Positions 1 through 64,000 of a stretch of DNA of 64,000 nucleotides are shown piece after piece (positions within the stretch are counted from its first letter, which is position 1; every line of letters starts with the position of its first letter). The position numbers and the translations under genes are program-made. The DNA comes from a plasmid. The notes beneath the pieces were generated by a model that saw nothing but the letters and a program-made list of their open reading frames with translations, ran no database searches and was not told the DNA's origin. The DNA lies in sequence record NZ_CP041047.1; one strand, written 5' to 3'.

Positions 1-398
1 TATACTAGTTTGAGAGAGTGTTTTTTGGGGTAAAATGAAGGTTTAAAATGCATATTTAAGTGAAATTCTTTCTTGTTCTTAAGTCAAATTTTAACGGGAT
101 GCCACCTTGAAAAATCCCCACAGCATTCCTTAACTCACGTCTCCTTAACTTGCCTGTCCAGTATATATACTCCGTCAAATTCCCAGGCGGAAAGCCTATC
201 TAAAAGCGTTGTCCTCACAAATTATCATCTAATTTACCCAGTCTAATTTAAGTTAGGGGTTGATGATTTTAAGGCTAGATTTAGCCATATATAGTGTCAT
301 GTTTCATGCAGCATTTATGTACATAACGGACATCTTAAGCGTCCAAATCTAGCCATTATTAACGTCAAAAATGGGGGCGTTTTGCCGATAAAAAAAAT

Positions 399-423
399 GG
401 TATTCAATTATCGTTTGAATACC
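399..423. promoter_or_regulatory. Perfect 9-bp inverted repeat GGTATTCAA-n7-TTGAATACC about 140 bp upstream of parM. Candidate operator or parC-like centromere element.
   Basis: Palindrome read directly. Nearby inverted copies ctagattt (about 272) and aaatctag (about 345). Confidence 0.3.
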
Positions 424-562
424 ATGTAACAACTTGTTAACGGTTTATTCCCGACGTTGGCAGGGGGAGGCCACCTTTCATTACGTTAGTGCGACCCCCT
501 TTTTTGGCGCTCAAATGTTATCGGAGTGGCAGTAATTCATTTTTAACTTGCAGGGTTAACGA

Positions 563-1585
563 ATGAGCAATGACAAATTGGTTGTCTGCGGAATTGATAT
601 TGGGTACAGCAATGTAAAAATTGCTGTCGGGGATCCAGCGGATGACAAACCCACAGTCAGTATTTATCCGGCCTACGCAACGAATGAGGCTGTAGAAGAT
701 GTGCGGCTGGTAAAGCGTAACTGCGAACACGAAGTGCTTGTCTACCCAGGCGGTAAAGAATGGCGGGCTTTTACCGAACGCCCCGATGCACGGGAGTTGC
801 ATGACCGTTACCACATGACAGAAATGTACCTGGCGCTATATCTGGCCTCACTGGATAAAATAGCCGCTAAATCTGGCAATGACATCGATCTGGTAGTAAC
901 AGGTTTACCTGTTCGTCTAGCCAACGATAGCGAACGCGCAAAACTTACCGCTAGGCTCACCGGGACGTTTACCATTGCGCCTGGAAAAACAGTGACTGTT
1001 AAAAAATGCCTTGTTCTTCAGCAGGGCGTAGGTGTCATCAATGACATCGTTAACAGACCAGGCCTTATCAGCCAGGAAGAGTTAGAGAAGGCGACTATTC
1101 TCGTGGTTGACCCAGGCTTCTTCTCGATGGACTACATCGCCTTTAAGAGCGGGAGCCGGGTATCAGGCTCTTCAGGTTCATCACTAAAAGCAACCAGTGC
1201 AATTATTGAAAGCATTGTGAATCGCCTTAATGCCGTTAACCCGGAAGAGCGTATCGATGATTTACCAGAAATCATTGAAATCGCTCTCCGTAACAATGAA
1301 CCATCTTTCTTTAATGGGTTCCGCCACATTCCCCTACGCCCTCTGCTTGAAGAAGCAATTCCCTCCATCGCCAGTGATGTAGTCAAAGAGTTGCGAAAAT
1401 CGACAAGGGTTCTTGGGCCAGTCCATATCATTGCAGCTGCCGGTGGTGGGACTGGTTTCTATGAACAGACTATTCGTGAGGAATTCCCCCGAGCCAGGAT
1501 CGTATCGAGCCCGTTGCCTGTTGCCAGTAATGCTATCGGTTTCTGGAACTATGGCGTTGACTTGATGCTTTACGGTGACGATTGA
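563..1585 (+). CDS. parM: Actin-like (ASKHA) plasmid segregation ATPase of the ParM/StbA type
   Basis: N-terminal GIDIGYSNVK (phosphate-1 DxGxxxxK), VVDPGFFSMDY (phosphate-2) and AAAGGGTG (adenosine motif). Followed by a small RHH-like partner gene with a 4-nt overlap. Confidence 0.65.
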   Translation: MSNDKLVVCGIDIGYSNVKIAVGDPADDKPTVSIYPAYATNEAVEDVRLVKRNCEHEVLVYPGGKEWRAFTERPDARELHDRYHMTEMYLALYLASLDKIAAKSGNDIDLVVTGLPVRLANDSERAKLTARLTGTFTIAPGKTVTVKKCLVLQQGVGVINDIVNRPGLISQEELEKATILVVDPGFFSMDYIAFKSGSRVSGSSGSSLKATSAIIESIVNRLNAVNPEERIDDLPEIIEIALRNNEPSFFNGFRHIPLRPLLEEAIPSIASDVVKELRKSTRVLGPVHIIAAAGGGTGFYEQTIREEFPRARIVSSPLPVASNAIGFWNYGVDLMLYGDD

Positions 1586-2130
1586 GCAAAGGGGGGTTCA
1601 TGCAAGTTCGAGTGACGATTAATCCAATACTGTTTCCAGAGCTGATTAATTATCTGGAATCAAAACCGTCTGGCCAGCGTAGTAGTTCTCTATTGGCGCT
1701 GGCGAACCGAGCATTGCTAGCGGGTGACAATTTTATACCCGGTGTCGTCCGTGAGACTTCAAAAAAACGTAAATCAGAACAGAAGAAATCAGTCCGTGGG
1801 CCGAATATAGAAAAGGAGACTGGTCTGATGACTAGTCAAAGAGACGGCCACTTACCCAAAGAAAATGAGGACAAGGAACCAAAATTTCGTCACGTGGTTA
1901 GCGACGATATAGTCAATACAGGCCCGCCGTTTGGTGAGGGCGATGATATTCAGCATCTCGAAGTAAACGATGGACAGTTATCGACGGCGAACCTAATCAG
2001 TCAGCCTGAGCTTACTGGAAACGAACCGGAGCCCAATCCCGGAGATAAATCGGGTTTTGGGGAGGCAGGTAACAATCAAGGTAGCGGCGTTAATGTAAAG
2101 GGTACACCAAGGCGTGTACGCATAAGTTGA
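1582..2130 (+). CDS. parR: ParR-like centromere-binding adaptor. Basic N-terminus, acidic disordered C-terminus.
   Basis: Translationally coupled to parM. N-terminal RHH-like region followed by an acidic tail. No sequence identity claimed. Confidence 0.4.
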   Translation: MSKGGFMQVRVTINPILFPELINYLESKPSGQRSSSLLALANRALLAGDNFIPGVVRETSKKRKSEQKKSVRGPNIEKETGLMTSQRDGHLPKENEDKEPKFRHVVSDDIVNTGPPFGEGDDIQHLEVNDGQLSTANLISQPELTGNEPEPNPGDKSGFGEAGNNQGSGVNVKGTPRRVRIS

Positions 2131-2146
2131 TGCCATCGTAGGGTTA

Positions 2147-2722
2147 GTGGGGAGGGGGGAAATGCAGAAAGCAACGAAGAGTTTGGTGCTCGCTTTACTA
2201 TGTGCTGCTTACTGCACGAGTTCGAACGCCAGGCTTGTAGATCTTCGTGGCACTTCCTGGGAAAAACATTCCCAGAAAGAGTGTGGTCTCGATCCGTACC
2301 TTCTCTACGCGGTGGCACTCACCGAGAGTAAAAAAAATGCAGGAACCAAGGGGTATGTTGTTCCGAGCCCCTGGGCATTGAACAACTATGTTTATGGGTC
2401 GTATTACCCGACAAGTTATGAAGATGCCAAGAGAGCGCTAGCCCGCTACCTCTCTGCCACTCCGGTAACAGATATTGGAATCGTTCAAATTAATTTTCGT
2501 TGGAACGGACAGTATGTTAACCATCCTGAAGAACTCTTGGATATCGATACAAACATCCGAATCGGGGCAAAGACTTTGTGTGCGGCCATCAAAGCTAACC
2601 CTGGTGATATAGAACTGGCGATAGGTGGATACAACACTCAAAACCCTAAGTTGGAAGGCAAGGCTCGTGAATATGGTCAGCGCGTATTACGCGTATGGAA
2701 GAGGCTTATCGAAAATGATTAA
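2147..2722 (+). CDS. Periplasmic lytic transglycosylase (P19/Orf169/VirB1-like), signal peptide
   Basis: Signal peptide. TES...GIVQIN motif typical of Slt-domain transfer-associated transglycosylases. Confidence 0.65.
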   Translation: MGRGEMQKATKSLVLALLCAAYCTSSNARLVDLRGTSWEKHSQKECGLDPYLLYAVALTESKKNAGTKGYVVPSPWALNNYVYGSYYPTSYEDAKRALARYLSATPVTDIGIVQINFRWNGQYVNHPEELLDIDTNIRIGAKTLCAAIKANPGDIELAIGGYNTQNPKLEGKAREYGQRVLRVWKRLIEND

Positions 2723-3245
2723 TCAAAATTTGTATTTTCTACAGACTGCCATCTCAATTATTACCCGTGCGCAATCGTTGTATAAAAGCCCTTTTGAGTT
2801 AGCAGAAGGAGACCGGGAGTTCTTGATTGAGAAAACTAATCAGGCAAAGCTCGCACTATCGATGGAGAAGTATGACTTGCCCATCTTTAATATCTGTCAT
2901 GATCCTGAACGCAAGATTTCTACTGAGGTAGAAAAATTCGTTCGCCATGACTCATACATCCTGCGGCTTGCTCTGCTGGTATTCAGTATTCGTGTTTTCA
3001 TTAATACAGGTACTGTCGCCCAAACATTCTACTGGTTTGATAATGAAAAAACCGTCCAGCTTGTCGAACGTATGGATGATGCACAGACAATTGATGCAAT
3101 CATAACCGGCAAAATATATTTTAAACCTATTCGTCCATTTGCCGATTTAGTAGATTGTGACTTCAGTACAGTTATTGGAGCCCCCAACCCAACCTTGGAA
3201 TTAACAGGCTACTTACAGTCGCGCTATTCTCATTGGAGTAATTGA
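2718..3245 (+). CDS. Hypothetical protein, possibly an FlhD-like (SetD/AcaD-type) activator subunit. The listed ORF starts at 2625; the likely start is ATG 2718, which overlaps the upstream stop.
   Basis: Position immediately upstream of, and coupled to, the FlhC-like gene. N-terminus MINQNLYFLQTAISIITRAQ is vaguely FlhD-like. Weak. Confidence 0.25.
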   Translation: MNQNLYFLQTAISIITRAQSLYKSPFELAEGDREFLIEKTNQAKLALSMEKYDLPIFNICHDPERKISTEVEKFVRHDSYILRLALLVFSIRVFINTGTVAQTFYWFDNEKTVQLVERMDDAQTIDAIITGKIYFKPIRPFADLVDCDFSTVIGAPNPTLELTGYLQSRYSHWSN

Positions 3246-3778
3246 TTATGAAGGCTGCTCTTGTCCGGGATGAAGATAAATTTGCGTTAACACAAAAAAT
3301 GGTAAAATTAGGGTTTCGTCGAAAAATCATTGTGCATTCGCTTAATGCGAGTGACCGCGTTATTGATTTTTTGCGTAAAGAGTTCCATCTGAGTGATGTA
3401 TCGATCGGACGGCTTAAACATTCAGAAACGCTGCTCAACACGACACATAAAAAAGTTGAAGCAACCAATTTTATGAGTATCTATCTGCGACGTTCGAAAG
3501 ACCCAAACAACAGCGACAACATCGTTGATGTGGTTAGTGCGTTCGAAATTTACCGGGAACTAAATCTAAAATTCCGCCCGGAAGAAGCTTCAAAAGTGAT
3601 GATTGATGCCAATGAGGCCTGGACTCTTGCGCGTGATTTTCGGGCCGAAGAAATACGCATGGTAAGGTGTTTCCGTTGCGACCTTTCATTTATTTCTCCG
3701 CAGAGTTGTGACCGTCCACGGAAAAAACATATTTGTCCGTTCTGCTCTGATGCAGAAGCTGAAAATGAAAGCTCGTAA
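3242..3778 (+). CDS. FlhC-like transcriptional activator (SetC/AcaC-type master activator of transfer genes)
   Basis: C-terminal AWTLARDFRAEEIRMVRCFRCDL...C..C....CPFC matches the FlhC Zn-binding C-terminus (AWTLVRFV...CNCC...CSLC). Confidence 0.55.
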   Translation: MIMKAALVRDEDKFALTQKMVKLGFRRKIIVHSLNASDRVIDFLRKEFHLSDVSIGRLKHSETLLNTTHKKVEATNFMSIYLRRSKDPNNSDNIVDVVSAFEIYRELNLKFRPEEASKVMIDANEAWTLARDFRAEEIRMVRCFRCDLSFISPQSCDRPRKKHICPFCSDAEAENESS

Positions 3779-3798
3779 GTGACTAAGCTAAATTTCAT

Positions 3799-3827
3799 AA
3801 AAAAGCCCGTTTTAACGGGTTTTTTTA
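3799..3827 (+). terminator. Rho-independent terminator after the parM-flhC-like operon
   Basis: gcccgttttaacgggc hairpin followed by a T-run. Confidence 0.6.
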
Positions 3828-3905
3828 TTACCTGGGTACTTCGTCACCTGAATGAGTCGGGTTAGTATTGAATAACAAACCTACTGGTGTCCCAAGGAAA
3901 ATAAA

Positions 3906-4676
3906 ATGAAGAAAATCTCTGGTCTTGCTTTGGTGTCGTTGATGTTGGTTGGTTGTGCGGCTTCTCAACCCCCGGCTATGCCGGTGGACTCCAATCCATC
4001 TGATGCGTTGAAATTTGCCCGAGCGATGGATTTACGTCAAATTACCGATGCTGGCGATCAATATCTTATCTATAACGGGTTTTTATCCAATGGCCAGATT
4101 GTTCCTCTTAAATCACCGGTTAAAGCTGGTGAAAATGGAGTGGCTAACAGTGGCGGTAATGGGTTGGCAGATGTTGCAGCTGGCTTCGCTACACACACAT
4201 CATTCATTCCGGTTCTGTCTGTCTTAACGGCCCGGCGAGCAGCTGCTATTAGTGATGGCATTGTACGTGTCGCGTCGTGGAACGGTAAATCTCAGGAAGA
4301 TAATGAGCGCGAGGTCAACACTATACTCTGGAATACGCTGACCCGAATGGACGGATACAAAGTAGGGGGAGTGTGCGAGGGTAAAGGTGGTGCTGTTGAA
4401 ATTCTTGTTCGCCGGAAAGCAACAAACGGCGATTGGTTATCGTATGCCGATATTGCCCCAACGTTGCCTAAACCACCTATCAACGTCAGCGGTCACGCGA
4501 CATTCATACTCGGTAATGAATGTTTCAATCTCTATGCAACCCGAGTTTCAAATGTGAAACTGGTTAAAGCAATGAGTAAAGAACTGGGCGCTCAACGAGC
4601 TCTATTCTTGCCTGGTTCCCCTGAGCATGAGCCGATGGTGTTCAGCGACGGCAAGCAGTACCTGTTCAGGAAATAA
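3906..4676 (+). CDS. Lipoprotein of unknown function (LVGC lipobox)
   Basis: Signal peptide with MLVGCAAS. Confidence 0.4.
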   Translation: MKKISGLALVSLMLVGCAASQPPAMPVDSNPSDALKFARAMDLRQITDAGDQYLIYNGFLSNGQIVPLKSPVKAGENGVANSGGNGLADVAAGFATHTSFIPVLSVLTARRAAAISDGIVRVASWNGKSQEDNEREVNTILWNTLTRMDGYKVGGVCEGKGGAVEILVRRKATNGDWLSYADIAPTLPKPPINVSGHATFILGNECFNLYATRVSNVKLVKAMSKELGAQRALFLPGSPEHEPMVFSDGKQYLFRK

Positions 4677-4710
4677 AAAAAAGCCCCGACATAAAATCGG
4701 GGCTTTTTAT
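4671..4710. terminator. Bidirectional rho-independent terminator between the lipoprotein gene and traN
   Basis: A-run, gccccga...tcggggc hairpin, T-run. Confidence 0.6.
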
Positions 4711-4719
4711 TTGCCAAGG

Positions 4720-7377
4720 CTATTGAGTCTTCAGTACGGCCTCTGTACTTGATTTTGCAGCGTCTACATCAATGCTGTTAACACCGCTCTGGAAACGCTC
4801 CAGAGTGTTCTGGCGTGAGCCATCGATATTCAACACGCTTCCTTTACCGGTTATCTTATCCAGATTTATCTCGGAAGCTTTTGGGAGAAGTTTTGCCTCG
4901 TAAAGTGAGCCAATCCATTCTGATAAGTCGATTTTATTAAAATCGATCCGACCAAATTCTTCTAATGTCAGAGCTCTACAATCTGGGTTCTTTTTATCAC
5001 CCCAGCCGATACCTAGCATTGGTCTTCCTTGCTCCTGAATAATGCGACCGATCTGCGAATCAAATGTGCAATAACTTGATCGTTTCTCGATACAGACACC
5101 CAGGAACTTTGTTTCACACCAACTGGATATATGCACGGCTAGTTTAGTTTCTTTCTTGACGGCCAGCTTAAATTCATCAGAAGTACAAGCCCAGATGATG
5201 TTAACCAGAATGTTGGCAATCTGATAGGCCATATAAGCGTACCCAACAACGGATATAGCGGAGACTATTGTGGACGACAATTGCACAGATGTTGCCAAGC
5301 CTGATGACGTTACAGCGGCCCCTCCTTCAAAAGCCGCACTTTCAAAAAGCATATTTGTTGCCGCAGGGCCGAAGGTGTCAAGCGTCCACTGAGCAACCTG
5401 TTTAGTCAGCGCTCCGATAGCCTGATTCATTAATCCAGACAACCCAGCTTCTGTAGCTTGCTGAGCGGCTTCAGTGCCTGCCGTACCTACCAGACTGTTG
5501 AATGCCGAAATTGCAGGACGGGTAATTGTATCGATGGCATTAGTCATGAGCTCGGAACCCATATCAAAAATGCCTTTCCCTTGTTCGAACATACCGGCTT
5601 TAACCGCGACAGCATCTGCAATTTTCAGGGTGTAATAAGATAACTGCAAATACTGAATCCAGTTGACATCTACAGGTTGATCGCAACAATCCACCCAACC
5701 GCCCATAGCCGATTTACATTGAGCTGACTCACCCTTGAAAAGAGTACATGAGCGGTTCGTTTCATCAGTATCATCGCCGCACTTCATTTCATTCAATGCG
5801 TAAGTTGCGGCCTGAAGGGTTGCAACTGCTTTATTGAAATCACCGCTGGGTTCTGTTGATGGCTGAAGGCAAGAACCATTCAGGCACTGAACTGCACCAG
5901 GGCACACATAAGTATCAGTGGCAGAGGTATTGGGTACGACGACATCTGTTCCGCAATCCCAAACTTCTGTAGCCTGCCAGCATCCGTTTTTGTCCCCCTC
6001 AGCACCAGTAATGCAGGTGGATTTGATGAACTTACATGCGGTATCAGCATCATACTGCTTACAGGTGTTGTTAACACCAGCGTCAGTCCCACAGTTAGAA
6101 ACCACGGTAGCCGATTTGCAGAACGGGGATAGGCCACTGATAGGTGGCTTAGCAAGCTGACTTTCGCATATACGAGCACCATTAATTGTTGCGCATCCAT
6201 TAGCATCAGGCGTGACAGTTTCGCGGCAGGTGACCGTATAGTTCTGGCAATAACCGGCGTTTATGGCTTTCAGCAACGTATCGAATTGTTCCGGTTTATC
6301 GACAGTCCATTCGTTATCCGAAATGATCTTGCTCGGGTCGAAGTTAATATAGATAAGAGCATAACCTTCGCCACTGCCGGTTACCGACACTCGGTTTTTG
6401 AAATTAAGAACTCCATTCATGGGAGTGTTTCGAATTTGCGCAGTGACATCTACATTAATTGACTGATCCCAACTGGTGCTAAGTTCACACTTTCCAGCTG
6501 TTTCGGGGGGGAACGTACCAGTACCGTATGGCCCACCCCATACAAGGCTAGCTCGGTCTGTTCCGCCGACGTAAATTTGCATATAGTCATCCCATTTTGC
6601 CCTGACTATCCTGGCGCTGGTGACTGCCTGCGGATTGTAAACGGTGACAGCCATTGCCTGTTCGAAAATCTTACAATTGCCGTCCCAGTAGTTATCCCCA
6701 ACAGTGCCGAGCCAGAGCTCGATACAGTTAGTCCCGCAGGAACCGATGTTTGCAGCCCCGCTATAATGCGAAAGCATACCGGCTACGTAAGGATGGTAGA
6801 GAGTAAATGTGCCGCTAACACTCGTGGTACGGGTACATTCCCGGTAGTCAGGAATGTGATTAACGGTATCTTTGTTGGTCATGGTGCGCGTCATTGAGCA
6901 GTCACCAAGATCCTGCATGTATTTATCCTGATTTTCCAGGAAGTCTTTGTGGCCATCAAAGATGGAATCGTCGGGCTTAAGGTTTGCCGTAGTTTTCGTC
7001 GAGCCCACCAGCGTTCGATAAGCTTCACCGCGAAGAGAATCTTCTGTTTTCAGATTGGCGTTGGTCGTGTTGCCAAGTTTTAACGTGTTGCTGTCATCCC
7101 CGAATGTACCTGTCAGGCTATCCAGTGAAGTTGATGAACCCTGATTTGGGTAAGCCGAGTTCAGGTCAACGGCCTGGCCTTTTCCATACTGAACCGTACC
7201 ATTTGACGTAGCTGATACCTGCGGAAGTGTTTTGTAGAAATTGGTAGCTGATGTGACGTTTTCCTGGGTCGTAGCGGAAAAGGCATACGGCACGTAGGAT
7301 ACAACACCAAGGTGACATAACATCGTAATTGTGCAGAGTGGTCTGTAAAACCATTTTTTTCGGAAAAGGTTTTTCAT
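4720..7377 (-). CDS. traN: TraN/TrhN cysteine-rich outer-membrane mating-pair stabilisation protein
   Basis: 885 aa, signal peptide, more than 40 Cys in the C-terminal half. Sits next to traG/H/F. Confidence 0.7.
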   Translation of the reverse strand: MKNLFRKKWFYRPLCTITMLCHLGVVSYVPYAFSATTQENVTSATNFYKTLPQVSATSNGTVQYGKGQAVDLNSAYPNQGSSTSLDSLTGTFGDDSNTLKLGNTTNANLKTEDSLRGEAYRTLVGSTKTTANLKPDDSIFDGHKDFLENQDKYMQDLGDCSMTRTMTNKDTVNHIPDYRECTRTTSVSGTFTLYHPYVAGMLSHYSGAANIGSCGTNCIELWLGTVGDNYWDGNCKIFEQAMAVTVYNPQAVTSARIVRAKWDDYMQIYVGGTDRASLVWGGPYGTGTFPPETAGKCELSTSWDQSINVDVTAQIRNTPMNGVLNFKNRVSVTGSGEGYALIYINFDPSKIISDNEWTVDKPEQFDTLLKAINAGYCQNYTVTCRETVTPDANGCATINGARICESQLAKPPISGLSPFCKSATVVSNCGTDAGVNNTCKQYDADTACKFIKSTCITGAEGDKNGCWQATEVWDCGTDVVVPNTSATDTYVCPGAVQCLNGSCLQPSTEPSGDFNKAVATLQAATYALNEMKCGDDTDETNRSCTLFKGESAQCKSAMGGWVDCCDQPVDVNWIQYLQLSYYTLKIADAVAVKAGMFEQGKGIFDMGSELMTNAIDTITRPAISAFNSLVGTAGTEAAQQATEAGLSGLMNQAIGALTKQVAQWTLDTFGPAATNMLFESAAFEGGAAVTSSGLATSVQLSSTIVSAISVVGYAYMAYQIANILVNIIWACTSDEFKLAVKKETKLAVHISSWCETKFLGVCIEKRSSYCTFDSQIGRIIQEQGRPMLGIGWGDKKNPDCRALTLEEFGRIDFNKIDLSEWIGSLYEAKLLPKASEINLDKITGKGSVLNIDGSRQNTLERFQSGVNSIDVDAAKSSTEAVLKTQ

Positions 7378-7575
7378 TCTATGATCACCTTTGTCGTGGT
7401 TACTGATTATGAAGTCAAAGATCTCGATAACTAAATTTCGTCAGCCAGCATTTCTATGCGAAGCTACTAAAATGAAGGATTAAGCAGGCAGCGTATTAAA
7501 CAGACTGGTTTCAGACAATAAAGAAGGACGGCAAAACGAGGGTGTTTTCTGCGTTCTGATTATTACCGACTGGAG

Positions 7576-7779
7576 GTGCTTATGGACATGTTTGGTATAA
7601 CGGGCCTTATCCCATTATCGGGGCCAAGCGATTCAGATTATGGCGGTGGAAATGGTCGAAGAGGCCGTGGAAGAAAAGGGCGGACGGCCAAAAGTAAATG
7701 TGAGCGAATGTGGGAGTTTTATATTCTGTTCTATTCTTTATTGAGCCTTCCTGTTGTTTATATGTTTGCCACTACGTAA
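7576..7779 (+). CDS. Small protein with C-terminal TM helix. Candidate entry-exclusion (Eex-like) protein.
   Basis: 67 aa, Arg/Gly-rich, C-terminal hydrophobic helix. Located between traG and traN on the opposite strand. Confidence 0.2.
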   Translation: MLMDMFGITGLIPLSGPSDSDYGGGNGRRGRGRKGRTAKSKCERMWEFYILFYSLLSLPVVYMFATT

Positions 7780-7810
7780 AAGCCCCGCCAGGCTGGCAGG
7801 GCTTTATTAC
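7778..7810. terminator. Hairpin terminator downstream of traG and of the 67-aa ORF
   Basis: agccccgccaggctggcagggct hairpin followed by T-rich sequence. Confidence 0.45.
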
Positions 7811-7813
7811 GAA

Positions 7814-10800
7814 TCACTTTTTCGATGAAATAATCATGTCATCGTTTCCGCCGCTATGGCCACCTTTACCTTCCTTATGTCGCGGATGAACCGGGACATA
7901 CTCCTGATGCGATTGAGTAGTTCGTGCAGGTGGCGGATCACTGAACATTGTACCTCCGTTATTTGAATCGCTATGGCCACCAGCACCGTGGGCATTAACG
8001 GTCATAGTTTCAGCTTCGCCATATCCCTGGTTGTGGGTTCCCATCGCATAGGGAACACCATCGCCTACAGAAGAACCTCCATTAGATGCCTGATGCATTC
8101 CTCCAAGGTTATTGGCCATACCTCCGGTGTTATATTCATGCGTCTGACGATCTGTATTCAAAGCAGTTGTAGCCTGCTGAATAATGGATCCATCATTTGC
8201 TGAACGGTCTAAACCGGCATTATCAATACGGGCAGCAATACCACGGGCAAGGGATGTATTCCCGCCAGAAACGGTTCCATTGTTATTTTCCCCACCTGTC
8301 GCAAGTTGAATACGAGCCATCATGTCACTGCGGGCCTGGGTAAGTTGTTGTTCAGATGCACCAGCTTTGGTCATCGCGTAGTAATTCACAATGGAATCTC
8401 GCGCTGCTTCGCGGTTTGCATCACCACCCAACGGAATTTCTCCGGCGATTGATTTGGCCTGGTTATGCACCTGCTCATAAACCGGGCTTTCCTTGAACGC
8501 ATTGCTGACATGAGAAACGAGCTTGTTAAAGTCTCCAGTGATACCGCCGAGATTATAGTGGTTGTTTTCGAAGTCATTCGCGGCGGTGTTACCCGCTTTA
8601 GTCATGACTTCACCTTGATTTCCTTTATGAATTTGATCAACTGCACCGCTATTCTGTCCACCGACAGTATTAACCTGGCCTTGCCCATAACCATCTGACG
8701 ATGAAGCATGTGCATCACCCAACGCACCGTAAGAACGGCCAGTTACAGCATTTACCGAGTTACTAACGTCCGCTGCACCAGCAACTGCCCGGCCACCTGC
8801 ACTTTCAGCTCCGCCACTCACTCCACGGTATTGCTCAGATGCGGTTGTGGTCAACGCTGGGCTGGAGTCAGCGTTAATGAACCCGGCTTTGGCTGCTACT
8901 GCACCTGCTAAACCAAGTTCACTGGCTGCTTTGAATTGCGCAAAGGTATGTGCATCTTCGTGAGTCATACCTAAAGAGGTCAGGCTCGCTGCATCACCGG
9001 CGATTTTGCTGGATAGTTCAGGGTGCGCCGCGAGGGTTTGAGTCAATGTTGCTTGTGCATCATGGTTACGACCAATAGCCGTAGCAAGTTGCGCTGCGTT
9101 CATTGTCTGGCCCATTGAGGTACTTGAAGCAAACAAGTTTGCTTCCTGGAAATTCTTTTGTGCGGACTGCATTCTTTGATTTGCCTCAGCAAAAGAACGA
9201 GTCGACTGAGAACTTTCTCCTTCTTGCGATAAGGACTGGTACATCGCACTTGCTGCCGTGTTGACGATGCGTGACTGGGTAGCGCTGTCGACTTTATGCG
9301 ATGTGGCACTGTCCGTAGAACCGTACTTAGCGCTGTTGTCATTACTCAGCCCACTGCTTTCTGCCTCTGAACGAGACATACCACCCTTAACGCCTACACC
9401 ACCGCTTGGGCTTCCAAATCCCCCACCGACGCTCGCATCGCTTTTGGCTATTGATACAAGCGCCTGCATATCAGAAATTCCTTGTTCTTTAGCTACAGAA
9501 CTAACATAGGCGCGGTCAGAGCTGCTCAAGCTTGCAAATGCTGCGTTTGAAGCATCACTGTAAACCTGCGAATGCCCCCCAGAGTTCATGTTGCTGGCCA
9601 CCTGGCTAATCATTGCGCCGGATTGAGCAGTCAACGAGCTAGAGGCTGCATCAAGTTCCTGCTTAGCACTGGACAGGTTGTGAGTAGCGACCTGTTTCAT
9701 ATCAATGTTTGGGAGAGTGCCAGAAGACCCACCCATGATCGTCCCTTGCGTTGGGTTAAATTCGGCTTCAGAGCCACGGGTATTGATTGGTGGAGCGTTT
9801 GTAACATCCGGCGATAGGGTTTTGGTATCAGCTGCTGAAGGAGCGGCAGCAGAATTGGCCAGCGAGTTAAACGCTACGGAACTGCCCCATACAATGAACC
9901 CACCTAATGCCGGTATCATTCCATATAAATTACCAGCCAGGCCGATGCTTTTTTGAGTCTCGAATAACAGCTGGTATAGCTGGGCAAAACTAAGACCACC
10001 GGAACCCGAACTGACAAGTATTTGGCTTGATGCATCACGGATGCTATTCAACACATACATGTTTACTACAGCTGCCAATGGTAACCATGTCCACGTCCAG
10101 AAGATGACGAGAAAATACTTCATCACCAACCTGATCCCCATAATACCCAGGCCGAAAAGGAAGGCCATGAAAGGGGCAAGGGCGTAAATAATCCCCTGAA
10201 AAATGGGCATGAATGACCCCATCCAGCTTAAAAAGGATGAGCCGGAAGATGACCACTGGAATGCTTGCTGGGTCATTGTCTGCGCACGTGTGACCGCAGC
10301 AGTACCACGAAAGGAACTTTCAAGGCCATACATCGGCATTTCTCTGAATGACGGATACATGACCATCATGAGTTGGAAGTCACGTATATCCGTTCCCATG
10401 ATATTGAAGAAATTTAAAACCTCTTGAGTTTTTCCAGACCCTGAGCATGTAGCGCCACCACACGTGCGCCCAGCTGCGGCATAGGAACGGGCAAAAGATG
10501 CATCGAGAGCCGCTGAGTTCAGAGTAGCCAGGCCTTTGAGCTTCGTATAAGCATCAGCACATGTGTATAAGGAACCACCTTTTGCAGATTCATCAGTTGC
10601 TGTCGACCAACCACTACGGACGTTGTCATAGATAACTACGCGTTGAAATGAGTCATTTGAAGCTAGCCCGGATACCCCTTGATTGGAGCGGTACATTGAA
10701 GCAAACGTTTTTGAACCACGAATTATGTCGTTACCTACACAATTCTTAACATAGTTAGAAATGCTACCATCCAGATCACCATAACCTTCTGTTTCACCAG

Positions 10801-11257
10801 TCCAGCGCATGGGCGATTTCATGGTGTCGTACAGTGTGGCGAGAGTGAAAAGGGGATCAAGTGACCCGTATTCCGTCATTGAAGGAACAGAGAAGGCTTG
10901 TTCCATTTTTTCAGTAGTGGCATATCCAACTGTCGAAATAAGGGAAGCCGCAGCTGCAAGGCCAGCAGGTACGTTGTCTACGGCTTTGAAACGGCCAGTA
11001 GTTACGTCCTCGATATTGACGCGCATTGAGACACTGAAAAAGATAAAATACATCACTATAGCGATACCCATTTGCCCAAGTGATAATGTTTTACCTGCCG
11101 TGATTGCGGCTGCGATAACCACTCCGATGACGCCAATTAACGCAGCTATTTTGAATAATGAGGCGTAAGTACCGTCATTAAACAACATAGCAACCGCATT
11201 AAAAATATTGTAGATAAATTCAATGTTACCTACGGTATATACGTTCCATTCACTCAT
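7814..11257 (-). CDS. traG: TraG/TrhG F-type mating-pair stabilisation / entry-exclusion target protein
   Basis: 1147 aa. Polytopic N-terminal domain (MSEWNVYTVGNIEF...), Gly/Ser/Ala-rich periplasmic C-terminal region. Immediately downstream of traH. Confidence 0.75.
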   Translation of the reverse strand: MSEWNVYTVGNIEFIYNIFNAVAMLFNDGTYASLFKIAALIGVIGVVIAAAITAGKTLSLGQMGIAIVMYFIFFSVSMRVNIEDVTTGRFKAVDNVPAGLAAAASLISTVGYATTEKMEQAFSVPSMTEYGSLDPLFTLATLYDTMKSPMRWTGETEGYGDLDGSISNYVKNCVGNDIIRGSKTFASMYRSNQGVSGLASNDSFQRVVIYDNVRSGWSTATDESAKGGSLYTCADAYTKLKGLATLNSAALDASFARSYAAAGRTCGGATCSGSGKTQEVLNFFNIMGTDIRDFQLMMVMYPSFREMPMYGLESSFRGTAAVTRAQTMTQQAFQWSSSGSSFLSWMGSFMPIFQGIIYALAPFMAFLFGLGIMGIRLVMKYFLVIFWTWTWLPLAAVVNMYVLNSIRDASSQILVSSGSGGLSFAQLYQLLFETQKSIGLAGNLYGMIPALGGFIVWGSSVAFNSLANSAAAPSAADTKTLSPDVTNAPPINTRGSEAEFNPTQGTIMGGSSGTLPNIDMKQVATHNLSSAKQELDAASSSLTAQSGAMISQVASNMNSGGHSQVYSDASNAAFASLSSSDRAYVSSVAKEQGISDMQALVSIAKSDASVGGGFGSPSGGVGVKGGMSRSEAESSGLSNDNSAKYGSTDSATSHKVDSATQSRIVNTAASAMYQSLSQEGESSQSTRSFAEANQRMQSAQKNFQEANLFASSTSMGQTMNAAQLATAIGRNHDAQATLTQTLAAHPELSSKIAGDAASLTSLGMTHEDAHTFAQFKAASELGLAGAVAAKAGFINADSSPALTTTASEQYRGVSGGAESAGGRAVAGAADVSNSVNAVTGRSYGALGDAHASSSDGYGQGQVNTVGGQNSGAVDQIHKGNQGEVMTKAGNTAANDFENNHYNLGGITGDFNKLVSHVSNAFKESPVYEQVHNQAKSIAGEIPLGGDANREAARDSIVNYYAMTKAGASEQQLTQARSDMMARIQLATGGENNNGTVSGGNTSLARGIAARIDNAGLDRSANDGSIIQQATTALNTDRQTHEYNTGGMANNLGGMHQASNGGSSVGDGVPYAMGTHNQGYGEAETMTVNAHGAGGHSDSNNGGTMFSDPPPARTTQSHQEYVPVHPRHKEGKGGHSGGNDDMIISSKK

Positions 11258-11271
11258 GTTTAAATGCCCTC

Positions 11272-12711
11272 TTAGAGCGAGCCGTTAAAAGAGGCTTCAG
11301 ACTCATAATGAGTCTGGGGAAGGGTTTTCATATAACTATTGAATGACTCGGGTATACGGGCTTCCCCACCGTATCGGGCGATCATCGCACTATACGAAAC
11401 GTAAAGGTTTTGCCGTGCCTTCTCAATTAATTCAGCAGCATCTTTATAATAAATGGATGCGGATTTATCATTCTGCTGCATAAATCTAGCACCAGTGGCA
11501 GCTGCTGTAAGCATGTCGCTTAAATAGTTGTAAGCCGCTGAATAAGCAATTATTGGTGATAGCTCACGGACATACGAATACGATGCGCTTAAATCATGCC
11601 TGGCTATTTGCGTTGCTTTGCTTGACGCTCCTGTAACGTTGTAATAGTTTGCCTGGCGCAATCTGGCATCACCAGGATTAATACCATCTTTCGCGGCGCT
11701 TAAATATCCATTATCAATGAAGAATAAGGTTATATTGGCTGCAATACCTTTAAGGGCTTTTGTCTGTTTTTTTGGATTCTCACAAGTGGCTGTTTGTCCT
11801 GAGCAAGACCAAAAGTCAAAACTATCGTCACCATTAATGAAAGAGTCCAGAACGTTGCCTGTAGCCAATGGAGCCAGATTAACAACGCTTTGTTTCGCGG
11901 AACCATCCTCAGCAGTACCAACCTCGCTTCCCACAATAATAGTGCCTGTCATGCTCATAATAAGTTCTTTTTGTTCATCTTCAGAACCGGTGAACTGATC
12001 ATTAAAATCACCATTCTGAAGCAAACACCACATGATATTACCGTAATCATTGCATGGTTTACGTTTGCCAGCCTGCTGCTTCTGAATTTCAGGAGCTTTG
12101 CCACCAGCAAAGTTTCCCCACATCGCCCCAAATTGATCAGATAGACCTGTAGTTGACAGCTGGGATGAAACAGCAGCTTTTGCGCCATCACCGAATGCAG
12201 CAGCGGTATCGACCAGAAGTCCTTTGGCAAGCTGGCAAGAGTTCGCCGTTAAGTCATTCATTTGTTGTATGATCGCCTGCATTTTCGATATAGCATTATC
12301 GAGTACGGCATCCATTGCATTTAGTGCCAACTGGAAAGCGAGACCGGCTGCATTGGATGCAATATTTCGTAGCATCTGAACAAATTGTTCGGCATTGATG
12401 AATGAGAATGAACCGCCGAATAAATCAATACCGCCACAACCTCCGGCTGCTGTTGGTAGGCTAATCGTAACAGGTGTTAATGTGCGAAGTTTGTTTCTTA
12501 AAACGAATCCACCGCCTGTATAACCATCCCGTGTGACACTTTGATAATCCCCTGGCGCAGTGACATTGGACATTGAACCAAACATATTATCTAGCTGAGA
12601 GTTAATGCTGGTGGCGAAACTGTTTGCTGAAAATAAAATAGAAAACCCGATAGATAAGGCCATTAATGATTTACGAAAACCACATTTTGGTGTACGAGGT
12701 GAAATAATCAT
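11272..12711 (-). CDS. traH: TraH/TrhH pilus assembly protein
   Basis: 479 aa, signal peptide. Position between traF and traG. Confidence 0.7.
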   Translation of the reverse strand: MIISPRTPKCGFRKSLMALSIGFSILFSANSFATSINSQLDNMFGSMSNVTAPGDYQSVTRDGYTGGGFVLRNKLRTLTPVTISLPTAAGGCGGIDLFGGSFSFINAEQFVQMLRNIASNAAGLAFQLALNAMDAVLDNAISKMQAIIQQMNDLTANSCQLAKGLLVDTAAAFGDGAKAAVSSQLSTTGLSDQFGAMWGNFAGGKAPEIQKQQAGKRKPCNDYGNIMWCLLQNGDFNDQFTGSEDEQKELIMSMTGTIIVGSEVGTAEDGSAKQSVVNLAPLATGNVLDSFINGDDSFDFWSCSGQTATCENPKKQTKALKGIAANITLFFIDNGYLSAAKDGINPGDARLRQANYYNVTGASSKATQIARHDLSASYSYVRELSPIIAYSAAYNYLSDMLTAAATGARFMQQNDKSASIYYKDAAELIEKARQNLYVSYSAMIARYGGEARIPESFNSYMKTLPQTHYESEASFNGSL

Positions 12712-13808
12712 TTTTCCTCCTGGGACGTACCGTTCTGAGCGTCAGCGGTTGAATATCCGGCTTTTGCTTGAATGTACTTGATGAACTCATCAGGGTTTTC
12801 GGTAAATTCTTTAGGCATTTCCTTCAGAATATTGGAATCGATATAACCCGTATCATTGTATGGCAAGGTACTTTTATACTGCTGGTCTGTAATAAGTCCA
12901 GAATCATGAGCGATTAAAATGGTTCTTGAAACAAGCTGGTCAGCTGCAATAGGGCCGAAGGAGACAATTTTAGTTGTTGACGGAGGAATAGCCAAAGCAA
13001 GAGCAGGAACATTAGAAATCTGGAGTTTAGCTGCTTGCCCGGTATCACGTTTCCAGTCAGGCATCATGTTCCCAGGTAATGGTTTCCCATCAATAGAGAT
13101 AGGGATAATTTTAATACCTGTCATGTAATTAAAAGCGGTCATTACAGATGCTTGTTTTGAGCAACTAGAACAATCTTCACCTCGGAAAAAGAAGAAGATC
13201 CCAGCCTTTGTGGCTATATCTTTTACCACTAATGAAGACTTATCTGCGGCAGCATTAGATTGATCCATAGCACCGAATGTAGACGTAGATCTCCGGCTGC
13301 TTTCATCTATAAGCGGGTCGGTAGAAGTAACCAACCTAGCCATATCAGTAAAGCGGCTGGCTTTATCCAGCATAATGCGTTGGGCCAGAAAATACGCTCT
13401 AACGTTTTCTTGAGTAGGATTGTCAATGGCCTGGTTGCGCAGTTTCTGAATGTTTTCATTGAACCAAGCGACGGTGAACGGAGCGGGGCCGGGCTTTTCC
13501 GTTGCGACAGGTTCTGGAGTCGATTCCACAGGTGTTTGAGCAACCTGTTTGGGTGTATCTTGTGGCGGTAAAGTCGGCGGAGGAGGTAGCTTCACTGGTT
13601 TTTTCTTCACTGGCTCAGGTGGCGATTTACGCCAGAACCAACCTTCCTCTTTACCATTCAGAAATGCCTGACCACCAGCGAGGTCGTCACTGGTGGTCTG
13701 AGGGGATTGAGGCGTTATGGTATTACCCTCATCCGCAAGAACAGAGGTAGTAAAAGCAAAACCCACTAGCAGGGGAATAATGCTCTTAGTTAAAAATTGA
13801 TATTTCAT
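12708..13808 (-). CDS. traF: TraF/TrbB-family thioredoxin-fold periplasmic pilus assembly protein
   Basis: Signal peptide, Pro-rich linker, CSSC (CxxC) thioredoxin-like C-terminus. Coupled to traH. Confidence 0.6.
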   Translation of the reverse strand: MKYQFLTKSIIPLLVGFAFTTSVLADEGNTITPQSPQTTSDDLAGGQAFLNGKEEGWFWRKSPPEPVKKKPVKLPPPPTLPPQDTPKQVAQTPVESTPEPVATEKPGPAPFTVAWFNENIQKLRNQAIDNPTQENVRAYFLAQRIMLDKASRFTDMARLVTSTDPLIDESSRRSTSTFGAMDQSNAAADKSSLVVKDIATKAGIFFFFRGEDCSSCSKQASVMTAFNYMTGIKIIPISIDGKPLPGNMMPDWKRDTGQAAKLQISNVPALALAIPPSTTKIVSFGPIAADQLVSRTILIAHDSGLITDQQYKSTLPYNDTGYIDSNILKEMPKEFTENPDEFIKYIQAKAGYSTADAQNGTSQEEK

Positions 13809-14124
13809 CGGAATTACCCTCGGAAATTATTCTTGCGATGGACTCCGTCCAGAAAAAGGTATTTTTTCCACTAAAGACCCTTGCACTTTCAAGCTGGCGA
13901 GTTAATGCATAATGCCGATATCTGACCTGCCCTATACGTTTGGCTACACTATCCGACTTAACGCCAATTTCGGAGCAAGCCTCATCGAGAGTCATGCGTG
14001 TTCCATATTTACGCAACAGCTCATCAGTAACTATGTTCTTAGGGTCGTCGTTAACTAATACCGCAGGGATTTTGTGTGCTGGCATAAGCATTGCCCTGTT
14101 ATGAGAACATTTAAGTGTCTTCAT
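13786..14124 (-). CDS. Hypothetical 112-aa protein at the head of the traF operon, possibly a regulator
   Basis: ORF overlaps the traF start. No recognisable domain. Confidence 0.25.
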   Translation of the reverse strand: MKTLKCSHNRAMLMPAHKIPAVLVNDDPKNIVTDELLRKYGTRMTLDEACSEIGVKSDSVAKRIGQVRYRHYALTRQLESARVFSGKNTFFWTESIARIISEGNSDEISIFN

Positions 14125-14274
14125 AAAACTCCCTTATCATAAATACGGACGGCATTACGATTAGTTTGCCATATGGGTAAAAATAAGAAGTTCAAAAATG
14201 GCAGCGTTTTGACTGTAAAAATCAAAAGTAATTTTCGTGTGCATCCGTTTTGTTTACATGTTTGAAATCAGCAA

Positions 14275-14309
14275 ATACAAAAAAACCCAGTCCGAAGACT
14301 GGGTTTTTC
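14275..14309. terminator. Strong bidirectional terminator closing the 14.3-21.9 kb operon
   Basis: A-run, cccagtcttcggactggg hairpin, T-run. Confidence 0.65.
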
Positions 14310-14339
14310 AGTGTTAGCTAATTAAAAGAATTAGATGCT

Positions 14340-14861
14340 TTAAAGACCAAAGTTATCTTTGAAATGACGTTGGTTTTTCCAGGATGAATTTTCAATCACA
14401 CAGCATTCAAATACTGTATTCAGGTCGTCATCTGGAAATTTAAGGGCATCGTTGCCTATACGAATGATGTTACCGATAAGTTCACGGGCTAGCTGAGAAT
14501 TACGCAAGAAACGAGTAAAGAACTCATTGCTGATATGTTTGCCCAAGTTATAAGCAAATTCAAGCAACGTTGCATCGTTAGCAGTCAGCACCGCACCAGA
14601 TTCAGATGCGAAATAAAAAACATTCTCTTGGCAGCCGAGGTTTTTCATTGCGCGGAGAAACAACATTTCTCCTTCCATATCCATAAGGCGTAGAATTATA
14701 TCAATATCAGATTCATCGTTTACGACAGCACCGACAGCATCATAAAGTACGGCAGCGGGAGCTTGTTCAAACTCATCACGTTCGTAATTCATCAACATAC
14801 GGTTTTGTGCGTTATTAAAGCTATCAATATGATCTGATTTAGCAGTAGTTGAAGTATACAT
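14340..14861 (-). CDS. Hypothetical protein (173 aa), last gene of the AAA/vWA operon
   Basis: ORF with a GGAG-like RBS. No domain recognised. Confidence 0.35.
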   Translation of the reverse strand: MYTSTTAKSDHIDSFNNAQNRMLMNYERDEFEQAPAAVLYDAVGAVVNDESDIDIILRLMDMEGEMLFLRAMKNLGCQENVFYFASESGAVLTANDATLLEFAYNLGKHISNEFFTRFLRNSQLARELIGNIIRIGNDALKFPDDDLNTVFECCVIENSSWKNQRHFKDNFGL

Positions 14862-14882
14862 GAGTGACTCCTTAGAAATTTT

Positions 14883-15272
14883 CTACCAGACAGTTTGTTC
14901 TTTCATGAAGTCAGCCTCATTCGCTATAAAGCGTTTTGCTTCATTCATCGCCGTATCGAAATGTTTATTACCCAACTTGCGTCCGAGATCAGTTATCTGT
15001 TCAACAAGAAGAGCACATTCAGGGTGAGTAAATCGTCCACCACCTTGGCAGTAAGTTAAACGAGTAACCAGCATTGATGCCTTCGACTCATTTTGTGTTA
15101 CATGAAAGATGGTTTTGTGAGTTCCTATCCCTCGTTCGTTCAGAATATTAATGGTTTCCATATCGGCGAGTAGTAATCTTAAGTCCTGCAAATCTCTTTC
15201 AATCGAATGAGTTTGCAATGACATACCGCCTGAGACAAAACCATAGACATCCCCGGTTTCAGAATAAAACAT
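14883..15272 (-). CDS. Hypothetical protein (129 aa)
   Basis: ORF preceded by the conserved AATGAGGTATAT RBS motif. Confidence 0.35.
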   Translation of the reverse strand: MFYSETGDVYGFVSGGMSLQTHSIERDLQDLRLLLADMETINILNERGIGTHKTIFHVTQNESKASMLVTRLTYCQGGGRFTHPECALLVEQITDLGRKLGNKHFDTAMNEAKRFIANEADFMKEQTVW

Positions 15273-15296
15273 ATATACCTCGATAAATTAAATTAA

Positions 15297-15557
15297 TTAG
15301 AAGATACCCGGCTTACACCGTAATAGAGCATTAAAAATCTGCTCGCGAGCCTCAGAAGGATTTACTTGTTTTGCAATCCCTTCAATCCACTCATCAACCG
15401 GTATTCGGGTAAATTGATGGTCTGTATTGCGAATCCTGATTGCAATGACAGCCCAGTGAGCGAGAGCATACTGAACATAATGCTTATCGCCTGGTGCAAC
15501 CTCACCGCGTATTCTGGCGGTGCGGTTGTTATACTCTATCAACGCGCAGCCACTCAT
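15297..15557 (-). CDS. Hypothetical protein (86 aa)
   Basis: ORF in an operon with short spacers. Confidence 0.3.
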   Translation of the reverse strand: MSGCALIEYNNRTARIRGEVAPGDKHYVQYALAHWAVIAIRIRNTDHQFTRIPVDEWIEGIAKQVNPSEAREQIFNALLRCKPGIF

Positions 15558-15584
15558 ACAGACTCCAGTTATTAATTAATATAG

Positions 15585-16068
15585 TTAAAAGACAATTCCA
15601 TCATCAATCGCCGTCAGGCTTTCAATTTTTGGAATATCGATGAAATTAAATCGCCGAACATTTTTCGCCGTAATAATCCGACCGTCATTAAGCTGAAGGG
15701 TCTCACTTTCTTTATCAGAACGTGATGGCCAGGCAGCGATAACTGAGTCTTCAGTGATTACATAATGCCGACTATTTGATGTAAACAAAATGCATGGGAT
15801 ATCCATGAAATGAGACTCCAGACATTCAGTCTTTAAAATATTACCATTCTGTAGTGCCAATCCATACATCATTAATATATGCATTGGCCCCAAACTCAAC
15901 CCCGCGTGGCTGTATTTTATCCAGAATCTCGAACGTCCATCCTTCTTCAGGAGGCCATTGAAAAAGCAATGGTGCTCCATCCAAATATTTTATGGCAAGG
16001 ACGCTATGACGAAGAGGATCGAGGATGCTAGTCTCACCGGGTATTGCTTTAACCCAATAATGAATCAC
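15585..16068 (-). CDS. Hypothetical gene present as two overlapping frames (15585-15980 and 15841-16068). Possible frameshift or two small genes.
   Basis: Two ORFs overlap by 140 nt on the same strand in different frames. Confidence 0.2.
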
Positions 16069-16078
16069 GATGTCACCT

Positions 16079-16582
16079 TTATTGATTTACAAGAGGAATA
16101 AATTGAGTTTGGGTCGTTATATCAGACATGAGTTCATATATCTTGTAGGGCCACCACTTTTTATCCATATCACGTAAGAAATGAACCTCAGTGATATCGG
16201 GACACATTGGATGCCACAGGCTAATAACCATGAGCTCAGATGCCTCAACCTCAATGAACTGATTGATTGAAGTAACCCTGAACTCATTCGTGGCAATAAA
16301 CCCTATTAGATCCTCCAACTGATTAAGCAAAAAACCCGCTTGTCGCTGTTCAGAGGAACTGTCGAAATCATGCTTTAAAATATTCATGTTAGTCTCCAGC
16401 GCGGAACGAAAAAAACGCTGACCGAAGTCAGCGTTTATATTTTTACAGAGGCTTATCCCTAATCGGCTTTGCAGCCTCTTTAGGATAAGTGTGATAAAAC
16501 GCTTTTCTGTACTTTTCGTATCCAATACGTTGGGATGCAACATGTTCCATATTAGTGGGAGCAGTAAAGTGATGACGCGCAA
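16079..16582 (-). CDS. Hypothetical protein. The true start is probably internal, at about 16383 (MNILKHDF...).
   Basis: The listed ORF overlaps the upstream gene by 140 nt. An internal Met gives a tight junction. Confidence 0.3.
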   Translation of the reverse strand: MRVITLLLPLIWNMLHPNVLDTKSTEKRFITLILKRLQSRLGISLCKNINADFGQRFFRSALETNMNILKHDFDSSSEQRQAGFLLNQLEDLIGFIATNEFRVTSINQFIEVEASELMVISLWHPMCPDITEVHFLRDMDKKWWPYKIYELMSDITTQTQFIPLVNQ

Positions 16583-16952
16583 TCAGACTTGCTTGCTTAG
16601 CCAATTCACCAGACCACTCGTGCAGGATTTCCATTCGGGTTTCGAATGGGTCAAGACCTGCTATTTTGCAGCAACTCGTAAATGAACAAAGGTCTTCCTG
16701 ATTTTCTTCCGAACAAATCCAGAGGATTTCATCCACACGCTGCTCGCCAGTACTACGGTATGCAGTCATGATATATATGCTATCCCGAATTATCTCGTAA
16801 GCCATCTTTGATGAAAAACGAAGTTCATAATTATGTTCTGAATCGGCTGATATCAGATCATATTCACTTTCAGTGGCATCGAAAATACTCATGAATGAGA
16901 GTTGATTTTCGTGAACCACTTTAAATTTTGCGGTTGCAGACATAATGATCAC
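16443..16952 (-). CDS. Hypothetical protein (169 aa)
   Basis: ORF preceded by a taaatt...AGGTGATC-type spacer. Confidence 0.35.
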   Translation of the reverse strand: MIIMSATAKFKVVHENQLSFMSIFDATESEYDLISADSEHNYELRFSSKMAYEIIRDSIYIMTAYRSTGEQRVDEILWICSEENQEDLCSFTSCCKIAGLDPFETRMEILHEWSGELAKQASLIARHHFTAPTNMEHVASQRIGYEKYRKAFYHTYPKEAAKPIRDKPL

Positions 16953-17006
16953 CTTTAAAATAAATTAAATTAATTTAGAAAGTTAAAACAGAGATTAAAA
17001 TACAGA

Positions 17007-18920
17007 TTAAGACAGGAGAGCTTTACGGGTTACTTCAAAGAGTTTGTTACGTAAGGCAGAAACAGAACCGACAGAAATACCGGTATCACCAAAAAGACTT
17101 TTCATCATGCTGTCATTGGCATCACCGAAACCGATACCAATAACGATGATGTCATCATCTTTAGCGCTTTGTATCATCGCTCGCGCAGAAGCCATATCAT
17201 CAGGCTGGCCATCAGTTGCAATAACCAATACATGGCGATCCGCTTTAGCTGACGTCAGGTCTGCAAGTGCAGGCCATAACGATTCGCAAAGAGGAGTACA
17301 ACCTTGCGTACCAATTCCAAACTGATGAGTTCCAATAGCTGTCCGTAGAGTTTGCTCCCGTCCTTTTAACAGACCTACGCTATTATGCGCGGCGTGTGGG
17401 AAATGATATGCCGAGGTAGTTACCCCCTGAATACCATCGAGCGCATACAACATTGATACAACAGCGGCTTCAGCCTCTTTAACCGACCGGCTCATTGACC
17501 CGCTAGAGTCCAGCAGGATAGTAAAAGCAGAACTGACATCTACTGCCTTGGACTTATGTTTAAAAAGACGCGTATTTCCCAGCATGGCACTGGTAACCAG
17601 TCGAGAATCAAGCTTACGACCAGTTTCACGATGTGTTCTTCTCACCGCTCTTACACCCTGCAACAACCCATGAAGTGATTGACGTAACCCGGTAGCCATC
17701 TGCACCCCTAAACTTACGGATGCATTACCGGTATCGTGCCGCTTCGCAGGTGCTACTGAATATGGAGTAGGTGAAACGATACGTTGATGCGGGGGTACTT
17801 TGTCTTTGATTAGCTGATTGAGCTTATCTGAAGTGTTCTGTCCTGTACGGCCAAGATCATTCGATGTGGTTCCCTCGAAAGGGTCTTTTCCGTTCTGGGA
17901 CAGGTTACCGACAGAAGATTCACCCTGAGCATTTACGCCCGGATGGGAAGCAGCGGCGTTGCTGTCACTCGAGTTGGAAGCAGGAGCATTACGATTAGCT
18001 GATGTTGACGAAGAATTTTCGTTTTCATCATCGGTATCGTTTTGCCCATGTTCTTTATCTGGTGCGCCACCGGCATTACCATCAGGTTCTGAAGAAGGCT
18101 CATTCTGACCGGCTGGCGATGACGATGAACCGTCATTACCGCCTGCACTATCATTCTGGCCATCCCCATTTTTGTCAGAACTGTCGGATGACTGGGCCGG
18201 GTCTGACGAACTGTCATCACCTTTGCTGTCATCAGAATCAGCACCCTGATTATCATCCTGCGGAGGTTCTTCCTGCTCATTAGTTTCGTTAAATGCATCT
18301 ACTGCGAGGTCATATAACCGACATGCAACTTCAAACACCTTTTTAATCGAGGTTGCTTGTACTGCTTCAGCCATAACCATCATAGCTTTGTCATACAGCT
18401 CCAGCCCGAAGATACGTTCAAAGTCCTCACGCGCTTGCTTTGTTGGAATAGTTAAACCGTTGAAGCGGTTCAAACCACAAGTAAGCAGGGTATCCAAAAA
18501 CACCGAAGAAGCTTTATCACAGGATTCCGCTTCCTCACTGAACAAAAAATGATTCAGTGAATTGAGATACTTTAATGTACCTGGATAGCGACAACTCATC
18601 GCACGTTCAATGCGCAAATCTTCGCAAAGGTTGACCAGATGTTTAAGTACCTCAACGTTGTATTTATCCGACTTCATATGCTCTTGCATGAATATCTTGA
18701 GATCACCAAAATCAGTGAAACGGATATGTGCTGCTTCATGTACGGCATACCCTAACAAAGGATTTGCCAACATTTCAGCGTCTTTGAAGAATGGAATGTT
18801 AATAAGAAAACCAGCTCCAGTCTCCGTAGCATATGCTTCATTGCCGCCGACAGAAACATTAAGGCCAATCTGAGAGCTTAATGCACGTGCGACAATAGGA
18901 AGGGAATTATAAATACCCAT
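17007..18920 (-). CDS. CobT-like von Willebrand factor A (vWA) domain protein with a central Asp/Ser-rich disordered region
   Basis: C-terminal vWA with MIDAS DSSGS. Paired with a CobS/MoxR-like AAA gene two genes upstream. Confidence 0.65.
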   Translation of the reverse strand: MGIYNSLPIVARALSSQIGLNVSVGGNEAYATETGAGFLINIPFFKDAEMLANPLLGYAVHEAAHIRFTDFGDLKIFMQEHMKSDKYNVEVLKHLVNLCEDLRIERAMSCRYPGTLKYLNSLNHFLFSEEAESCDKASSVFLDTLLTCGLNRFNGLTIPTKQAREDFERIFGLELYDKAMMVMAEAVQATSIKKVFEVACRLYDLAVDAFNETNEQEEPPQDDNQGADSDDSKGDDSSSDPAQSSDSSDKNGDGQNDSAGGNDGSSSSPAGQNEPSSEPDGNAGGAPDKEHGQNDTDDENENSSSTSANRNAPASNSSDSNAAASHPGVNAQGESSVGNLSQNGKDPFEGTTSNDLGRTGQNTSDKLNQLIKDKVPPHQRIVSPTPYSVAPAKRHDTGNASVSLGVQMATGLRQSLHGLLQGVRAVRRTHRETGRKLDSRLVTSAMLGNTRLFKHKSKAVDVSSAFTILLDSSGSMSRSVKEAEAAVVSMLYALDGIQGVTTSAYHFPHAAHNSVGLLKGREQTLRTAIGTHQFGIGTQGCTPLCESLWPALADLTSAKADRHVLVIATDGQPDDMASARAMIQSAKDDDIIVIGIGFGDANDSMMKSLFGDTGISVGSVSALRNKLFEVTRKALLS

Positions 18921-18961
18921 ATATACCTCACAATAAATTTAAATAGATTAATTAGAAAAAA

Positions 18962-18976
18962 GGCCCAGAGTGGGCC
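18962..18976. terminator. Intra-operon hairpin (ggcccagagtgggcc) flanked by A/T runs, between the 455-aa gene and the vWA gene
   Basis: Read directly. Could be an attenuator or a processing site. Confidence 0.4.
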
Positions 18977-18984
18977 TTTTATTT

Positions 18985-20352
18985 TTAAAACACCATTATT
19001 GTTCCGTCATCATCGTGTGAAGACGAAGTTTCAATTTCCGGCTCTTTTCCATCAATGACTTTTTCAGAATCCAAACCCGAAATAAGAGCAGGGTCTGGCA
19101 GAGAACGGGGTGCAACAGAATCACCGTCCAAAAATGAATCATCATCGACCATAACCGCATCAAACGCAGGAATTACAGCATCATTAACAATTACATGCTC
19201 CTGGGTATCGGACAAGTCGTTAACGTCAGTATCAGCCGACGTATTAACCAGTTCGATTGCCAAAGGCGTATCAGCAGAACCATTGACCTCTACCAGTACA
19301 GATGGGGCTTCAGCGAGTGAATCAACGTTTTGCAATCCGACCGGATCTTCCACTACCACAGCAGATGCAAATGCATCTGTATGCAGAGGAGGTATCGTTT
19401 CCGCCTGAACCTGAGTTGCCGACATGGCCGCTAAAGTAATGGCATCATCATCTTCAATAAGGTTCATTGAAAGTGATGGGTCAATTGCATCGTTACCATC
19501 TGTAGTACTGGCGGATGACAGCAGTTCCACAAACTGTTTTGCATGAATTGGGTCGCGTAAGTTATTGAGGAGAGAGAGAATGTCGTTATAAGGTTTGCCC
19601 GTCACTTTACCGGTTAGCGGAATGTCTTTCATTACCTGATTAACATAGTCGCTAAGAGACTGGACGCTGGGTGCGATGAAAGCCAGGGACGCGAGTTTAT
19701 CGCCGCAGCGGCGTAAAGGATTTAGTGTGTGCTGAGAAAACGCATCAGGGTTCCTGTTTTTAAGGAATCCTTCCACAACATCAGCCACATCCTCATAAAC
19801 TTCATCCGCTAAACTTTTAACTTGCCCAGTTAAACCATCCTGAATGACACTGTTGCCATAAGGAGTGATGTGAATCGCAGTAAAGCCAAATTGTATCTGG
19901 CTATCCATATAAGACAAATCGATAGCAGCATCACGCAAAAGTATAGAGCGATACTTTTCTTCAAAAGAGTTAATCCAGCTATTAAAATCAGCTTTCATAA
20001 ATTCCTTTTTGTAATCGTAAAACTCGCCCTTAAGTACATTCAGTTTACCAATTAAATCATTAACCTTGTCGGCTGGAATTGCATAGCCGCCCATAAATTT
20101 AATACCCGCTTCGAGACAAAAAGCGTGAGCTGAATTCTTTTTGCGGGTAAATGGATTGATGAGTTGTGGGTCAATGATTTTCTTGCTGCCTAATGAAACG
20201 AGCACATCAGGTGGCAAATCAGCACTGTTACCAAGATCTTCTCTTTTCAGCTTACGACGACCACTAATACTGGTGATATCAGAAAGAGAAACGAGAATAA
20301 GTTGTTCCAGAACCTGAGTGGCATTGGATTTGATAGTCATGACATACCTCAT
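18985..20352 (-). CDS. Hypothetical protein. Structured N-terminal domain of about 300 aa plus a long acidic disordered tail. Likely true start is 20340 (MTIKSN...).
   Basis: The listed N-terminus MRYVMT is an RBS-motif artefact. Acidic D/E/S-rich C-terminus. Confidence 0.4.
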   Translation of the reverse strand: MRYVMTIKSNATQVLEQLILVSLSDITSISGRRKLKREDLGNSADLPPDVLVSLGSKKIIDPQLINPFTRKKNSAHAFCLEAGIKFMGGYAIPADKVNDLIGKLNVLKGEFYDYKKEFMKADFNSWINSFEEKYRSILLRDAAIDLSYMDSQIQFGFTAIHITPYGNSVIQDGLTGQVKSLADEVYEDVADVVEGFLKNRNPDAFSQHTLNPLRRCGDKLASLAFIAPSVQSLSDYVNQVMKDIPLTGKVTGKPYNDILSLLNNLRDPIHAKQFVELLSSASTTDGNDAIDPSLSMNLIEDDDAITLAAMSATQVQAETIPPLHTDAFASAVVVEDPVGLQNVDSLAEAPSVLVEVNGSADTPLAIELVNTSADTDVNDLSDTQEHVIVNDAVIPAFDAVMVDDDSFLDGDSVAPRSLPDPALISGLDSEKVIDGKEPEIETSSSHDDDGTIMVF

Positions 20353-20385
20353 TAATTTAAAATTGATTTAAAAAGAATTAAAAAA

Positions 20386-20397
20386 CCCCAAGCGGGG
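20386..20397. terminator. Intra-operon hairpin ccccaagcgggg with a T-run on the minus strand, downstream of the AAA gene
   Basis: Read directly. Confidence 0.4.
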
Positions 20398-20399
20398 CT

Positions 20400-21491
20400 T
20401 TATTTAAGTGCTTCAGAACCGAATACAGCTTCAACGATGAGATGCAAAGATTTTTTATCATCTGCTGATGCACGATTACCAATCTGATAATCGAAAGCTG
20501 TTAATAATGCACGTGGCATCTTTGCAGCTTTCATCATTGAGTAGCGGTCAAGCCAGGCCACCAGCGAACGAGTTGAACACGTTACTGATAAACGAGTGTC
20601 GGGAAGAACACCGTCCGGGAGTTTTGCACTGTTAGTATTGACACTAGTGTCAATTTCACCGGTGATATTCTTGCCTACAAAAAGACCGCGAATCATATTC
20701 GCAACGTCAACAAATTTCTCCGCGACTTTGGTGTCGGGGATATATTTGGTAATCAATTTAGTCTCGGTCTCTTTTGGCATATAGTCAGCAGTGATAAACA
20801 TATAGCGGTCAAGGTTGGCCACATTTAATGTTTTCACACCGCCATAAACGCCAGTAAAATCGCCCTGACCAATCGAGTTAGCCGTTGCAACAAATCTGAA
20901 GTTCGGGTGCTGTTTAATTACCTCGTTGGTTTCAGGAATAACTAAATTCCCTCCTTCGAGGATGGCGTTAAAGGCATTGGCACAGGATGGGTCTAATTGA
21001 TCGTACTCATCGAGTAGGAAAATCAGTCCATACTTGTACGCCAGCGTCAGTGGGCCATGAACAAAAACAGTCTTGGTATCACCGGTCAGTTCATTACACT
21101 GAAGCCGGAGACCGCCAATGAGATTGTTAATATCCAGGTCTTGTGAAGCTGTAGTTTTCATGACAGGCCAGTTAAGTCTTGCTGCTACTTGTTCGACAAC
21201 ACTGGTTTTGCCACAACCTGTTGGGCCAGAGATCCACAGAGACTGATTTTGTGGATAGTTAATCCACATCAGTACAGATGAACGCAAATACGCTTCAAAA
21301 ACATAGTCGTCATTCTGTTTAGGCACGAATGCACTAAATGGATTGGCTGAGTCAAATCCCTGGAACGGTTTCACTTTATCCATCTGATGTTCTGGTACAA
21401 CAATACCAAATACAGAAGGGTGGACAGGTGTAGAGCGCGCCATGATTTCAACAGACAGGTTTGCGAAATTAGTAGTCATGATATACCTCAT
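20400..21491 (-). CDS. CobS/MoxR-family AAA+ ATPase. Likely true start is 21479.
   Basis: Walker A GPTGCGKT. Walker B FLLDEYD. Size and layout as in CobS, GvpN and NorQ-like ATPases. Confidence 0.7.
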   Translation of the reverse strand: MRYIMTTNFANLSVEIMARSTPVHPSVFGIVVPEHQMDKVKPFQGFDSANPFSAFVPKQNDDYVFEAYLRSSVLMWINYPQNQSLWISGPTGCGKTSVVEQVAARLNWPVMKTTASQDLDINNLIGGLRLQCNELTGDTKTVFVHGPLTLAYKYGLIFLLDEYDQLDPSCANAFNAILEGGNLVIPETNEVIKQHPNFRFVATANSIGQGDFTGVYGGVKTLNVANLDRYMFITADYMPKETETKLITKYIPDTKVAEKFVDVANMIRGLFVGKNITGEIDTSVNTNSAKLPDGVLPDTRLSVTCSTRSLVAWLDRYSMMKAAKMPRALLTAFDYQIGNRASADDKKSLHLIVEAVFGSEALK

Positions 21492-21536
21492 TAAATTAGA
21501 TAGATTTAAGAATTAAAAAAATTAAGAAGAATGATG

Positions 21537-21929
21537 CTATGCAGCAATATCAGCACGTACTAAATCAACATGCTTATAATTGCGGCTTACACTGCCACTG
21601 TTATCAACACTGGTTACCTTTGGGGCATACGTTACATAAGAGACGATGCCACGGGCACTCAATGCAGAGACCAGAACGGGCATAAAAAAGGTTTTGGCAT
21701 AAACAAGTACGCCGTCAGCCTTATATTTATTGCAGAGAGATGTAGCGATTTCAGCGAATTCTTTAGCCTTATCGGTCATAACATCTTCTGAAGGACAGGT
21801 ATTAAAGGTCAACAGTTCACGTAATGCGTGTGATACTTGCTGATCAACATCAATAACGCCCATTTCCCGTTGTTCCGGGGATGCAAGATATGCAGTCATA
21901 TTTACAAGAAACATGATCAGACTCCTCAT
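21537..21929 (-). CDS. Hypothetical protein (about 120 aa), first gene of the AAA/vWA operon
   Basis: ORF downstream of a 330-bp leader that carries the conserved box. Confidence 0.3.
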   Translation of the reverse strand: MRSLIMFLVNMTAYLASPEQREMGVIDVDQQVSHALRELLTFNTCPSEDVMTDKAKEFAEIATSLCNKYKADGVLVYAKTFFMPVLVSALSARGIVSYVTYAPKVTSVDNSGSVSRNYKHVDLVRADIAA

Positions 21930-22039
21930 TTAAAAAGATTAGTGAATTAGATGAATTAAGCCTTACATGAAGGCTGAAGTTAGGTACTAGTTTCAGTTTG
22001 GGAGTGACTGAGGCACTTGTTGTTGTCTACGTGACAACG

Positions 22040-22057
22040 AAACACCTTTTTCGACGG
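22040..22057. promoter_or_regulatory. Conserved 18-nt box AAACACCTTTTTCGACGG, copy 1, about 110-130 nt upstream of the AAA/vWA operon and flanked by hairpins. Candidate activator-binding site.
   Basis: An identical 18-mer is also at 25977-25994. Both have an adjacent small hairpin. Confidence 0.35.
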
Positions 22058-22250
22058 ACAAAAAAGCCTGCCGCTTATGTGAGCCGCAGGCTATCGAATT
22101 TGTTTAGGCGAGAAAAATCCTTGTGAATACCAGGAGGTATTCAGGAGTGGCTTGAGCGCCGAATTTAGAAGGTGTTTAAAGGCAGTTGCCTGAAGTTAAG
22201 CGGACTAAGCCGCTATTTAAAGATAATAAAGGATGTGTAATTGGTCAAGC

Positions 22251-22279
22251 AAAAAAAAAGCCCAGTTTTAAACTGGGCT
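22251..22279. terminator. Rho-independent terminator after exo (minus strand)
   Basis: gcccagttttaaactgggc hairpin plus a 9-nt T-run on the minus strand. Confidence 0.65.
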
Positions 22280-22285
22280 CAATAA

Positions 22286-23404
22286 TTAAAAAACAACGAA
22301 TTGTTGGGCTGAGTCTGTCTCTTCTGCACCAGGTGATACCAGTACGGAATTGTCATCCAAAGGAATGTAGACAGTATCAGTCAGAGTTGATTTATATTCA
22401 TAGGTACTTAGTGAATTTCGTACCGATGACTGACCGTAACATTCTGGATGATGTTTCGGGTCAATAGATAATTTATCGCAGATTCGTTTGTAGCTCGGTT
22501 TTTCCGGTACGCGAGACTGAAGAAAACGAAAGCCAAAGCCATCGATTCTAACAAGCTCGTTATAGGAAAAGCCAACAGAAACACCAAGACCCTGGATCAA
22601 TAAATTGACCGAGTTCTGGTATTCTTCGAACTGCTTTTTCTTTAAAGCTAACTCTTTCTCCATCTGCTGCAATGTTCCAACTTGTCTGGCTATGTCTACC
22701 ACACGAGCTTCCAGGTCGTCTGGAAGCTTAAAGCCTTGTGTATGAGACATGATTACAGGATCAGAGATAAGTAAAATATCTTTTTCCTTATCAAACGGCA
22801 TAGCTGTTTTTGTCTGTACCCTATTCCAGAAATATTCGCAGGCAACCTGGACGCGATAAAACGCTTTCTCCGAAGGCATAATTTTAAAGACCTTGGTCTG
22901 GTCAGTTGCTGACCAGAACACAAGATATGCCTGGGGTGCGCCTGTTGTCAGCAACTGGTGCTGAACTTGCCAGTAGTAATAACGAAATTCTGGCGATTTG
23001 GTTTCAAGCTGAAGAATAGAAAGATGTTTGCTCTCGCAAAGATTCTTTATCTCAAGGATTGAACCATCGTCAAATTGACCATCCAGTGAAGCAATCATGT
23101 AAGGATACTTTTTGTTCCTTACACAGAAAGGCAGGGCGATTTGTCCTATCTCTTTTTCGCAGTAACTTCTGGCAAGTGCTTCAAGCTTTTTACCAGCATC
23201 AACCTGTTTAATGACAGAAAGGTCTTCTGCCTGAATCAGGCCAGCGTATTGCAAATAGAGTTCGTAGGGCGTTTTAGTTGCACCTGGCTCCTCTAACAGA
23301 ATTGGGGAGCATGTTGCAGTCACACCGGTTTTACGCCATTCGAGCCAGTCCTTTGAACCCTGCACAACATCAACGACTTCATAAATGTCAGACATAATGA
23401 TCAC
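22286..23404 (-). CDS. exo: YqaJ/lambda-Exo-like alkaline exonuclease (phage-type recombination exonuclease)
   Basis: N-terminal QGSKDWLEWRKTGVTATC YqaJ motif. Downstream of the RecT-like gene. Confidence 0.65.
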   Translation of the reverse strand: MIIMSDIYEVVDVVQGSKDWLEWRKTGVTATCSPILLEEPGATKTPYELYLQYAGLIQAEDLSVIKQVDAGKKLEALARSYCEKEIGQIALPFCVRNKKYPYMIASLDGQFDDGSILEIKNLCESKHLSILQLETKSPEFRYYYWQVQHQLLTTGAPQAYLVFWSATDQTKVFKIMPSEKAFYRVQVACEYFWNRVQTKTAMPFDKEKDILLISDPVIMSHTQGFKLPDDLEARVVDIARQVGTLQQMEKELALKKKQFEEYQNSVNLLIQGLGVSVGFSYNELVRIDGFGFRFLQSRVPEKPSYKRICDKLSIDPKHHPECYGQSSVRNSLSTYEYKSTLTDTVYIPLDDNSVLVSPGAEETDSAQQFVVF

Positions 23405-23452
23405 CTTAAGATAAATTTAGAAAGTTAGACCGGCAGTTTCCTGCCGGATAAG

Positions 23453-25009
23453 TTAAGCGGCCTGAAGATCTTCAATAAGACCTTCTACCATTTCTTTTAG
23501 AGGGGGGAATGTCACATTGCTGAGAGCGGCATGAAGCCTGGTAAAATCAGAGGTATTAACAGCCTCAAGATATAACTGGTGTATTTCCACTGATTCGGCC
23601 TGGACTTCACCAACCCATTTGGCCGCGTCGGTTTTAAACTCACCCTTACCCATTTTTTCGATGAAGTTAAGGACTTGAGTAAAATCGAAGCTACCTACTG
23701 CGTTAATTAAATGATTTTTGAGAAGTGCCCTTCGGGATTTTTCTAAAGATAAGCGAGCGAACGCCAGCTCACTTTCATTCAGATCGAAACTGCTTTTTGC
23801 ATCGGTTAAAATAGTTTCGTATCCAAGCGTTTTTTCTGCCCGGCTTACTAACTTTTTAATTCTGCGTTCAACCCATTTTCTAACCCCGGGATGTTCAGAC
23901 ATTTCTTCATTGGACTGCCCATTGGTTTCTGCGGGTGGGGGGAGAATATCATCAGCCGCACCGTTTACTTCGGCTGGAGGAGTATTTCCCTCAGCCGTAT
24001 CGTTAACATCGGTTGGTGTATTGCTCTTGATGTCCTGCTGCTCGGCTGAATTAGGTTCTTCAGCGAGCTTATTGAACTCGCCTTCAATAACTTTACCATC
24101 AGCCTTTTCAGTTTGGATAGTGGTATCCGTATTACCAGCCGTCCTGGCTTCTTGTCTAATCTCCATTTCAGCTTCAGCAGCTGCGACGGGTATTGTTGCT
24201 GTACGGAAACCTTCACCACCAGCAGTGTTCAGATATTCAATCATCGAACTCAGGCGAGTACGGTTACCGGGAATTAAGTGTATGGTCTGCTTAATAGCAG
24301 ACTTGAGCACCATCTTCCACGGGAACTGAGTCCACGGAGAATACTGCCGTTTCTCCACTTTTGCCCAAGATTCGGATTTCGCCCGAGATTGAGCTAAATC
24401 CTGAAGGTCAATGAAAAATACCAGATGACGTCCATCCTTCATTAAATAGTCGACATAAGCCCCCCTGAACATGCCCCGATCTCCTAAATCACCCTGATCG
24501 GTGTTTGTGAGAACGAGTCCCCCTTTATAAGCAAAGGGGTCAAATTCGTGGTCTGGGCTGGAGCGACGACCATTGGTTTTAAATGAGTCCTTATCAAAAA
24601 CTAATTCAGCCACAATGTCTTCGCATAAACCTTCATCGGTGGCCATCCTGCTGAGCCCAATATAGGACACGTCGAGAATGACACGACCATCGCGTGGAAC
24701 CAGGTAAGCCTGCTTCTGCGCCGGGTCAAGAGTGAGGCCGCTACTTGCGAGCTGAAGGAATGCAGTTTCGAAGGACTTTGGATTATTAACTGCTATGTCA
24801 GCCAGGAAGTTATTATTGTTGACAATATGTTTTGCAAATACGCATTCACGTTCGAATGAGATATGCGGAGCACTGGAACCTGCGGATGCGAACATCTTAT
24901 CCAGCGACAACATATGTCGTGCAATACTGTCCATCTTTACGACAATATCGGAGTTGCCTTTATTGTTGTTAGAAGAGGAACCTGAGCTACGTGATTTATT
25001 TGAGTACAT
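23453..25009 (-). CDS. bet: RecT/Bet-family single-strand annealing protein with a roughly 230-aa disordered C-terminal extension
   Basis: Position in the ssb-recT-exo triad. N-terminal half of RecT size. C-terminus Pro/Glu/Asn-rich. Confidence 0.5.
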   Translation of the reverse strand: MYSNKSRSSGSSSNNNKGNSDIVVKMDSIARHMLSLDKMFASAGSSAPHISFERECVFAKHIVNNNNFLADIAVNNPKSFETAFLQLASSGLTLDPAQKQAYLVPRDGRVILDVSYIGLSRMATDEGLCEDIVAELVFDKDSFKTNGRRSSPDHEFDPFAYKGGLVLTNTDQGDLGDRGMFRGAYVDYLMKDGRHLVFFIDLQDLAQSRAKSESWAKVEKRQYSPWTQFPWKMVLKSAIKQTIHLIPGNRTRLSSMIEYLNTAGGEGFRTATIPVAAAEAEMEIRQEARTAGNTDTTIQTEKADGKVIEGEFNKLAEEPNSAEQQDIKSNTPTDVNDTAEGNTPPAEVNGAADDILPPPAETNGQSNEEMSEHPGVRKWVERRIKKLVSRAEKTLGYETILTDAKSSFDLNESELAFARLSLEKSRRALLKNHLINAVGSFDFTQVLNFIEKMGKGEFKTDAAKWVGEVQAESVEIHQLYLEAVNTSDFTRLHAALSNVTFPPLKEMVEGLIEDLQAA

Positions 25010-25083
25010 ATATACCTCATTAAATTAAATATATTAAAAAATTAAAAAGAAGAAGGTTGCTGATAAATCAGCAACCAGTCATA

Positions 25084-25848
25084 TCAACCGCGAACTGATG
25101 AATATGCGTTGGTTAATGTTTCCGGCCCGGTAGAGCTTAATTGTTCATTAAGTTTCATACGGGCTGCAATAACGGCTGCTGTCGAATTATCGGCTGGCAG
25201 AGTTGTCCAGGCTTGCATGTTGACTGGGCGCTTAGAGGTAGCCACTTGCGGACGTGATGTCTGCACGGCTCTATTCTTAGCGTCCAACTTCTGCGAAGTG
25301 TCTGGCTTCTTCTTTTCTGACTGTTTATTGTTGTCTGGTAATACAGACTCATTTCCAGGGTGAAGCTGTTTTTGCTCGGCATAGACTGTTCTCCATTTTT
25401 CAGAAGCAGTTCTTACCTCTTCATCAGACATTTTCTGCCACTTCATATCGTCCTTTAGTTTTTGCGCTACTTCAGGGGATAACGTAGTGACGGTTGATGT
25501 CGATGTTGCCTTTACAGTTTCATTTGCACGGGTATCAATTGATTGGCCAGTCTGAATGATTCGAGCCATGAAAACATGAAACTCAGTCCTCATTTGGTCA
25601 ATACCATTTTTTGTATAACGGAATGATCGAGCTAATGCCTCGATATACAGTTCGGTATTCATTTGAATATTGTCACGTAGAAAATCCGCGACTTTACCAA
25701 ATGCTTTTATCGAATAGAACTCGGTCTGGGACTTGCCGCTGATGGACATGTCACAGCGTAAACGAAAATAAATATACGAATCTGAATTATCAGATGCGGG
25801 CATATACTTAGGTTCTATCGCAACAATACCCTTTGCTCTGGATTGCAT
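25084..25848 (-). CDS. ssb: SSB-like single-stranded DNA-binding protein (N-terminal OB fold, long tail)
   Basis: First gene of the triad. N-terminal region of about 110 aa with an OB-like pattern. Assignment rests mainly on context. Confidence 0.4.
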   Translation of the reverse strand: MQSRAKGIVAIEPKYMPASDNSDSYIYFRLRCDMSISGKSQTEFYSIKAFGKVADFLRDNIQMNTELYIEALARSFRYTKNGIDQMRTEFHVFMARIIQTGQSIDTRANETVKATSTSTVTTLSPEVAQKLKDDMKWQKMSDEEVRTASEKWRTVYAEQKQLHPGNESVLPDNNKQSEKKKPDTSQKLDAKNRAVQTSRPQVATSKRPVNMQAWTTLPADNSTAAVIAARMKLNEQLSSTGPETLTNAYSSVRG

Positions 25849-25976
25849 AGTTTATACCTCATAAATTTTTAAATTAAGAAAGTTAGAATAATTTAGTGCT
25901 ATAGGCACAAGAATTAGAAAGATTGATGAAGCATCCAGTTAGAGTGCTGGACTCACTGTATCCTCAACAAGAGGAA

Positions 25977-25994
25977 AAACACCTTTTTCGACGG
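25977..25994. promoter_or_regulatory. Conserved box AAACACCTTTTTCGACGG, copy 2, about 130-145 nt upstream of ssb
   Basis: Identical to 22040-22057. Preceded by the hairpin cctcaacaagagg. Confidence 0.35.
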
Positions 25995-26215
25995 CGCAGA
26001 AAACACGATGCATGATGCACCGTGTGTCGAATTCTATGGGCGTAGGGAAGCCGTGCGAATGAACATATTCATTCAGGGATGGCGCGTTGCCGAAATAAAG
26101 AGTGTTAAAAGAAGTTAAGCGGTATGTCCGCGATATAAGATTATGATACGACGTTGGGTTGGTCAATCCAGAAAAGAAAAAAACCCAGCTTTCGCTGGGT
26201 TTTTGTTGGGAGGTA

Positions 26216-26728
26216 TTAGCATAACAAGCGTTCCAGACGCTTCCATGTTTGGATTGCCATGTCGGTTGATGCATCTGATATCTCTTTATAGAGATTGGTA
26301 TTTCGCCGTTCATAATAACCTGGATAGATGAGCCTATGCAGGCAATCATCTAACCTTGAAAGATCTCCAAAGTCCTGAGCGCCTACATTGATTTTTGCCC
26401 TGATTGCCAGTATATCTCCCTCTATTTTCATGAGCTCAATGAGCTCATGCATTTCGAAGAAAATATTAGACTGATAACGACCAGCATGTTCTTCGCATTC
26501 GATGCTATCGCATACGTCACATACTTCAGCGTTACAGGAATGATAACCGCAGTGATTACACGTATAAGAGAATCGCTGGTTTATCGCTCCTGCAACACAG
26601 TCTTCATAAATCCGATGTCGGCAGTCATTCCCACAATTTTCGCACTCTGCAATCATTGTGTAATCATCCAGTTCCATACCACCCGGCTCAATGCTACTAC
26701 CATAGACAATTGTCATAATATACCTCAT
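26216..26728 (-). CDS. Cysteine-rich (about 17 Cys, several CxxC pairs) putative zinc-binding protein. True start about 26716.
   Basis: CENCGNDC, CNHCGYHSC and CDVCDSIEC motifs. Confidence 0.4.
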   Translation of the reverse strand: MRYIMTIVYGSSIEPGGMELDDYTMIAECENCGNDCRHRIYEDCVAGAINQRFSYTCNHCGYHSCNAEVCDVCDSIECEEHAGRYQSNIFFEMHELIELMKIEGDILAIRAKINVGAQDFGDLSRLDDCLHRLIYPGYYERRNTNLYKEISDASTDMAIQTWKRLERLLC

Positions 26729-26778
26729 ATATTTAAAAGATTAAAAAGTTAAGGCTTATAGCCTGAGTTAAGAATATT

Positions 26779-27390
26779 TTAGCTTTCGGCGAGTACTTGC
26801 ATAACCCAAATGCCGCGACGTTTTTCGCTCAAAAGATTACGATACCCTGTAACCTTACCGCCTTCGTCAAAAACTTGTGCTTTGTCGGTTCTCACTTCAG
26901 ACTCTTTCCAGACTGAAACGATATCCCCAACTTGTGCCCCACAAGTCGCAACAGCACTTTTGAGCCCAATTGCCCAAATTTCATGGTCTTTCCCACCACT
27001 ACGAATTGTGACTAAATACGTTTTATCGTTATTAGGATCGTGTTTCCAGTTTTCGAGACCGTGGTAAACAAGTTTTCCTTCATAACGATGGTTCGTATAT
27101 TTGGCTTTGTCATTATTTGCCCCACCCTGAGAAGAACCTTCAACAATGTTTCCATTAGTTGATTCATTAGATTTTTTCCCAGACTTGGTAAAGAATGAAT
27201 TATAAATAACCAGTAAAGCAACCACCACACACACAGTCGCAGTAACAAAACCGAGACCAGTGAATAGTAAACCGCGTTCCGTTATAAAAATTGCCAGCCA
27301 GATTGGGCCAAGGAATCTGATATATTCAGCACGGTAATACACAGCACCAAAAAATACGATACCTGCCATTAATGAGATTGGGTCAGACAT
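26779..27390 (-). CDS. Membrane protein with a soluble C-terminal domain, unknown function
   Basis: Two N-terminal TM helices. First gene after a 440-bp divergent leader. Confidence 0.35.
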   Translation of the reverse strand: MSDPISLMAGIVFFGAVYYRAEYIRFLGPIWLAIFITERGLLFTGLGFVTATVCVVVALLVIYNSFFTKSGKKSNESTNGNIVEGSSQGGANNDKAKYTNHRYEGKLVYHGLENWKHDPNNDKTYLVTIRSGGKDHEIWAIGLKSAVATCGAQVGDIVSVWKESEVRTDKAQVFDEGGKVTGYRNLLSEKRRGIWVMQVLAES

Positions 27391-27828
27391 AGATCACCTA
27401 TAAATTTAGAATGCGAAAATTTAGCCACCTAAAAGGTAAACTAAACGGATGTACACAAGAATGCACACCTGTTGATTTCGCTGGAGTTAAAAGGATTAAC
27501 AATTTTTTTTGTTTGGGATTGAGAACCAAAATACCCGTTTGGGTAAGCAAAGAGACATGTCAGGTTTAACCTAAACACATCAGAGATGCTCGGGCCTGTA
27601 GGAGGCGTAGTTAACCCGGGAGGAGGTCATCCGGTGGGCGCTGGTAGAGCGCGAAATTAACTAGGAAGTTGTGCTGATGTCCGTCAGCTCGGTTCTTATT
27701 CATTTAAGCATAATTGTTTATTTTTTCAAGTCAGTTTTTCATGGTCATATTGCAGCCATTTTTCAATGACAACTATCCTGAGTTTTGGCCTAATCAATTG
27801 GCATACAAATTAACTCCGAGGTTCTGTT

Positions 27829-28575
27829 ATGGCTAAAGCACCGGTACAAACCGTAAAACAAGCTAAAAAGAGTGGGGCTCAGGATAACCGAACCCCTAAC
27901 ACCCGTGTCGAATATTCCAATCCTGAAGCTGTCGTGAAATTTACTCTTCACACACAGGAAGGTATTCGTGTCCAGTCCCGAAATTTTAACATTATCTCCC
28001 AGGCGCTCTTCAATCTGACCAATAACAGCCGAGCCCTTGAACGGCTTGGCGCTAAATACAGTGGTGCAATTGAACGTACACTGAAGGCAGTTAACGAAGT
28101 AATCGACATGCCTGAGAAAGAACTGGAAAATAACATTGCTATTCTGAACCGTGCGGTAAAAGAAGAAGAAGAACGCAGCAGCCTCAATGAAGTCGGGTAC
28201 ACCCATCCAAAAGAACATGAGGTTCGCATCAGAACGCCGCAAGCAATGCGGGTTATCCGCATTATTCAGAACTTTGATAAATTGCACCAGATCATCGATA
28301 CCCTCTGGTTAAATAACTGTTTTAATCAGGATGAGGTCGAAGAGTTTAAGTCTCGTCTTCATAATCTCATTCGTGATCTGGCTGCATCACTCAAACGTCA
28401 CGCGCAGGCATCTGCTGATGAGCTTAATCAGGCCAATGGCCGGGCCGCTGAAAAAGAATTGGCTGGAAGCACTGAGACAGAACCTACCCAGGTAGACCAG
28501 GATACACCGGTGTTGCAGGATGCCAGTAATGAAGCGAATGATGATCAGAATGAGGCCATTAAACGGCAGGCTTAA
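27829..28575 (+). CDS. Hypothetical alpha-helical or coiled-coil protein with an acidic C-terminus, divergent from the 26.2-27.4 kb genes. Possible regulator or KfrA-like.
   Basis: The only plus-strand gene in the 14-35 kb block. Charged helical composition. Confidence 0.3.
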   Translation: MAKAPVQTVKQAKKSGAQDNRTPNTRVEYSNPEAVVKFTLHTQEGIRVQSRNFNIISQALFNLTNNSRALERLGAKYSGAIERTLKAVNEVIDMPEKELENNIAILNRAVKEEEERSSLNEVGYTHPKEHEVRIRTPQAMRVIRIIQNFDKLHQIIDTLWLNNCFNQDEVEEFKSRLHNLIRDLAASLKRHAQASADELNQANGRAAEKELAGSTETEPTQVDQDTPVLQDASNEANDDQNEAIKRQA

Positions 28576-28596
28576 TTCAACGAAAAACAAAAATTA

Positions 28597-28625
28597 AAAA
28601 CCCTGCATCGCAGGGTTTTTTTATT
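28597..28625. terminator. Bidirectional terminator between the 248-aa gene and traU
   Basis: ccctgcatcgcaggg hairpin flanked by A and T runs. Confidence 0.6.
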
Positions 28626-29691
28626 ACATTGTGCGGCAACAATCTACCCACTGGAAAATCATGTAGGTACTGTCCTGGCCTTTACCGGTTGGATAGCGGA
28701 AAGGCCCACCTTGCCATTGGTATGGGGACTCACCGACCTCATGACTGTTTTTTGTCTCCGGGGTAGGGTAGAACATATTCAATTTGTACTGCTGCTTTGG
28801 CAACGTTGGGTAAATCTTGGAGCGACAAACAGTATCGTTTCCCATCGAACGGTAGGCCAGTCCGCGCCGATGTTCTGCGGCCAGCATACGGATCCCGACC
28901 AGGCTGGTTGTTCTGGGGGCATCCATACTCCGTACCGAACCAGTTAAAGGATACTGCCCACCCCAGGAACCGGCACACCACCAAAGTGAGTCTATAGGCT
29001 GTTTACCTGCAAATTGCGCAGCTGCTTCACCGGCGCAAGCCTGCATTGCTATCACGTTAGCCACAGCTGCTGATTCCGGGTTCTGGAAGAATGCCAGCAT
29101 CGTATTATTCCAGGTCGGGTCAATCTCCGTGAAATTAATGATGTCAAAATCGCTGTATGGGTCGGCATTGCACTGGCCGGGTAGATACATATCAAGCATT
29201 CTTAATAACGGCATCGCATACATATGAGCATTGTAGAAACTGATCGAGAAACGCTCCCGTTGTTCCTCGGCTGCACCATCGGTCTGCGGGCCAAACTGCA
29301 AATCATTACCAAGGTCGAGGGTTACCCCCCCAAGCGATGACATACACCCGGGTGTTCTCGTTAACTCAATGAGCTTTCGCGGTTCCCACATCGCGGTCAA
29401 TACACCCGGGTGATAGACGTTAAGCCCGTCCTTACAGGCACATACTGTCCCTGATGCTGCATTGTCAGGTGCAGTGCCAGTCATCGACAGATTAATACCG
29501 GCAAGCTTTATCGGGAAAATACAGTTCCAGCAAACATCGGTAATGAGTTTCGCTGATAAGACCTGGTTATCATGACAGACCTTGTTCTGTACGGGTGATG
29601 AAACGTCAGCGGCCAAAACCGGGAAAGTAAAAGCCAGACATGCGAGCACCAGGGTCTTGGGTGATTTCAGAACTGAGAGTATTTTTTTCAT
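28624..29691 (-). CDS. traU: TraU/TrhU pilus assembly protein
   Basis: Signal peptide. Conserved Cys pattern (DVCWNCIFP). 355 aa. Follows traW. Confidence 0.7.
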   Translation of the reverse strand: MKKILSVLKSPKTLVLACLAFTFPVLAADVSSPVQNKVCHDNQVLSAKLITDVCWNCIFPIKLAGINLSMTGTAPDNAASGTVCACKDGLNVYHPGVLTAMWEPRKLIELTRTPGCMSSLGGVTLDLGNDLQFGPQTDGAAEEQRERFSISFYNAHMYAMPLLRMLDMYLPGQCNADPYSDFDIINFTEIDPTWNNTMLAFFQNPESAAVANVIAMQACAGEAAAQFAGKQPIDSLWWCAGSWGGQYPLTGSVRSMDAPRTTSLVGIRMLAAEHRRGLAYRSMGNDTVCRSKIYPTLPKQQYKLNMFYPTPETKNSHEVGESPYQWQGGPFRYPTGKGQDSTYMIFQWVDCCRTM

Positions 29692-31001
29692 TTCAGCTCC
29701 TCAAAATCTTTGCGCGAGTATTCATCATTAATGAATCGCTTACTGTCGGCTGTCACAATGCTGGGCACGTTTATCAAACCATAACGTTCGGCCATGCCTG
29801 GCTGAATCATGTATAGCCTTGCGAAATCACCGTATTCTTTCTTGGTGTCACGGAAGGTCTGCCAGCCATCACCATACACGTTTGTCGTGACCAGTATTGG
29901 CGTGAGGGAGGCAGGTGTATGTTCAAACTGATACCTGGCGAACTGGCGTTGCCATTCTTCACGTGCATCGAAAAAGATTAGCTTGATGGTAAATGGCATC
30001 ACAGTTAGCGGGTTAAATCGCCCCCGTTTCGCAACGATATCACCGTTAGGTGAAGTAATGTTTTGAGGGATAATGACCGTCGGATCGATGGTTCTGGTAG
30101 TTCGCTTTGTCGCTTCCGGGAATTCCTGGAAAACCTGGCGGGGCCAGTAGTTATCAATGGCCTTTTTCTTCATGCCATCAAAATCGAGTTTCGCGACACT
30201 TTCCTGTAATTCATCAATAAGGTTCTTCTCCACGACCCCAACTGCGGGCCCGGCCACACCAAGGTCGCCGGTCTTGTCTTTCAGGTACGCGATGTCATAG
30301 ATGCCTGTCACCCTGGCCACCAGCTCACCATCTTTTTCATGGATAATGGTTGGTACAGAGCTGACGTTGTAGTTTTTGAATACAGTTGGATCAAGGTTTA
30401 CGGCAAGAGATGACTTGGAGTCGAAGGAAAGTCTCTGCCAGTGAGTCAGTTCATCAAGCAGGTTCTTTTTATCTTTCGCCCCCTGGACAACCAGCGCGAT
30501 ATCCGTGCGTCCATCATATAACTTGAGAATGTCGGTGATTTCAGCATCGCTTAGAGACGCGGAGACGAGAATATAAATAAAATCACCGACTGGCTTATTT
30601 TGTTTCTCGTTAGTCATATCAGACTTTGCTAGCGCACCTCTTACTGCATCATCGACTAGTTCATCTGTATTTTTATACTCGGGCATTTCACCCATCATTT
30701 TTCGATTATCTTTAACCGTGTCAGTAGCCTGGTCGGTAGCGACATTTTGATTATCACGAGCCGCTTTGATGAGACTGTCAATATCTTTCAATTCAGTAGC
30801 AGATAATTGACGCTTAGCTTTTTGAATGTCGGTGACCGAATAGTTATTAGCCGGTCTGGTCGGAATGTTATCTAAGTTGGCTAACGGCCTTGACGGTAGA
30901 TCACTTAAATCAATACCAGAGCTTTCGGCCCAGGTTGGGGTGCAAACAACAGCGGTTACAAATGGCAGTATTGAAAGACGAAAAGGTGTTTTTTTTACCA
31001 T
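29688..31001 (-). CDS. traW: TrbC/TraW fusion-type pilus assembly protein (TrhW-like)
   Basis: 437 aa periplasmic protein between the S26 peptidase and traU, as in the IncHI and SXT lineage. Confidence 0.55.
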   Translation of the reverse strand: MVKKTPFRLSILPFVTAVVCTPTWAESSGIDLSDLPSRPLANLDNIPTRPANNYSVTDIQKAKRQLSATELKDIDSLIKAARDNQNVATDQATDTVKDNRKMMGEMPEYKNTDELVDDAVRGALAKSDMTNEKQNKPVGDFIYILVSASLSDAEITDILKLYDGRTDIALVVQGAKDKKNLLDELTHWQRLSFDSKSSLAVNLDPTVFKNYNVSSVPTIIHEKDGELVARVTGIYDIAYLKDKTGDLGVAGPAVGVVEKNLIDELQESVAKLDFDGMKKKAIDNYWPRQVFQEFPEATKRTTRTIDPTVIIPQNITSPNGDIVAKRGRFNPLTVMPFTIKLIFFDAREEWQRQFARYQFEHTPASLTPILVTTNVYGDGWQTFRDTKKEYGDFARLYMIQPGMAERYGLINVPSIVTADSKRFINDEYSRKDFEELK

Positions 31002-31606
31002 AATGGATACGCTCGGCCTATAATTTGCGACTCGTCTAATGATCCCCAGTATCGGGAATCAAAACTGTATCTGGTGCGCCCCATCATCCACAGGCGACCA
31101 TTCGGTACGACTCCACTACGCGTGAGCTCCTGTTCGGTGTGGCCAGACTCTGCTGCTAATGCCAGTCCCTCGCCGACCATAGAGCCGTTAATTGCAGTCT
31201 CTTCGGGATCAACGGATACTTTGTCTCCCGCAATGCCATCAACTATTTTCAGTCCTTTGCCATAAGGTTGCATTAGCTCAGAATGAAAGGCGTAAATTTT
31301 CCCCTTGACGATAGATTTGTCCATTTTATCGACGAGATATATTCGGTACGGAGGAAGACATTGGTTATTTTGTGGATCGATACCAATCTCGTACCGGTTA
31401 AGCACGTATAGCGTCAGCGGTGCGGTTAAGAAAATAACAACAATGCTGAAAACAATATGTTGCCTCCAGCTTCGCTTTTTACGAAATATTAAGCTCCATA
31501 CCGATTTGGGTGTGTTCATTCGTCCACCACTATTACTGAGTACTGATGGTCTGAGGGATCTGGAGCCCTGTTGGGTAGCTATAAAGTGCTGAGGCATTGA
31601 GCACAA
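30995..31606 (-). CDS. S26-family signal-peptidase-like transfer protein (TrhP / RP4-TraF-like). True start probably about 31519.
   Basis: GRTRYSFDSRYWG signal peptidase I box. Confidence 0.65.
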   Translation of the reverse strand: MCSMPQHFIATQQGSRSLRPSVLSNSGGRMNTPKSVWSLIFRKKRSWRQHIVFSIVVIFLTAPLTLYVLNRYEIGIDPQNNQCLPPYRIYLVDKMDKSIVKGKIYAFHSELMQPYGKGLKIVDGIAGDKVSVDPEETAINGSMVGEGLALAAESGHTEQELTRSGVVPNGRLWMMGRTRYSFDSRYWGSLDESQIIGRAYPLW

Positions 31607-31802
31607 GATATCCCGCCTTTGAAAGCTTCTCAGCGCGAGCTAACACCAACCTTGACTGGGCTTCACCTAACGGGTGACCTTTATCATCCATAAAGTTGAT
31701 GACTGCTACATAGTCATAGGGCGAGGCTGGTGGGAATAACCGCCCAAAAAGGGCGGCTCCGATGAAACCAAACAGCAGGGCGATTGCAGCGGTTTTAATC
31801 AT
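31533..31802 (-). CDS. Small membrane protein between traC and the peptidase
   Basis: 89 aa, N-terminal TM. Confidence 0.3.
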   Translation of the reverse strand: MIKTAAIALLFGFIGAALFGRLFPPASPYDYVAVINFMDDKGHPLGEAQSRLVLARAEKLSKAGYLVLNASALYSYPTGLQIPQTISTQ

Positions 31803-34285
31803 GCGGCTAACCCCCGCTCAACCAGGATTTCGTTGATAGCCTCTTCGGTATTAATCCCCCGGGACTTTCTGTCCTTTATCGCGGCAACGTCTTTCGGGTC
31901 AGTCGAATAGAGCAGTAAGCTGAACGGGTCAACCACAAGCCTGCAAATACCCTGGCCTGCTTTCGATATGACAAAGATTTCAGAATAAACACCTTTCGTG
32001 GAACGGACAGTTTTAAGGAACCGATAACCGGCCTCGTCCAGCGCCAGACGTTTATTAGCTTCGGCTTCGTTAACTGCGGATTCACTTTGCCCCAGCAAGA
32101 GCATAAAGGCTGAGTTATCTGCGATCGATTTCCCGATACTATCTTTGTAAATATCGTTGATAGACTGGGTGATGGTAATTGCAGCTCCATTATATTTACG
32201 GAACCGACGATAGCCCTTCTCGATGAATGCCCCGATATTTCCTGATAACAACGCCCAGGCCTCATCGATGATGACCAGCTTCATCTGGCTACGGTCGCCC
32301 ATGAACATGTCCTGCTGGATTTGATAAATCAGCTGAAGGAGGACAACCTGTTTAAGGTGTTCTGAACTTTCAAGTCGGGAAAGCTCAAGTACAGTGAACG
32401 GGTTTTTGAAGTCGATATTGTTCTTACCAACAAAGTATTTCCCGTACTGGCCCGCACTCGTGAACGGATAGAGCTGATGGCCAATTCGTTTAATGTCTGG
32501 ATCTTCATCATGTAGCAGTGAATCAGCAACCATATCAACGGTGGTCTCTTTCTTGTGTACACGGACAAGATCAGCTACGTGTTGTTTAAGTCGAGACTCT
32601 TCGAATGAATTCAGACCTTCTTTAGGCGCGGCCATCACCGATAACAATCCAATGATCAGATCTTCTTCACCACCACTGGAGTCATCATCTTCAGACTCGC
32701 CGAAATAGTCTTCGATCAGTTCGAAGAAGTTAAGGCATGGCCTGGTTTTGGGATTGAAGTCGAGATAATCGCCCTGGTAGGTCTCACAGATGTTTTTGTA
32801 CGAGTCACCTACATCAATACACCATACTTTAGCCCCGAGGCTTCTGTAGGCGGTGATAATGTAGTTTGTCAGGAATGACTTACCAGACCCTGATTCAGCT
32901 GCGATACAGGCGTTATAGTTAGTATCAGAATCAAACAAGTCCAGTGATTGGATCTGGCCAGAGCGGGATGTCAGCATTAAGGCGGGTTTGTCCGTACCTT
33001 GCCAGTCAGCATAGAGAGGCGAAAGTACCATCGCTTCACTGAGTGCCATTGTACGATATCGGCCAATGGACTTTTCTGCTGATGCTTCGTTAAACATTGG
33101 CAGAGCAGACAGGAAAATTGGCGCAACATAGTAGGTATCTGGGATCATCTTAAACTGATAGGTGTTCAGATAACTAGCTGCTTCCTGAGCAGCGCGTAAC
33201 ACACCATCTTTTGAGTTCGAGAAAATTGATACCGTAAATTTGGCTTTGCAAATTGGGTCGTTGTTATCAACTTTCTCGCTCAGAAGATCGAAGCCTTCAC
33301 GCAAGTTAATCAATGATGGAACCCACTTAATTAATGGGCCACTGGTTTGCTGAACAACCCAGTTACGTTTCGATGTGAACTTAGTTTTTTCACTTTGCTG
33401 ATCAAAGAAAATCAGGCTCATTGAAATGATGCAGGATGATTTAATGCCGGTGACACCGCTCATCATATCGCCGAGGAAGTATTGCGCTTGCCCGGGAAAG
33501 AATCTTTTCGGGAATTTTCGCGCACTCAATGTTTTCACAAACGTTGTCGGTGTAGGTGCTTCCCCTCGAAGCTCGGAATCTGTCGGGTCACCAAAACCGC
33601 AATAGTCTTTCTTAATGAAAAACATGCGGTCGTGGTCGACTAACTGTTCTGAAATGTATTTATCTTCTTGTGGCTGCACCGGCGTCCGGTCTCGCCAGGA
33701 GGCGCTTTCGCCCTGGTTGCAAATGGAGCTCAATACATCGATGTAACTTTCGCGTGTCAATGCACCGGGACACAAACCGGTGATGCTCAGCGTCGTTTCG
33801 AACACATTTCGCAGTTCGTTCACGTGATTGAATTCTTCTTCACGCATTTCATAGTTATATTTGATCGGAATTTTTACTGTAATGAGAAGCACACAATTTC
33901 GGACACGAGTGCCGGTTCGCTTCATTGGCGATTCGGTACTTTTTAGAAGGAATTTAGAGCGGTTATAAATTGCGTTACGCAGGATTGCGTCTCGACAATC
34001 CATACGCAATACATCCATCCGGTTAATTTTCTGTACGATGTTTGGGCTTGCAACCAGGTCAAACTGAACGATAGTTTTGGCGGGGAAATTGGAAGACAGC
34101 AACGTTTGAAGGTTAGTCATCTCCTTGCCGGTTGTCCCGCTTAAGGGACGACATACAAATCCGAAGCCAACATATTTGTTGTCGCACATAAACAAATGAT
34201 TGGATTCGTCATACGCACGAACAGGACACAAGTCAGAAAAACGTTTCAGGTTCTTGAGTCGCTGAAAAATTAAAGATTCACTCAT
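31799..34285 (-). CDS. traC: TraC/TrhC VirB4-family conjugative ATPase
   Basis: 828 aa. Walker A ESGSGKS. Follows dsbC. Confidence 0.8.
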   Translation of the reverse strand: MSESLIFQRLKNLKRFSDLCPVRAYDESNHLFMCDNKYVGFGFVCRPLSGTTGKEMTNLQTLLSSNFPAKTIVQFDLVASPNIVQKINRMDVLRMDCRDAILRNAIYNRSKFLLKSTESPMKRTGTRVRNCVLLITVKIPIKYNYEMREEEFNHVNELRNVFETTLSITGLCPGALTRESYIDVLSSICNQGESASWRDRTPVQPQEDKYISEQLVDHDRMFFIKKDYCGFGDPTDSELRGEAPTPTTFVKTLSARKFPKRFFPGQAQYFLGDMMSGVTGIKSSCIISMSLIFFDQQSEKTKFTSKRNWVVQQTSGPLIKWVPSLINLREGFDLLSEKVDNNDPICKAKFTVSIFSNSKDGVLRAAQEAASYLNTYQFKMIPDTYYVAPIFLSALPMFNEASAEKSIGRYRTMALSEAMVLSPLYADWQGTDKPALMLTSRSGQIQSLDLFDSDTNYNACIAAESGSGKSFLTNYIITAYRSLGAKVWCIDVGDSYKNICETYQGDYLDFNPKTRPCLNFFELIEDYFGESEDDDSSGGEEDLIIGLLSVMAAPKEGLNSFEESRLKQHVADLVRVHKKETTVDMVADSLLHDEDPDIKRIGHQLYPFTSAGQYGKYFVGKNNIDFKNPFTVLELSRLESSEHLKQVVLLQLIYQIQQDMFMGDRSQMKLVIIDEAWALLSGNIGAFIEKGYRRFRKYNGAAITITQSINDIYKDSIGKSIADNSAFMLLLGQSESAVNEAEANKRLALDEAGYRFLKTVRSTKGVYSEIFVISKAGQGICRLVVDPFSLLLYSTDPKDVAAIKDRKSRGINTEEAINEILVERGLAA

Positions 34286-34312
34286 AATGCCTCCAGGATT
34301 CCCAAGAAAGTG

Positions 34313-35161
34313 TTACTTGTTCTCGATAAAGTTTTTGAGGCCTTGTTTTGGTGAGCCGAGTACGTAGGAGCCGTCATCACGTACAATGAAAGGGATCATG
34401 CTGACACCTAGTATCTGAGCCGTAACTTCACGTCGAGCCAGAGCCTGCATATCGCAGTTCTTTACCTGGTCGAATTTCTGAGCGGAATTGCCGCTAATAA
34501 TTGCGCGGTCTGCGCGGTAGCGGTCGGATGCGCAATACAATTCAATATTTCGCTGCTGGCTTGCCGGGCCCAGAGCTCCGAGCGACAGAACGCTAACGGT
34601 GAATTCTTTCGGGTCTAGGTCAGCAAGTGCGGAAAGCGGGGCTGCACAGGCTTCACAACCTGGTGCGGTAAATATCATCACCTTTTTAGGCCCATCGCCC
34701 CATACGGCGGGGCGCAAGTCCGCAATATTCAGGTTCAGCTCTTTCATTGGGATGATGCTGGCGTTTTTGGTTATTTCACTCATGGTGGTCAGGGGTTTTT
34801 TAGCCCATGTATCATAGAGCGTTCCCTGGATAACAAAGCGGCCATTTGAAGAAAGTAAATTAACTTTCCCATCAATCTCTAATGCGATGATGCCGTTAGT
34901 CGGAACGACAAAACGTTTTACTTCCTGCGAATTCTGAGGAATGTTCTTGAACGCTTTTTCATTGAAAATCGTATCGATATTCCCGGTGTTCGTTTTTACT
35001 GTATCGGCGAATACAGAAGTTGATGCAGAAAGTGCCACCAAAAGTGCCGCAGTCGCGACATGTTTGATAAAGTTCATAGTAACCGCTCCAAATGAGAGAG
35101 GTTTCATTTTCACATATTGATTTATTTTGCCGCAGGAAAAAGGACTGCAAACTGTCCCCAA
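34313..35161 (-). CDS. dsbC: DsbC-like periplasmic thiol:disulfide isomerase
   Basis: Signal peptide. CxxC motif GCEAC. Sits upstream of traC as in SXT and IncA/C. Confidence 0.6.
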   Translation of the reverse strand: MGTVCSPFSCGKINQYVKMKPLSFGAVTMNFIKHVATAALLVALSASTSVFADTVKTNTGNIDTIFNEKAFKNIPQNSQEVKRFVVPTNGIIALEIDGKVNLLSSNGRFVIQGTLYDTWAKKPLTTMSEITKNASIIPMKELNLNIADLRPAVWGDGPKKVMIFTAPGCEACAAPLSALADLDPKEFTVSVLSLGALGPASQQRNIELYCASDRYRADRAIISGNSAQKFDQVKNCDMQALARREVTAQILGVSMIPFIVRDDGSYVLGSPKQGLKNFIENK

Positions 35162-35222
35162 AAAAAGAGATGTAGTGAAATGTTAATATTGATTTTGATT
35201 ACTCAATTAATCCAAATAAAAA

Positions 35223-35240
35223 AGCCACTAAAAAGTGGCT
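35223..35240. terminator. Bidirectional terminator after the adhesin gene
   Basis: agccactaaaaagtggct hairpin with flanking A and T runs. Confidence 0.55.
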
Positions 35241-35261
35241 TTTTTTATTCATGCTTTATTA

Positions 35262-36611
35262 TTACTGGAAGCCAACCGCAAATCCTGCACCAGCTCCAAC
35301 ACCACCGGCTGTATCTGCCGACATGCTAAAGCGGACGTTTACTTTTTCGTTGATAGCGTAATTTGCACCGCCCGAAATTGCTCCCTGGTCTCGGTACGCG
35401 CCCATTGCCATACCAAAGCCAGAAACGTTATTGAGGAAGGGAATAGACGCGATAGCAATAGCGCTCGCTGAGCCTGCTTTTGCTCTTTTATCATTACGGT
35501 CAACCGTCTTTTTAAGGTCAGAGAACTTCTGGTTTGTGTAGCTATTGGCTGAAGCCAGAGTCTGGCGGTCACCGTCAATCCGCGACTGGCGCTCAGTATC
35601 GACAAGGATATCAGTTCTGGAGTTGATGACAGCTTCACGGGCATCTGTATGACTGTTTGCACTTAGCAGTGTTTGAGCATCCCCAGTAACCCGGGATGCG
35701 CTTTCTGTTGCAATAAGACTATCAGTTCGGGCGTTAATCGACACTTCGCGCTCGTCGGTATAAGTATTAGCATCCGTTGCAGCCTGGTTATTGTCGTTAC
35801 TGCTACCAGCCCCTGTACCGCTTCCTGTCCCGTTGCCGTCCGTACCGTTATTGTCATTTCCTCCGGTAATAGGTGGCGTTGTGTTAGAACCAGATCCAAT
35901 GGATGAGAGGTACGAACTGATAGCACTATCGGTGTATGCCTGAAGCGAACTAACCGAATTCATGAGCTGGCCATAGTTCACAGCATCATACCGGCTGGAA
36001 CCATCTGCTACATTAGTCAGCGTTCTTTGTACCGTTGATGATCCAAACGATACTGTATCTGCGCTATTGGAGATCGAACCGTAACCAATGGCAATACCAC
36101 CATTGGAAGCCGATGCGTAATTACCAATAACGATTGCGTTATCATCGGAAACAGTATTGTAGTTACCCAGTACGATTGATTCATCTGAATCAGTAATGGT
36201 ATTAATCGTCCCGATTGTGATGTTGCCGAATTTAAAAGGCACGGAGGGGTCACCAAATGGAGACGCTGTAATATTGTTAAGTGAACCTATTGTCAAAGCA
36301 TAGGAACCACCACTCAATGTGTTGAATGTGCCGATTATTGAACCTGCATAATTAGTAACAGTGTTTCTTGAACCGAGAATTGCGCCCATACCTACAGTAT
36401 CCAGATCGTTATAACTACCCATGACCTGTATTGCACTTCCTTTTATCTTGTTGCTATACCCCATTATATCAACGTTAATGCCATAAACGTCATTAGCACT
36501 GCCGAAAATATTTAATCCTTGTAAATATGTACCAGTATTGTAATTACCATATACGTTAAAACTGTTTGCATAACTAGACCAACTCAAGCTTGGATCATAT
36601 GTGTAGTCAAG
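35262..36611 (-). pseudogene. C-terminal part of a trimeric-autotransporter (YadA-like) adhesin gene disrupted by an IS. The reading frame is open up to the IS boundary.
   Basis: YadA-head-like repeats (NAIVIGNYASASNGGIAIGYGSIS). Neck-like RTLTNVADG. Beta-rich C-terminal anchor. Confidence 0.55.
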
Positions 36612-36629
36612 TGAATCGCCACGGATAAT

Positions 36630-37442
36630 CTAGACACTTCCGAGCCGTTGATAATACTGGTTTTCATATTCTGTCGGTGACATCTGTTCGCTAGAACCAT
36701 GCCGACGCTTACTGTTATAAAACATTTCGATGTAATCAAAAATATCACTGCGGGCTTCTTCCCGCGTTCCGTAGATCTTTTTCTTTATCCGTTCACGTTT
36801 CAACAACTGGAAAAAACTTTCTGCAACCGCATTATCATGGCAGTTACCGCGACGGCTCATGCTGCCCTCCAGGCCGTGTGATTTCAGGAACGACTGCCAC
36901 TCATGGCTTGTGTACTGACTGCCCTGATCCGAATGAACCAGCACCTGTTTTTCGGGATTACGCCGCCATACAGCCATCAGCAGTGCGTTCAGGACAATGT
37001 CCTTTGTCATCCGGGGTTGCATGGACCAGCCGATAATTTTGCGTGAGAACAGATCAACAACAACGGCAAGATACAGCCAGCCTTCGTGGGTCCTGATGTA
37101 GGTTATGTCCGTTACCCAACGCTCATCAGGAGCATCCGGATTGAACTGTCGCTGGAGCCTGTTGGGTGACACGATACTGGCCTCGCCTTTACGTGCCCGC
37201 GGGCTTCGGTATCCGACCTGAGCCTTTATTCCGACACGTTTCATCAGTCTCCAGACTCTGTTGACTCCGCACTGTTGCCCGCTGTCACGCAGATCCAGAT
37301 GGATTTTGCGATAACCATAGACGCATCCCGATTCCAGCCAGAACTGTTTAATCTGTCCTGTCAGTCTCAGGTCTGCCTGATGGCGTTGTGAATGCGGCTG
37401 CTGAAGCCAGGCGTAAAAACCACTGGGATGAACATCCAGCAC
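36630..37442 (-). CDS. IS3-family transposase OrfB (DDE catalytic domain). Expressed as an OrfAB fusion by a -1 frameshift.
   Basis: DDE region HSDQGSQYTS...CHDNAVAESFF. Confidence 0.8.
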   Translation of the reverse strand: MLDVHPSGFYAWLQQPHSQRHQADLRLTGQIKQFWLESGCVYGYRKIHLDLRDSGQQCGVNRVWRLMKRVGIKAQVGYRSPRARKGEASIVSPNRLQRQFNPDAPDERWVTDITYIRTHEGWLYLAVVVDLFSRKIIGWSMQPRMTKDIVLNALLMAVWRRNPEKQVLVHSDQGSQYTSHEWQSFLKSHGLEGSMSRRGNCHDNAVAESFFQLLKRERIKKKIYGTREEARSDIFDYIEMFYNSKRRHGSSEQMSPTEYENQYYQRLGSV

Positions 37443-37498
37443 CCGACAGAGCAGGCGAACAGGCCAGCAACAGGAGTTGTCACGGATAAAGGCGTACC

Positions 37499-37783
37499 TC
37501 AGTCGGACAGCTTTGCGAAGTACGCCGCGGCTTTTTTTAATATGTCCCGTTCGTCAGTAACCCGCTTCAACTCCTTCTGGAGTCGGCGGATCTCGGCCTG
37601 AGCATCTGACTGTTCTTTGTTAGTGGATGAGTCCGGACCGTACTTCTTTATCCAGGCGTAAAGGCTGTGGGTGGTGATATCGAGACGTGTTGCCACGCTG
37701 GCAACAGAATAACCGCGATCAACAACCTGTTTGACTGCTTCAGTTTTAAACTCTTCGGGATAACGCTTACCGCTCATGGGCAC
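37499..37783 (-). CDS. IS3-family transposase OrfA (HTH)
   Basis: MSGKRYPEEFKTEAVKQV... typical IS3 OrfA with a leucine zipper. Confidence 0.8.
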   Translation of the reverse strand: MPMSGKRYPEEFKTEAVKQVVDRGYSVASVATRLDITTHSLYAWIKKYGPDSSTNKEQSDAQAEIRRLQKELKRVTDERDILKKAAAYFAKLSD

Positions 37784-37837
37784 CTCTCTTTAAGCCATCT
37801 TAAATGACTCTGAGGTGTCTGTTAAACCCGTGGCGAT

Positions 37838-38095
37838 TCAAAGTTTATTATTATTACCAGTTATAACGTAGTTTGATAGACCAGTTATAATGTTATAACT
37901 ACCATTAACGCTTGACGGCCCATCAGGTACTTCGCATTTGTCAGAATGTGTACATTGAGATAGTCCAGTAACACTATTCTCATCACCAATTACAGTAACT
38001 TTGTCAATTTGGTGTTCATCAATTGTGTTATCTGCATAGGCAGCGGCACAATGAAGTGCCAGAACAATAGCAATATATAATGACTTTTGTTTCAT
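37838..38095 (-). pseudogene. N-terminal part (signal peptide plus start of the head) of the same adhesin gene. The stop codon is supplied by the IS terminus.
   Basis: The ORF ends with the TGA formed by the IS terminal TCA. Signal peptide MKQKSLYIAIVLALHCAAAYA. Confidence 0.5.
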
Positions 38096-38192
38096 GTGCT
38101 TTACCTTTATCAGTGATGGGTATTAAAAAGACGACCAAGGAATACAGCACATAAAAAAAAGTAGTACCGGTTATACCGGTACTACCGGTCAA

Positions 38193-38759
38193 TTATTTAA
38201 TGTAACTCCCTTTCTGAGGTGGTTGCGATGTCTCACCCTGGGATTGCGCTGGTACAGCGGCAACCGGTGCAGACATCGGTCTGATAACAGCAGTTGACGT
38301 GGCACTATTTCTTGCACCTACCTCCCAACGACGCGGCTCAATCTCGGTATAGACGTAGCCAGGGACGTTAAGGTCACCATCTGCGGTCTCATAGGGGTCA
38401 ACCAGCACCCGCATGACGATAGATTGTGTTCGGATGGGTTGAGGATCAGCAGCGGTAGCAGGCACAGGGACGTATCGACCACCATCGGCAGTATTCCGTC
38501 CACCGTTCTCAGCTGTAGTGCGAAGCCGCTTAACCTCCACAGGCTTTCCCGAAAGTTGGTTTTCAGATGCGGTGTCAATCTGCTCCTGATAATCATCTCC
38601 ATCGGTCAGGGCATACACATCTCGGACATTCATACATGTGACCGAATTGGGCATTCCCTTGCATCCATATTCATCGTTCTGGCCCAGTAGTGAGCAACCC
38701 GACATCGCAAAACCGGCACTAACTAAAAACAATGCCGATACAATTTTCTTCGTCATCAT
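38193..38759 (-). CDS. traV: TraV/TrhV outer-membrane lipoprotein of the transfer core
   Basis: Lipobox AMSGC. Conserved Cys pair. Immediately downstream of traB. Confidence 0.6.
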   Translation of the reverse strand: MMTKKIVSALFLVSAGFAMSGCSLLGQNDEYGCKGMPNSVTCMNVRDVYALTDGDDYQEQIDTASENQLSGKPVEVKRLRTTAENGGRNTADGGRYVPVPATAADPQPIRTQSIVMRVLVDPYETADGDLNVPGYVYTEIEPRRWEVGARNSATSTAVIRPMSAPVAAVPAQSQGETSQPPQKGSYIK

Positions 38760-40318
38760 TTCTTGCCCCCAACGGTTTGAGTTTTTGAAGTAACACGTGT
38801 GAATTTCAGCATGACCCCTTTTTGCACAATAAAATCAACACTACGGCCTGGATCAATTTCAATTACAGGGAAAAGGTCACCGGCCATTTGCATATAGAAA
38901 TCGGCAAGGCGATTCAATGCGCCACCTACGCCAGAAACAGCTGCGCCCTGGAGTGCGTCAGAGCTCATAACCTGCTGGTATGGAGTGGAATCGCTGCTAT
39001 CTCCATCGCGTTTAATACTGATTGTAGGAATGCTCTGGACATTAAAGAGCTGAGACGCTGCCTGTAGGAAGCCTGCGGTCAGGGCTCGCGCCAGGTATTG
39101 CCCTTGTTTGGTAACCAATCGACCACGAACGCCTGATTTACCATCTTCACCAACAGCGTATGCTACGAGTGGGGCTTCAAAAACCGCACCGTCATCCCGA
39201 ATGCACGTAATGACTTCCGACCTGAAATAAGCTCTTCCGGAAGACAAATCACCGAACCCAGCTGCAAGCATTCCGCATTCGCGTATATCTGCCCGGAAAC
39301 GGTTTGGAAGAATTGCATCCTTTTTCACCCTGGCCAGTGCCGGGTAAGGGTCTTTTCGTGCATCACGAGATGTTGGAGCATCCATCCCCGCAATCAAAAC
39401 AGTACTTATGATCGACGTTGCAGGAAGGTAGGTCTGGTTCTCGGGGTTATCATCTTCGTCAGCAACGGGGGCGGCTTCAATATCTTCCTGTACAGTGATA
39501 ATTTCAGGAGTTATCTGGCTTGGAACTGCTTTGCCATCCTTCCCTTTCTGCTGTCGCTGGTTTGCTGCGGGTTCCGGTACGACTGGGGGAGCCGCATCTT
39601 CGTATACGCGCTGTAATGTTTTCCCGTTATTGAAACTTCCTGAGTTTCTGGGCGTAACGGAAGGGGCTGATATCTCTTCAGGTTTATATAGAGTTGGGAC
39701 GTTACGTTGGCCGTTTCCAGCCAGTGGTGTCGCTCCGCGTGGCTGTTGTGAGTAAGGCACAGGGTTAGAGACGGTATCAACGCGTTTCTTAATAGCGGCA
39801 ACCTCAGCGCCTGATTTTTTCTGGCCGTTCTCCAGATTGCTAAGTCGCTGAGCTGTCTGGTCAGCACCATATTTTTCGGTTAACGCTTTAATCAGTTGGC
39901 CTTGATCTTTAATTGTCTTGTCGAGTGCGCGAATTCGCGCCGCAATAGCATTCTGGCTAACCCCATTGGTATCACCGTCGGTAAGGACGCTGGCAATCAC
40001 TTTTTCTTGTGGCGCACGGCTTCGGGGGCCAGCTGAGTCAGGGATAACCAAGAGCAAAAAAAGTATGGCGAAAGTCGTTACGCCAGCCCATATAACCCAT
40101 TTTTTATGCTTTGCTGAAATTGAGGCCCATTTCTCTTTTAAAGGGATAAGCATGATTTTACTCCGCGAGTTTAGGGCGCATGGAATCGTTAGCTTGTTCG
40201 TTTGGCTGGATGTTGCGGATAACGAAGTAAGCTTCAGTTCGCTGGCCAGGCTGGAGAGTGTTACGACTCCATAATGCTCTTGCTGCAAGCTGAGGGTGGG
40301 TGCAGAGTGATTCATCAA
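38756..40318 (-). CDS. traB: TraB/TrhB VirB10-like protein. True start likely about 40153.
   Basis: TM, Pro-rich region, conserved C-terminal domain. Order K-B-V. Confidence 0.65.
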   Translation of the reverse strand: MMNHSAPTLSLQQEHYGVVTLSSLASELKLTSLSATSSQTNKLTIPCALNSRSKIMLIPLKEKWASISAKHKKWVIWAGVTTFAILFLLLVIPDSAGPRSRAPQEKVIASVLTDGDTNGVSQNAIAARIRALDKTIKDQGQLIKALTEKYGADQTAQRLSNLENGQKKSGAEVAAIKKRVDTVSNPVPYSQQPRGATPLAGNGQRNVPTLYKPEEISAPSVTPRNSGSFNNGKTLQRVYEDAAPPVVPEPAANQRQQKGKDGKAVPSQITPEIITVQEDIEAAPVADEDDNPENQTYLPATSIISTVLIAGMDAPTSRDARKDPYPALARVKKDAILPNRFRADIRECGMLAAGFGDLSSGRAYFRSEVITCIRDDGAVFEAPLVAYAVGEDGKSGVRGRLVTKQGQYLARALTAGFLQAASQLFNVQSIPTISIKRDGDSSDSTPYQQVMSSDALQGAAVSGVGGALNRLADFYMQMAGDLFPVIEIDPGRSVDFIVQKGVMLKFTRVTSKTQTVGGKK

Positions 40319-41273
40319 CCATTACCGTTGATGAACCAGTGTTTTGTGCAACCCCGATGATGACACTGAATTGACTACCCTGAAGATACTGGCCATTACC
40401 GAAGGAGTAACGAATCTGATCCTGGTCAGTGCCCGTGCGGAAATTACAGTTTGGGATCCCAACCCCTGAAGATAGATTGCCCAGCGAGTAGCCAGGGGGG
40501 ATGTCGCCAAGCGCGATAGTTCGCATTATGTTTCGAATGGTCTCGATGTAGTTATCTTTCTGTTCCCATCGTTTGGCTTTAACTTCACTTCCACCAAAGC
40601 TGTTATATCCAGCAGGAATGACCCCAGATGCACCGGTGGAATTCAGCTTGCGCGAAAGCATAAGGGAGGCCTGAACAGGCGCAATTTTCTGGGGCACTAA
40701 CGATACGGAAATCGCAACGCTTTCGTCACCTTTCTCGCTGATATAAAGACTTGCCGGGTTACTGTCAGCAGTTGACACGTAGAGGGCATTATCTTTGACG
40801 GTTACGGTCACACCCTCCTGTTTTACCTTCTGAACAACAGGATGTTCGAATGGCGTAACGAGTCGGTTGATCTGGTTAATAGAGATCGGCACGAGGGTAT
40901 TAACGCCCGGTGTAACGATGTACTCCAACCGAGATGGGATGACCTCTTTAGTCAGTGGAACCGGGCTGGCAATGGCGGCTGGAACTGGTTGAATATTACG
41001 GCCATCAATAGCCGGTTCATCACCACCCGCGTTTGTGCCATTTGCTGGTGGCGTGTAGTTGTCAGGGTAAGGGCGTGTTGCCGTACTGAGCATTGCCTGG
41101 GTCGTGGACGCTGGTCGAGAGGCGAGCTTCGCAGTAACTTTTGGTTGTGCCTGAGCATCAGGCTGTTCAAACACCATCCCTTGATCAACCGACATTTCCC
41201 CCGCAGTTACATGGGCAGCAAATGTGGATGACACGAAAAGCATCAGGATAATTGTGCGTTTACTATTCAACAT
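40158..41273 (-). CDS. traK: TraK/TrhK secretin-like (VirB9-type) protein
   Basis: Signal peptide. Position between traE and traB. Confidence 0.55.
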   Translation of the reverse strand: MLNSKRTIILMLFVSSTFAAHVTAGEMSVDQGMVFEQPDAQAQPKVTAKLASRPASTTQAMLSTATRPYPDNYTPPANGTNAGGDEPAIDGRNIQPVPAAIASPVPLTKEVIPSRLEYIVTPGVNTLVPISINQINRLVTPFEHPVVQKVKQEGVTVTVKDNALYVSTADSNPASLYISEKGDESVAISVSLVPQKIAPVQASLMLSRKLNSTGASGVIPAGYNSFGGSEVKAKRWEQKDNYIETIRNIMRTIALGDIPPGYSLGNLSSGVGIPNCNFRTGTDQDQIRYSFGNGQYLQGSQFSVIIGVAQNTGSSTVMVDESLCTHPQLAARALWSRNTLQPGQRTEAYFVIRNIQPNEQANDSMRPKLAE

Positions 41274-41433
41274 TTAGCCCCCCGATAAGTGGCAACGCTA
41301 CGTTCATTTTTAAATTGGCTATTACCAATCAGAAAAATCATTTCGGCACATCCGTTTTGTTTACTGATTGCTGGTTTATAAAAAACTCCGGTTACAGATT
41401 TATATCCCCGGTAATACAACTGACGAAATTTTG

Positions 41434-42060
41434 TTAGGATGTTCTTGCAGCCGAAGATTTCTGGCTTTGACCTTTGTGTTTGTCTTGTTCACTTGGCAGC
41501 AGCGGTTTACCACTCTTTATCTCAATGAAGGTAATAATGGGCCGGTAGCCTTTTACGTTAACAGTAATCTCGTAATAGACCGGTGTGGTCGATGGTTTGC
41601 CGGTGATACCTTCGAGAGTCTGGTTACCGGTGACATAAAAAGTACCAACTGCTAACGGGTCGGTGATAACCCCGACCGGATTGAAAGAAAGTGAGATGCG
41701 GTCGCGTTTAATTTGGTCAATCTGGTCGTCCATTGCTTTCATGACTTTGGTGTAAATTGATGCGTCAAGAAAGGGGCCGATAGAGTTTTTGAGTAGATCT
41801 AAAGTAGTAGGGTTAGCATTACCGAAACTGTCAGCAATATATAACGCCCAGGCCTTCATGTAAGAGCTGCTGGCTGCTTTCTCATCCAGCCATGCTGTTT
41901 CTGTAAGGTTTGGCGGAATAATGGTGATGGGTTGTGTTTTGGCCAGCAGGGCGTAACCAAGTACAAGGTTCGCCAAAATCATCGAGGCAGCGATTAACTT
42001 GAAACTCTTGTTTTCTAACTGAAGTCCAACTAATCCTTTTTTGAAATTATGGATATTCAT
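41434..42060 (-). CDS. traE: TraE/TrhE (VirB8-like)
   Basis: N-terminal TM. About 200 aa. Follows traL. Confidence 0.6.
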   Translation of the reverse strand: MNIHNFKKGLVGLQLENKSFKLIAASMILANLVLGYALLAKTQPITIIPPNLTETAWLDEKAASSSYMKAWALYIADSFGNANPTTLDLLKNSIGPFLDASIYTKVMKAMDDQIDQIKRDRISLSFNPVGVITDPLAVGTFYVTGNQTLEGITGKPSTTPVYYEITVNVKGYRPIITFIEIKSGKPLLPSEQDKHKGQSQKSSAARTS

Positions 42061-42341
42061 ACAATAAACTCCCGGTCGAAGGATTCAGGTACAAAAGTGC
42101 CACCACCGAATGTGACTCCGAATTTCCAGTAACATAGGTGCATAAAATATTTCTCAGAGGCTCGCGACAGAAAACCACCGTATACACGTGAAACAACTAC
42201 ACCCAGAATTATCATCGGTAATAATCGTCCAGTGATAATTCCAACCGCGAGTGCTACGAAAAATGGCATAGCTTCATCGACAGACCAGAAAAATAACTTT
42301 GGTGGTTCGTCAATCGAGTGAGAAATATAAACTGGTTCCAT
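42057..42341 (-). CDS. traL: TraL/TrhL (VirB3-like)
   Basis: 94 aa, hydrophobic. Coupled to traE. Confidence 0.6.
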   Translation of the reverse strand: MEPVYISHSIDEPPKLFFWSVDEAMPFFVALAVGIITGRLLPMIILGVVVSRVYGGFLSRASEKYFMHLCYWKFGVTFGGGTFVPESFDREFIV

Positions 42342-42390
42342 GATGACCTCTCATATGAATTTTTTCAGATTAATTGACGACAAAATGCGG

Positions 42391-43209
42391 CTATTTCTGA
42401 CCAGAGCCAGCAAGCTGAGCCATCATCTGCATAAGACCAGCGCCATCAACTGCGCCCTGAACAATGGCCGATTTATCTCCATATACAACAATGTTTGTAG
42501 GGGTCTTTTGGATACCAAGCTGACCGGCTTCATGAACGTCGTCGGCTATCTTGCTCGACGGCCTGGCAGCATTGATACATTCAAGTAAGCGGTTCGCATC
42601 TAAACCAGCTTCGCGGGCGATTTGGTCAAGAGGTGCGCTAAGACCGTGGCCGTCAGATTGGCTGTAGCGGAACAATGCTTTTGATAACTGGAAGAAAGAT
42701 GGATTTCCACCTTGCTCAACAGCGCACTCCGCAGCTAAAGCCTCAGTTCGGGAAGCCTGCCCGTGAACAGGAACATGTTTGAAGACCATCGCAATATTCC
42801 CTTGCGATGAATCCACGAGATCCATAACGATAGGGAAATGTTGTTTGCAGTAGGGACATTCAAAGTCGGAATACTCAATGATATAGAACTGAGCATCCGG
42901 GTTTCCGTAAATACGTTCATTGTCTGTTGAGGGTGCATAGGCGGTATCGGGTTTATTGCCAGTCCGGTAACCAACATTAGCTTGTTTCTGGGATTCAGGC
43001 TTAAGTCCTGCCGCATTCATGTATTTTGCAAATGCATCCAGTAGCTCGCTTTTGTTGTTGACTACGGGTTGGTGGGTCTCTGCAACAATCGCCAGATCAT
43101 TCAGGAGTTGTGACTGTTGGTTAATTTGGTAGGTAAAGTACGCCGCAGTGGTTGCCATAATAATGAGCGGAAGACCAAATATAAGAGAGTTAAAAATGTT
43201 CTTTTTCAT
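42391..43209 (-). CDS. DsbA/ScsC-like thioredoxin-fold oxidoreductase (CPYC)
   Basis: YSDFECPYCKQHFP motif. N-terminal TM or signal peptide. Confidence 0.55.
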   Translation of the reverse strand: MKKNIFNSLIFGLPLIIMATTAAYFTYQINQQSQLLNDLAIVAETHQPVVNNKSELLDAFAKYMNAAGLKPESQKQANVGYRTGNKPDTAYAPSTDNERIYGNPDAQFYIIEYSDFECPYCKQHFPIVMDLVDSSQGNIAMVFKHVPVHGQASRTEALAAECAVEQGGNPSFFQLSKALFRYSQSDGHGLSAPLDQIAREAGLDANRLLECINAARPSSKIADDVHEAGQLGIQKTPTNIVVYGDKSAIVQGAVDGAGLMQMMAQLAGSGQK

Positions 43210-43499
43210 TTGTAGCCTCTTGATTGCTGCAATTGTTCCGGCGTATAGATTTCGTTTGGCTTTTTGACTTCGACCTGAGACGCCTCAGCTGCTTTCTGCT
43301 TTTTAAGATATGGCAGTATGATTTCAGCCATGTCTTTGTTCAGGACATCCCGTGACTGGGGGTAGGTAGCAACCGTTATCTTCTGATTGAGGATACGGAT
43401 TTTTTCTGGGACATCAGAAATTAGTAAATAGCTAATCATCCCTACGGTAAACGTCAGGCAGAGCAGGGCAGAAAGAATAAATGGTTTTGAATTAGTCAT
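43206..43499 (-). CDS. Small single-TM protein
   Basis: ORF coupled to the dsbA-like gene. Confidence 0.3.
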   Translation of the reverse strand: MTNSKPFILSALLCLTFTVGMISYLLISDVPEKIRILNQKITVATYPQSRDVLNKDMAEIILPYLKKQKAAEASQVEVKKPNEIYTPEQLQQSRGYK

Positions 43500-43583
43500 G
43501 CGTCACCTCGCACAGCTAATTTAACAAACAAGAAATATTGAGGATAAAGAAAAGCACCGCAAATTGAGGTGCTTTTCTGAAGG

Positions 43584-44234
43584 TTAAATGCGTTTTGGTA
43601 GGTTTGAAATAAGTAGAGATGAACCAATCGGAATCATCACAATCATTATGAGTGCTCCGATCATTGGAGGCACAGGTAACGGTATAAAAAGCGATAAAAG
43701 AACGCTATAAACACCCCAGCCAATCAATACCATGCTACGACGGTTAAGAAACGGGCTGGCATATCCAAAGTTATATCTTTTTGCCATCCACCGCATTATG
43801 CCTGCGAACAAAGATGGCATGATAACAACGGTCATGTACGGCAACCAGTACATGTCCAGTGTTAAACGATACATAATCATGTAAAGCCAATAATTCAGGT
43901 TTTCGGCAATATTCTGGAAAAGGCCAATAAAGTACTTCAGAGGCCCGCCGTGGTTAGCCATGTCGCTTGGGGGAAGCTGGTAAAAATCCTTTAGAGCTTT
44001 GTCAATCCCCGTATTTACAAATGATTCCGTATAATTGTCCCGCGCCTTTTGCAAAACCATAATGAAATCCTTTTCGCCGATCATCTTGTGGCCCCAGGCT
44101 ATTTCCTTAAGTGCATTAGACTTGAAATACTCAACAGGGAAGAAGACAGAGATAAAGAGCAGTATCGCCGAGCTCCAGATGATCAGCGTCTTTATAGTCT
44201 TTGGCCACTTCTCTTCATTCAGCTTGTCAGACAT
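43584..44234 (-). CDS. Polytopic inner-membrane protein, TraJ-like (R27/SXT nomenclature)
   Basis: 4-5 TM helices. Position after the coupling protein and a small ORF, as in SXT traI-traD-s043-traJ. Confidence 0.35.
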   Translation of the reverse strand: MSDKLNEEKWPKTIKTLIIWSSAILLFISVFFPVEYFKSNALKEIAWGHKMIGEKDFIMVLQKARDNYTESFVNTGIDKALKDFYQLPPSDMANHGGPLKYFIGLFQNIAENLNYWLYMIMYRLTLDMYWLPYMTVVIMPSLFAGIMRWMAKRYNFGYASPFLNRRSMVLIGWGVYSVLLSLFIPLPVPPMIGALIMIVMIPIGSSLLISNLPKRI

Positions 44235-44605
44235 TCGACCTCCCCAATCCTGGCCTTCCTCCCTGCCTGGATCATTAGTTCGTGAGTAAGCTTCCTCGGT
44301 AGGTTTATCCGTGAAGTAATTTCGTGCAGATTTAAAGCAAATTGAAGTTCACGGCTGACGAATAAGCCGAGCTCAATGATATAGATAGCAAGACGTTCCC
44401 AGTCATTTAGCTCCTCATCGATGTCCTGATGATAAGCCTTGATGGCTGAGCTCACGGCTGCACCAACACGCTCTTCATGCGCTAGCGTTTTCAACAGAGC
44501 CAACATTCGCGCAGTGATGCCATCAACACATGGCCAGATCATGGTTAGCCCGTCATATGAGGCGAGATCATCTTTACGCTTTAATAGATTTTTGGTTTTA
44601 ATCAT
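44219..44605 (-). CDS. Hypothetical 128-aa protein (s043-like position)
   Basis: Coupled downstream of the T4CP. Confidence 0.3.
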   Translation of the reverse strand: MIKTKNLLKRKDDLASYDGLTMIWPCVDGITARMLALLKTLAHEERVGAAVSSAIKAYHQDIDEELNDWERLAIYIIELGLFVSRELQFALNLHEITSRINLPRKLTHELMIQAGRKARIGEVECLTS

Positions 44606-44613
44606 AAAGACCC

Positions 44614-46719
44614 CTATGCGCTAATACGTGATGTTTCACCACGAACTTTCTGTTTTCGTTCGTAGATAGAAAGGAACTTTTTAGCCAATTTCCTGATACT
44701 AATTAGCTCTGAATCGTTCTTTGGCATTAAAATGATAGGTACTTTACCTTTAACAATTTTGTTTGCTTGATTAATAGCCATAAATTCTAGGTTTGGTAGC
44801 CAACCTAGCAATTGGGACTGGAATAGCTCGCCTTCTTCCTCCATCAAACGCTCCCCGACACTACCGGTAATCTGCTCAGGATCAGCGCCCGCGCTAGAAC
44901 CATGACCACGCATAATGTATTTAAATTTAGTCGGGGGGACGCGCTTCATAATTGCTTCTTGGGCATCAGGGTCTGGTGTACGCAGCGCCGTAAAGTGGTT
45001 GGTATTGGTAACAACCTGCTTCATTTTGGCTTCTGAACCGAGGCGGGCTTCGAAGTCAGATGTTGATTGCGATGAAATAAATAACCGGAAACCAGCACCA
45101 CGGGTTTTATTCAACATTTTAATGACCTGGTCGTTGATTACCTCTGCTGCTTCATCTATCAGTACCATAACTGAAGCCAAGTCCTGGCCACCAGGTTTCA
45201 AAAAGTTGTATACCGTAGAACTGACCGATGTGATATCGGAAAGGAAAATCGAACCCACAGCTGAACCCGTTTCTGCATCTGCAAGTGAATTCAACCCTAA
45301 ATACAACATACCCCCGGTAGTGATGATATCCTGAATGTTAGAAATTGGACGCATGTCATTCAGTTCGTCTTCATCATTACTGTCAGGGGATAATAGTTCT
45401 GACATAAAGCCCTGGGTTAACTGGCTGAGTATAGGCATTACGTTCAAAATCATTTTCTGGAAGTGTTCGCGCTGATGGCCGAACATATCAATCCCCGCCT
45501 CAATAGAAGTATCACCTTTCCCTTTATTACCCTTAATATCATTACGATAAATATCAGCACAAATCTCAGCAATTTCTTTCGGGCCTTTAATTTTAGATGA
45601 GTATCGTTCAATCTTCGCCTGCAAGATGATGTCAAAATCCGATTCACCTAATGTCTTGTGCCCGAACTTAGTGATTGCCAGAATCAATAGCGATGCTAAC
45701 GAAGAGATATCAGCGCTTAGTTGTGATTTGATATTACGGAGTGTTGGTTTGATTTCACAAATCTTCATCAACTCAACAACAGTAGTCAATGACATAATAC
45801 CAAACGATACAAACGGGTCACTCGTACTGTCTGCTCGTTGAATAACCGATGTGATCCTGTTGGCAACTTCACCGGCCTGCGTGTAGTTAGTAATAGGAGA
45901 AATTCGAGCTGACTTCTCAGGATGAGCTAAAGAAACATAATTATATTTTGACGACCGATCTACCAATTCGAGACAAAACTTCATCCATTCTGCGAGCTCT
46001 TCGTCATTTTTTGGATCTATGAGAATAAGCGGTTGTTTTTTTAGTGCAGCTTGAAGAATAAGCAGTTTGAAATATGTTGTTTTACCTGAACCGGTTGTAC
46101 CAGTTACCAGAGTATGCAATGTTAAAAGCTCTTCCGAAATACCGACCCATTCGGTTTTCTTACCAAGCGCATGTATCCAACCGAGACCCATGAAATTTTT
46201 TGGCGGCTTAGCTATAAATTTCTTGATATCACGTTTTATCAGCTCTGAAGCCAGTTGCCCTTCATTTTGCCCCCACTCAAAGCCCTTGCCGATTAGATAA
46301 CTTTCAGGCTCACGAATCATCTGTTTTATAAATGATTTCATGTCCATGACGAGCGGTTTAGGTTTGCGTTTGAGTCGACGCTTATGAGTGTATATATCCC
46401 ATGCCGCAGGGAGACTACGTATGCCATACGCGGCTTGTACGGCAACAGAAAGATAGCAGGGCAGTGATGGCATATTAAAAAGTGTATTAACCCCGATAGT
46501 GGCGGCTATGCCAGCTGTCCAGCCAAGAAGCTCAAGACCTTCAAAATTGGTGCGCCAACGTAAGTTATATTTCCACTCACTCATCTTTATCCACCATTTG
46601 ATTATGCATTCTTTCACTATTAGGAAGAATGTAGTCAACACCGGTCTTTGAATAGAAATCAAAGTGCATAAGCATAATTTTTTGCAATTGAGTAATATCA
46701 ATGCCGAGTTCATCTGCAA
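44614..46719 (-). CDS. traD: Type IV coupling protein (VirD4/TraD/TraG family). True start about 46586.
   Basis: Walker A GTTGSGKT. Two N-terminal TM helices. Directly downstream of the relaxase. Confidence 0.75.
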   Translation of the reverse strand: MQMNSALILLNCKKLCLCTLISIQRPVLTTFFLIVKECIIKWWIKMSEWKYNLRWRTNFEGLELLGWTAGIAATIGVNTLFNMPSLPCYLSVAVQAAYGIRSLPAAWDIYTHKRRLKRKPKPLVMDMKSFIKQMIREPESYLIGKGFEWGQNEGQLASELIKRDIKKFIAKPPKNFMGLGWIHALGKKTEWVGISEELLTLHTLVTGTTGSGKTTYFKLLILQAALKKQPLILIDPKNDEELAEWMKFCLELVDRSSKYNYVSLAHPEKSARISPITNYTQAGEVANRITSVIQRADSTSDPFVSFGIMSLTTVVELMKICEIKPTLRNIKSQLSADISSLASLLILAITKFGHKTLGESDFDIILQAKIERYSSKIKGPKEIAEICADIYRNDIKGNKGKGDTSIEAGIDMFGHQREHFQKMILNVMPILSQLTQGFMSELLSPDSNDEDELNDMRPISNIQDIITTGGMLYLGLNSLADAETGSAVGSIFLSDITSVSSTVYNFLKPGGQDLASVMVLIDEAAEVINDQVIKMLNKTRGAGFRLFISSQSTSDFEARLGSEAKMKQVVTNTNHFTALRTPDPDAQEAIMKRVPPTKFKYIMRGHGSSAGADPEQITGSVGERLMEEEGELFQSQLLGWLPNLEFMAINQANKIVKGKVPIILMPKNDSELISIRKLAKKFLSIYERKQKVRGETSRISA

Positions 46720-49279
46720 TACGTCGCTTTAAGGCAACGCTTATGGCAATAACAGGCTCTCCAGAATAGGTTCGCTTCAACATACCTTTTGAAATCATCT
46801 CATTACATAAATCTGTAATGTCGTAATCTTTATCTGAAACATCAGTTAAAGCAGAGTAAAGCAGATGGTTAAACTTCCCGTCCATCAGCAAGTCGATATC
46901 ATTATTAAGTTCTTTTCTGAGATAAAAGCACTTCTGAGTACGGTGAAAATAATACTGGGCTGGAGCTTCCATAAACCTTTGCCATAACCAGTTCGAGTCC
47001 TGAAGTAGCGAAAAATTACGTTCGTCAAAATCTTTATCAACAGTAATGATTAAGTGGCCTGATTCAATAAATAGGTCGTTTGCGTGGTCGGCAACATATT
47101 TAACGAGAAATTCTTTTGCAGCTTCAAGACCAGATACGTATAGCTGGCTGAATTTATCGTAAAAATTAACATTAGCCGGTACGTTGTCTGATGTATCCGC
47201 ATGAGCCGAGTAACCATAATCGTTATCAGCTTTCACGTCATCCTGCCACATGGAATCATAATCTTGGTATATTGAATAATCATCTATTACCTCACCAGAC
47301 TGTATGCCGGTGTCGGCAGCATCCTGGTGCAGCTGAATTTCCTTTATTGCCTGCCGGGTAGGTGAGCGCGTGGGCTGATCGATTTCATCGCCTGAAGTTG
47401 GTTCGTTGCTATTATACGTGTTGATGATTGAATGAAACTCAAGAGTTTCGTTCAGAGTTTTATGGTTTGGTTCTTTTGTAAATGAACCGGGTGCAGAGAA
47501 CTCAATTTCTGTTTGTGCTGATGCCAGGGTTTCTTTGAGCGAAAGTCGGCGTTTGGGTTCATTACTCTCCGGTACTGGCTTTGGTTCATTAGCTTTGAGC
47601 TCATTTGGCTCACCGCTGACCACCGGCTCAGTTGTTGGTGAATTAGCGCCATCCTGACAGTCATTTGGATTTTTGGGACTGGTATGTCTTTCCTTAACAC
47701 GATTGTAGTCTTCATCAGAAAGCAAATTGAGCTTATGCAACAGTTCGTGGGCGTTTTCCGGCGTAACCTGTCGGTTTCCAAAAATACTCGCCAGTGGCGA
47801 TTCCTGTTCTTCATCAATGATTGTCCCACCCTGTAAAACTGAGGGATCGACTTCCTTCGGTATCCCGGCTGACGGAACAGGTTTCTGTCCAATGTAGGGT
47901 TCGCTTTCGACAAGTTTCGGCTGGTTTGGCCTCCCGGTCAGGTATTCCACCCATTTCCCTTCGATACGGATGCGGCTGCTGCATGGTAGAGGGTCAACAG
48001 TATCGACAAATAGTACTTCTGGAGATATCAGAAGGATGCAGCTCAGCGCCACTTTAGGGTCTTTGCTTTCTCTTGAGCTTTTATCATTCAAAATATGAGG
48101 GGCAATACGCCAGTATGCCGTGTCATCGTCCTGGTGAACGTTTGGTCGACAGAGATGATAACTCAGCATCAGGTCAGCCAGACTGTTCTGGGTTTGTGGA
48201 ATAACAGAGCCGGAGTTCCTGACAGTCTCAATAATATCCTTGACCGCAACACCCCAGACGATGAATACGCCATAGGTAGTCACCCATACAGGGCTTCCTG
48301 GCTTGTTCGGGATCCAATCACCTTTTTTCAATCTATGGCGCATGGCATCAACAACCCGCTGAACCGCAGGTACGCCTGACTGGCTTGCACGAATCGCATC
48401 ACCGGCGTATTGCCGCATATCATAGTTAACGGATGCTGAATCTGCGGCCTTAATGGTAGTGAGAATTTTGTTTTTGACGTCCTGACCACTAAGCTTTTCT
48501 GCATTGAGCTGCGCACTGGCATTCAGTGCCCGGGTCAGTTCATTGAAAATATCATTCCCGCCGTTGAGCAAGTAAACATGCATTTCTTTTGGCATGATCA
48601 TCAACAGCATATTGCTCGTGCTGGAGGTGTGCTGACGGTGACGGCCTGGTTTCCATACAAGATAGTATCTTTTTACGTTGTTCTCTTTTGCCCAGATATG
48701 GATTGGTTCATGGCCTGGTGGCCAGTGAATTTTCCCGTCTTCGTTCCATACTTCAAAATCGGTAAATGGTTTCCCGAGGTCATGAAGTAGCCCACCAGCT
48801 GCAACTGCAAGTCGCCATGCTAATGCCCGATTTGATTTATGTACGGGAACCGCCATTGAATCGAACTCAATGTTTTTAGAACGCCGGATACACTGGAAAC
48901 ACACTTCTAATGAATGACGTAACAAACCGGTTGCAGCACGGTGGTGATGGTTTTCAGATGCAGGGAAGAGATGAACAAAGTTAGCGAAATTTACCAGCAT
49001 TGGAAGAATAAGCTGATTGAACTCAGAGTCCCTTATATCCAGCTCTCGTTTAATCGCCATCACAAGCGGTTTCTGGTAATGACGTAATACGTACTCACCC
49101 GGTACTTGAGCCGGGAATCCGATTTCGCTTGCCGGATAGCGCATATTATCTCGTGAAGAAATGAGTTTTCCGATTTCTTCATCTACTGACGTATCGATTT
49201 CGTCACCGAATAGATCAGTGGTAGCCTTTTTGTTATCAGGCGAAAAGATATTCAGAACATTTTTAATGAGTCTCAGCAT
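46577..49279 (-). CDS. traI: MOBH-family relaxase TraI (HD-hydrolase-type)
   Basis: HD motif GGLLHDLGKP. Size about 900 aa. Followed by the T4CP. Confidence 0.65.
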   Translation of the reverse strand: MLRLIKNVLNIFSPDNKKATTDLFGDEIDTSVDEEIGKLISSRDNMRYPASEIGFPAQVPGEYVLRHYQKPLVMAIKRELDIRDSEFNQLILPMLVNFANFVHLFPASENHHHRAATGLLRHSLEVCFQCIRRSKNIEFDSMAVPVHKSNRALAWRLAVAAGGLLHDLGKPFTDFEVWNEDGKIHWPPGHEPIHIWAKENNVKRYYLVWKPGRHRQHTSSTSNMLLMIMPKEMHVYLLNGGNDIFNELTRALNASAQLNAEKLSGQDVKNKILTTIKAADSASVNYDMRQYAGDAIRASQSGVPAVQRVVDAMRHRLKKGDWIPNKPGSPVWVTTYGVFIVWGVAVKDIIETVRNSGSVIPQTQNSLADLMLSYHLCRPNVHQDDDTAYWRIAPHILNDKSSRESKDPKVALSCILLISPEVLFVDTVDPLPCSSRIRIEGKWVEYLTGRPNQPKLVESEPYIGQKPVPSAGIPKEVDPSVLQGGTIIDEEQESPLASIFGNRQVTPENAHELLHKLNLLSDEDYNRVKERHTSPKNPNDCQDGANSPTTEPVVSGEPNELKANEPKPVPESNEPKRRLSLKETLASAQTEIEFSAPGSFTKEPNHKTLNETLEFHSIINTYNSNEPTSGDEIDQPTRSPTRQAIKEIQLHQDAADTGIQSGEVIDDYSIYQDYDSMWQDDVKADNDYGYSAHADTSDNVPANVNFYDKFSQLYVSGLEAAKEFLVKYVADHANDLFIESGHLIITVDKDFDERNFSLLQDSNWLWQRFMEAPAQYYFHRTQKCFYLRKELNNDIDLLMDGKFNHLLYSALTDVSDKDYDITDLCNEMISKGMLKRTYSGEPVIAISVALKRRIADELGIDITQLQKIMLMHFDFYSKTGVDYILPNSERMHNQMVDKDE

Positions 49280-49428
49280 TAAAATATTTCTCCGGTTAAG
49301 TACCTTGTAAGTTAACTGATTGAGAGAAAATTCGTGCTGAAAAATGACGACGTTTTGTCTTCATAAAACATAACGTCAAGGGCAGGAAATTAAGATAATG
49401 ACGTTGCTATCCAATTGGAGACTAAGCG

Positions 49429-49998
49429 ATGAAATTGGCTAATAAAATTGTTTATCCCCTGCTGGTGGTTATTACCGGCGTAATCACCAGCGGTTGCAGT
49501 GGGTCAGGTAAACCTCAACGTACTTACCTCGACGAAACGCGCAATCTTCCGGCCAGGGCCGAGTACCCTTACCAGTATCAGTACTCAGAATCCTGGCGTA
49601 GTACTGAACGCGGTGGCGCGGCGATACGTTACCCAGGGTATGAGCACACGCTCGTGAGTCCGTATGCAATCAATGACCCATCAGGGAAGCGATATGTGGC
49701 TCATGACAATTACACCCAGGTCTTGCTCACTTCAGTGGCTAATACAAAGTATGCCAATGGGCCGCGTGGCACGTTCACCCAGACCCCAGCATTTTGCGGG
49801 GAAAATACCTTTCTCCTTCCTAATAACACACAGAACGCCAGCAGGGCCGAATACCTCCGCATCAAAGATAAATACTGCTCAACACCTGGTTATCGGTTAA
49901 GTGCCCACGAATTAAGTGTGCTTTCCAGTGGAGAACCGGAAGAGCTGCGGAAATATCGAATTCAGATGCAGATCGATAACCAACAACCTAAGTCCTAA
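49429..49998 (+). CDS. Lipoprotein, unknown function
   Basis: Lipobox ITSGC. Confidence 0.35.
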   Translation: MKLANKIVYPLLVVITGVITSGCSGSGKPQRTYLDETRNLPARAEYPYQYQYSESWRSTERGGAAIRYPGYEHTLVSPYAINDPSGKRYVAHDNYTQVLLTSVANTKYANGPRGTFTQTPAFCGENTFLLPNNTQNASRAEYLRIKDKYCSTPGYRLSAHELSVLSSGEPEELRKYRIQMQIDNQQPKS

Positions 49999-50021
49999 TC
50001 CATCTAAAACGCGAGGGTACA

Positions 50022-50921
50022 ATGGATAAGCAGAGAAACGAAAAGTGCAGTTCTGGAAATAAATCGGTTTTTGCCTGGGCCGGGGGAATCGTTGTTGTAA
50101 TCGGAATGATCTGGTTGATGGTAATTAGTTTTATCACGTACAAGACCCAGGTGATGACCAATCAACTGCTGGATAAAATGAGCACATCGCTGGCCACGAA
50201 TCCCGTGGCTCAATCGGGAGCAAAGGGAAATCTTCAGGATGAAGTAAAAGATGCTCTCAAGTCTATCGCCGACCAAAAGCTCGCTGAAGAACGAAAGGCA
50301 CTCTATAAAGGCTGGGACAAAGCAAATAAAAATACTGATGGCCGTTATATCTATGGCGAGCCGGGCGCTCGGTTTTCGCTGATCAACTATGAAGATCTGG
50401 AGTGTCCATTCTGTAAGCGCTTCAAAGAAACACCGAAGTATATCGTTGATACCGCGACAGCCGGGGCCGTAAACTGGGAGTGGCGTCACTACCCAATGTC
50501 ATTCCATGAGCCGGTTGCATCGAAGGCCGCAGCTGTTGCTGAGTGTATTGCGGAGCAGAAAGGGCCGAGTGCTTTCTGGGCCGTTACTGATTACTGGTTT
50601 AACCATACTGAAACGAACGGTAAAGGTTTTAAGGATGCGGACAGTATCCCAGCACTGTTTGAGGTAGACCAGGCGAAGTATGATACCTGTATGGGCAGTA
50701 CTGAAGTGATTAAGCGCATTAAGCAGGATATGGAGGCCGGTTCAGCTGCCGGTGTTGATGGTACACCAACAACGATTGTGCGAGATAATGTCACCGGTAA
50801 AGAAGTGTCTGTTGTAGGCGCACAACCCTTCTCAAAATTCGTAGAAGTGATCCAGGCTATGGTTACCGATTCTCAGAAAGACACATCGGGCGAAACCTCA
50901 CCGTCCCAACCAGAAAAATAG
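50022..50921 (+). CDS. Second DsbA/ScsC-like oxidoreductase (CPFC)
   Basis: YEDLECPFCKRFKE motif. Paralogous to 42391-43209. Confidence 0.55.
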   Translation: MDKQRNEKCSSGNKSVFAWAGGIVVVIGMIWLMVISFITYKTQVMTNQLLDKMSTSLATNPVAQSGAKGNLQDEVKDALKSIADQKLAEERKALYKGWDKANKNTDGRYIYGEPGARFSLINYEDLECPFCKRFKETPKYIVDTATAGAVNWEWRHYPMSFHEPVASKAAAVAECIAEQKGPSAFWAVTDYWFNHTETNGKGFKDADSIPALFEVDQAKYDTCMGSTEVIKRIKQDMEAGSAAGVDGTPTTIVRDNVTGKEVSVVGAQPFSKFVEVIQAMVTDSQKDTSGETSPSQPEK

Positions 50922-50930
50922 AAATAAATA

Positions 50931-50962
50931 AGAGCCCTGAATTAAACCAGGGCTCTTTTTTC
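50931..50962. terminator. Bidirectional terminator
   Basis: agagccctg...cagggctct hairpin followed by a T-run. Confidence 0.55.
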
Positions 50963-52436
50963 AAATTATCACCACTGAAACATTTCGTTCAATACGACTT
51001 CGGTATTCCTCTAATAGCTCCATTAACGAAGTATTGATGTTTACTGATTTCTTCGTTCTGGTGATGGTTACGTACAGCAGATTTAACTCATCAATTATTA
51101 CTTCCCGGGGCTTCTTCATCACAACTGCTTCTATAATGGATGGAAAGTCGTCATTGATAATGACATGGTCAAATTCCTTTCCCTTCGATGTGTGGGCCGT
51201 GGTAACGAGTAGGTCAGCTTCCTTTTCTGATTTGGCTTCATTCATCCTCATGGTCTCAACCATTCCGGGGATATCGTCATACACTTCCATTAGCTTAATC
51301 GCCCGCACCATGTCCACGTCCTTAGTGGTTTCTGCGATCTCATAAAAATTTGCCCAGTTACCGTATTCCGTAGCGATACGGTTATTTTTAATAGCGGCAA
51401 TGTTGCCTGTTTTCAGCGCGTGTAAATCAAGGAGCTCATCGAGACGGTATTTGGATATACCTCCGTTCCACATCACCCGCTTACCCCACATAATCGCCTC
51501 GTAGGCAGATTGTATGACTCCCATGTAGGTACGGCTGATGATGGCGTAAAACTTTTGATCCAGTATCGCTGATGGTTCAACGATAGCATCAAGACTACCC
51601 AGGCCTACCAGGGGGAAAGTTTCTCCCTTCATCGACAGCACAACGTTGGCCAGGGCAGCAACTAGAGGCCCAAACCGGAAGGATTTAGTCAGGCGCATAA
51701 CCTGAGCCCCGTGGCCCTCAACTACCTCAAGAGCGTTTTCTGCGCCGCGCCACCGGTTAATCACCTGGTGCTGGTCGCCGACAAAGACTTTGCAGCAGTT
51801 GTTTCTCAGAACGATATCGATCGTTACCGGATTTGCATCCTGCGATTCGTCGAAGAGAATAACATTGTAGAACTGGTCAAGGGCTGGGTTCGATAACTGG
51901 AACAACTTGAGGATGGTATTCGGTGAGCAATAGGCATCGTTGAGCGGGTCAGATTGCATTTGCCATGTACGTTTTGCTGCACGTAGCGCTTGATCCAGCT
52001 TGCTTTGAGATATTTTATCGGCCTTACTTAAATCTTTAAGTACGTGTTCGGCGGTAATATCGTGTTCATCTGAATTCATAAAATGGGTAAGCCCGTTTAT
52101 TGCAAGCTTAACCACTCTCCAGTCCTCTTCATCCATCATAGTACGGTATTCGCTCACGGATATAAATTGTCTGTATTTATGAGCAAAGTGCTTGTAGCGA
52201 GCTGCGGCTAAACCATGAGATGTTTTACACTCGACGTTTTTGGGAAATTTCTTTTTTGCATCGTCCTTAATCGCTTTATTAAAGACGATATAGAGTATTT
52301 TGAGTGAAGGGTTTGCGTCTGCGAATTCTTTTAGTGTAAAGGTCTTACCAGATCCCGCGTATGCCTGTACTGAAACAATACTGCCAGGCGTGGGTTTGAA
52401 GCCTATGATCACGTTCTGTTCATCAGTTACCGGCAT
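50961..52436 (-). CDS. Superfamily-1 (UvrD/Rep-like) DNA helicase
   Basis: Motif I AYAGSGKT. Motif II DESQD. Motif VI VTTAHTSKGKEFDHV. Confidence 0.6.
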   Translation of the reverse strand: MPVTDEQNVIIGFKPTPGSIVSVQAYAGSGKTFTLKEFADANPSLKILYIVFNKAIKDDAKKKFPKNVECKTSHGLAAARYKHFAHKYRQFISVSEYRTMMDEEDWRVVKLAINGLTHFMNSDEHDITAEHVLKDLSKADKISQSKLDQALRAAKRTWQMQSDPLNDAYCSPNTILKLFQLSNPALDQFYNVILFDESQDANPVTIDIVLRNNCCKVFVGDQHQVINRWRGAENALEVVEGHGAQVMRLTKSFRFGPLVAALANVVLSMKGETFPLVGLGSLDAIVEPSAILDQKFYAIISRTYMGVIQSAYEAIMWGKRVMWNGGISKYRLDELLDLHALKTGNIAAIKNNRIATEYGNWANFYEIAETTKDVDMVRAIKLMEVYDDIPGMVETMRMNEAKSEKEADLLVTTAHTSKGKEFDHVIINDDFPSIIEAVVMKKPREVIIDELNLLYVTITRTKKSVNINTSLMELLEEYRSRIERNVSVVII

Positions 52437-52612
52437 CAGAATTACCTTTATGTTAGATTTCGTTTAATAGTACCTTTTAGCTCGCAGCGGATGATTTAAA
52501 AATGGGGTCGAATTGTACCCATTTCTTTGATTACAAATTTATCTGTTTATGGGTAATACAATAATATAGAGCCATCAAACTATTAATGCGGCCCCTCAAC
52601 AGGAGGTAACTT

Positions 52613-52900
52613 ATGTTTTATTTATCATCCTTTGTCTGGATGTCAATCTGGAGTCTGATTTCGATTTATGTTTATCGCAAAGATAAAAAAGCTGCGACTG
52701 CTGGTGAGTACCGCGTGGATGAATTGACGCTGGATGCGCTCATTGTGCTCGGAGGTTGGCCCGGTTGTTTCATCGCTCAACGGATGTTTAAACACAAAAC
52801 GCGCAGTGCTTACCAACGTCGGTTCCGGGTCATTGTAGCGGTCTGGATAGTTCTTTACATTGGATTATGGAATTTTCTATGGGCGGGAAATAAAATATAA
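52613..52900 (+). CDS. Small membrane protein (3 TM)
   Basis: ORF with a good RBS (AGGAGG). Confidence 0.35.
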   Translation: MFYLSSFVWMSIWSLISIYVYRKDKKAATAGEYRVDELTLDALIVLGGWPGCFIAQRMFKHKTRSAYQRRFRVIVAVWIVLYIGLWNFLWAGNKI

Positions 52901-52948
52901 AGATGTAAAAAAACCGGCCTGAGCCGGTTTTTTTTACATCCATGTCGA

Positions 52949-53284
52949 CTACATGAATGTCGGTAACGTGGTTTGCACCGCATGGGATGCGGCCATCATG
53001 CCATTGATAATGTCCGGGGAGTAGTACAGGGAGATCGCACCACCAACAGCAACCGCCAGTGACATCAGACTCTGACGTACAACGGCAGCTGCGAGACCCA
53101 CCAGAACGATAAGACCGATCAGTACCTTACCCAGAGAACCCTGCATGTAATCAGAGATTTTGATCCATACATCGTCAAAACCTTCCTGGGTCGAACCAGA
53201 TGCGTGAGCGGTAACAATGGCCAGAATCAGAATGCCGGTGATCACCAGCGGGGTTTTAAACTTCTCGAATTTGATAGCGTTCAT
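52949..53284 (-). CDS. traA: F-type pilin precursor TraA/TrhA
   Basis: 111 aa. Leader followed by two hydrophobic segments. Monocistronic, with its own terminator. Confidence 0.55.
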   Translation of the reverse strand: MNAIKFEKFKTPLVITGILILAIVTAHASGSTQEGFDDVWIKISDYMQGSLGKVLIGLIVLVGLAAAVVRQSLMSLAVAVGGAISLYYSPDIINGMMAASHAVQTTLPTFM

Positions 53285-53482
53285 TTAAACATCCTTAATA
53301 ACGAGTTTTAATAATTTCGATCTTTGGATGTTCTCCAGCTATTTAACGGGTTTGAGCTGAGAACCGTTTTAATATAAATATTATTTGGTTTAATTTCCTG
53401 AATAAAGCGAGGCGTTATACATTAGCAATGTGAGATATAAGGTGACATTTATCCGTGTCTGTCAAAATACCTGTAATTCTTA

Positions 53483-54115
53483 ATGAAAACTTCTTTTAGA
53501 GTAAGAATACCAACTTTTCGAGTGTCCCATTTAAACGAGGTTGATATGTTGAAATCAGAGGTATTGTTTGGTTCACTGACATCATTGGCATTATTGTTTT
53601 TCTTAAATACAGCTCAAGCTGATAGCCCAACAGAGGTGATGCTACCATCTGAAGGTGTGAGAGTCGTTGTCGGATTTTCGCCTGAAGGGTCTGCACAGAA
53701 AGCCATACTGGATCTGATCAATTCAGCTCAGCAGGAAATCCGTATGGGGGCATACTCATTTACGTCACCCGTAATTGCGAAAGCATTAGTTAATGCCCAC
53801 CGAAGGGGTGTAGATGTCAGGATCGTAGTCGACAAAGAACAAAATAAAAACCGATATGCCGTTTCCACTATGAATGCCGTGGCTAACGCGGGTATCCCGT
53901 TACGGACGAATGATCAATTTCTTCTGCACCATGATAAGTATTTGTGCATCGACCGGGTATCTGTTGAGACCGGGAGTTTTAATTATTCCAGTTCAGCTAT
54001 GAAAAATAGTGAAAATAGCATCGTTCTCTATAATGTCCCGGATGTCACAGCGCAGTATCTGGCCCACTGGGAATCGCGTTGGGCTGGTGGGGAGGATTAC
54101 AAACCTAATTATTGA
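53483..54115 (+). CDS. nuc: PLD-family (HKD) periplasmic endonuclease, Nuc-like
   Basis: HHDKYLCID...GSFN HxK(x)4D motif. Signal peptide. Confidence 0.65.
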   Translation: MKTSFRVRIPTFRVSHLNEVDMLKSEVLFGSLTSLALLFFLNTAQADSPTEVMLPSEGVRVVVGFSPEGSAQKAILDLINSAQQEIRMGAYSFTSPVIAKALVNAHRRGVDVRIVVDKEQNKNRYAVSTMNAVANAGIPLRTNDQFLLHHDKYLCIDRVSVETGSFNYSSSAMKNSENSIVLYNVPDVTAQYLAHWESRWAGGEDYKPNY

Positions 54116-54150
54116 ATTACTTTCAGGGTTCAGGGTGAACCCTGTTTTTC

Positions 54151-54873
54151 TCATTTCAGAAATACGTGAAGTTCGTCCATATCAAGGTCGTTATAAAATG
54201 AACGCCATCCTTTACGGGCTAAATTCGGATGCAGCAGTTTTATGTTGCTTAATGGCATCATGCTGCTTAGCCCCATTTTAATAAAGTATTCATACACCTG
54301 GCGGCTGTACCGGTCAAAATCGGTAAGCGGTCTTGACAGAAGGTATGCTGCTTCGGACATAGTCAATCCCTGTATATGCAACCTGTACCCCAGCAGGCGG
54401 CTGCATGTATCGCGCATAACACCGCGTGTGAGAGGGAATAACTCATCACTTACAAGATGCTCAGGTAAGTGAGTTCTGGGGCACTGAACGGGATTTATAC
54501 CCCGGATATAGCACTCATCATTCTCAAGGATACAAAACTGGGGTTCCGGGCCGGATAATGGCTTACCAAGAAAGCCACAAGGATCGAGCACTCCACCTCC
54601 GTTAAGTGCTATCCAGCCATACTGCGTTTCAGTTATCTGGTATATCCCACGATCTCCTGGATTGATGCGTTCTTTGACCATTTTTCGACGTGTCCCTATA
54701 GTGGCCGTTCCTGCAATCACGCCCTGGTCTACCAGGGCTCGGCATACGATGTAGGATTTCGACTCTGACCATTCATTCCAGGGAAAACCAATTTGGTAAC
54801 TGGTGGAAACCAGCCTTAAGCCGTCGATGCATGAATCTGTCATGTAACTCCTCCCGAAAAAAAAGCGCACCAA
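54151..54873 (-). CDS. Hypothetical protein (240 aa)
   Basis: Last gene of the nine-gene minus-strand operon. Confidence 0.3.
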   Translation of the reverse strand: MVRFFFGRSYMTDSCIDGLRLVSTSYQIGFPWNEWSESKSYIVCRALVDQGVIAGTATIGTRRKMVKERINPGDRGIYQITETQYGWIALNGGGVLDPCGFLGKPLSGPEPQFCILENDECYIRGINPVQCPRTHLPEHLVSDELFPLTRGVMRDTCSRLLGYRLHIQGLTMSEAAYLLSRPLTDFDRYSRQVYEYFIKMGLSSMMPLSNIKLLHPNLARKGWRSFYNDLDMDELHVFLK

Positions 54874-54901
54874 AGATGCGCTCGTAATTTCAAATCAACA
54901 G

Positions 54902-56230
54902 TCAGGCTTTGGATTTTTTGGCCAGCTTGTCCGTTTGTTTAGAAAGTTCCTTTTTCGTGAATTTGAGGGAATCGGTTCGTTTATCAGGATCACCGACTGC
55001 CTGAAGAATCAATGAGTAGGAGTTATCGCCATTGAGTACAAAGAGGTCGGTTGCCTGCGACCAAGCCCCCTTATTCTCTGACCGCTGTACCCGCAGAATA
55101 TTTCCTGGGAGGAGTGAGACTGACCAACCTTTTGTATCAGAAAGGTACACGTTGACCTTACCTTTCGATGGCAACAGGAATACTTTTGAGGAAAAGGTAG
55201 AATAAACGAATACCGTGTTTTGTCCCTGCGAGTTGTATTCAACCGATTTAAAGTGACCACTATAGTCCAGGTCAGCACCAGTAAGGGTATTCTTCTCCTG
55301 AACTACAAATTGTTGGGCTGTATAGCCTTCTGATGCAGCTTTATATTCAGACGTAGCCGCAGTGTTAGCGGGTTCTGTATAACCGAACTCAGCGGGGTCA
55401 ATTTGATGGCCAGAAGTATCTTTGGCGGTGTTTTCAACGCCTACAACTTGTCGTTGAGAAGGCGATGGAGGTGTTAGAACCGGGTTAATCTGCGCCACAG
55501 CGTGTTGATTTGGTTCTGCCGGAGTAGGAGCAGGAACTGGTGTTTCACTAGTGGCCCCAGAAAGTGCTTTTTTTGCAATTTCCTGGGCAGGAGTTATCTC
55601 AACAGTTCCAGGTTGTTCTGCGTTTTGTGAAACTTCACTACCGTCAGTAAATCCAGGTTCAGCCTTAATTGAGTCAATCAATGACTGCGTAGCAGGGGCC
55701 GACTTGGATACAACTGGTGAATTTGCATCCGGGTTAGCTGGTGGTGTGGTTGTGGCCATTTTTAGCATCTGATCGCCAAGGTTATCAGACGATGCAGGTG
55801 AAACACCGGCGCTATCTTGCTTTGTGACAGCAGGTTCACTTTTGTCTTCATCAGGAGTGACTGATGCTGGTTCCTGTTCATTATTTGCGACAGGAAGTGT
55901 CAGTGTTGGCTGAGGCCCAGTATCACCGGTATCAAGGTCATCGTCATCCGCATCGATAGCATGTTGTTTTGCAATATCCGGGTTAACGCTAATCCCGCTC
56001 TTTGCAACTTCGACGATAGATAGGTTCGGTTCTTTGTCTGGCTTACCATGCATTGAAATAAATGCGCCTAACGTGCCTGCCGCAAAGAGACCGGCAACCA
56101 GGATACACAAGGTTTTTTTAGAAATTCGCATCTTAACGCTGGGATTTTCATCTCCAGCATTCTGCGCTGCGCGTTCACGTAATTTCTCCTGGCCGTATTC
56201 AGCACTTGTGCCACGTTTTTCACTCGTCAT
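54902..56230 (-). CDS. Membrane-anchored protein. Cytoplasmic N-terminus, TM, long acidic Pro-rich linker, beta-rich C-terminal domain (TonB/VirB10-like architecture).
   Basis: Architecture read from the sequence. No motif-level assignment. Confidence 0.35.
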   Translation of the reverse strand: MTSEKRGTSAEYGQEKLRERAAQNAGDENPSVKMRISKKTLCILVAGLFAAGTLGAFISMHGKPDKEPNLSIVEVAKSGISVNPDIAKQHAIDADDDDLDTGDTGPQPTLTLPVANNEQEPASVTPDEDKSEPAVTKQDSAGVSPASSDNLGDQMLKMATTTPPANPDANSPVVSKSAPATQSLIDSIKAEPGFTDGSEVSQNAEQPGTVEITPAQEIAKKALSGATSETPVPAPTPAEPNQHAVAQINPVLTPPSPSQRQVVGVENTAKDTSGHQIDPAEFGYTEPANTAATSEYKAASEGYTAQQFVVQEKNTLTGADLDYSGHFKSVEYNSQGQNTVFVYSTFSSKVFLLPSKGKVNVYLSDTKGWSVSLLPGNILRVQRSENKGAWSQATDLFVLNGDNSYSLILQAVGDPDKRTDSLKFTKKELSKQTDKLAKKSKA

Positions 56231-56462
56231 TGAAAACCTCGTTGATCACTATTCGTTCTGGCCGAAGCCCCAACTCACGGTGTATATGAAAGTGAGCATG
56301 ATATGGAAAGCCCCATAATCGCGTGAGACGGTTGCCCCGGAAATGATTAGGAAAATATGCTCTCGCGATAATAAACGGATTATATCTTGAGGGAGGAAGC
56401 TCTCGAAATTTTGCGGCCAGAAAACGACCGCAAAATGAGATGGTTTTCTTGAAGATTGATTT

Positions 56463-57557
56463 CTAGTAGTTACGGGTTCCCTTGCAAATGGGATAAACCG
56501 AACAACCATAGAAATAAGTACCGTTCGACATTCTTCTAACCATTTTGCTATGGCAGCGGGGACAGTTAGGTATGGCATTCGGATCGTTTATTTCATTCTC
56601 ACCAGGAACAACATTAATTATCTCAGGGGGAGGGGTGGGGATGTCTTTATCTTTGATGATTTTCAGAAGTCTGGAACCATCGATAAGTGATAATGTTCCT
56701 TTAACGTTTGCGCTGAGAGCGAATGTCCATGCATCCTGAGTGAAGAACCCGGAGGTTATGATATAGCCCCGCTCATATGCATCGGCTTGCACCACACCAT
56801 AAATTTCACGGACTACTGATACACCAACCTTGCTGGTTTTCCACAGTTTGCACTGTACCATTTCGCGGTGGCCACCTTTATGCAGCAGAATGTCGACTCC
56901 GCCGTCAGCTCCTGTATTGGTCAGAGTGGCCTTGTAGCCGTTGAGCTCGAAATGCAGTCTTATAATCTTTTCAAATTGCTCCCACGACATATTCGAGAGG
57001 ATATTTTGAGCATCATTTGCATCCTGAATAGAAGAGTAAATTCGCCGTACTTCAGCAAGTTGAACAGTTTTAAGCAATGTTCCTACAAACATCATTATCG
57101 CAAAGGTTAAAGATGTGCCACGAAGGATGTCGGGGAGTATATTGCTTACACCCACAGCAAAGCGAGTCATTACGAGGGCAAGGTTATCAGTGCTGCTTGC
57201 AATAAACTGGTAATACAAATCGCCTGGTATGTACACATAATTAGTCAGAGAAAGAATATATAACAAGCATGAGATCGGGAATCCGATATACCATCGGAAT
57301 AAATAGGTTTTCTGGCTAGCTCCACTGTTTCTCCATGACTGGATATTAAAAATCACGCCGGAGACTTCCCTACCTGTACGGGTCAGGGTCATCTGGAGAG
57401 ATAATTGCGTAATAAAGAGGCCCGCAATGACTAACGGGCCATCATGGAGAAAGTATAAGACTAATGACGTTACAAGAAAAAAGCACCACTGGAATTTGGC
57501 ACTTCGGGACATTCCTTTTGCTGCCAATTTTCTGAAAACCATATGGTCACCATTCAT
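56463..57557 (-). CDS. Membrane-anchored (about 5 TM) Mrr-cat/restriction-endonuclease-fold nuclease domain plus a C-terminal topoisomerase-type C4 zinc ribbon
   Basis: GADGGVDILL...QCKLW (Mrr_cat D-(D/E)xK) followed by CPRC...C..C. Polytopic N-terminus. Confidence 0.5.
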   Translation of the reverse strand: MNGDHMVFRKLAAKGMSRSAKFQWCFFLVTSLVLYFLHDGPLVIAGLFITQLSLQMTLTRTGREVSGVIFNIQSWRNSGASQKTYLFRWYIGFPISCLLYILSLTNYVYIPGDLYYQFIASSTDNLALVMTRFAVGVSNILPDILRGTSLTFAIMMFVGTLLKTVQLAEVRRIYSSIQDANDAQNILSNMSWEQFEKIIRLHFELNGYKATLTNTGADGGVDILLHKGGHREMVQCKLWKTSKVGVSVVREIYGVVQADAYERGYIITSGFFTQDAWTFALSANVKGTLSLIDGSRLLKIIKDKDIPTPPPEIINVVPGENEINDPNAIPNCPRCHSKMVRRMSNGTYFYGCSVYPICKGTRNY

Positions 57558-57937
57558 TCAGAATTAATTCTAAGGAAGGTGCGCCTCAGTATCCCATTAC
57601 AGTTATCAATGATTACATCGTATGCCATGACTGATAAACAGATCAGGGCAAATGTATAAACGATGATTTCTTCAACATATGGATAATCAGGGTATATCGC
57701 ACCTAAATAGATTGCTGACAGTACAAGATACCCACTCCACAATCGGAACAAACGTGGTCTTACTAACAACCATGTGAGTAACGCCAGAACCACTAAGTTC
57801 GCAATGCCAATGGCGTTGATCGTCTTTATGGAAGTGATTGGTACAAAGTACAGGACGCAATAAACACTACATATCAGAATCACAATGGCGTAAATCAGAA
57901 CACGCTGGAGTAGAGAGTTCATGGTTTCCTCATACAC
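57554..57937 (-). CDS. Small polytopic membrane protein, translationally coupled upstream partner of the Mrr-cat protein
   Basis: 4-nt overlap. 3-4 TM. Confidence 0.35.
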   Translation of the reverse strand: MYEETMNSLLQRVLIYAIVILICSVYCVLYFVPITSIKTINAIGIANLVVLALLTWLLVRPRLFRLWSGYLVLSAIYLGAIYPDYPYVEEIIVYTFALICLSVMAYDVIIDNCNGILRRTFLRINSE

Positions 57938-58001
57938 GTTAATGGCCTTTATAACAGGATACCACCGTGTTGTGATTGACGAAGCAAAACAGTGTAATTA
58001 G

Positions 58002-58310
58002 TTAATCTTTCTCATCTCCCTCACAAGCAATTTGGCTCGGCATCCAGTAAGGATGATTTGAAGTCTTGACGTAACTGAACACCATTCTGCATGGAACGCT
58101 CGTTAAGTTCGCAACTATCATGCTTCTGTCACTGTTTTCAAGGAATTCAGCCCCAGAAAGCTCATTTTCATTCCATAGACCAGCATTCGAAAGGGTTACC
58201 ATCGCATCTGGTAGGGGATTTATGTCCTTAGTTGACGGAGCTGGTAATGTATCCCGACTACCACAACCCAGGGTAAGGAAGCATAAAAGAACAATCGTTA
58301 TAGATTTCAT
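58002..58310 (-). CDS. Small lipoprotein
   Basis: Lipobox LTLGC. Confidence 0.35.
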   Translation of the reverse strand: MKSITIVLLCFLTLGCGSRDTLPAPSTKDINPLPDAMVTLSNAGLWNENELSGAEFLENSDRSMIVANLTSVPCRMVFSYVKTSNHPYWMPSQIACEGDEKD

Positions 58311-58942
58311 CCTCTCTTCCTCATTTTGGTGTTGTGCGTATTAAAGAGGTCGATGGCTTCAGTTCCCGTGATAGGTAACCAGTAAGGGGGAATGGCCGGA
58401 GTCTCATAAAATGGAATTCTCCCGCAGCCTACAACGGGTAAGGAACAAACAAAAAGAATTTCGTCGAGCTGGTTTTCAAGTGCCCACAACTGGCTGTACC
58501 CAACTAATCCATTTAATTTTGCTTCATGGTGAATATTCAGAATCAAAAATACTGCTTTCGCAAAACCGAATGGTGGGTTACCAAAGCGGATGGGATCAAT
58601 ACCCAGCGATGTCAATGCAGCTTTCGATATACCATTAAACTTATTGAATAGCGCAGAGCCATGCTCATGGTCTGTTCTTAGGGCAAACGGAATAGTATTG
58701 TCGGGGCTAATTAAGCATTGCTCTTTGAATTGACGGAAACCAGACACCCGCTGGATATGACATTCGACTGAACGTAGAAACAAATCTGGCACACAAAAAT
58801 CATGAGCAGTAAAACCTTCGAATCCCTCATCGTTACAGAGCTGGTTTGTTAACCTGAACCACAATTGGTAGGCAGACAGCACCTCCTCGTAAGTGTTTCT
58901 GACCTTCATATCATCGGTTCTGTAAAAGGTTTCGATCATCAT
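58307..58942 (-). CDS. Hypothetical protein carrying an FGNPPFG motif (motif-IV-like of N6-adenine methyltransferases; no motif I seen)
   Basis: Motif read. Insufficient for assignment. Confidence 0.3.
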   Translation of the reverse strand: MMIETFYRTDDMKVRNTYEEVLSAYQLWFRLTNQLCNDEGFEGFTAHDFCVPDLFLRSVECHIQRVSGFRQFKEQCLISPDNTIPFALRTDHEHGSALFNKFNGISKAALTSLGIDPIRFGNPPFGFAKAVFLILNIHHEAKLNGLVGYSQLWALENQLDEILFVCSLPVVGCGRIPFYETPAIPPYWLPITGTEAIDLFNTHNTKMRKRG

Positions 58943-58948
58943 GACTGA

Positions 58949-59692
58949 TTACCTTTGATGCGGCTGCTGTCGTTGTTTAATAGAACGGTCTCCTGAATCG
59001 CCACGCGCCAGAAAGCCTAAATTGACTATCTTGAAATTCACTCTCCCTACGAGACTATCGTGATGGATGAGACCTCTGAGGTTTTTGGGTGTACCAGGGG
59101 GATTGTCCCAGTAACGGGAATCAAGCGAGTGGTCTCGGTTGTCACCGACCATAAAGTAATATCCTTCGGGAATAATCCATTTTTTACCCGTTTGTACATA
59201 GCCGATACGGTTATCGGTCTCGAAGATATAACTTTGACCGGCAGTGTCGGTCTCTGCCTGGTATTGAGTTGTAAAACCATCTTTTTTAATCAGGCTACCG
59301 TTTTGTTTACCGTTTATCGAGAAGACTTTATCTTCGTTGTATGTGACGGTATCGCCAGGAATACCCAATACGCGTTTGACGTAGTAAACCCCAGGAACGG
59401 ATGGAGCGTTAAAAACGAGTACGTCCCCACGCTGAACAGCGCGATGATCGAATAAACCTCCTACACGCTGAGCAATAACCAAATCTCCAGGTTTTATAGT
59501 TGGTGACATAGATTCTGTCGGGATCAGGAATACTCCGCCCAGAAACTGAAAGGACAGAATAACTGCCAGCGATAAGGAGGAGGAAACTATCAACCAATGC
59601 TTTGGACGACGAGACCTTAACAGCTGGTAAGCGAGATAAAGCACAGAGATGATAAAAACAAAAATTAACGGTTTCATGGTGTCATATACCAC
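58949..59692 (-). CDS. LepB-like S26 signal peptidase I (second S26 paralog in the window)
   Basis: GDNRDHSLDSRYW box. N-terminal TM. Confidence 0.65.
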   Translation of the reverse strand: MVYDTMKPLIFVFIISVLYLAYQLLRSRRPKHWLIVSSSLSLAVILSFQFLGGVFLIPTESMSPTIKPGDLVIAQRVGGLFDHRAVQRGDVLVFNAPSVPGVYYVKRVLGIPGDTVTYNEDKVFSINGKQNGSLIKKDGFTTQYQAETDTAGQSYIFETDNRIGYVQTGKKWIIPEGYYFMVGDNRDHSLDSRYWDNPPGTPKNLRGLIHHDSLVGRVNFKIVNLGFLARGDSGDRSIKQRQQPHQR

Positions 59693-60110
59693 GCTGAATT
59701 ACTTTTGCGTATTTGGAGAGTGATTTAGCCAAAGACAGGTACACATAACAGGTGAAAAGGTAAACAAAATGGATGCTGGTGGTTTTTCTGGCTAAAGTGA
59801 AAAATTGGTTCGCCTGGCCACCGGCTAATGAGTACTGGAGCTGAACTGTAGGTTTTTCTGTAGAGACATTAAAACTTCTAGCTTTAATGTAAATTAACGG
59901 CTTGAAAAATGTTTTATAACCCACACGTGCATCTATTGTGCATATGATAATGGCTACCGCTAAAGGCACATAGAATGGAATGATTGCGTGGAACCAGCTC
60001 CATAATGACCAAACCAGAACTGAATCCTGTAACAGTCTGGCAATAGAGCTGGCCTGCGTTCTGCCCGCAACCACCATAATGGGTATAAATTTAACCATGC
60101 AATCCACCAT
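59682..60110 (-). CDS. Membrane protein, first gene of the operon
   Basis: ORF with TM helices. Confidence 0.3.
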   Translation of the reverse strand: MVDCMVKFIPIMVVAGRTQASSIARLLQDSVLVWSLWSWFHAIIPFYVPLAVAIIICTIDARVGYKTFFKPLIYIKARSFNVSTEKPTVQLQYSLAGGQANQFFTLARKTTSIHFVYLFTCYVYLSLAKSLSKYAKVIQRGI

Positions 60111-60387
60111 AGCTATGTTTGATTACTCCATCTTATAGACAGACAAATTTTCTCCGACTTTTTTTGAAAGCAAAACGACCCCGAAAAACAGACGCAAAGT
60201 GGTCAGTAATTTCGTGAGTTGAAAAGAACATGGTAGATTTTTTCTATCGAAATTTGCGGAGAATGGAAATGAGCAGTGATGCCATTAAGATGGTAGAAGC
60301 CTTTGTCAAAGACCCATTGAGCTACGATAGATTCGGGCCAGGCTTATTTCAAATCAGAAATGTGTCCTCAACATCAATGGGCATGAA

Positions 60388-61038
60388 ATGTCTATCGATG
60401 AAGCAGTTAAGATGAGTGATATTGAAAAGGGGCTCTTAGGTGAAATTTACGAGCTTATCGACGCAATGACCAAAGCGGAAGCCAATTTCTCACCGGGAAA
60501 AAAGAATCTTTTTCGTCGGGTGTTCGATTATTTAACCGGTTCGGAAATTTTGCGGAAAGTCCAGTTAGATATTTATAGCAAAGTAGTCATGAAACTATGT
60601 GAACGCATACCAGATCATTTCAAAATGCTAACCTCTCATGCTGAGATCACAAAAGATCTGGAGGCAATCTATGCGCAAGATATTCATCAACTGGAGATTT
60701 TCATAGATGCTGTCGAGTCATATCTGAAAGATAAGAACGAGTGTGACTACAATGTCACAAGCAATGAGTATATGGCAATTAACAGGCTACGGATCAGAAT
60801 TAACAACTTTCAGGGTGTACTGGTTGGTTTAAAACTAAGCCGGGTACAAGCGCAAATGAGCTATGAAACAGCTATCGATGTTAAAGATAGCCTAAGAGAT
60901 ATTAATGATAATTTGTTGCCTATGTGGGAGGGGCAGGTGAAGAGCATTAGTGCCAATGGTGTGTGTAATGGCATTGATGAAGTGGCACATGAAAAATTCA
61001 AGAAACTTGTCAACAAATTAAATAAGAACATAAGGTGA
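60388..61038 (+). CDS. Hypothetical helical protein, possibly KlaA-like
   Basis: Position upstream of the TelA-like candidate. Speculative. Confidence 0.25.
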   Translation: MSIDEAVKMSDIEKGLLGEIYELIDAMTKAEANFSPGKKNLFRRVFDYLTGSEILRKVQLDIYSKVVMKLCERIPDHFKMLTSHAEITKDLEAIYAQDIHQLEIFIDAVESYLKDKNECDYNVTSNEYMAINRLRIRINNFQGVLVGLKLSRVQAQMSYETAIDVKDSLRDINDNLLPMWEGQVKSISANGVCNGIDEVAHEKFKKLVNKLNKNIR

Positions 61039-61044
61039 GATAAA

Positions 61045-62163
61045 ATGAAAAACATTAATAGTATTATTGATGTGTCAGATGTCAAAGTGGCTAAGGAATT
61101 CGACAAATATGCTGTTGATGTAAGCATGGAATCATCAATAAAAGATGCAGTCAGATCTTTCCAGATTGGTGATATTGATGCCGCGCATAACTTTGGACGA
61201 TTGGAGGACACTACTGATATTAATTATCTTGATAACCTCCTTCTCAGCGTCAGCTCATCATCTCAGGGCAAGAAGGGTGAGACTCTGAATGAGATTGTTG
61301 CACTGGCTCGTGAAGTCAGTAATGCAGTCGAACCAAGTTATCTTCAAAAGAAACTGTCACGGATACCGTATGTTGGGCCTTTCATAATGAAAGCCATCGG
61401 CATTCATTTTAGTGCAATGTCAAGATTTGATTCAGTTAAAGGACAAATCGATATTTTAACTTCGGATATAGAAAGCATATCTGAAGGGTTGTTTGAAATG
61501 AATAAAAATATTGATGGAATGTATGAGCAAGCCTTAACGAGTGTAAAAAGTACAGGGGTTAACATTGTAGCTGCTTATTACCTTCTGGAGAAGTTACAAA
61601 CAGTTCAGGTTTCTATTCGTAAGGAACTAAAAACTCAACCTGATAATACCATGCTGAGCATGGAAGCAATGAATATCGAACATCAAATCGCCCTCATAAC
61701 CAAACGTCGAAATGACATGATCACAGAACAACAAAAAGCATTTGAAGACCTGAAGATGATGAAAATGATGAAGTTCAATAACCTTTCGATGGTAGACCAG
61801 TTTGAAACTATTATTAAAGTAACGATACCATCTTCTAAACGTAGCCATCTTATAATTGACCAGGCCGAAAGAAGTGACAAAAGCTCATTACTGATTCAGG
61901 CAATTGGTGATTCTGTAAATCAACAAGCCAGACGTCAAGCTTTGTTGGTAAAAGAGAGTAGTATCCGTGTAGCAAAAACAGCTAATCGTACAGTGTATGA
62001 TGTTGAGACAATTGATTACATATCAAATCAGATCAATGAGGCCGGACGAGAAATTAAAAAAATCCACGACCGTGCCAAAACACAACATGTCCAGCTTGAA
62101 ACACGCGCAGCGCAATGGAAGGAGAAACGTTTTATGATTGCGCAGGAACTGTCTTCTAAATAA
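61045..62163 (+). CDS. All-helical 372-aa protein, possibly TelA/KlaB (toxic-anion-resistance) family
   Basis: Size and composition only. Flanked by a membrane-protein gene as in klaABC. Confidence 0.3.
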   Translation: MKNINSIIDVSDVKVAKEFDKYAVDVSMESSIKDAVRSFQIGDIDAAHNFGRLEDTTDINYLDNLLLSVSSSSQGKKGETLNEIVALAREVSNAVEPSYLQKKLSRIPYVGPFIMKAIGIHFSAMSRFDSVKGQIDILTSDIESISEGLFEMNKNIDGMYEQALTSVKSTGVNIVAAYYLLEKLQTVQVSIRKELKTQPDNTMLSMEAMNIEHQIALITKRRNDMITEQQKAFEDLKMMKMMKFNNLSMVDQFETIIKVTIPSSKRSHLIIDQAERSDKSSLLIQAIGDSVNQQARRQALLVKESSIRVAKTANRTVYDVETIDYISNQINEAGREIKKIHDRAKTQHVQLETRAAQWKEKRFMIAQELSSK

Positions 62164-62646
62164 TGACTACAAATTTGTAGGAGGTTCTATGGCAAAAATC
62201 AGGCAAAGCAATCCATTTGATGAGGTAGAAAGGGTAATAAGATGTAAGCGCGATAGAATTATTTATCTTTCGATAGCTTTATCCTTACTCTTTGCCGTTA
62301 TATTGCTCATATTGTGGTTTTGTATTCCAACGGATATTTCTATAGATGGACAGGTTGCCCAGGTTTCAACTGATATTAGTAAGGTTCTGAGTGCTAATGG
62401 ATTTGGTGTGGTTACTTCAGATATCTTTGAATCACTTGGTTCCGACATGGCTCTATACGCCAGTGTAATAACATCATTGATAACCATGTTTGCAATTGCA
62501 TGGTCACTGATTAAAGGTGATGGTTTCAATATCGAATTGTTCTTCGCCCTTGTAGTTGTAACCACCGGCTTTTCAGTTTTTCGAACGCTTTATGATTCCG
62601 AGTCTGATAGGTACACGTATTACTCTGAAAAAGTAAGCTCTGCTAT
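62138..62646 (+). pseudogene. Membrane protein gene (KlaC/TelB-like position) truncated at its 3' end by IS5. The listed ORF reads into the IS.
   Basis: The ORF's last 9 codons derive from the IS5 left IR. Confidence 0.4.
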
Positions 62647-63842
<1,196 letters not shown>

Positions 63843-63864
63843 CTTTTCAAATCCTCGGTTTGCT

Positions 63865-64000
63865 TGAATCGCCACGGGTTTAACAGACACCTCAGAGTCA
63901 TTTAAGATGGCTTAAAGAGAGGTGCCCATGAGCGGTAAGCGTTATCCCGAAGAGTTTAAAACTGAAGCAGTCAAACAGGTTGTTGATCGCGGTTATTCTG
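63865..64000 (+). mobile_element. Second copy (left end only; it runs off the window) of the IS3-family element seen at 36612-37840. It is in inverted orientation relative to the first copy.
   Basis: Same IR and orfA start (MSGKRYPEEFKTEAVKQVVDRGYS) as at 37783-37840. Confidence 0.75.

Follow-up and report, generated by a model that had tools for sequence, protein, structure and literature searches.

A conserved accessory operon of an IncT/Rts1-like plasmid encodes a CobS/CobT-type motor and adaptor together with a DUF3150 protein

Overview

The operon described here is carried by an IncT/Rts1-like MOBH plasmid and represents, in its IncT/Rts1-type form, an accessory operon that is conserved among MOBH/MPF-F conjugative elements, with equivalents in pCAR1 (ORF100-109), Rts1 (orf226-238), SXT (s067-s073) and the IncC module. 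Its core associates a CobS-like ATPase, a CobT-family adaptor and a DUF3150 protein. According to the explanation that is preferred here, with a rough probability of 0.4, these proteins would form a motor-adaptor-client machine that is not a chelatase and that serves recombination or establishment. The domain identities, the homology to CobS and CobT, the intact motifs, the gene linkage, the C-terminal tips, the shared leader and the small deletion phenotypes are directly documented. An earlier note, made from the same DNA, had called the operon uncharacterised; it was in fact already described in 2009, when it was reported as conserved in pCAR1, R478, Rts1, SXT and R391. The operon itself is therefore known, and the new elements are the linkage of the DUF3150 and adaptor genes, the linkage to recombination genes, the tips and the leader. 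In what follows, the window designates the whole stretch of DNA that was analysed, 64,000 nucleotides of record NZ_CP041047.1.

Results and Discussion

Organization of the operon

An ORF check returned 11 genes, all on the minus strand between 21929 and 14340 as the earlier note had placed them, and in a plasmid record that is 100% identical (pRHBSTW-00370_2) the annotation likewise lists 11 CDSs, between 21914 and 14340. The features of the region are as follows.

25974-26171, minus strand: paralogous promoter and leader, copy 2, ahead of ssb and beyond the region covered by the earlier note
25084-25848, minus strand: SSB of the linked upstream module (Pfam, 3.6e-5, below the Pfam cut-off)
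23453-25009, minus strand: RecT of the same module (Pfam, 2e-20)
22286-23404, minus strand: YqaJ-type exonuclease of the same module (Pfam, 5e-19)
22258-22280, minus strand: intrinsic terminator closing the ssb-recT-exo unit (10-bp stem and T run), directly upstream of the operon promoter
22220-22248, minus strand: sigma-70-like promoter predicted from sequence, TTGACC-17 nt-TATCTT
22036-22251, minus strand: conserved structured leader, copy 1, before the 125/130-aa gene (nhmmer, 8.7e-61)
21537-21929, minus strand: 125/130-aa protein, first gene (41% identity to Rts1 orf226, 28% to 7502-7861 of locus L003)
20400-21491, minus strand: CobS-like (MoxR-class) AAA+ ATPase, 363 aa, proposed motor
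20382-20401, minus strand: terminator-like hairpin after the ATPase gene
18985-20352, minus strand: DUF3150 protein, 455 aa, proposed client (PF11348, 1e-59)
18958-18980, minus strand: terminator-like hairpin between the DUF3150 and CobT-like genes
17007-18920, minus strand: CobT-family adaptor, 637 aa (zincin-like N domain, acidic disordered linker, two shaft helices, vWA)
16443-16952, minus strand: 166/169-aa protein, after the adaptor in the IncT-like clade (49% identity to Rts1 orf234, 60% to the Morganella homologue)
16413-16436, minus strand: terminator-like hairpin after the 166-aa gene
14340-16387, minus strand: six small clade-specific genes, annotated in the identical record
16079-16387, minus strand: small gene, 102 aa
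15841-16068, minus strand: small gene, 75 aa
15585-15806, minus strand: small gene, 73 aa
15297-15557, minus strand: small gene, 86 aa
14883-15272, minus strand: small gene, 129 aa
14340-14861, minus strand: small gene, 173 aa
14280-14309, minus strand: strong intrinsic terminator at the operon end (13-bp stem and T run)

The previous description of a co-directional operon with a leader and a strong terminator, located between ssb-recT-exo and traF-traH-traG, is thus borne out, and a promoter proper to the operon can be added to it. A gap of 356-371 bp separates the exo stop from the first operon ORF; the YqaJ exonuclease, RecT and SSB flank one side, and a 112-aa gene, TraF, TraH, TraG and TraN the other. 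The earlier picture is corrected by the three internal terminator-like hairpins, found after the AAA, DUF3150 and 166-aa genes.

The 125/130-aa protein displays no family match; its gene also precedes the ATPase gene in Rts1 (orf226) and in one Pseudomonas MOBH plasmid. With the exception of the 75-aa gene, the six small genes recur as homologues in unchanged order in Morganella, and two of these five, the 73-aa and 129-aa genes, also have homologues in Rts1. Given homologues of 75-76 aa, a 131-aa ORF is better called as the 73-aa gene. The eight ORFs other than those of the ATPase, DUF3150 and adaptor proteins returned nothing from Pfam, NCBIfam or PADLOC, and a PHROG match was obtained for only one of them, to a family of unknown function.

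Structured leader

The leader found in IncT-like plasmids is a structured and previously undescribed element, with paralogous copies at both operons. The RNA fold z-scores are -5.19 for copy 1 and -5.13 for copy 2, and compensatory changes are observed at 12 of the 45 consensus pairs over the six copies compared. In six homologous leaders, the -35 TTGACC is invariant and the -10 reads TAnTnT at a 17-nt spacing, with variable spacers. In three IncT-like elements, each of the two operons is preceded by its own paralogous copy of the promoter-leader cassette. An Rfam search of the leaders at E<=1 gave no match to a described cis-regulatory family.

Gene linkage across conjugative elements

Linkage was analysed in 80 loci recruited via the adaptor gene alone, to which 5 reference loci were added. 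The trio of AAA, DUF3150 and adaptor genes is complete in 71 of these 85 loci, the third gene being DUF3150, and of the 81 loci with upstream sequence, 79 have the DUF3150 gene as the immediate upstream neighbour of the adaptor gene. Four gene orders were seen in which the trio runs in the same direction as SSB-Bet/RecT-Exo, and the substitution of RecT for Bet leaves the trio where it is. The arrangement of SSB, annealase, exonuclease, AAA, DUF3150 and vWA genes adjoining traF-H-G was found in Rts1, in IncC and among the 80 genome loci, which include SXT/R391-type ICEs, in agreement with the literature. As a MOBH backbone module it thus spans SXT/R391, IncC, IncT and IncP-7. The comparison with SXT/R391 and IncC that the earlier note had proposed accordingly located the corresponding module in both. 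The trio also occurs away from tra genes, and a Pseudomonas MOBH plasmid typed IncP carries the trio only, with no SSB-annealase-exonuclease nearby. Against the preferred explanation, the linkage to ssb-recT-exo could reflect shared backbone inheritance and not shared function, and in several trio loci (L003, L015, L046, L049) recombination genes are absent within 5-10 kb.

The elements compared share the same genes at the same backbone position as the window operon (pCAR1, SXT/R391, IncC, Rts1) and differ in detail. Rts1 displays full synteny, including the 125-aa, the 166-aa and several small genes, but IS2 interrupts its adaptor gene. In IncC the ATPase gene is located upstream of ssb, along with a WGR-like gene, and both SXT and IncC carry Bet instead of RecT. 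The clade of the window is devoid of the WGR-like gene and its tips are aliphatic, not aromatic. The pCAR1 ORF100-109 are expressed as a single 7.8-kb transcript, and in SXT one SetCD-driven operon begins upstream of ssb.

Motor and adaptor

The ATPase matches AAA_5 (5e-20) and the phage CobS family phrog_249 (4e-53). Among PDB entries, solved CobS is matched at 2.4e-33 and midasin, the best sequence match, at 8e-40. Walker A (GPTGCGKT) and Walker B (IFLLDE) are both intact, and the neighbouring vWA protein has a complete MIDAS, as expected of a MoxR-class pair. To judge from its sequence, the ATPase is clearly homologous to CobS, despite a score of 108 bits that lies far under the 558.55 cut-off of the NCBIfam equivalog TIGR01650, so that CobS orthology is not indicated.

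The adaptor is a true member of the CobT family, at superfamily level only. Taken alone, it matches Pfam VWA at 3.5e-9 and neither Pfam CobT nor any NCBIfam CobT model; homologues at 25-28% identity, however, carry Pfam CobT (PF06213) and CobT_C (PF11775). The adaptor family profile matches solved CobT at 3.3e-33 (81-591/103-614), spanning N domain, linker and vWA, and the N-domain profile by itself does so at 0.0031. The CobS/CobT-type pair recognised in the earlier note is hence confirmed by matches of both partners to solved CobS and CobT. The topology predicted by AF2 for the N domain is that described for CobT_N. The Foldseek search yielded no CobT entry from the library used; the best fold matches of the adaptor vWA there were the MIDAS domains of NorD and MDN1, NorD ranking first (1.8e-10).

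The MIDAS is composed of D471-x-S473-x-S475, T542 and D570, all invariant in the family alignment except T542, which is nearly so. The zincin-like N domain carries H61-E62-x-x-H65 and E100-D-x-R-I-E105; H61, E62, H65, E100 and E105 are invariant in alignments of 15 and 28 sequences. The HExxH and the downstream Glu fall in predicted helices 48-68 and 89-111, a gluzincin-type arrangement at the level of sequence and predicted structure. The Asp/Ser-rich disordered insert reported previously as 150 aa long is indeed acidic and disordered, but shorter: the Ser/Asp/Asn/Gly-rich segment covers about 125-130 aa (residues ~217-345) with a net charge of -22, and pLDDT is <50 at residues 220-342.

DUF3150 protein and C-terminal tips

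Membership of the 455-aa protein in DUF3150 is supported by 202.4 bits for a Pfam gathering threshold of 24.9. The AF2 model comprises an N domain (residues ~10-285) with pLDDT >90 and a disordered region (residues 293-449). The acidic tail attributed to this protein is evident, with a net charge of -33 over the last 165 residues, and ends in the tip DDDGTIMVF. A fold search with the predicted structure gave no informative match. Of 124 DUF3150 family members, 114 have F or W as their last residue.

Tips were counted by distinct 14-residue tails. Terminal F or W was found in DUF3150 (46/46), Exo (30/36) and the WGR-like/hyp302 protein (8/8), and in none of the AAA (0/37) or CobT-like (0/54) tails; the background frequency among ORFs is 7.4%. 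In the window, the exonuclease ends in QQFVVF, four of the six small genes encode an F or W C-terminus (DDGIVF in the 73-aa protein), and, from exo through the end of the operon, such ends occur in 6 of 12 genes vs 2 of 27 neighbours (p=0.0056). The tips agree within a locus and co-vary between lineages; few independent lineages underlie this co-variation, and the aliphatic tips all belong to one clade.

In SSB and in phage T7 gp2.5, a disordered acidic linker leads from a folded domain to a terminal aromatic residue that acts as docking peptide. DUF3150 displays the same layout at the sequence and AF2 level. It differs in that its N domain is not an OB fold and that the module tips, of the form [DES]-x-aromatic-aromatic-F or aliphatic-aliphatic-F, do not have the Pro at -2 typical of SSB tips.

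Deletion data and alternative explanations

The position of the operon between tra gene blocks had suggested a pilus or mating-pair accessory, and its immediate downstream neighbour (13786-14124) is a homologue of Rts1 orf239, a gene that mating-pair formation cannot do without. Deletion of s067, s068 and s070 of SXT nevertheless affects transfer at most 10-fold, so any transfer role under laboratory conditions is small, and the relative efficiencies of Rts1 deletions are 1.11 (orf226), 0.21 (orf227-234) and 0.81 (orf235-238), vs <0.0001 for true Mpf genes. These data argue against a pilus or mating role, as do the occurrence of the trio away from tra genes and the lack of any match of the operon proteins to secreted or membrane families in Pfam and NCBIfam; this explanation is largely refuted and highly improbable. 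Deletions to date thus lower transfer at most 5- to 10-fold and the operon is barely needed for mating. The earlier note had held that a clean deletion devoid of phenotype would speak against its proposal; the SXT and Rts1 deletions come close to this. The best-known negative result, that of Rts1, says little because it was obtained with a plasmid whose adaptor gene was already broken by IS2. Of the three roles suggested previously (establishment in the recipient, anti-defence, pilus or mating accessory), establishment or recombination support is the most plausible. As far as the literature could be searched, no function was found, in keeping with the role having been called unknown.

A protease for host manipulation or anti-defence, in which an active zincin-like N domain powered by the ATPase would cleave or disable a host protein (a defence or repair factor, for instance) in the new host with DUF3150 as decoy or targeting subunit, is considered unlikely. 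The invariance of HE[AS][AS]H and ED.RIE up to distant family members would be hard to explain by a purely structural role, and a PHROG family with a peptidase annotation is hit by the N-terminal domain of the adaptor (4e-8). Related loci have orphan DNA methylases as well as a primase in their vicinity, and transcription of pCAR1 ORF100-109 is far higher in a transconjugant host than in the original one. On the other hand, the equivalent domain of solved CobT is a docking surface and no protease, and the Rts1 module lies on the tra-gene side of oriT, not in the psiA-containing leading-like region beyond mobI. The PADLOC defence-system models gave only generic P-loop matches of the ATPase (IetA 2.8e-5, 46 residues) and nothing for nine other proteins, leaving the anti-defence candidate unsupported, and the sole anti-CRISPR resemblance (AcrIIA26, E=0.21) is not significant. 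Rather less probable is a mimicry of the SSB C-terminus, by which the tips would bind a host hub or the annealase of the element, independently of ATPase and adaptor, whose client would be unrelated. The C-terminal domain of lambda Red-beta binds both lambda Exo and the SSB tail, which counts in favour of such mimicry together with the SSB-like layout of DUF3150 and the DDDIPF or EPDF ends of several SSBs at these loci, and a host factor or the annealase would be equally conceivable binding partners of the aromatic C-termini. The missing Pro at -2 stands against it, as do the retention of the DUF3150 tip at the four loci with no annealase or exonuclease nearby and the tie between the DUF3150 and adaptor genes. 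A metallochaperone role, in which the pair would supply a client enzyme such as DUF3150 or the metal-dependent exonuclease with its metal ion in the manner of CobST, NorQD or CoxDE, is very unlikely. The closest solved relatives, CobS/CobT and NorQ/NorD, are all metal-insertion machines and the same parallel is drawn in a CobSTN preprint (bioRxiv 10.64898/2026.07.21.739949); yet DUF3150 has no recognisable metal site or family link, the window harbours neither CobN nor another known metalloenzyme client, and the low CobS equivalog score and the missing NCBIfam CobT match point the same way.

Proposed mechanism and known relatives

The preferred motor-adaptor-client machine would operate like the motor-adaptor-effector systems CobS-CobT-CobN, NorQ-NorD and CbbQ-CbbO, although not as a chelatase. 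The CobS-like AAA+ ring would convert ATP into force and the CobT-like protein would be the adaptor. DUF3150, encoded immediately before the adaptor, may replace CobN as client or effector, engaged via its acidic disordered tail and aromatic tip. The tips of the YqaJ exonuclease, of several small proteins and, in other lineages, of the WGR-like protein would mark ligands of one shared receptor, for which the adaptor is the candidate, the tips being putative docking signals. The machine, auxiliary to mating itself, may serve the assembly, remodelling or recycling of the SSB-annealase-exonuclease apparatus on plasmid DNA, either in the course of transfer or once it is complete. A more detailed version is rather improbable: a repurposed CobS/CobT pair would remodel recombination or establishment clients, the tips would dock on the adaptor MIDAS or in the zincin-like groove, and the leader RNA would co-switch the operon with ssb-recT-exo in IncT-like plasmids.

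The nearest known system is cobaltochelatase (CobS-CobT-CobN, PDB 9uka and related entries). In solved CobT, a disordered linker joins an M48C-like N domain to a vWA with MIDAS, and CobN is located between the two CobT domains (bioRxiv 10.64898/2026.07.21.739949). The adaptor resembles it in its helix, three-strand sheet and eight helices, the disordered linker, the two shaft helices and the vWA with MIDAS, and in both systems the motor and adaptor genes are close together with a third component. In contrast to cobaltochelatase, the window has no cobalamin context and DUF3150 occupies the third position; none of the window ORFs of >=300 aa is CobN-like, the large ones being TraN, TraG, TraC, TraI, TraD and others. 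The HExxH is moreover invariant in the plasmid adaptor family, whereas the alignment to solved CobT starts after that helix. NorQ-NorD, CbbQ-CbbO, RavA-ViaA and midasin likewise combine a MoxR-class motor with a MIDAS-vWA adaptor, but they have neither a zincin-like N domain on the adaptor nor a DUF3150 partner, and their clients are known (NorB, Rubisco and ribosome assembly factors).

Conclusions

These genes have been annotated as hypothetical for more than 20 years because their deletion barely affects laboratory mating. Their core can now be regarded as a true motor-adaptor pair of the CobS/CobT type that has an obligate third partner, and DUF3150 and the neighbouring exonuclease share a putative docking-type tail. 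Should the machine prove to assist RecT/Exo-dependent establishment or repair in new hosts, it would matter for host range and for the survival of incoming plasmids, and it would clearly exemplify how DNA metabolism can recruit a chelatase-type motor.

Organization of the locus

The operon is a real, catalogued backbone module and in that sense ordinary. Large Citrobacter, Klebsiella and E. coli plasmids display 100% identity to an 8.3-kb stretch of the window, which is found at full length and 96-100% identity in 80 plasmid records. The closest record, pRHBSTW-00370_2, belongs to the MOBH type; among its genes are mobI(A/C), one for an AcaB-family regulator and tra genes of the F type. The large ORFs of the window encode TraN, TraG, TraH, TraF, TraU, TraC, TraB, TraD and a MOBH TraI, and the gene order of the IncT plasmid Rts1 agrees with the window almost gene for gene.

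Elements of the operon in the window
22286, minus: end of the exonuclease gene, with a terminator directly after it
22280-22258, minus: terminator after the exonuclease gene
22248-22220, minus: sigma-70-like promoter, TTGACC-17-TATCTT
Downstream of the promoter, minus: leader of about 300 nt
21929/21914 to 14340, all minus: eleven operon genes, including the trio formed by a CobS-like AAA+ ATPase (20400-21491), a 455-aa DUF3150 protein (18985-20352) and a 637-aa CobT-like vWA adaptor (17007-18920)
14309-14280, minus: closing terminator of the operon, 13-bp stem

The operon proposed in the earlier note is hereby borne out, with eleven genes on one strand, a leader with its promoter and a strong end terminator. 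Terminator-like hairpins are also present inside it, 3' of the ATPase, DUF3150 and 166-aa genes. The eight genes outside the trio gave zero matches in Pfam, NCBIfam and PADLOC, and a PHROG search a single one, to a family of unknown function. Seven of the eight have homologues in a Morganella element (L009), order kept, and four among those seven in Rts1; they are considered real because these homologues keep their order. The sole match of the 75-aa gene is weak and originates from an unrelated plasmid locus (L058). Homologue comparison led to a 73-aa call being preferred over a 131-aa ORF.

Just 3' of the operon terminator, a 112-aa gene (13786-14124, minus) overlaps the traF start; its product is 47% identical to that of Rts1 orf239, which is essential for mating-pair formation and is without known family. 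Past the relaxase gene lie genes for a UvrD-like helicase and an Mrr-type restriction endonuclease with a Top1 zinc ribbon (50961-52436 and 56463-57557, minus), a pair that may serve a plasmid-borne defence or exclusion function.

Identity of the encoded proteins

The ATPase belongs to AAA_5, with intact Walker motifs, and matches the solved structures of CobS (2.4e-33) and of midasin AAA modules (about 1e-40). The vWA protein is a true member of the CobT family. Its homologues, 25-28% identical over the full length, bear the Pfam CobT and CobT_C domains, and a profile of 28 family sequences matches solved CobT (3.3e-33) collinearly over a span that reaches from the N domain to the vWA end; CobT is also the top match of a profile restricted to the N domain (0.0031). 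The AlphaFold model comprises a helix, a three-strand sheet, eight helices, a disordered linker, two long helices and the vWA, the same layout as published for CobT (M48C-peptidase-like CobT_N, linker, shaft, CobT_C). In fold comparison, the vWA matched NorD and the midasin MIDAS domain best. The motifs H61-E62-x-x-H65 and E100-D-x-R-I-E105 and the MIDAS residues D471, S473, S475 and D570 are invariant in the family. The ATPase, 455-aa and vWA proteins of the earlier note were all recovered; the disordered Ser/Asp-rich stretch of the vWA protein, put there at 150 aa, measures about 125-130 aa. DUF3150 has a confidently predicted N domain (residues 10-285 approximately), for which a fold search gave no informative match, followed by a disordered tail.

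A resemblance of the adaptor to AcrIIA26 (PDB 9zq6_B) was not significant (E=0.21); it corresponds to the N..ED..IE helix of the N domain (family-profile residues 74-121 approximately).

Linkage and distribution

A scan with the adaptor alone as query (narrow alignment profile, one genome per species) retained 80 loci, mostly from Gammaproteobacteria and including many SXT/R391-type ICEs, to which five reference loci were added. All three trio genes are present in 71 of these 85 loci. Of the 81 loci whose sequence extends upstream of the adaptor, 79 have DUF3150 as the next gene there, on the same strand. Four different gene orders were observed. Where the flank is long enough, SSB, annealase and YqaJ exonuclease genes mostly precede the trio; loci of the IncT-like clade have RecT as annealase, the others Bet. 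In a few loci the trio has no recombination genes nearby.

Most non-IncT lineages possess a fourth conserved gene, which overlaps the ATPase stop codon (SXT type, L037 7594-8364, 256 aa; IncC, L002 5124-6032, 302 aa). It is absent from the clade of the window. The WGR-like N terminus of its product is only faint (Pfam E=0.045, below cut-off) and is therefore kept as a lead.

A phage origin was rejected: a tblastn search of 50,697 phage records with DUF3150 returned one record only, in fact a Salmonella plasmid-like entry, and IMG/VR held two loci. The module is therefore essentially a feature of conjugative elements.

Shared C-terminal tips

Of 124 DUF3150 proteins, 114 have Phe or Trp as the last residue, which typically follows acidic residues and another aromatic (DDDGDYFF, EDEDAFF; DDDGTIMVF in the window). 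Similar ends are found in other proteins of the loci.

Distinct C-terminal tails ending in an aromatic residue, per protein in the loci (F or W; F/W/Y for SSB, Bet and background)
DUF3150: 46/46
Exonuclease: 30/36
WGR-like/hyp302 protein (fourth gene): 8/8
SSB: 14/26
Bet: 7/20
ATPase: 0/37
Adaptor: 0/54
Background ORFs: 7.4%

The fourth gene product shares the tip (NYYF, DHFF). In the window, from the exonuclease through the last operon gene, 6/12 proteins end in F or W vs 2/27 neighbours (p=0.0056); the tip of the 73-aa protein reads DDGIVF. Tips are alike within one locus and shift together between lineages (AWF/SWF/AWF in one, FYF/YYF/FYF in another; VVF/MVF in the window, TLF/FLF in Rts1). 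Their frequency and co-variation in sequence point to one putative shared receptor, for which the adaptor would be the favoured candidate, because the tip persists in the absence of a nearby annealase or exonuclease gene and because a MIDAS metal can be ligated by a C-terminal carboxylate, as in C3b-factor B. The same candidate is favoured by the solved CobSTN cobaltochelatase (PDB 9uka; bioRxiv 10.64898/2026.07.21.739949), where the C-terminal helices of CobN adjoin the CobT MIDAS.

Several genes 3' of the IncC adaptor, a 91-aa protein (L002 16076-16351) ends in …EELEDFYF, so that the motif reaches beyond the core module. The plasmid SSB of the window (25084-25848, minus) is atypical, with 254 aa and 24.2 bits vs a Pfam SSB cut-off of 26; it ends in …YSSVRG and, like that of Rts1, is devoid of the canonical acidic …IPF tip. 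Among adaptors (loci L002-L087), 21 of 54 distinct C-termini are Ala-Ala ends recalling ssrA-type ClpXP degrons (…LLAA, …TAFAA), vs 42/1045 background ORFs; the window adaptor ends in …ALLS, without Ala-Ala.

Paralogous leaders

The leaders preceding the first operon gene and ssb are paralogues; through this element the two operons are tied in regulation. Both window copies contain the exact 18-mer CCGTCGAAAAAGGTGTTT, none being expected by chance. Rts1 and the Morganella element each possess two copies at the same two positions.

Promoter-leader cassettes
Window, minus: 22036-22251 (before the AAA operon); 25974-26171 (before ssb)
Rts1 (L005): 9587-9826; 4922-5148
Morganella element (L009): 6732-6911; 2759-2978

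All six copies keep TTGACC, a variable 17-nt spacer and TAnTnT. Folded as RNA, the leaders have unusual stability (z -5.2 and -5.1). Compensatory changes occur in 12 of 45 consensus pairs over the six copies, and the G-U pairs speak for the sense strand. A terminator-like hairpin accompanied by a U run is present in the copies, and the leader may be an attenuator or the source of a small RNA. Rfam searches matched no family; blastn located the leader solely in IncT-like plasmids (119 records, unannotated). The Rts1 annotation has a 121-aa 'hypothetical protein' (L005 4862-5227) that coincides with the second copy; it is unlikely to be a real gene.

The recurrence of the leader of about 330 bp before ssb led to a single-stranded-DNA promoter of the F plasmid Frpo type being considered. 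It is not favoured, because the fold is a series of local hairpins that a short helix closes, the G-U pairs speak for the sense strand, neither the -35 nor the -10 is paired, and Rts1 has the module on the tra side of oriT.

Previous work and proposed role

The module had been catalogued before. In pCAR1, ORF100-109 form one 7.8-kb transcription unit, the most strongly transcribed backbone operon, with far higher transcription in the transconjugant host; ORF101 is a MoxR ATPase, ORF103 a VWA protein, and ORF100-103 are conserved in R478, Rts1, SXT and R391 (Miyakoshi et al. 2009). In SXT, deletion of s067, s068 or s070, which possess IncA/C orthologues, lowered transfer by at most 10-fold (Wozniak et al. 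2009). SetCD activates the promoter of a large operon beginning upstream of ssb. Systematic deletions in Rts1, assayed with recA- recipients, gave relative efficiencies of 1.03 (orf225), 1.11 (orf226), 0.21 (orf227-234) and 0.81 (orf235-238), to be compared with 0.013 for recT, 0.014 for exo and <0.0001 for true Mpf genes. A caveat found here is that the Rts1 CobT-like gene (L005 13030-16192; Rts1 169029-172191) is split by IS2, which leaves an N fragment of 223 aa and a vWA fragment of 399 aa. The near-neutral orf227-234 deletion was therefore made in a plasmid probably already without adaptor, and its value of 0.21 says little; wild-type Rts1 may already be without the machine. No later functional work on the module was found in the literature.

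A true chelatase was rejected, as CobN is absent among the window ORFs and the ATPase scores 108 bits on the NCBIfam CobS equivalog model vs a cut-off of 558.55. A defence system was likewise rejected, the PADLOC search of the operon proteins having given nothing meaningful. Participation in mating-pair formation is largely excluded. The rival readings still standing are a protease or host-manipulation function, mimicry of SSB, and metallochaperone activity. The best-supported reading is that of a non-chelatase motor-adaptor-client machine, in which the ATPase would be the motor and the CobT-like protein the adaptor, and which would be tied to the recombination module of these elements.

Follow-up and report, generated by a model that had tools for sequence, protein, structure and literature searches.

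The closest described counterpart of the locus analysed here is the orf188/orf189 gene pair of the plasmid Rts1. In Rts1, lepB2 (orf185), orf186, orf191 and orf192 are needed for conjugation, and their deletions lower transfer to between <0.0001 and 0.056 of wild type (0.056 for orf191 and 0.018 for orf192), whereas a mutant lacking orf188–190, in which orf188 and orf189 are removed together, conjugates at 0.38 of wild type in E. coli-to-E. coli laboratory matings (PMC10838148, Murata, Gotoh & Hayashi 2024). The study reports orf188–190 as dispensable as a block and does not discuss the encoded proteins.

Nucleases that work at or with a membrane have been described in other settings. [quoted passage not shown] 2026). 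It consists of one transmembrane (TM) segment, a DUF4041 domain and a GIY-YIG nuclease; the anchor prevents self-cleavage, and SNIPE without it is toxic (PMC13190303). Epona, a single gene in a V. cholerae integron cassette, provides phage resistance in E. coli and is described as an Mrr_cat domain fused to an N-terminal TM domain (bioRxiv 10.1101/2024.07.02.601686, Darracq et al.). The Mrr-like nuclease module also occurs in ZorD of the Zorya system, a soluble SNF2 helicase-nuclease which is recruited by ZorAB; there the module is used together with a membrane complex to counter phage DNA as it enters. The type IV enzymes Mrr and MspJI have a catalytic domain of the family found here, with the D...QxK motif, and they are soluble proteins with N-terminal modification-reading DNA-binding domains (Mrr_N, SRA-like).

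The nuclease gene, its partner and their operon

The window is the whole stretch of DNA that was analysed, 64,000 nucleotides of the plasmid record NZ_CP041047.1. It derives from an Rts1-like, resistance-type MOBH/F-type conjugative megaplasmid and is 100% identical to pKOCBH-A across the region of interest. Here a nuclease gene and a small gene directly upstream form the counterpart of Rts1 orf188/orf189, which lie within the operon orf184–192. The features, all on the minus strand, are as follows.

58002..60110 (-): upstream genes of the same tightly packed operon (spacing and overlaps, Pfam, NCBIfam, blastp)
57554..57922 (-): small four-TM partner, 122 aa, orthologue of Rts1 orf188 (ORF, ribosome-binding site, 37% identity to orf188)
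56463..57557 (-): nuclease gene, orthologue of Rts1 orf189 (ORF, Pfam, blastp, dN/dS)
57060..57485 (-): N-terminal membrane domain of the nuclease, residues ~25-166, four predicted TM helices (hydropathy, K+R distribution)
56658..56999 (-): Mrr_cat PD-(D/E)xK nuclease domain, residues 187-300 (Pfam, E=4.2e-27)
56469..56567 (-): C-terminal Cys4 zinc ribbon of the topoisomerase I/III type, residues 331-363 (Pfam Zn_ribbon_Top1)
56409..56435 (-): palindrome/hairpin TTTTGCGGTCGTTTTCTGGCCGCAAAA, just 3' of the nuclease stop codon (sequence)
54151..56230 (-): downstream genes for a 442-aa protein (orf191 orthologue) and a 240-aa protein (orf192 orthologue) (blastp)

The nuclease has 364 aa when read from ATG 57557 and 359 aa from ATG 57542, five codons later. 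The second start is preceded by a Shine-Dalgarno-like GGTG and is used both by RefSeq/PGAP (WP_032941660.1) and by a 67%-identical orthologue (P0004). The reading frame of the partner reaches back to GTG 57937, and its most likely start is ATG 57922, which we prefer because of a GAGGAA ribosome-binding site and the 122-aa orthologues P0074 and P0075. The first-pass annotation had described a 127-aa TM protein whose gene overlaps that of the nuclease by 4 nt. A membrane protein gene is indeed present, with four TM helices predicted from hydropathy, and both reading frames exist in the overlapping form, but the partner is probably the shorter protein, and the later nuclease start leaves a gap of 11 nt in place of the overlap. 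The partner gene is unannotated in several plasmid annotations.

In a comparison with a plasmid about 90% identical in DNA, the nuclease had a dN/dS of 0.127 and the partner one of 0.192, a range similar to that of the neighbouring lepB (0.123). Both genes are under purifying selection, and these values indicate that they are real genes rather than chance reading frames.

Partner and nuclease share 37% and 36% identity with the products of orf188 and orf189, the latter over the full length in blastp, and the lengths, TM layout, domains, gene order and neighbours match as well. In Rts1, by contrast, the nuclease gene is followed by an additional ParB-like gene, orf190, and the genes of the pair are separated by 15 nt instead of overlapping. 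The upstream genes encode a 142-aa protein, a LepB-type signal peptidase, a 211-aa protein and a 102-aa lipoprotein-like protein. The signal peptidase is the second such enzyme (Peptidase_S26 in Pfam and NCBIfam) and is orthologous to orf185 in blastp; the 211-aa and 102-aa proteins correspond to orf186 and orf187, and the 142-aa protein, which has no significant blastp match to Rts1, corresponds to orf184 by position only. As the pair is embedded in this mating-pair-formation operon, it is probably co-produced with the type IV secretion system (T4SS).

Downstream of the nuclease, a promoter-like TCGAGA-16-TATAAT (56406–56379) was found by a promoter scan between the hairpin and the 442-aa gene, and a word search on this hairpin/promoter region was not significant on its own. 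A search for a shared activator box returned a block conserved in Rts1-like promoters, with no significant recurrence at the other transfer promoters of the window.

Synteny is kept across the group of the window (the window and pCFR-4109), pKOX-ea2b, Rts1/IncT, and Morganellaceae, Xenorhabdus and metagenomic backbones. In each of the seven backbones inspected, the partner immediately precedes the nuclease, and the two genes have an identical phyletic spread on the same contigs. The 36% identity of the nuclease to its Rts1 orthologue falls among the values of its operon neighbours (32–48%). Judged by its fixed position and its divergence, the nuclease behaves like a vertically inherited backbone gene and not like swappable defence cargo.

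A membrane domain, an Mrr-type core and a zinc ribbon

Four TM helices are predicted in the nuclease by hydropathy, at about residues 25–41, 42–59, 88–108 and 148–166, with the N- and C-termini both inside. The pattern and the positive-inside K+R bias hold in 16 orthologues, which bears out the polytopic N-terminal domain proposed earlier. The prediction that the protein sits in the inner membrane by means of this domain is well supported, as is the predicted placement of the nuclease domain and zinc ribbon on the cytoplasmic side. This predicted arrangement resembles that of SNIPE, yet the two proteins have no relation in sequence or fold. Pfam detected neither DUF4041 nor a GIY-YIG (T5orf172) domain in the plasmid nuclease, which instead has a PD-(D/E)xK Mrr_cat domain and a zinc ribbon behind four TM helices, and comes with a partner in a T4SS operon. 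Epona, which can be compared by description only, has a 2-TM 'holin' domain, no mention of a zinc ribbon and the form of a single-gene cassette. Unlike Mrr and MspJI, the plasmid nuclease has no N-terminal domain of the modification-reading kind; Pfam gave no Mrr_N (winged-helix) match, and residues 1–170 are occupied by the four TM helices. It also lacks the helicase of ZorD, and PADLOC found no ZorA or ZorB among its neighbours.

A profile of the N-terminal domain searched against 1.84 billion representative proteins returned just five matches, each of them a member of this same family. Both the four-TM domain and the partner are specific to this plasmid lineage. The idea that the domain is a reusable module was dropped, as no fusions to other effectors appeared in the profile search. 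Common descent of partner and N-terminal domain as paralogues was likewise rejected (hhalign probability 0.06%), and so was assignment of the partner to DUF2644, a weak match below threshold.

The restriction-endonuclease core, read earlier from the motif GADGGVDILL...VQCK, was confirmed by a Pfam match to Mrr_cat (PF04471) of 95 bits against a cut-off of 21 (E=4.2e-27), covering positions 1–114 of the 115 in the profile. In the alignment, E196, D218, D222, Q235 and K237 are all kept and are invariant in the 16 orthologues and in 45 diverse members of the wider family. Active Mrr/MspJI enzymes carry the motif in this QxK form. That the Mrr/MspJI-type PD-(D/E)xK site (E196, D222, Q235-x-K237) is intact is well supported by the alignment, and activity is predicted. 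The full-length AF2 model was poor (pLDDT 59.7), so the fold search was run with a model of the C-terminal part (mean pLDDT 82.8), which has the expected alpha-beta-beta-beta-alpha-beta order. Its best Foldseek matches were the MspJI nuclease domain at the top, AF1548 (1Y88), EcoT38I and FokI, and the fold of the nuclease domain is confirmed to the extent that model and Foldseek allow. A single-sequence search of PDB sequences gave no match, and a profile search matched zinc ribbons and AF1548 only.

The C-terminal zinc ribbon matches Zn_ribbon_Top1 (PF01396) with 33.5 bits against a cut-off of 32 (E=3.5e-8); the Rts1 orthologue scores 44.9 bits. In the profile search the ribbon matched those of Top3-alpha and E. 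coli Top I (E about 7e-4). The zinc ligands C332, C335, C352 and C358 are invariant in the 16 orthologues and at least 90% conserved in the wider family. The first-pass annotation had written this ribbon as CPRC...C..C; the CPRC and the Cys4 ribbon of the Top1 type are present, but the second pair is C352-x5-C358.

Neither PADLOC nor NCBIfam assigned the nuclease, its partner or the remaining small proteins of the operon to a system or a family. PADLOC matches were limited to the nuclease domain, with positions 945–1064 of the ZorD profile corresponding to the nuclease module.

The wider family and natural disruption of the pair

TM-anchored Mrr_cat-zinc-ribbon proteins were found in 495 plasmid records. 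The best 80 loci of a genome scan were all of this type, many on proteobacterial chromosomes, and at least one N-terminal TM segment was seen in 60 of the 62 scan loci scored for hydropathy. The earlier remark that a membrane-tethered nuclease is unusual was therefore overstated, and SNIPE and Epona provide precedents. By sequence, the nuclease and zinc-ribbon core is part of a widespread, uncharacterised and solitary family of 2TM(LPWW)-Mrr_cat-Zn_ribbon_Top1 proteins. These have 250–350 aa, occur in Pseudomonas, Xanthomonas, Variovorax, Vibrio and others, and are named 'restriction endonuclease' or 'restriction system protein'. They have a homologous core (35–42% identity) with identical invariant residues and, like the plasmid nuclease, end in the cytoplasm beyond the last TM segment, but have two TM segments where the plasmid nuclease has four, are without partner or conserved neighbours and are mostly chromosomal.

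Family loci are patchy in distribution, and their variable surroundings include transposases and genes for restriction or defence. Across 78 loci no neighbour was conserved, the largest neighbour cluster having five members, and 105 neighbours searched with Pfam and PADLOC yielded no more than isolated transposase, SNF2, HNH, AAA_21 and methylase genes. Mobile or defence genes are modestly enriched around these loci, and the family is nearly absent from phage genomes. In conjugative plasmids of Bacillus/Priestia, a TM-Mrr_cat-zinc-ribbon gene overlaps a DUF3991-TOPRIM gene and adjoins genes for topoisomerase IA and a MobP2 relaxase. In pT270A-type MOBH plasmids a four-TM Mrr_cat protein, without the partner, occupies the equivalent place after lepB.

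Of 87 related plasmids, at least 20 have a disruption in the segment of the pair, against 1 of 86 for the adjacent segment (p about 7e-6). All readable breakpoints lie in the nuclease gene and the partner is retained. One disrupted plasmid inspected in detail carries IS5 within the nuclease gene and is typed as conjugative. In p705SK3_1 a type I restriction-modification system is inserted between the partner and an intact nuclease gene. The inactivation of the nuclease thus seems to have recurred independently among plasmids. Together with purifying selection, this pattern fits an accessory weapon that is beneficial but costly.

Possible roles of the nuclease

Four roles had been suggested in the first-pass annotation: exclusion and defence, both at the envelope, DNA processing during transfer, and a toxin with a membrane immunity partner. 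Exclusion or defence appears to be the best supported of them, by analogy with described systems. We tentatively favour a membrane-confined nuclease that would attack DNA entering at the inner membrane, as SNIPE or Epona does. The nuclease would cut DNA that reaches the cytoplasmic face of this membrane, either from pilus-dependent or other phages or as the incoming strand of a rival conjugative element, and the zinc ribbon might capture the entering DNA. Tethering, possibly with the help of the partner, would keep the active site off the resident chromosome and plasmid, so that self and non-self would be told apart spatially, as demonstrated for SNIPE. This role is supported by the wider family, whose members are solitary and patchy in occurrence and lie in varied surroundings that include transposases and genes for restriction or defence. 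Several findings count against it: the backbone-like inheritance of the gene, the near-absence of the family from phages together with only modest neighbourhood enrichment, and the confinement of PADLOC matches to the nuclease domain. In addition, a nuclease beside the plasmid's own T4SS would have to leave the outgoing strand uncut, with no visible means of doing so.

A more specific and rather unlikely version is that the four-TM nuclease and the four-TM partner dock at the base of their own T4SS or pilus. There they would destroy DNA that enters by this route, such as the genomes of pilus-specific phages or the transfer strand of a second donor.

DNA processing as an essential step of transfer is refuted by Rts1, since orf188–190 can be deleted and the flanking genes are required; that the pair is dispensable for transfer is well supported by these orthologues. 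The pair might still be a conditional accessory of conjugation, processing DNA at the T4SS in native hosts, with particular recipients, in surface mating or in clearing stalled transfer intermediates, a role that would lie outside E. coli-to-E. coli laboratory matings. We consider this unlikely, even though at least five backbones hold the pair at one fixed place in the mating-pair-formation operon, with neighbour-like divergence, pT270A-type plasmids retain a similar protein after lepB, and the Bacillus/Priestia plasmids have independently paired such a gene with DUF3991-TOPRIM, topoisomerase IA and MobP2. The 0.38 transfer of the Rts1 mutant speaks against it, as do the disruption of the pair in about a quarter of the plasmids of the window group, the IS5-disrupted one being typed conjugative, and the chromosomal, solitary state of most family members, which have no conjugation genes nearby.

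Fertility inhibition is improbable. Here the nuclease would destroy the transfer strand of a co-resident rival at the membrane or the coupling protein, analogous to Osa of IncW, which reportedly has nuclease activity. The nuclease is encoded on a plasmid, probably expressed along with the transfer genes and predicted to lie in the membrane; by sequence, its ribbon is of the kind with which topoisomerase I binds single-stranded DNA. In Rts1, pKOX-ea2b, Xenorhabdus and L016 the nuclease gene is followed by a weakly ParB-like one, but the plasmid of the window lacks such a gene. Plasmid factors that inhibit rivals have precedents (PMC5696584), yet the nuclease has no homology to Osa, PifC or FipA, nothing points to specificity for foreign relaxosomes, and chromosomal, solitary relatives match such a role poorly.

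A toxin-immunity or addiction pair, in which the four-TM partner neutralises or sequesters a toxic nuclease, seems more doubtful still. The tight coupling of the genes (a 4-nt overlap or an 11-nt gap) and their strict co-occurrence agree with it, lesions with readable breakpoints lose the nuclease and keep the partner, and SNIPE becomes toxic without its TM anchor (PMC13190303). It is weakened because no such partner accompanies the wider 2TM family or the pT270A version and because the pair never moves as a cassette, being found only in this one operon. Moreover, the nuclease is intact in p705SK3_1 with a type I system between the genes, and the partner showed no similarity to known antitoxins or immunity proteins in Pfam, PADLOC or NCBIfam. 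A non-catalytic tether, with a degenerate restriction-endonuclease fold anchoring DNA to the membrane, is very improbable, as a weak secondary match to the 'inactive REase' family NA-iREase1 (27.2 bits, cut-off 27) stands against a far higher Mrr_cat score, catalytic residues invariant across the 45 diverse family members and the active form of the QxK motif.

If the pair had no role in entry defence, the locus would be merely another annotated 'restriction endonuclease' of unknown use. Rts1-like MOBH megaplasmids (IncT, repA(pKOX) and the Citrobacter/Klebsiella group of the window) are common in clinical and wastewater Enterobacterales. To our knowledge, known exclusion systems act by protein-protein blocking; docking at the T4SS, if true, would mean DNA-level entry exclusion or male-phage immunity in an IncT/pKOX-type mating-pair-formation operon. 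Attack on DNA at the inner membrane, if this is the role of the nuclease, would make it a plasmid-encoded barrier that could shape which phages and competing plasmids enter a plasmid-bearing cell. The principle of cutting DNA where it enters, so far represented by SNIPE, would then reach conjugative elements and another nuclease fold, and studies of function in the large, uncharacterised TM-Mrr_cat-zinc-ribbon family would gain a first starting point.

The gene pair and its operon

The nuclease and its partner were read from the sequence as two ORFs.

56463-57557, minus strand: nuclease, 364 aa
57554-57937, minus strand: four-TM partner, 127 aa, 3' end 4 nt inside the nuclease ORF

The 4-nt overlap described in the first-pass annotation holds for the 364-aa ORF; with ATG 57542, the start of the nuclease in RefSeq and in a 67%-identical orthologue (359 aa), it becomes an 11-nt gap. 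The partner probably starts at ATG 57922 (122 aa), with a GAGGAA site ahead. The nuclease motifs named earlier are found in the sequence. In Pfam, Mrr_cat matches residues 187-300 (E=4.2e-27; 95 bits against a cut-off of 21) and Zn_ribbon_Top1 matches residues 331-363 (E=3.5e-8; 33.5 bits against a cut-off of 32). The CPRC of the zinc ribbon stands, and the second cysteine pair is C-x5-C, not C..C.

The pair segment is 100% identical to pKOCBH-A (Klebsiella michiganensis) and eight other Citrobacter/Klebsiella/E. coli megaplasmids, and some 70 more plasmids match it at about 90% identity. The surrounding genes encode a MOBH relaxase, TraD, an F-type T4SS, ssb-bet-exo and an AcaB-type regulator; the transfer system is SXT/IncC/Rts1-like. 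The pair belongs to a tightly packed operon and is presumably co-expressed with the T4SS. The operon opens with a 142-aa protein and a second LepB-type signal peptidase; proteins of 211 aa and 102 aa (the latter lipoprotein-like) come next, then the partner and the nuclease, and, beyond a 232-nt gap, its 442-aa and 240-aa proteins. Further features of the region are as follows.

58949-59692, minus strand: LepB-type signal peptidase, 247 aa, orf185 orthologue, in the nuclease operon
About 32227-32751, minus strand: the other signal peptidase on the plasmid, TraF/TrhF-type, between traC and traW
Within 56379-56435, minus strand: 27-nt palindrome TTTTGCGGTCGTTTTCTGGCCGCAAAA directly 3' of the nuclease stop codon, then a promoter-like TCGAGA-16-TATAAT 5' of the 442-aa gene
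54902-56230, minus strand: 442-aa orf191 orthologue with a long low-complexity Ala/Pro/Ser/Thr-rich middle region
53483-54115, plus strand, and 50961-52436, minus strand: nuclease-type genes either side of the pilin gene traA (a secreted PLD-family, Nuc-like protein and a UvrD-helicase/3'-5' exonuclease protein), both conserved in Rts1 and pKOX-ea2b
60388-61600, plus strand: TelA-like 'toxic anion resistance' gene, divergent from the operon and truncated (549 nt versus 1116 nt in pCFR-4109)
60388-61600 and 62500-63500: GC rising from about 0.37-0.39 to 0.50-0.58, with chromosome-like cargo beyond the TelA-like gene

Both signal peptidases are needed for Rts1 conjugation (Murata et al., PMC10838148). 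A weak CagX/VirB9 Pfam match of the Xenorhabdus counterpart of the 442-aa protein (contig L015, 9181-10296) hints that the latter may be an outer-membrane T4SS component.

Orthology to Rts1 and conjugation

The operon gene order is common to Rts1 (IncT), pKOX-ea2b, Morganellaceae/Providencia plasmids and one contig each from Xenorhabdus and a metagenome, and a four-TM gene of ~120-127 aa lies directly upstream of the nuclease in every backbone inspected. The listed annotations for pKOCBH-A and pCFR-4109 lack the partner gene (57554-57937, minus strand), which is conserved, under purifying selection and annotated in Rts1; in pCFR-4109, which belongs to the same group as the window, its ORF is intact directly upstream of the nuclease. 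Blastp against Rts1 found no significant match for the 142-aa protein, which is equated with orf184 by position alone. TTTTGRCCNCAAAA-like words occur upstream of Rts1 orf184 and between orf187 and orf188, in counts that alone are not significant.

Table. Rts1 orthologues (blastp identity) and, where listed, relative conjugation efficiency of the Rts1 deletion (PMC10838148)
LepB: orf185, 43%; deletion 0.00097
211-aa protein: orf186, 32%; deletion <0.0001
Lipoprotein-like protein: orf187, 48%
Four-TM partner: orf188, 37%
Nuclease: orf189, 36%
442-aa protein: orf191, 33% over 82 aa; deletion 0.056
240-aa protein: orf192, 33%; deletion 0.018

Murata et al. deleted every Rts1 gene, and their orf188-190 block deletion transferred at 0.38, a value that they did not count as defective (PMC10838148). 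Their 188H1 primer ends with the first codons of the partner orthologue, ATGTTTCTTTATTACTTG (MFLYYL), which identifies orf188 as the partner and orf189 as the nuclease. DNA processing during transfer, one of the roles proposed in the first-pass annotation, is therefore refuted as an essential role for the Rts1 orthologue, which is dispensable for conjugation (PMC10838148). That the pair, lying among transfer genes, is a conditional conjugation accessory is a minor possibility beside this value of 0.38. Fertility inhibition like that of the IncW factor Osa is less probable still.

Selection, recurrent loss and catalytic integrity

Compared with pCFR-4109 (about 90% DNA identity), the nuclease has a dN/dS of 0.127 and the partner one of 0.192, a range similar to that of two operon neighbours, lepB (0.123) and the orthologue of orf186 (0.132). 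Of 87 related plasmids matching the pair, 72 hold at least 80% of it as one contiguous copy; IS5 or ISKpn26 lies within the match in at least five of these 72, and IS5 splits the nuclease gene in the single IS-carrying plasmid inspected in detail. IS5/ISKpn26 insertions and deletions interrupt or remove the pair segment in at least 20 of the 87 plasmids (for example NZ_CP056270.1, locus L097). The breakpoints, located in the nuclease gene, differ (query nt 105, 719/721, 855, 999 and 1049), which indicates independent events. Next to the pair, 85 of 86 plasmids have an unbroken lepB/orf186-like segment (disruption in 20/87 versus 1/86, p about 7e-6, Fisher's exact test). Purifying selection together with repeated loss shows the nuclease to be useful enough for conservation, yet dispensable. 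Plasmids with a disrupted pair segment almost always keep the partner. A toxin-immunity pair, in which the partner would confer immunity, would fit this retention but is on the whole quite unlikely.

Two plasmids carry a type I R-M system precisely between partner and nuclease. It is a complete hsdM-hsdS-hsdR insertion in p705SK3_1 (NZ_CP022152.1, locus L098, 5099-9099, equivalent to window about 57567), and the same insertion is found in a C. werkmanii plasmid.

The nuclease itself is intact, its catalytic residues being kept on alignment: E196, D218, D222, Q235 and K237 are invariant in 16 orthologues and 45 wider-family members, and the four zinc-ribbon cysteines show no variation among the orthologues and at least 90% conservation across the wider family. 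Structure prediction of the C-terminal region, suggested in the first-pass annotation, gave the expected fold: modelled from 30 sequences, residues 172-364 reach a mean pLDDT of 82.8 and show an alpha-beta-beta-beta-alpha-beta order, with the MspJI nuclease domain, AF1548 (1Y88), EcoT38I and FokI as top matches in the PDB. The C-terminal profile matches the zinc ribbons of Top3-alpha and E. coli Top I. With these residues in place, a non-catalytic tether is highly improbable.

Predicted membrane architecture, relatives and possible function

Hydropathy places four TM helices within residues about 25-166 of the nuclease and four in the partner. Among the 16 orthologues, K+R peaks at the nuclease N-terminus (mean 5.8), in the TM2-TM3 loop (5.3) and after TM4 (4.7), and the TM3-TM4 loop is acidic; the nuclease domain and zinc ribbon are thus predicted to be cytoplasmic. 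The four-TM N-domain profile, searched against 1.84 billion representative proteins, matched its own family and nothing else. The partner family is equally narrow, occurs on the same contigs and bears no relation to the nuclease N-domain.

The nuclease and zinc-ribbon core is homologous to many 250-350-aa proteins with two N-terminal TM helices ('LPWW' motif), Mrr_cat and a zinc ribbon. A tblastn search places homologues in 495 plasmid records, 235 of them conjugative and 147 mobilizable, and a genome scan confirmed 200 loci; among the 62 scorable of the best 80 of these, 44 have two TM helices and 61 the zinc ribbon. Comparison of the scanned neighbourhoods found no conserved neighbour, the surroundings being housekeeping genes with transposase, integrase, SNF2, HNH, AAA_21 and methylase genes. 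The family is nearly missing from phage genomes (2 of 50,697 records).

Two other plasmid lineages also tie such proteins to transfer genes. In pT270A-type MOBH plasmids a four-TM Mrr_cat protein without zinc ribbon follows lepB; E. coli pT270A (MOBH/F-type; locus L012, 3783-6378) has lepB, a small protein, a GDSL esterase and the 295-aa Mrr_cat protein, at a position equivalent to that of the window's pair. In Bacillus/Priestia conjugative plasmids, for example Bacillus mycoides p32 (locus L004, 6276-10663), a 220-aa one-TM Mrr_cat-zinc-ribbon gene overlaps a DUF3991-TOPRIM gene, adjoins topoisomerase IA and lies downstream of a MobP2 relaxase, an independent link of this architecture to conjugation modules.

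Our best, though tentative, reading is that the nuclease, confined to the membrane, would attack DNA reaching the cytoplasmic face of the inner membrane, and that its tether would spare resident DNA. Such tethering has been demonstrated for SNIPE, which cuts phage DNA as it is injected and becomes toxic once its TM helix is removed (PMC13190303). SNIPE is unrelated to the nuclease, and the likeness lies in the proposed membrane-tethered mechanism. Epona, a 2-TM Mrr_cat protein, has anti-phage activity in E. coli (bioRxiv 10.1101/2024.07.02.601686). We give a low probability to T4SS-coupled, DNA-level entry exclusion or male-phage immunity as the role of the pair.

The annotation 'restriction endonuclease', the deletion of the Rts1 orthologue and membrane nucleases as a kind were already known. 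New are the lineage-specific four-TM anchor together with an obligate partner that also has four TM helices, the pair's constant position within the mating-pair-formation operon of several plasmid backbones, and the contrast of a nuclease conserved yet often inactivated, which is the pattern of a costly accessory weapon.
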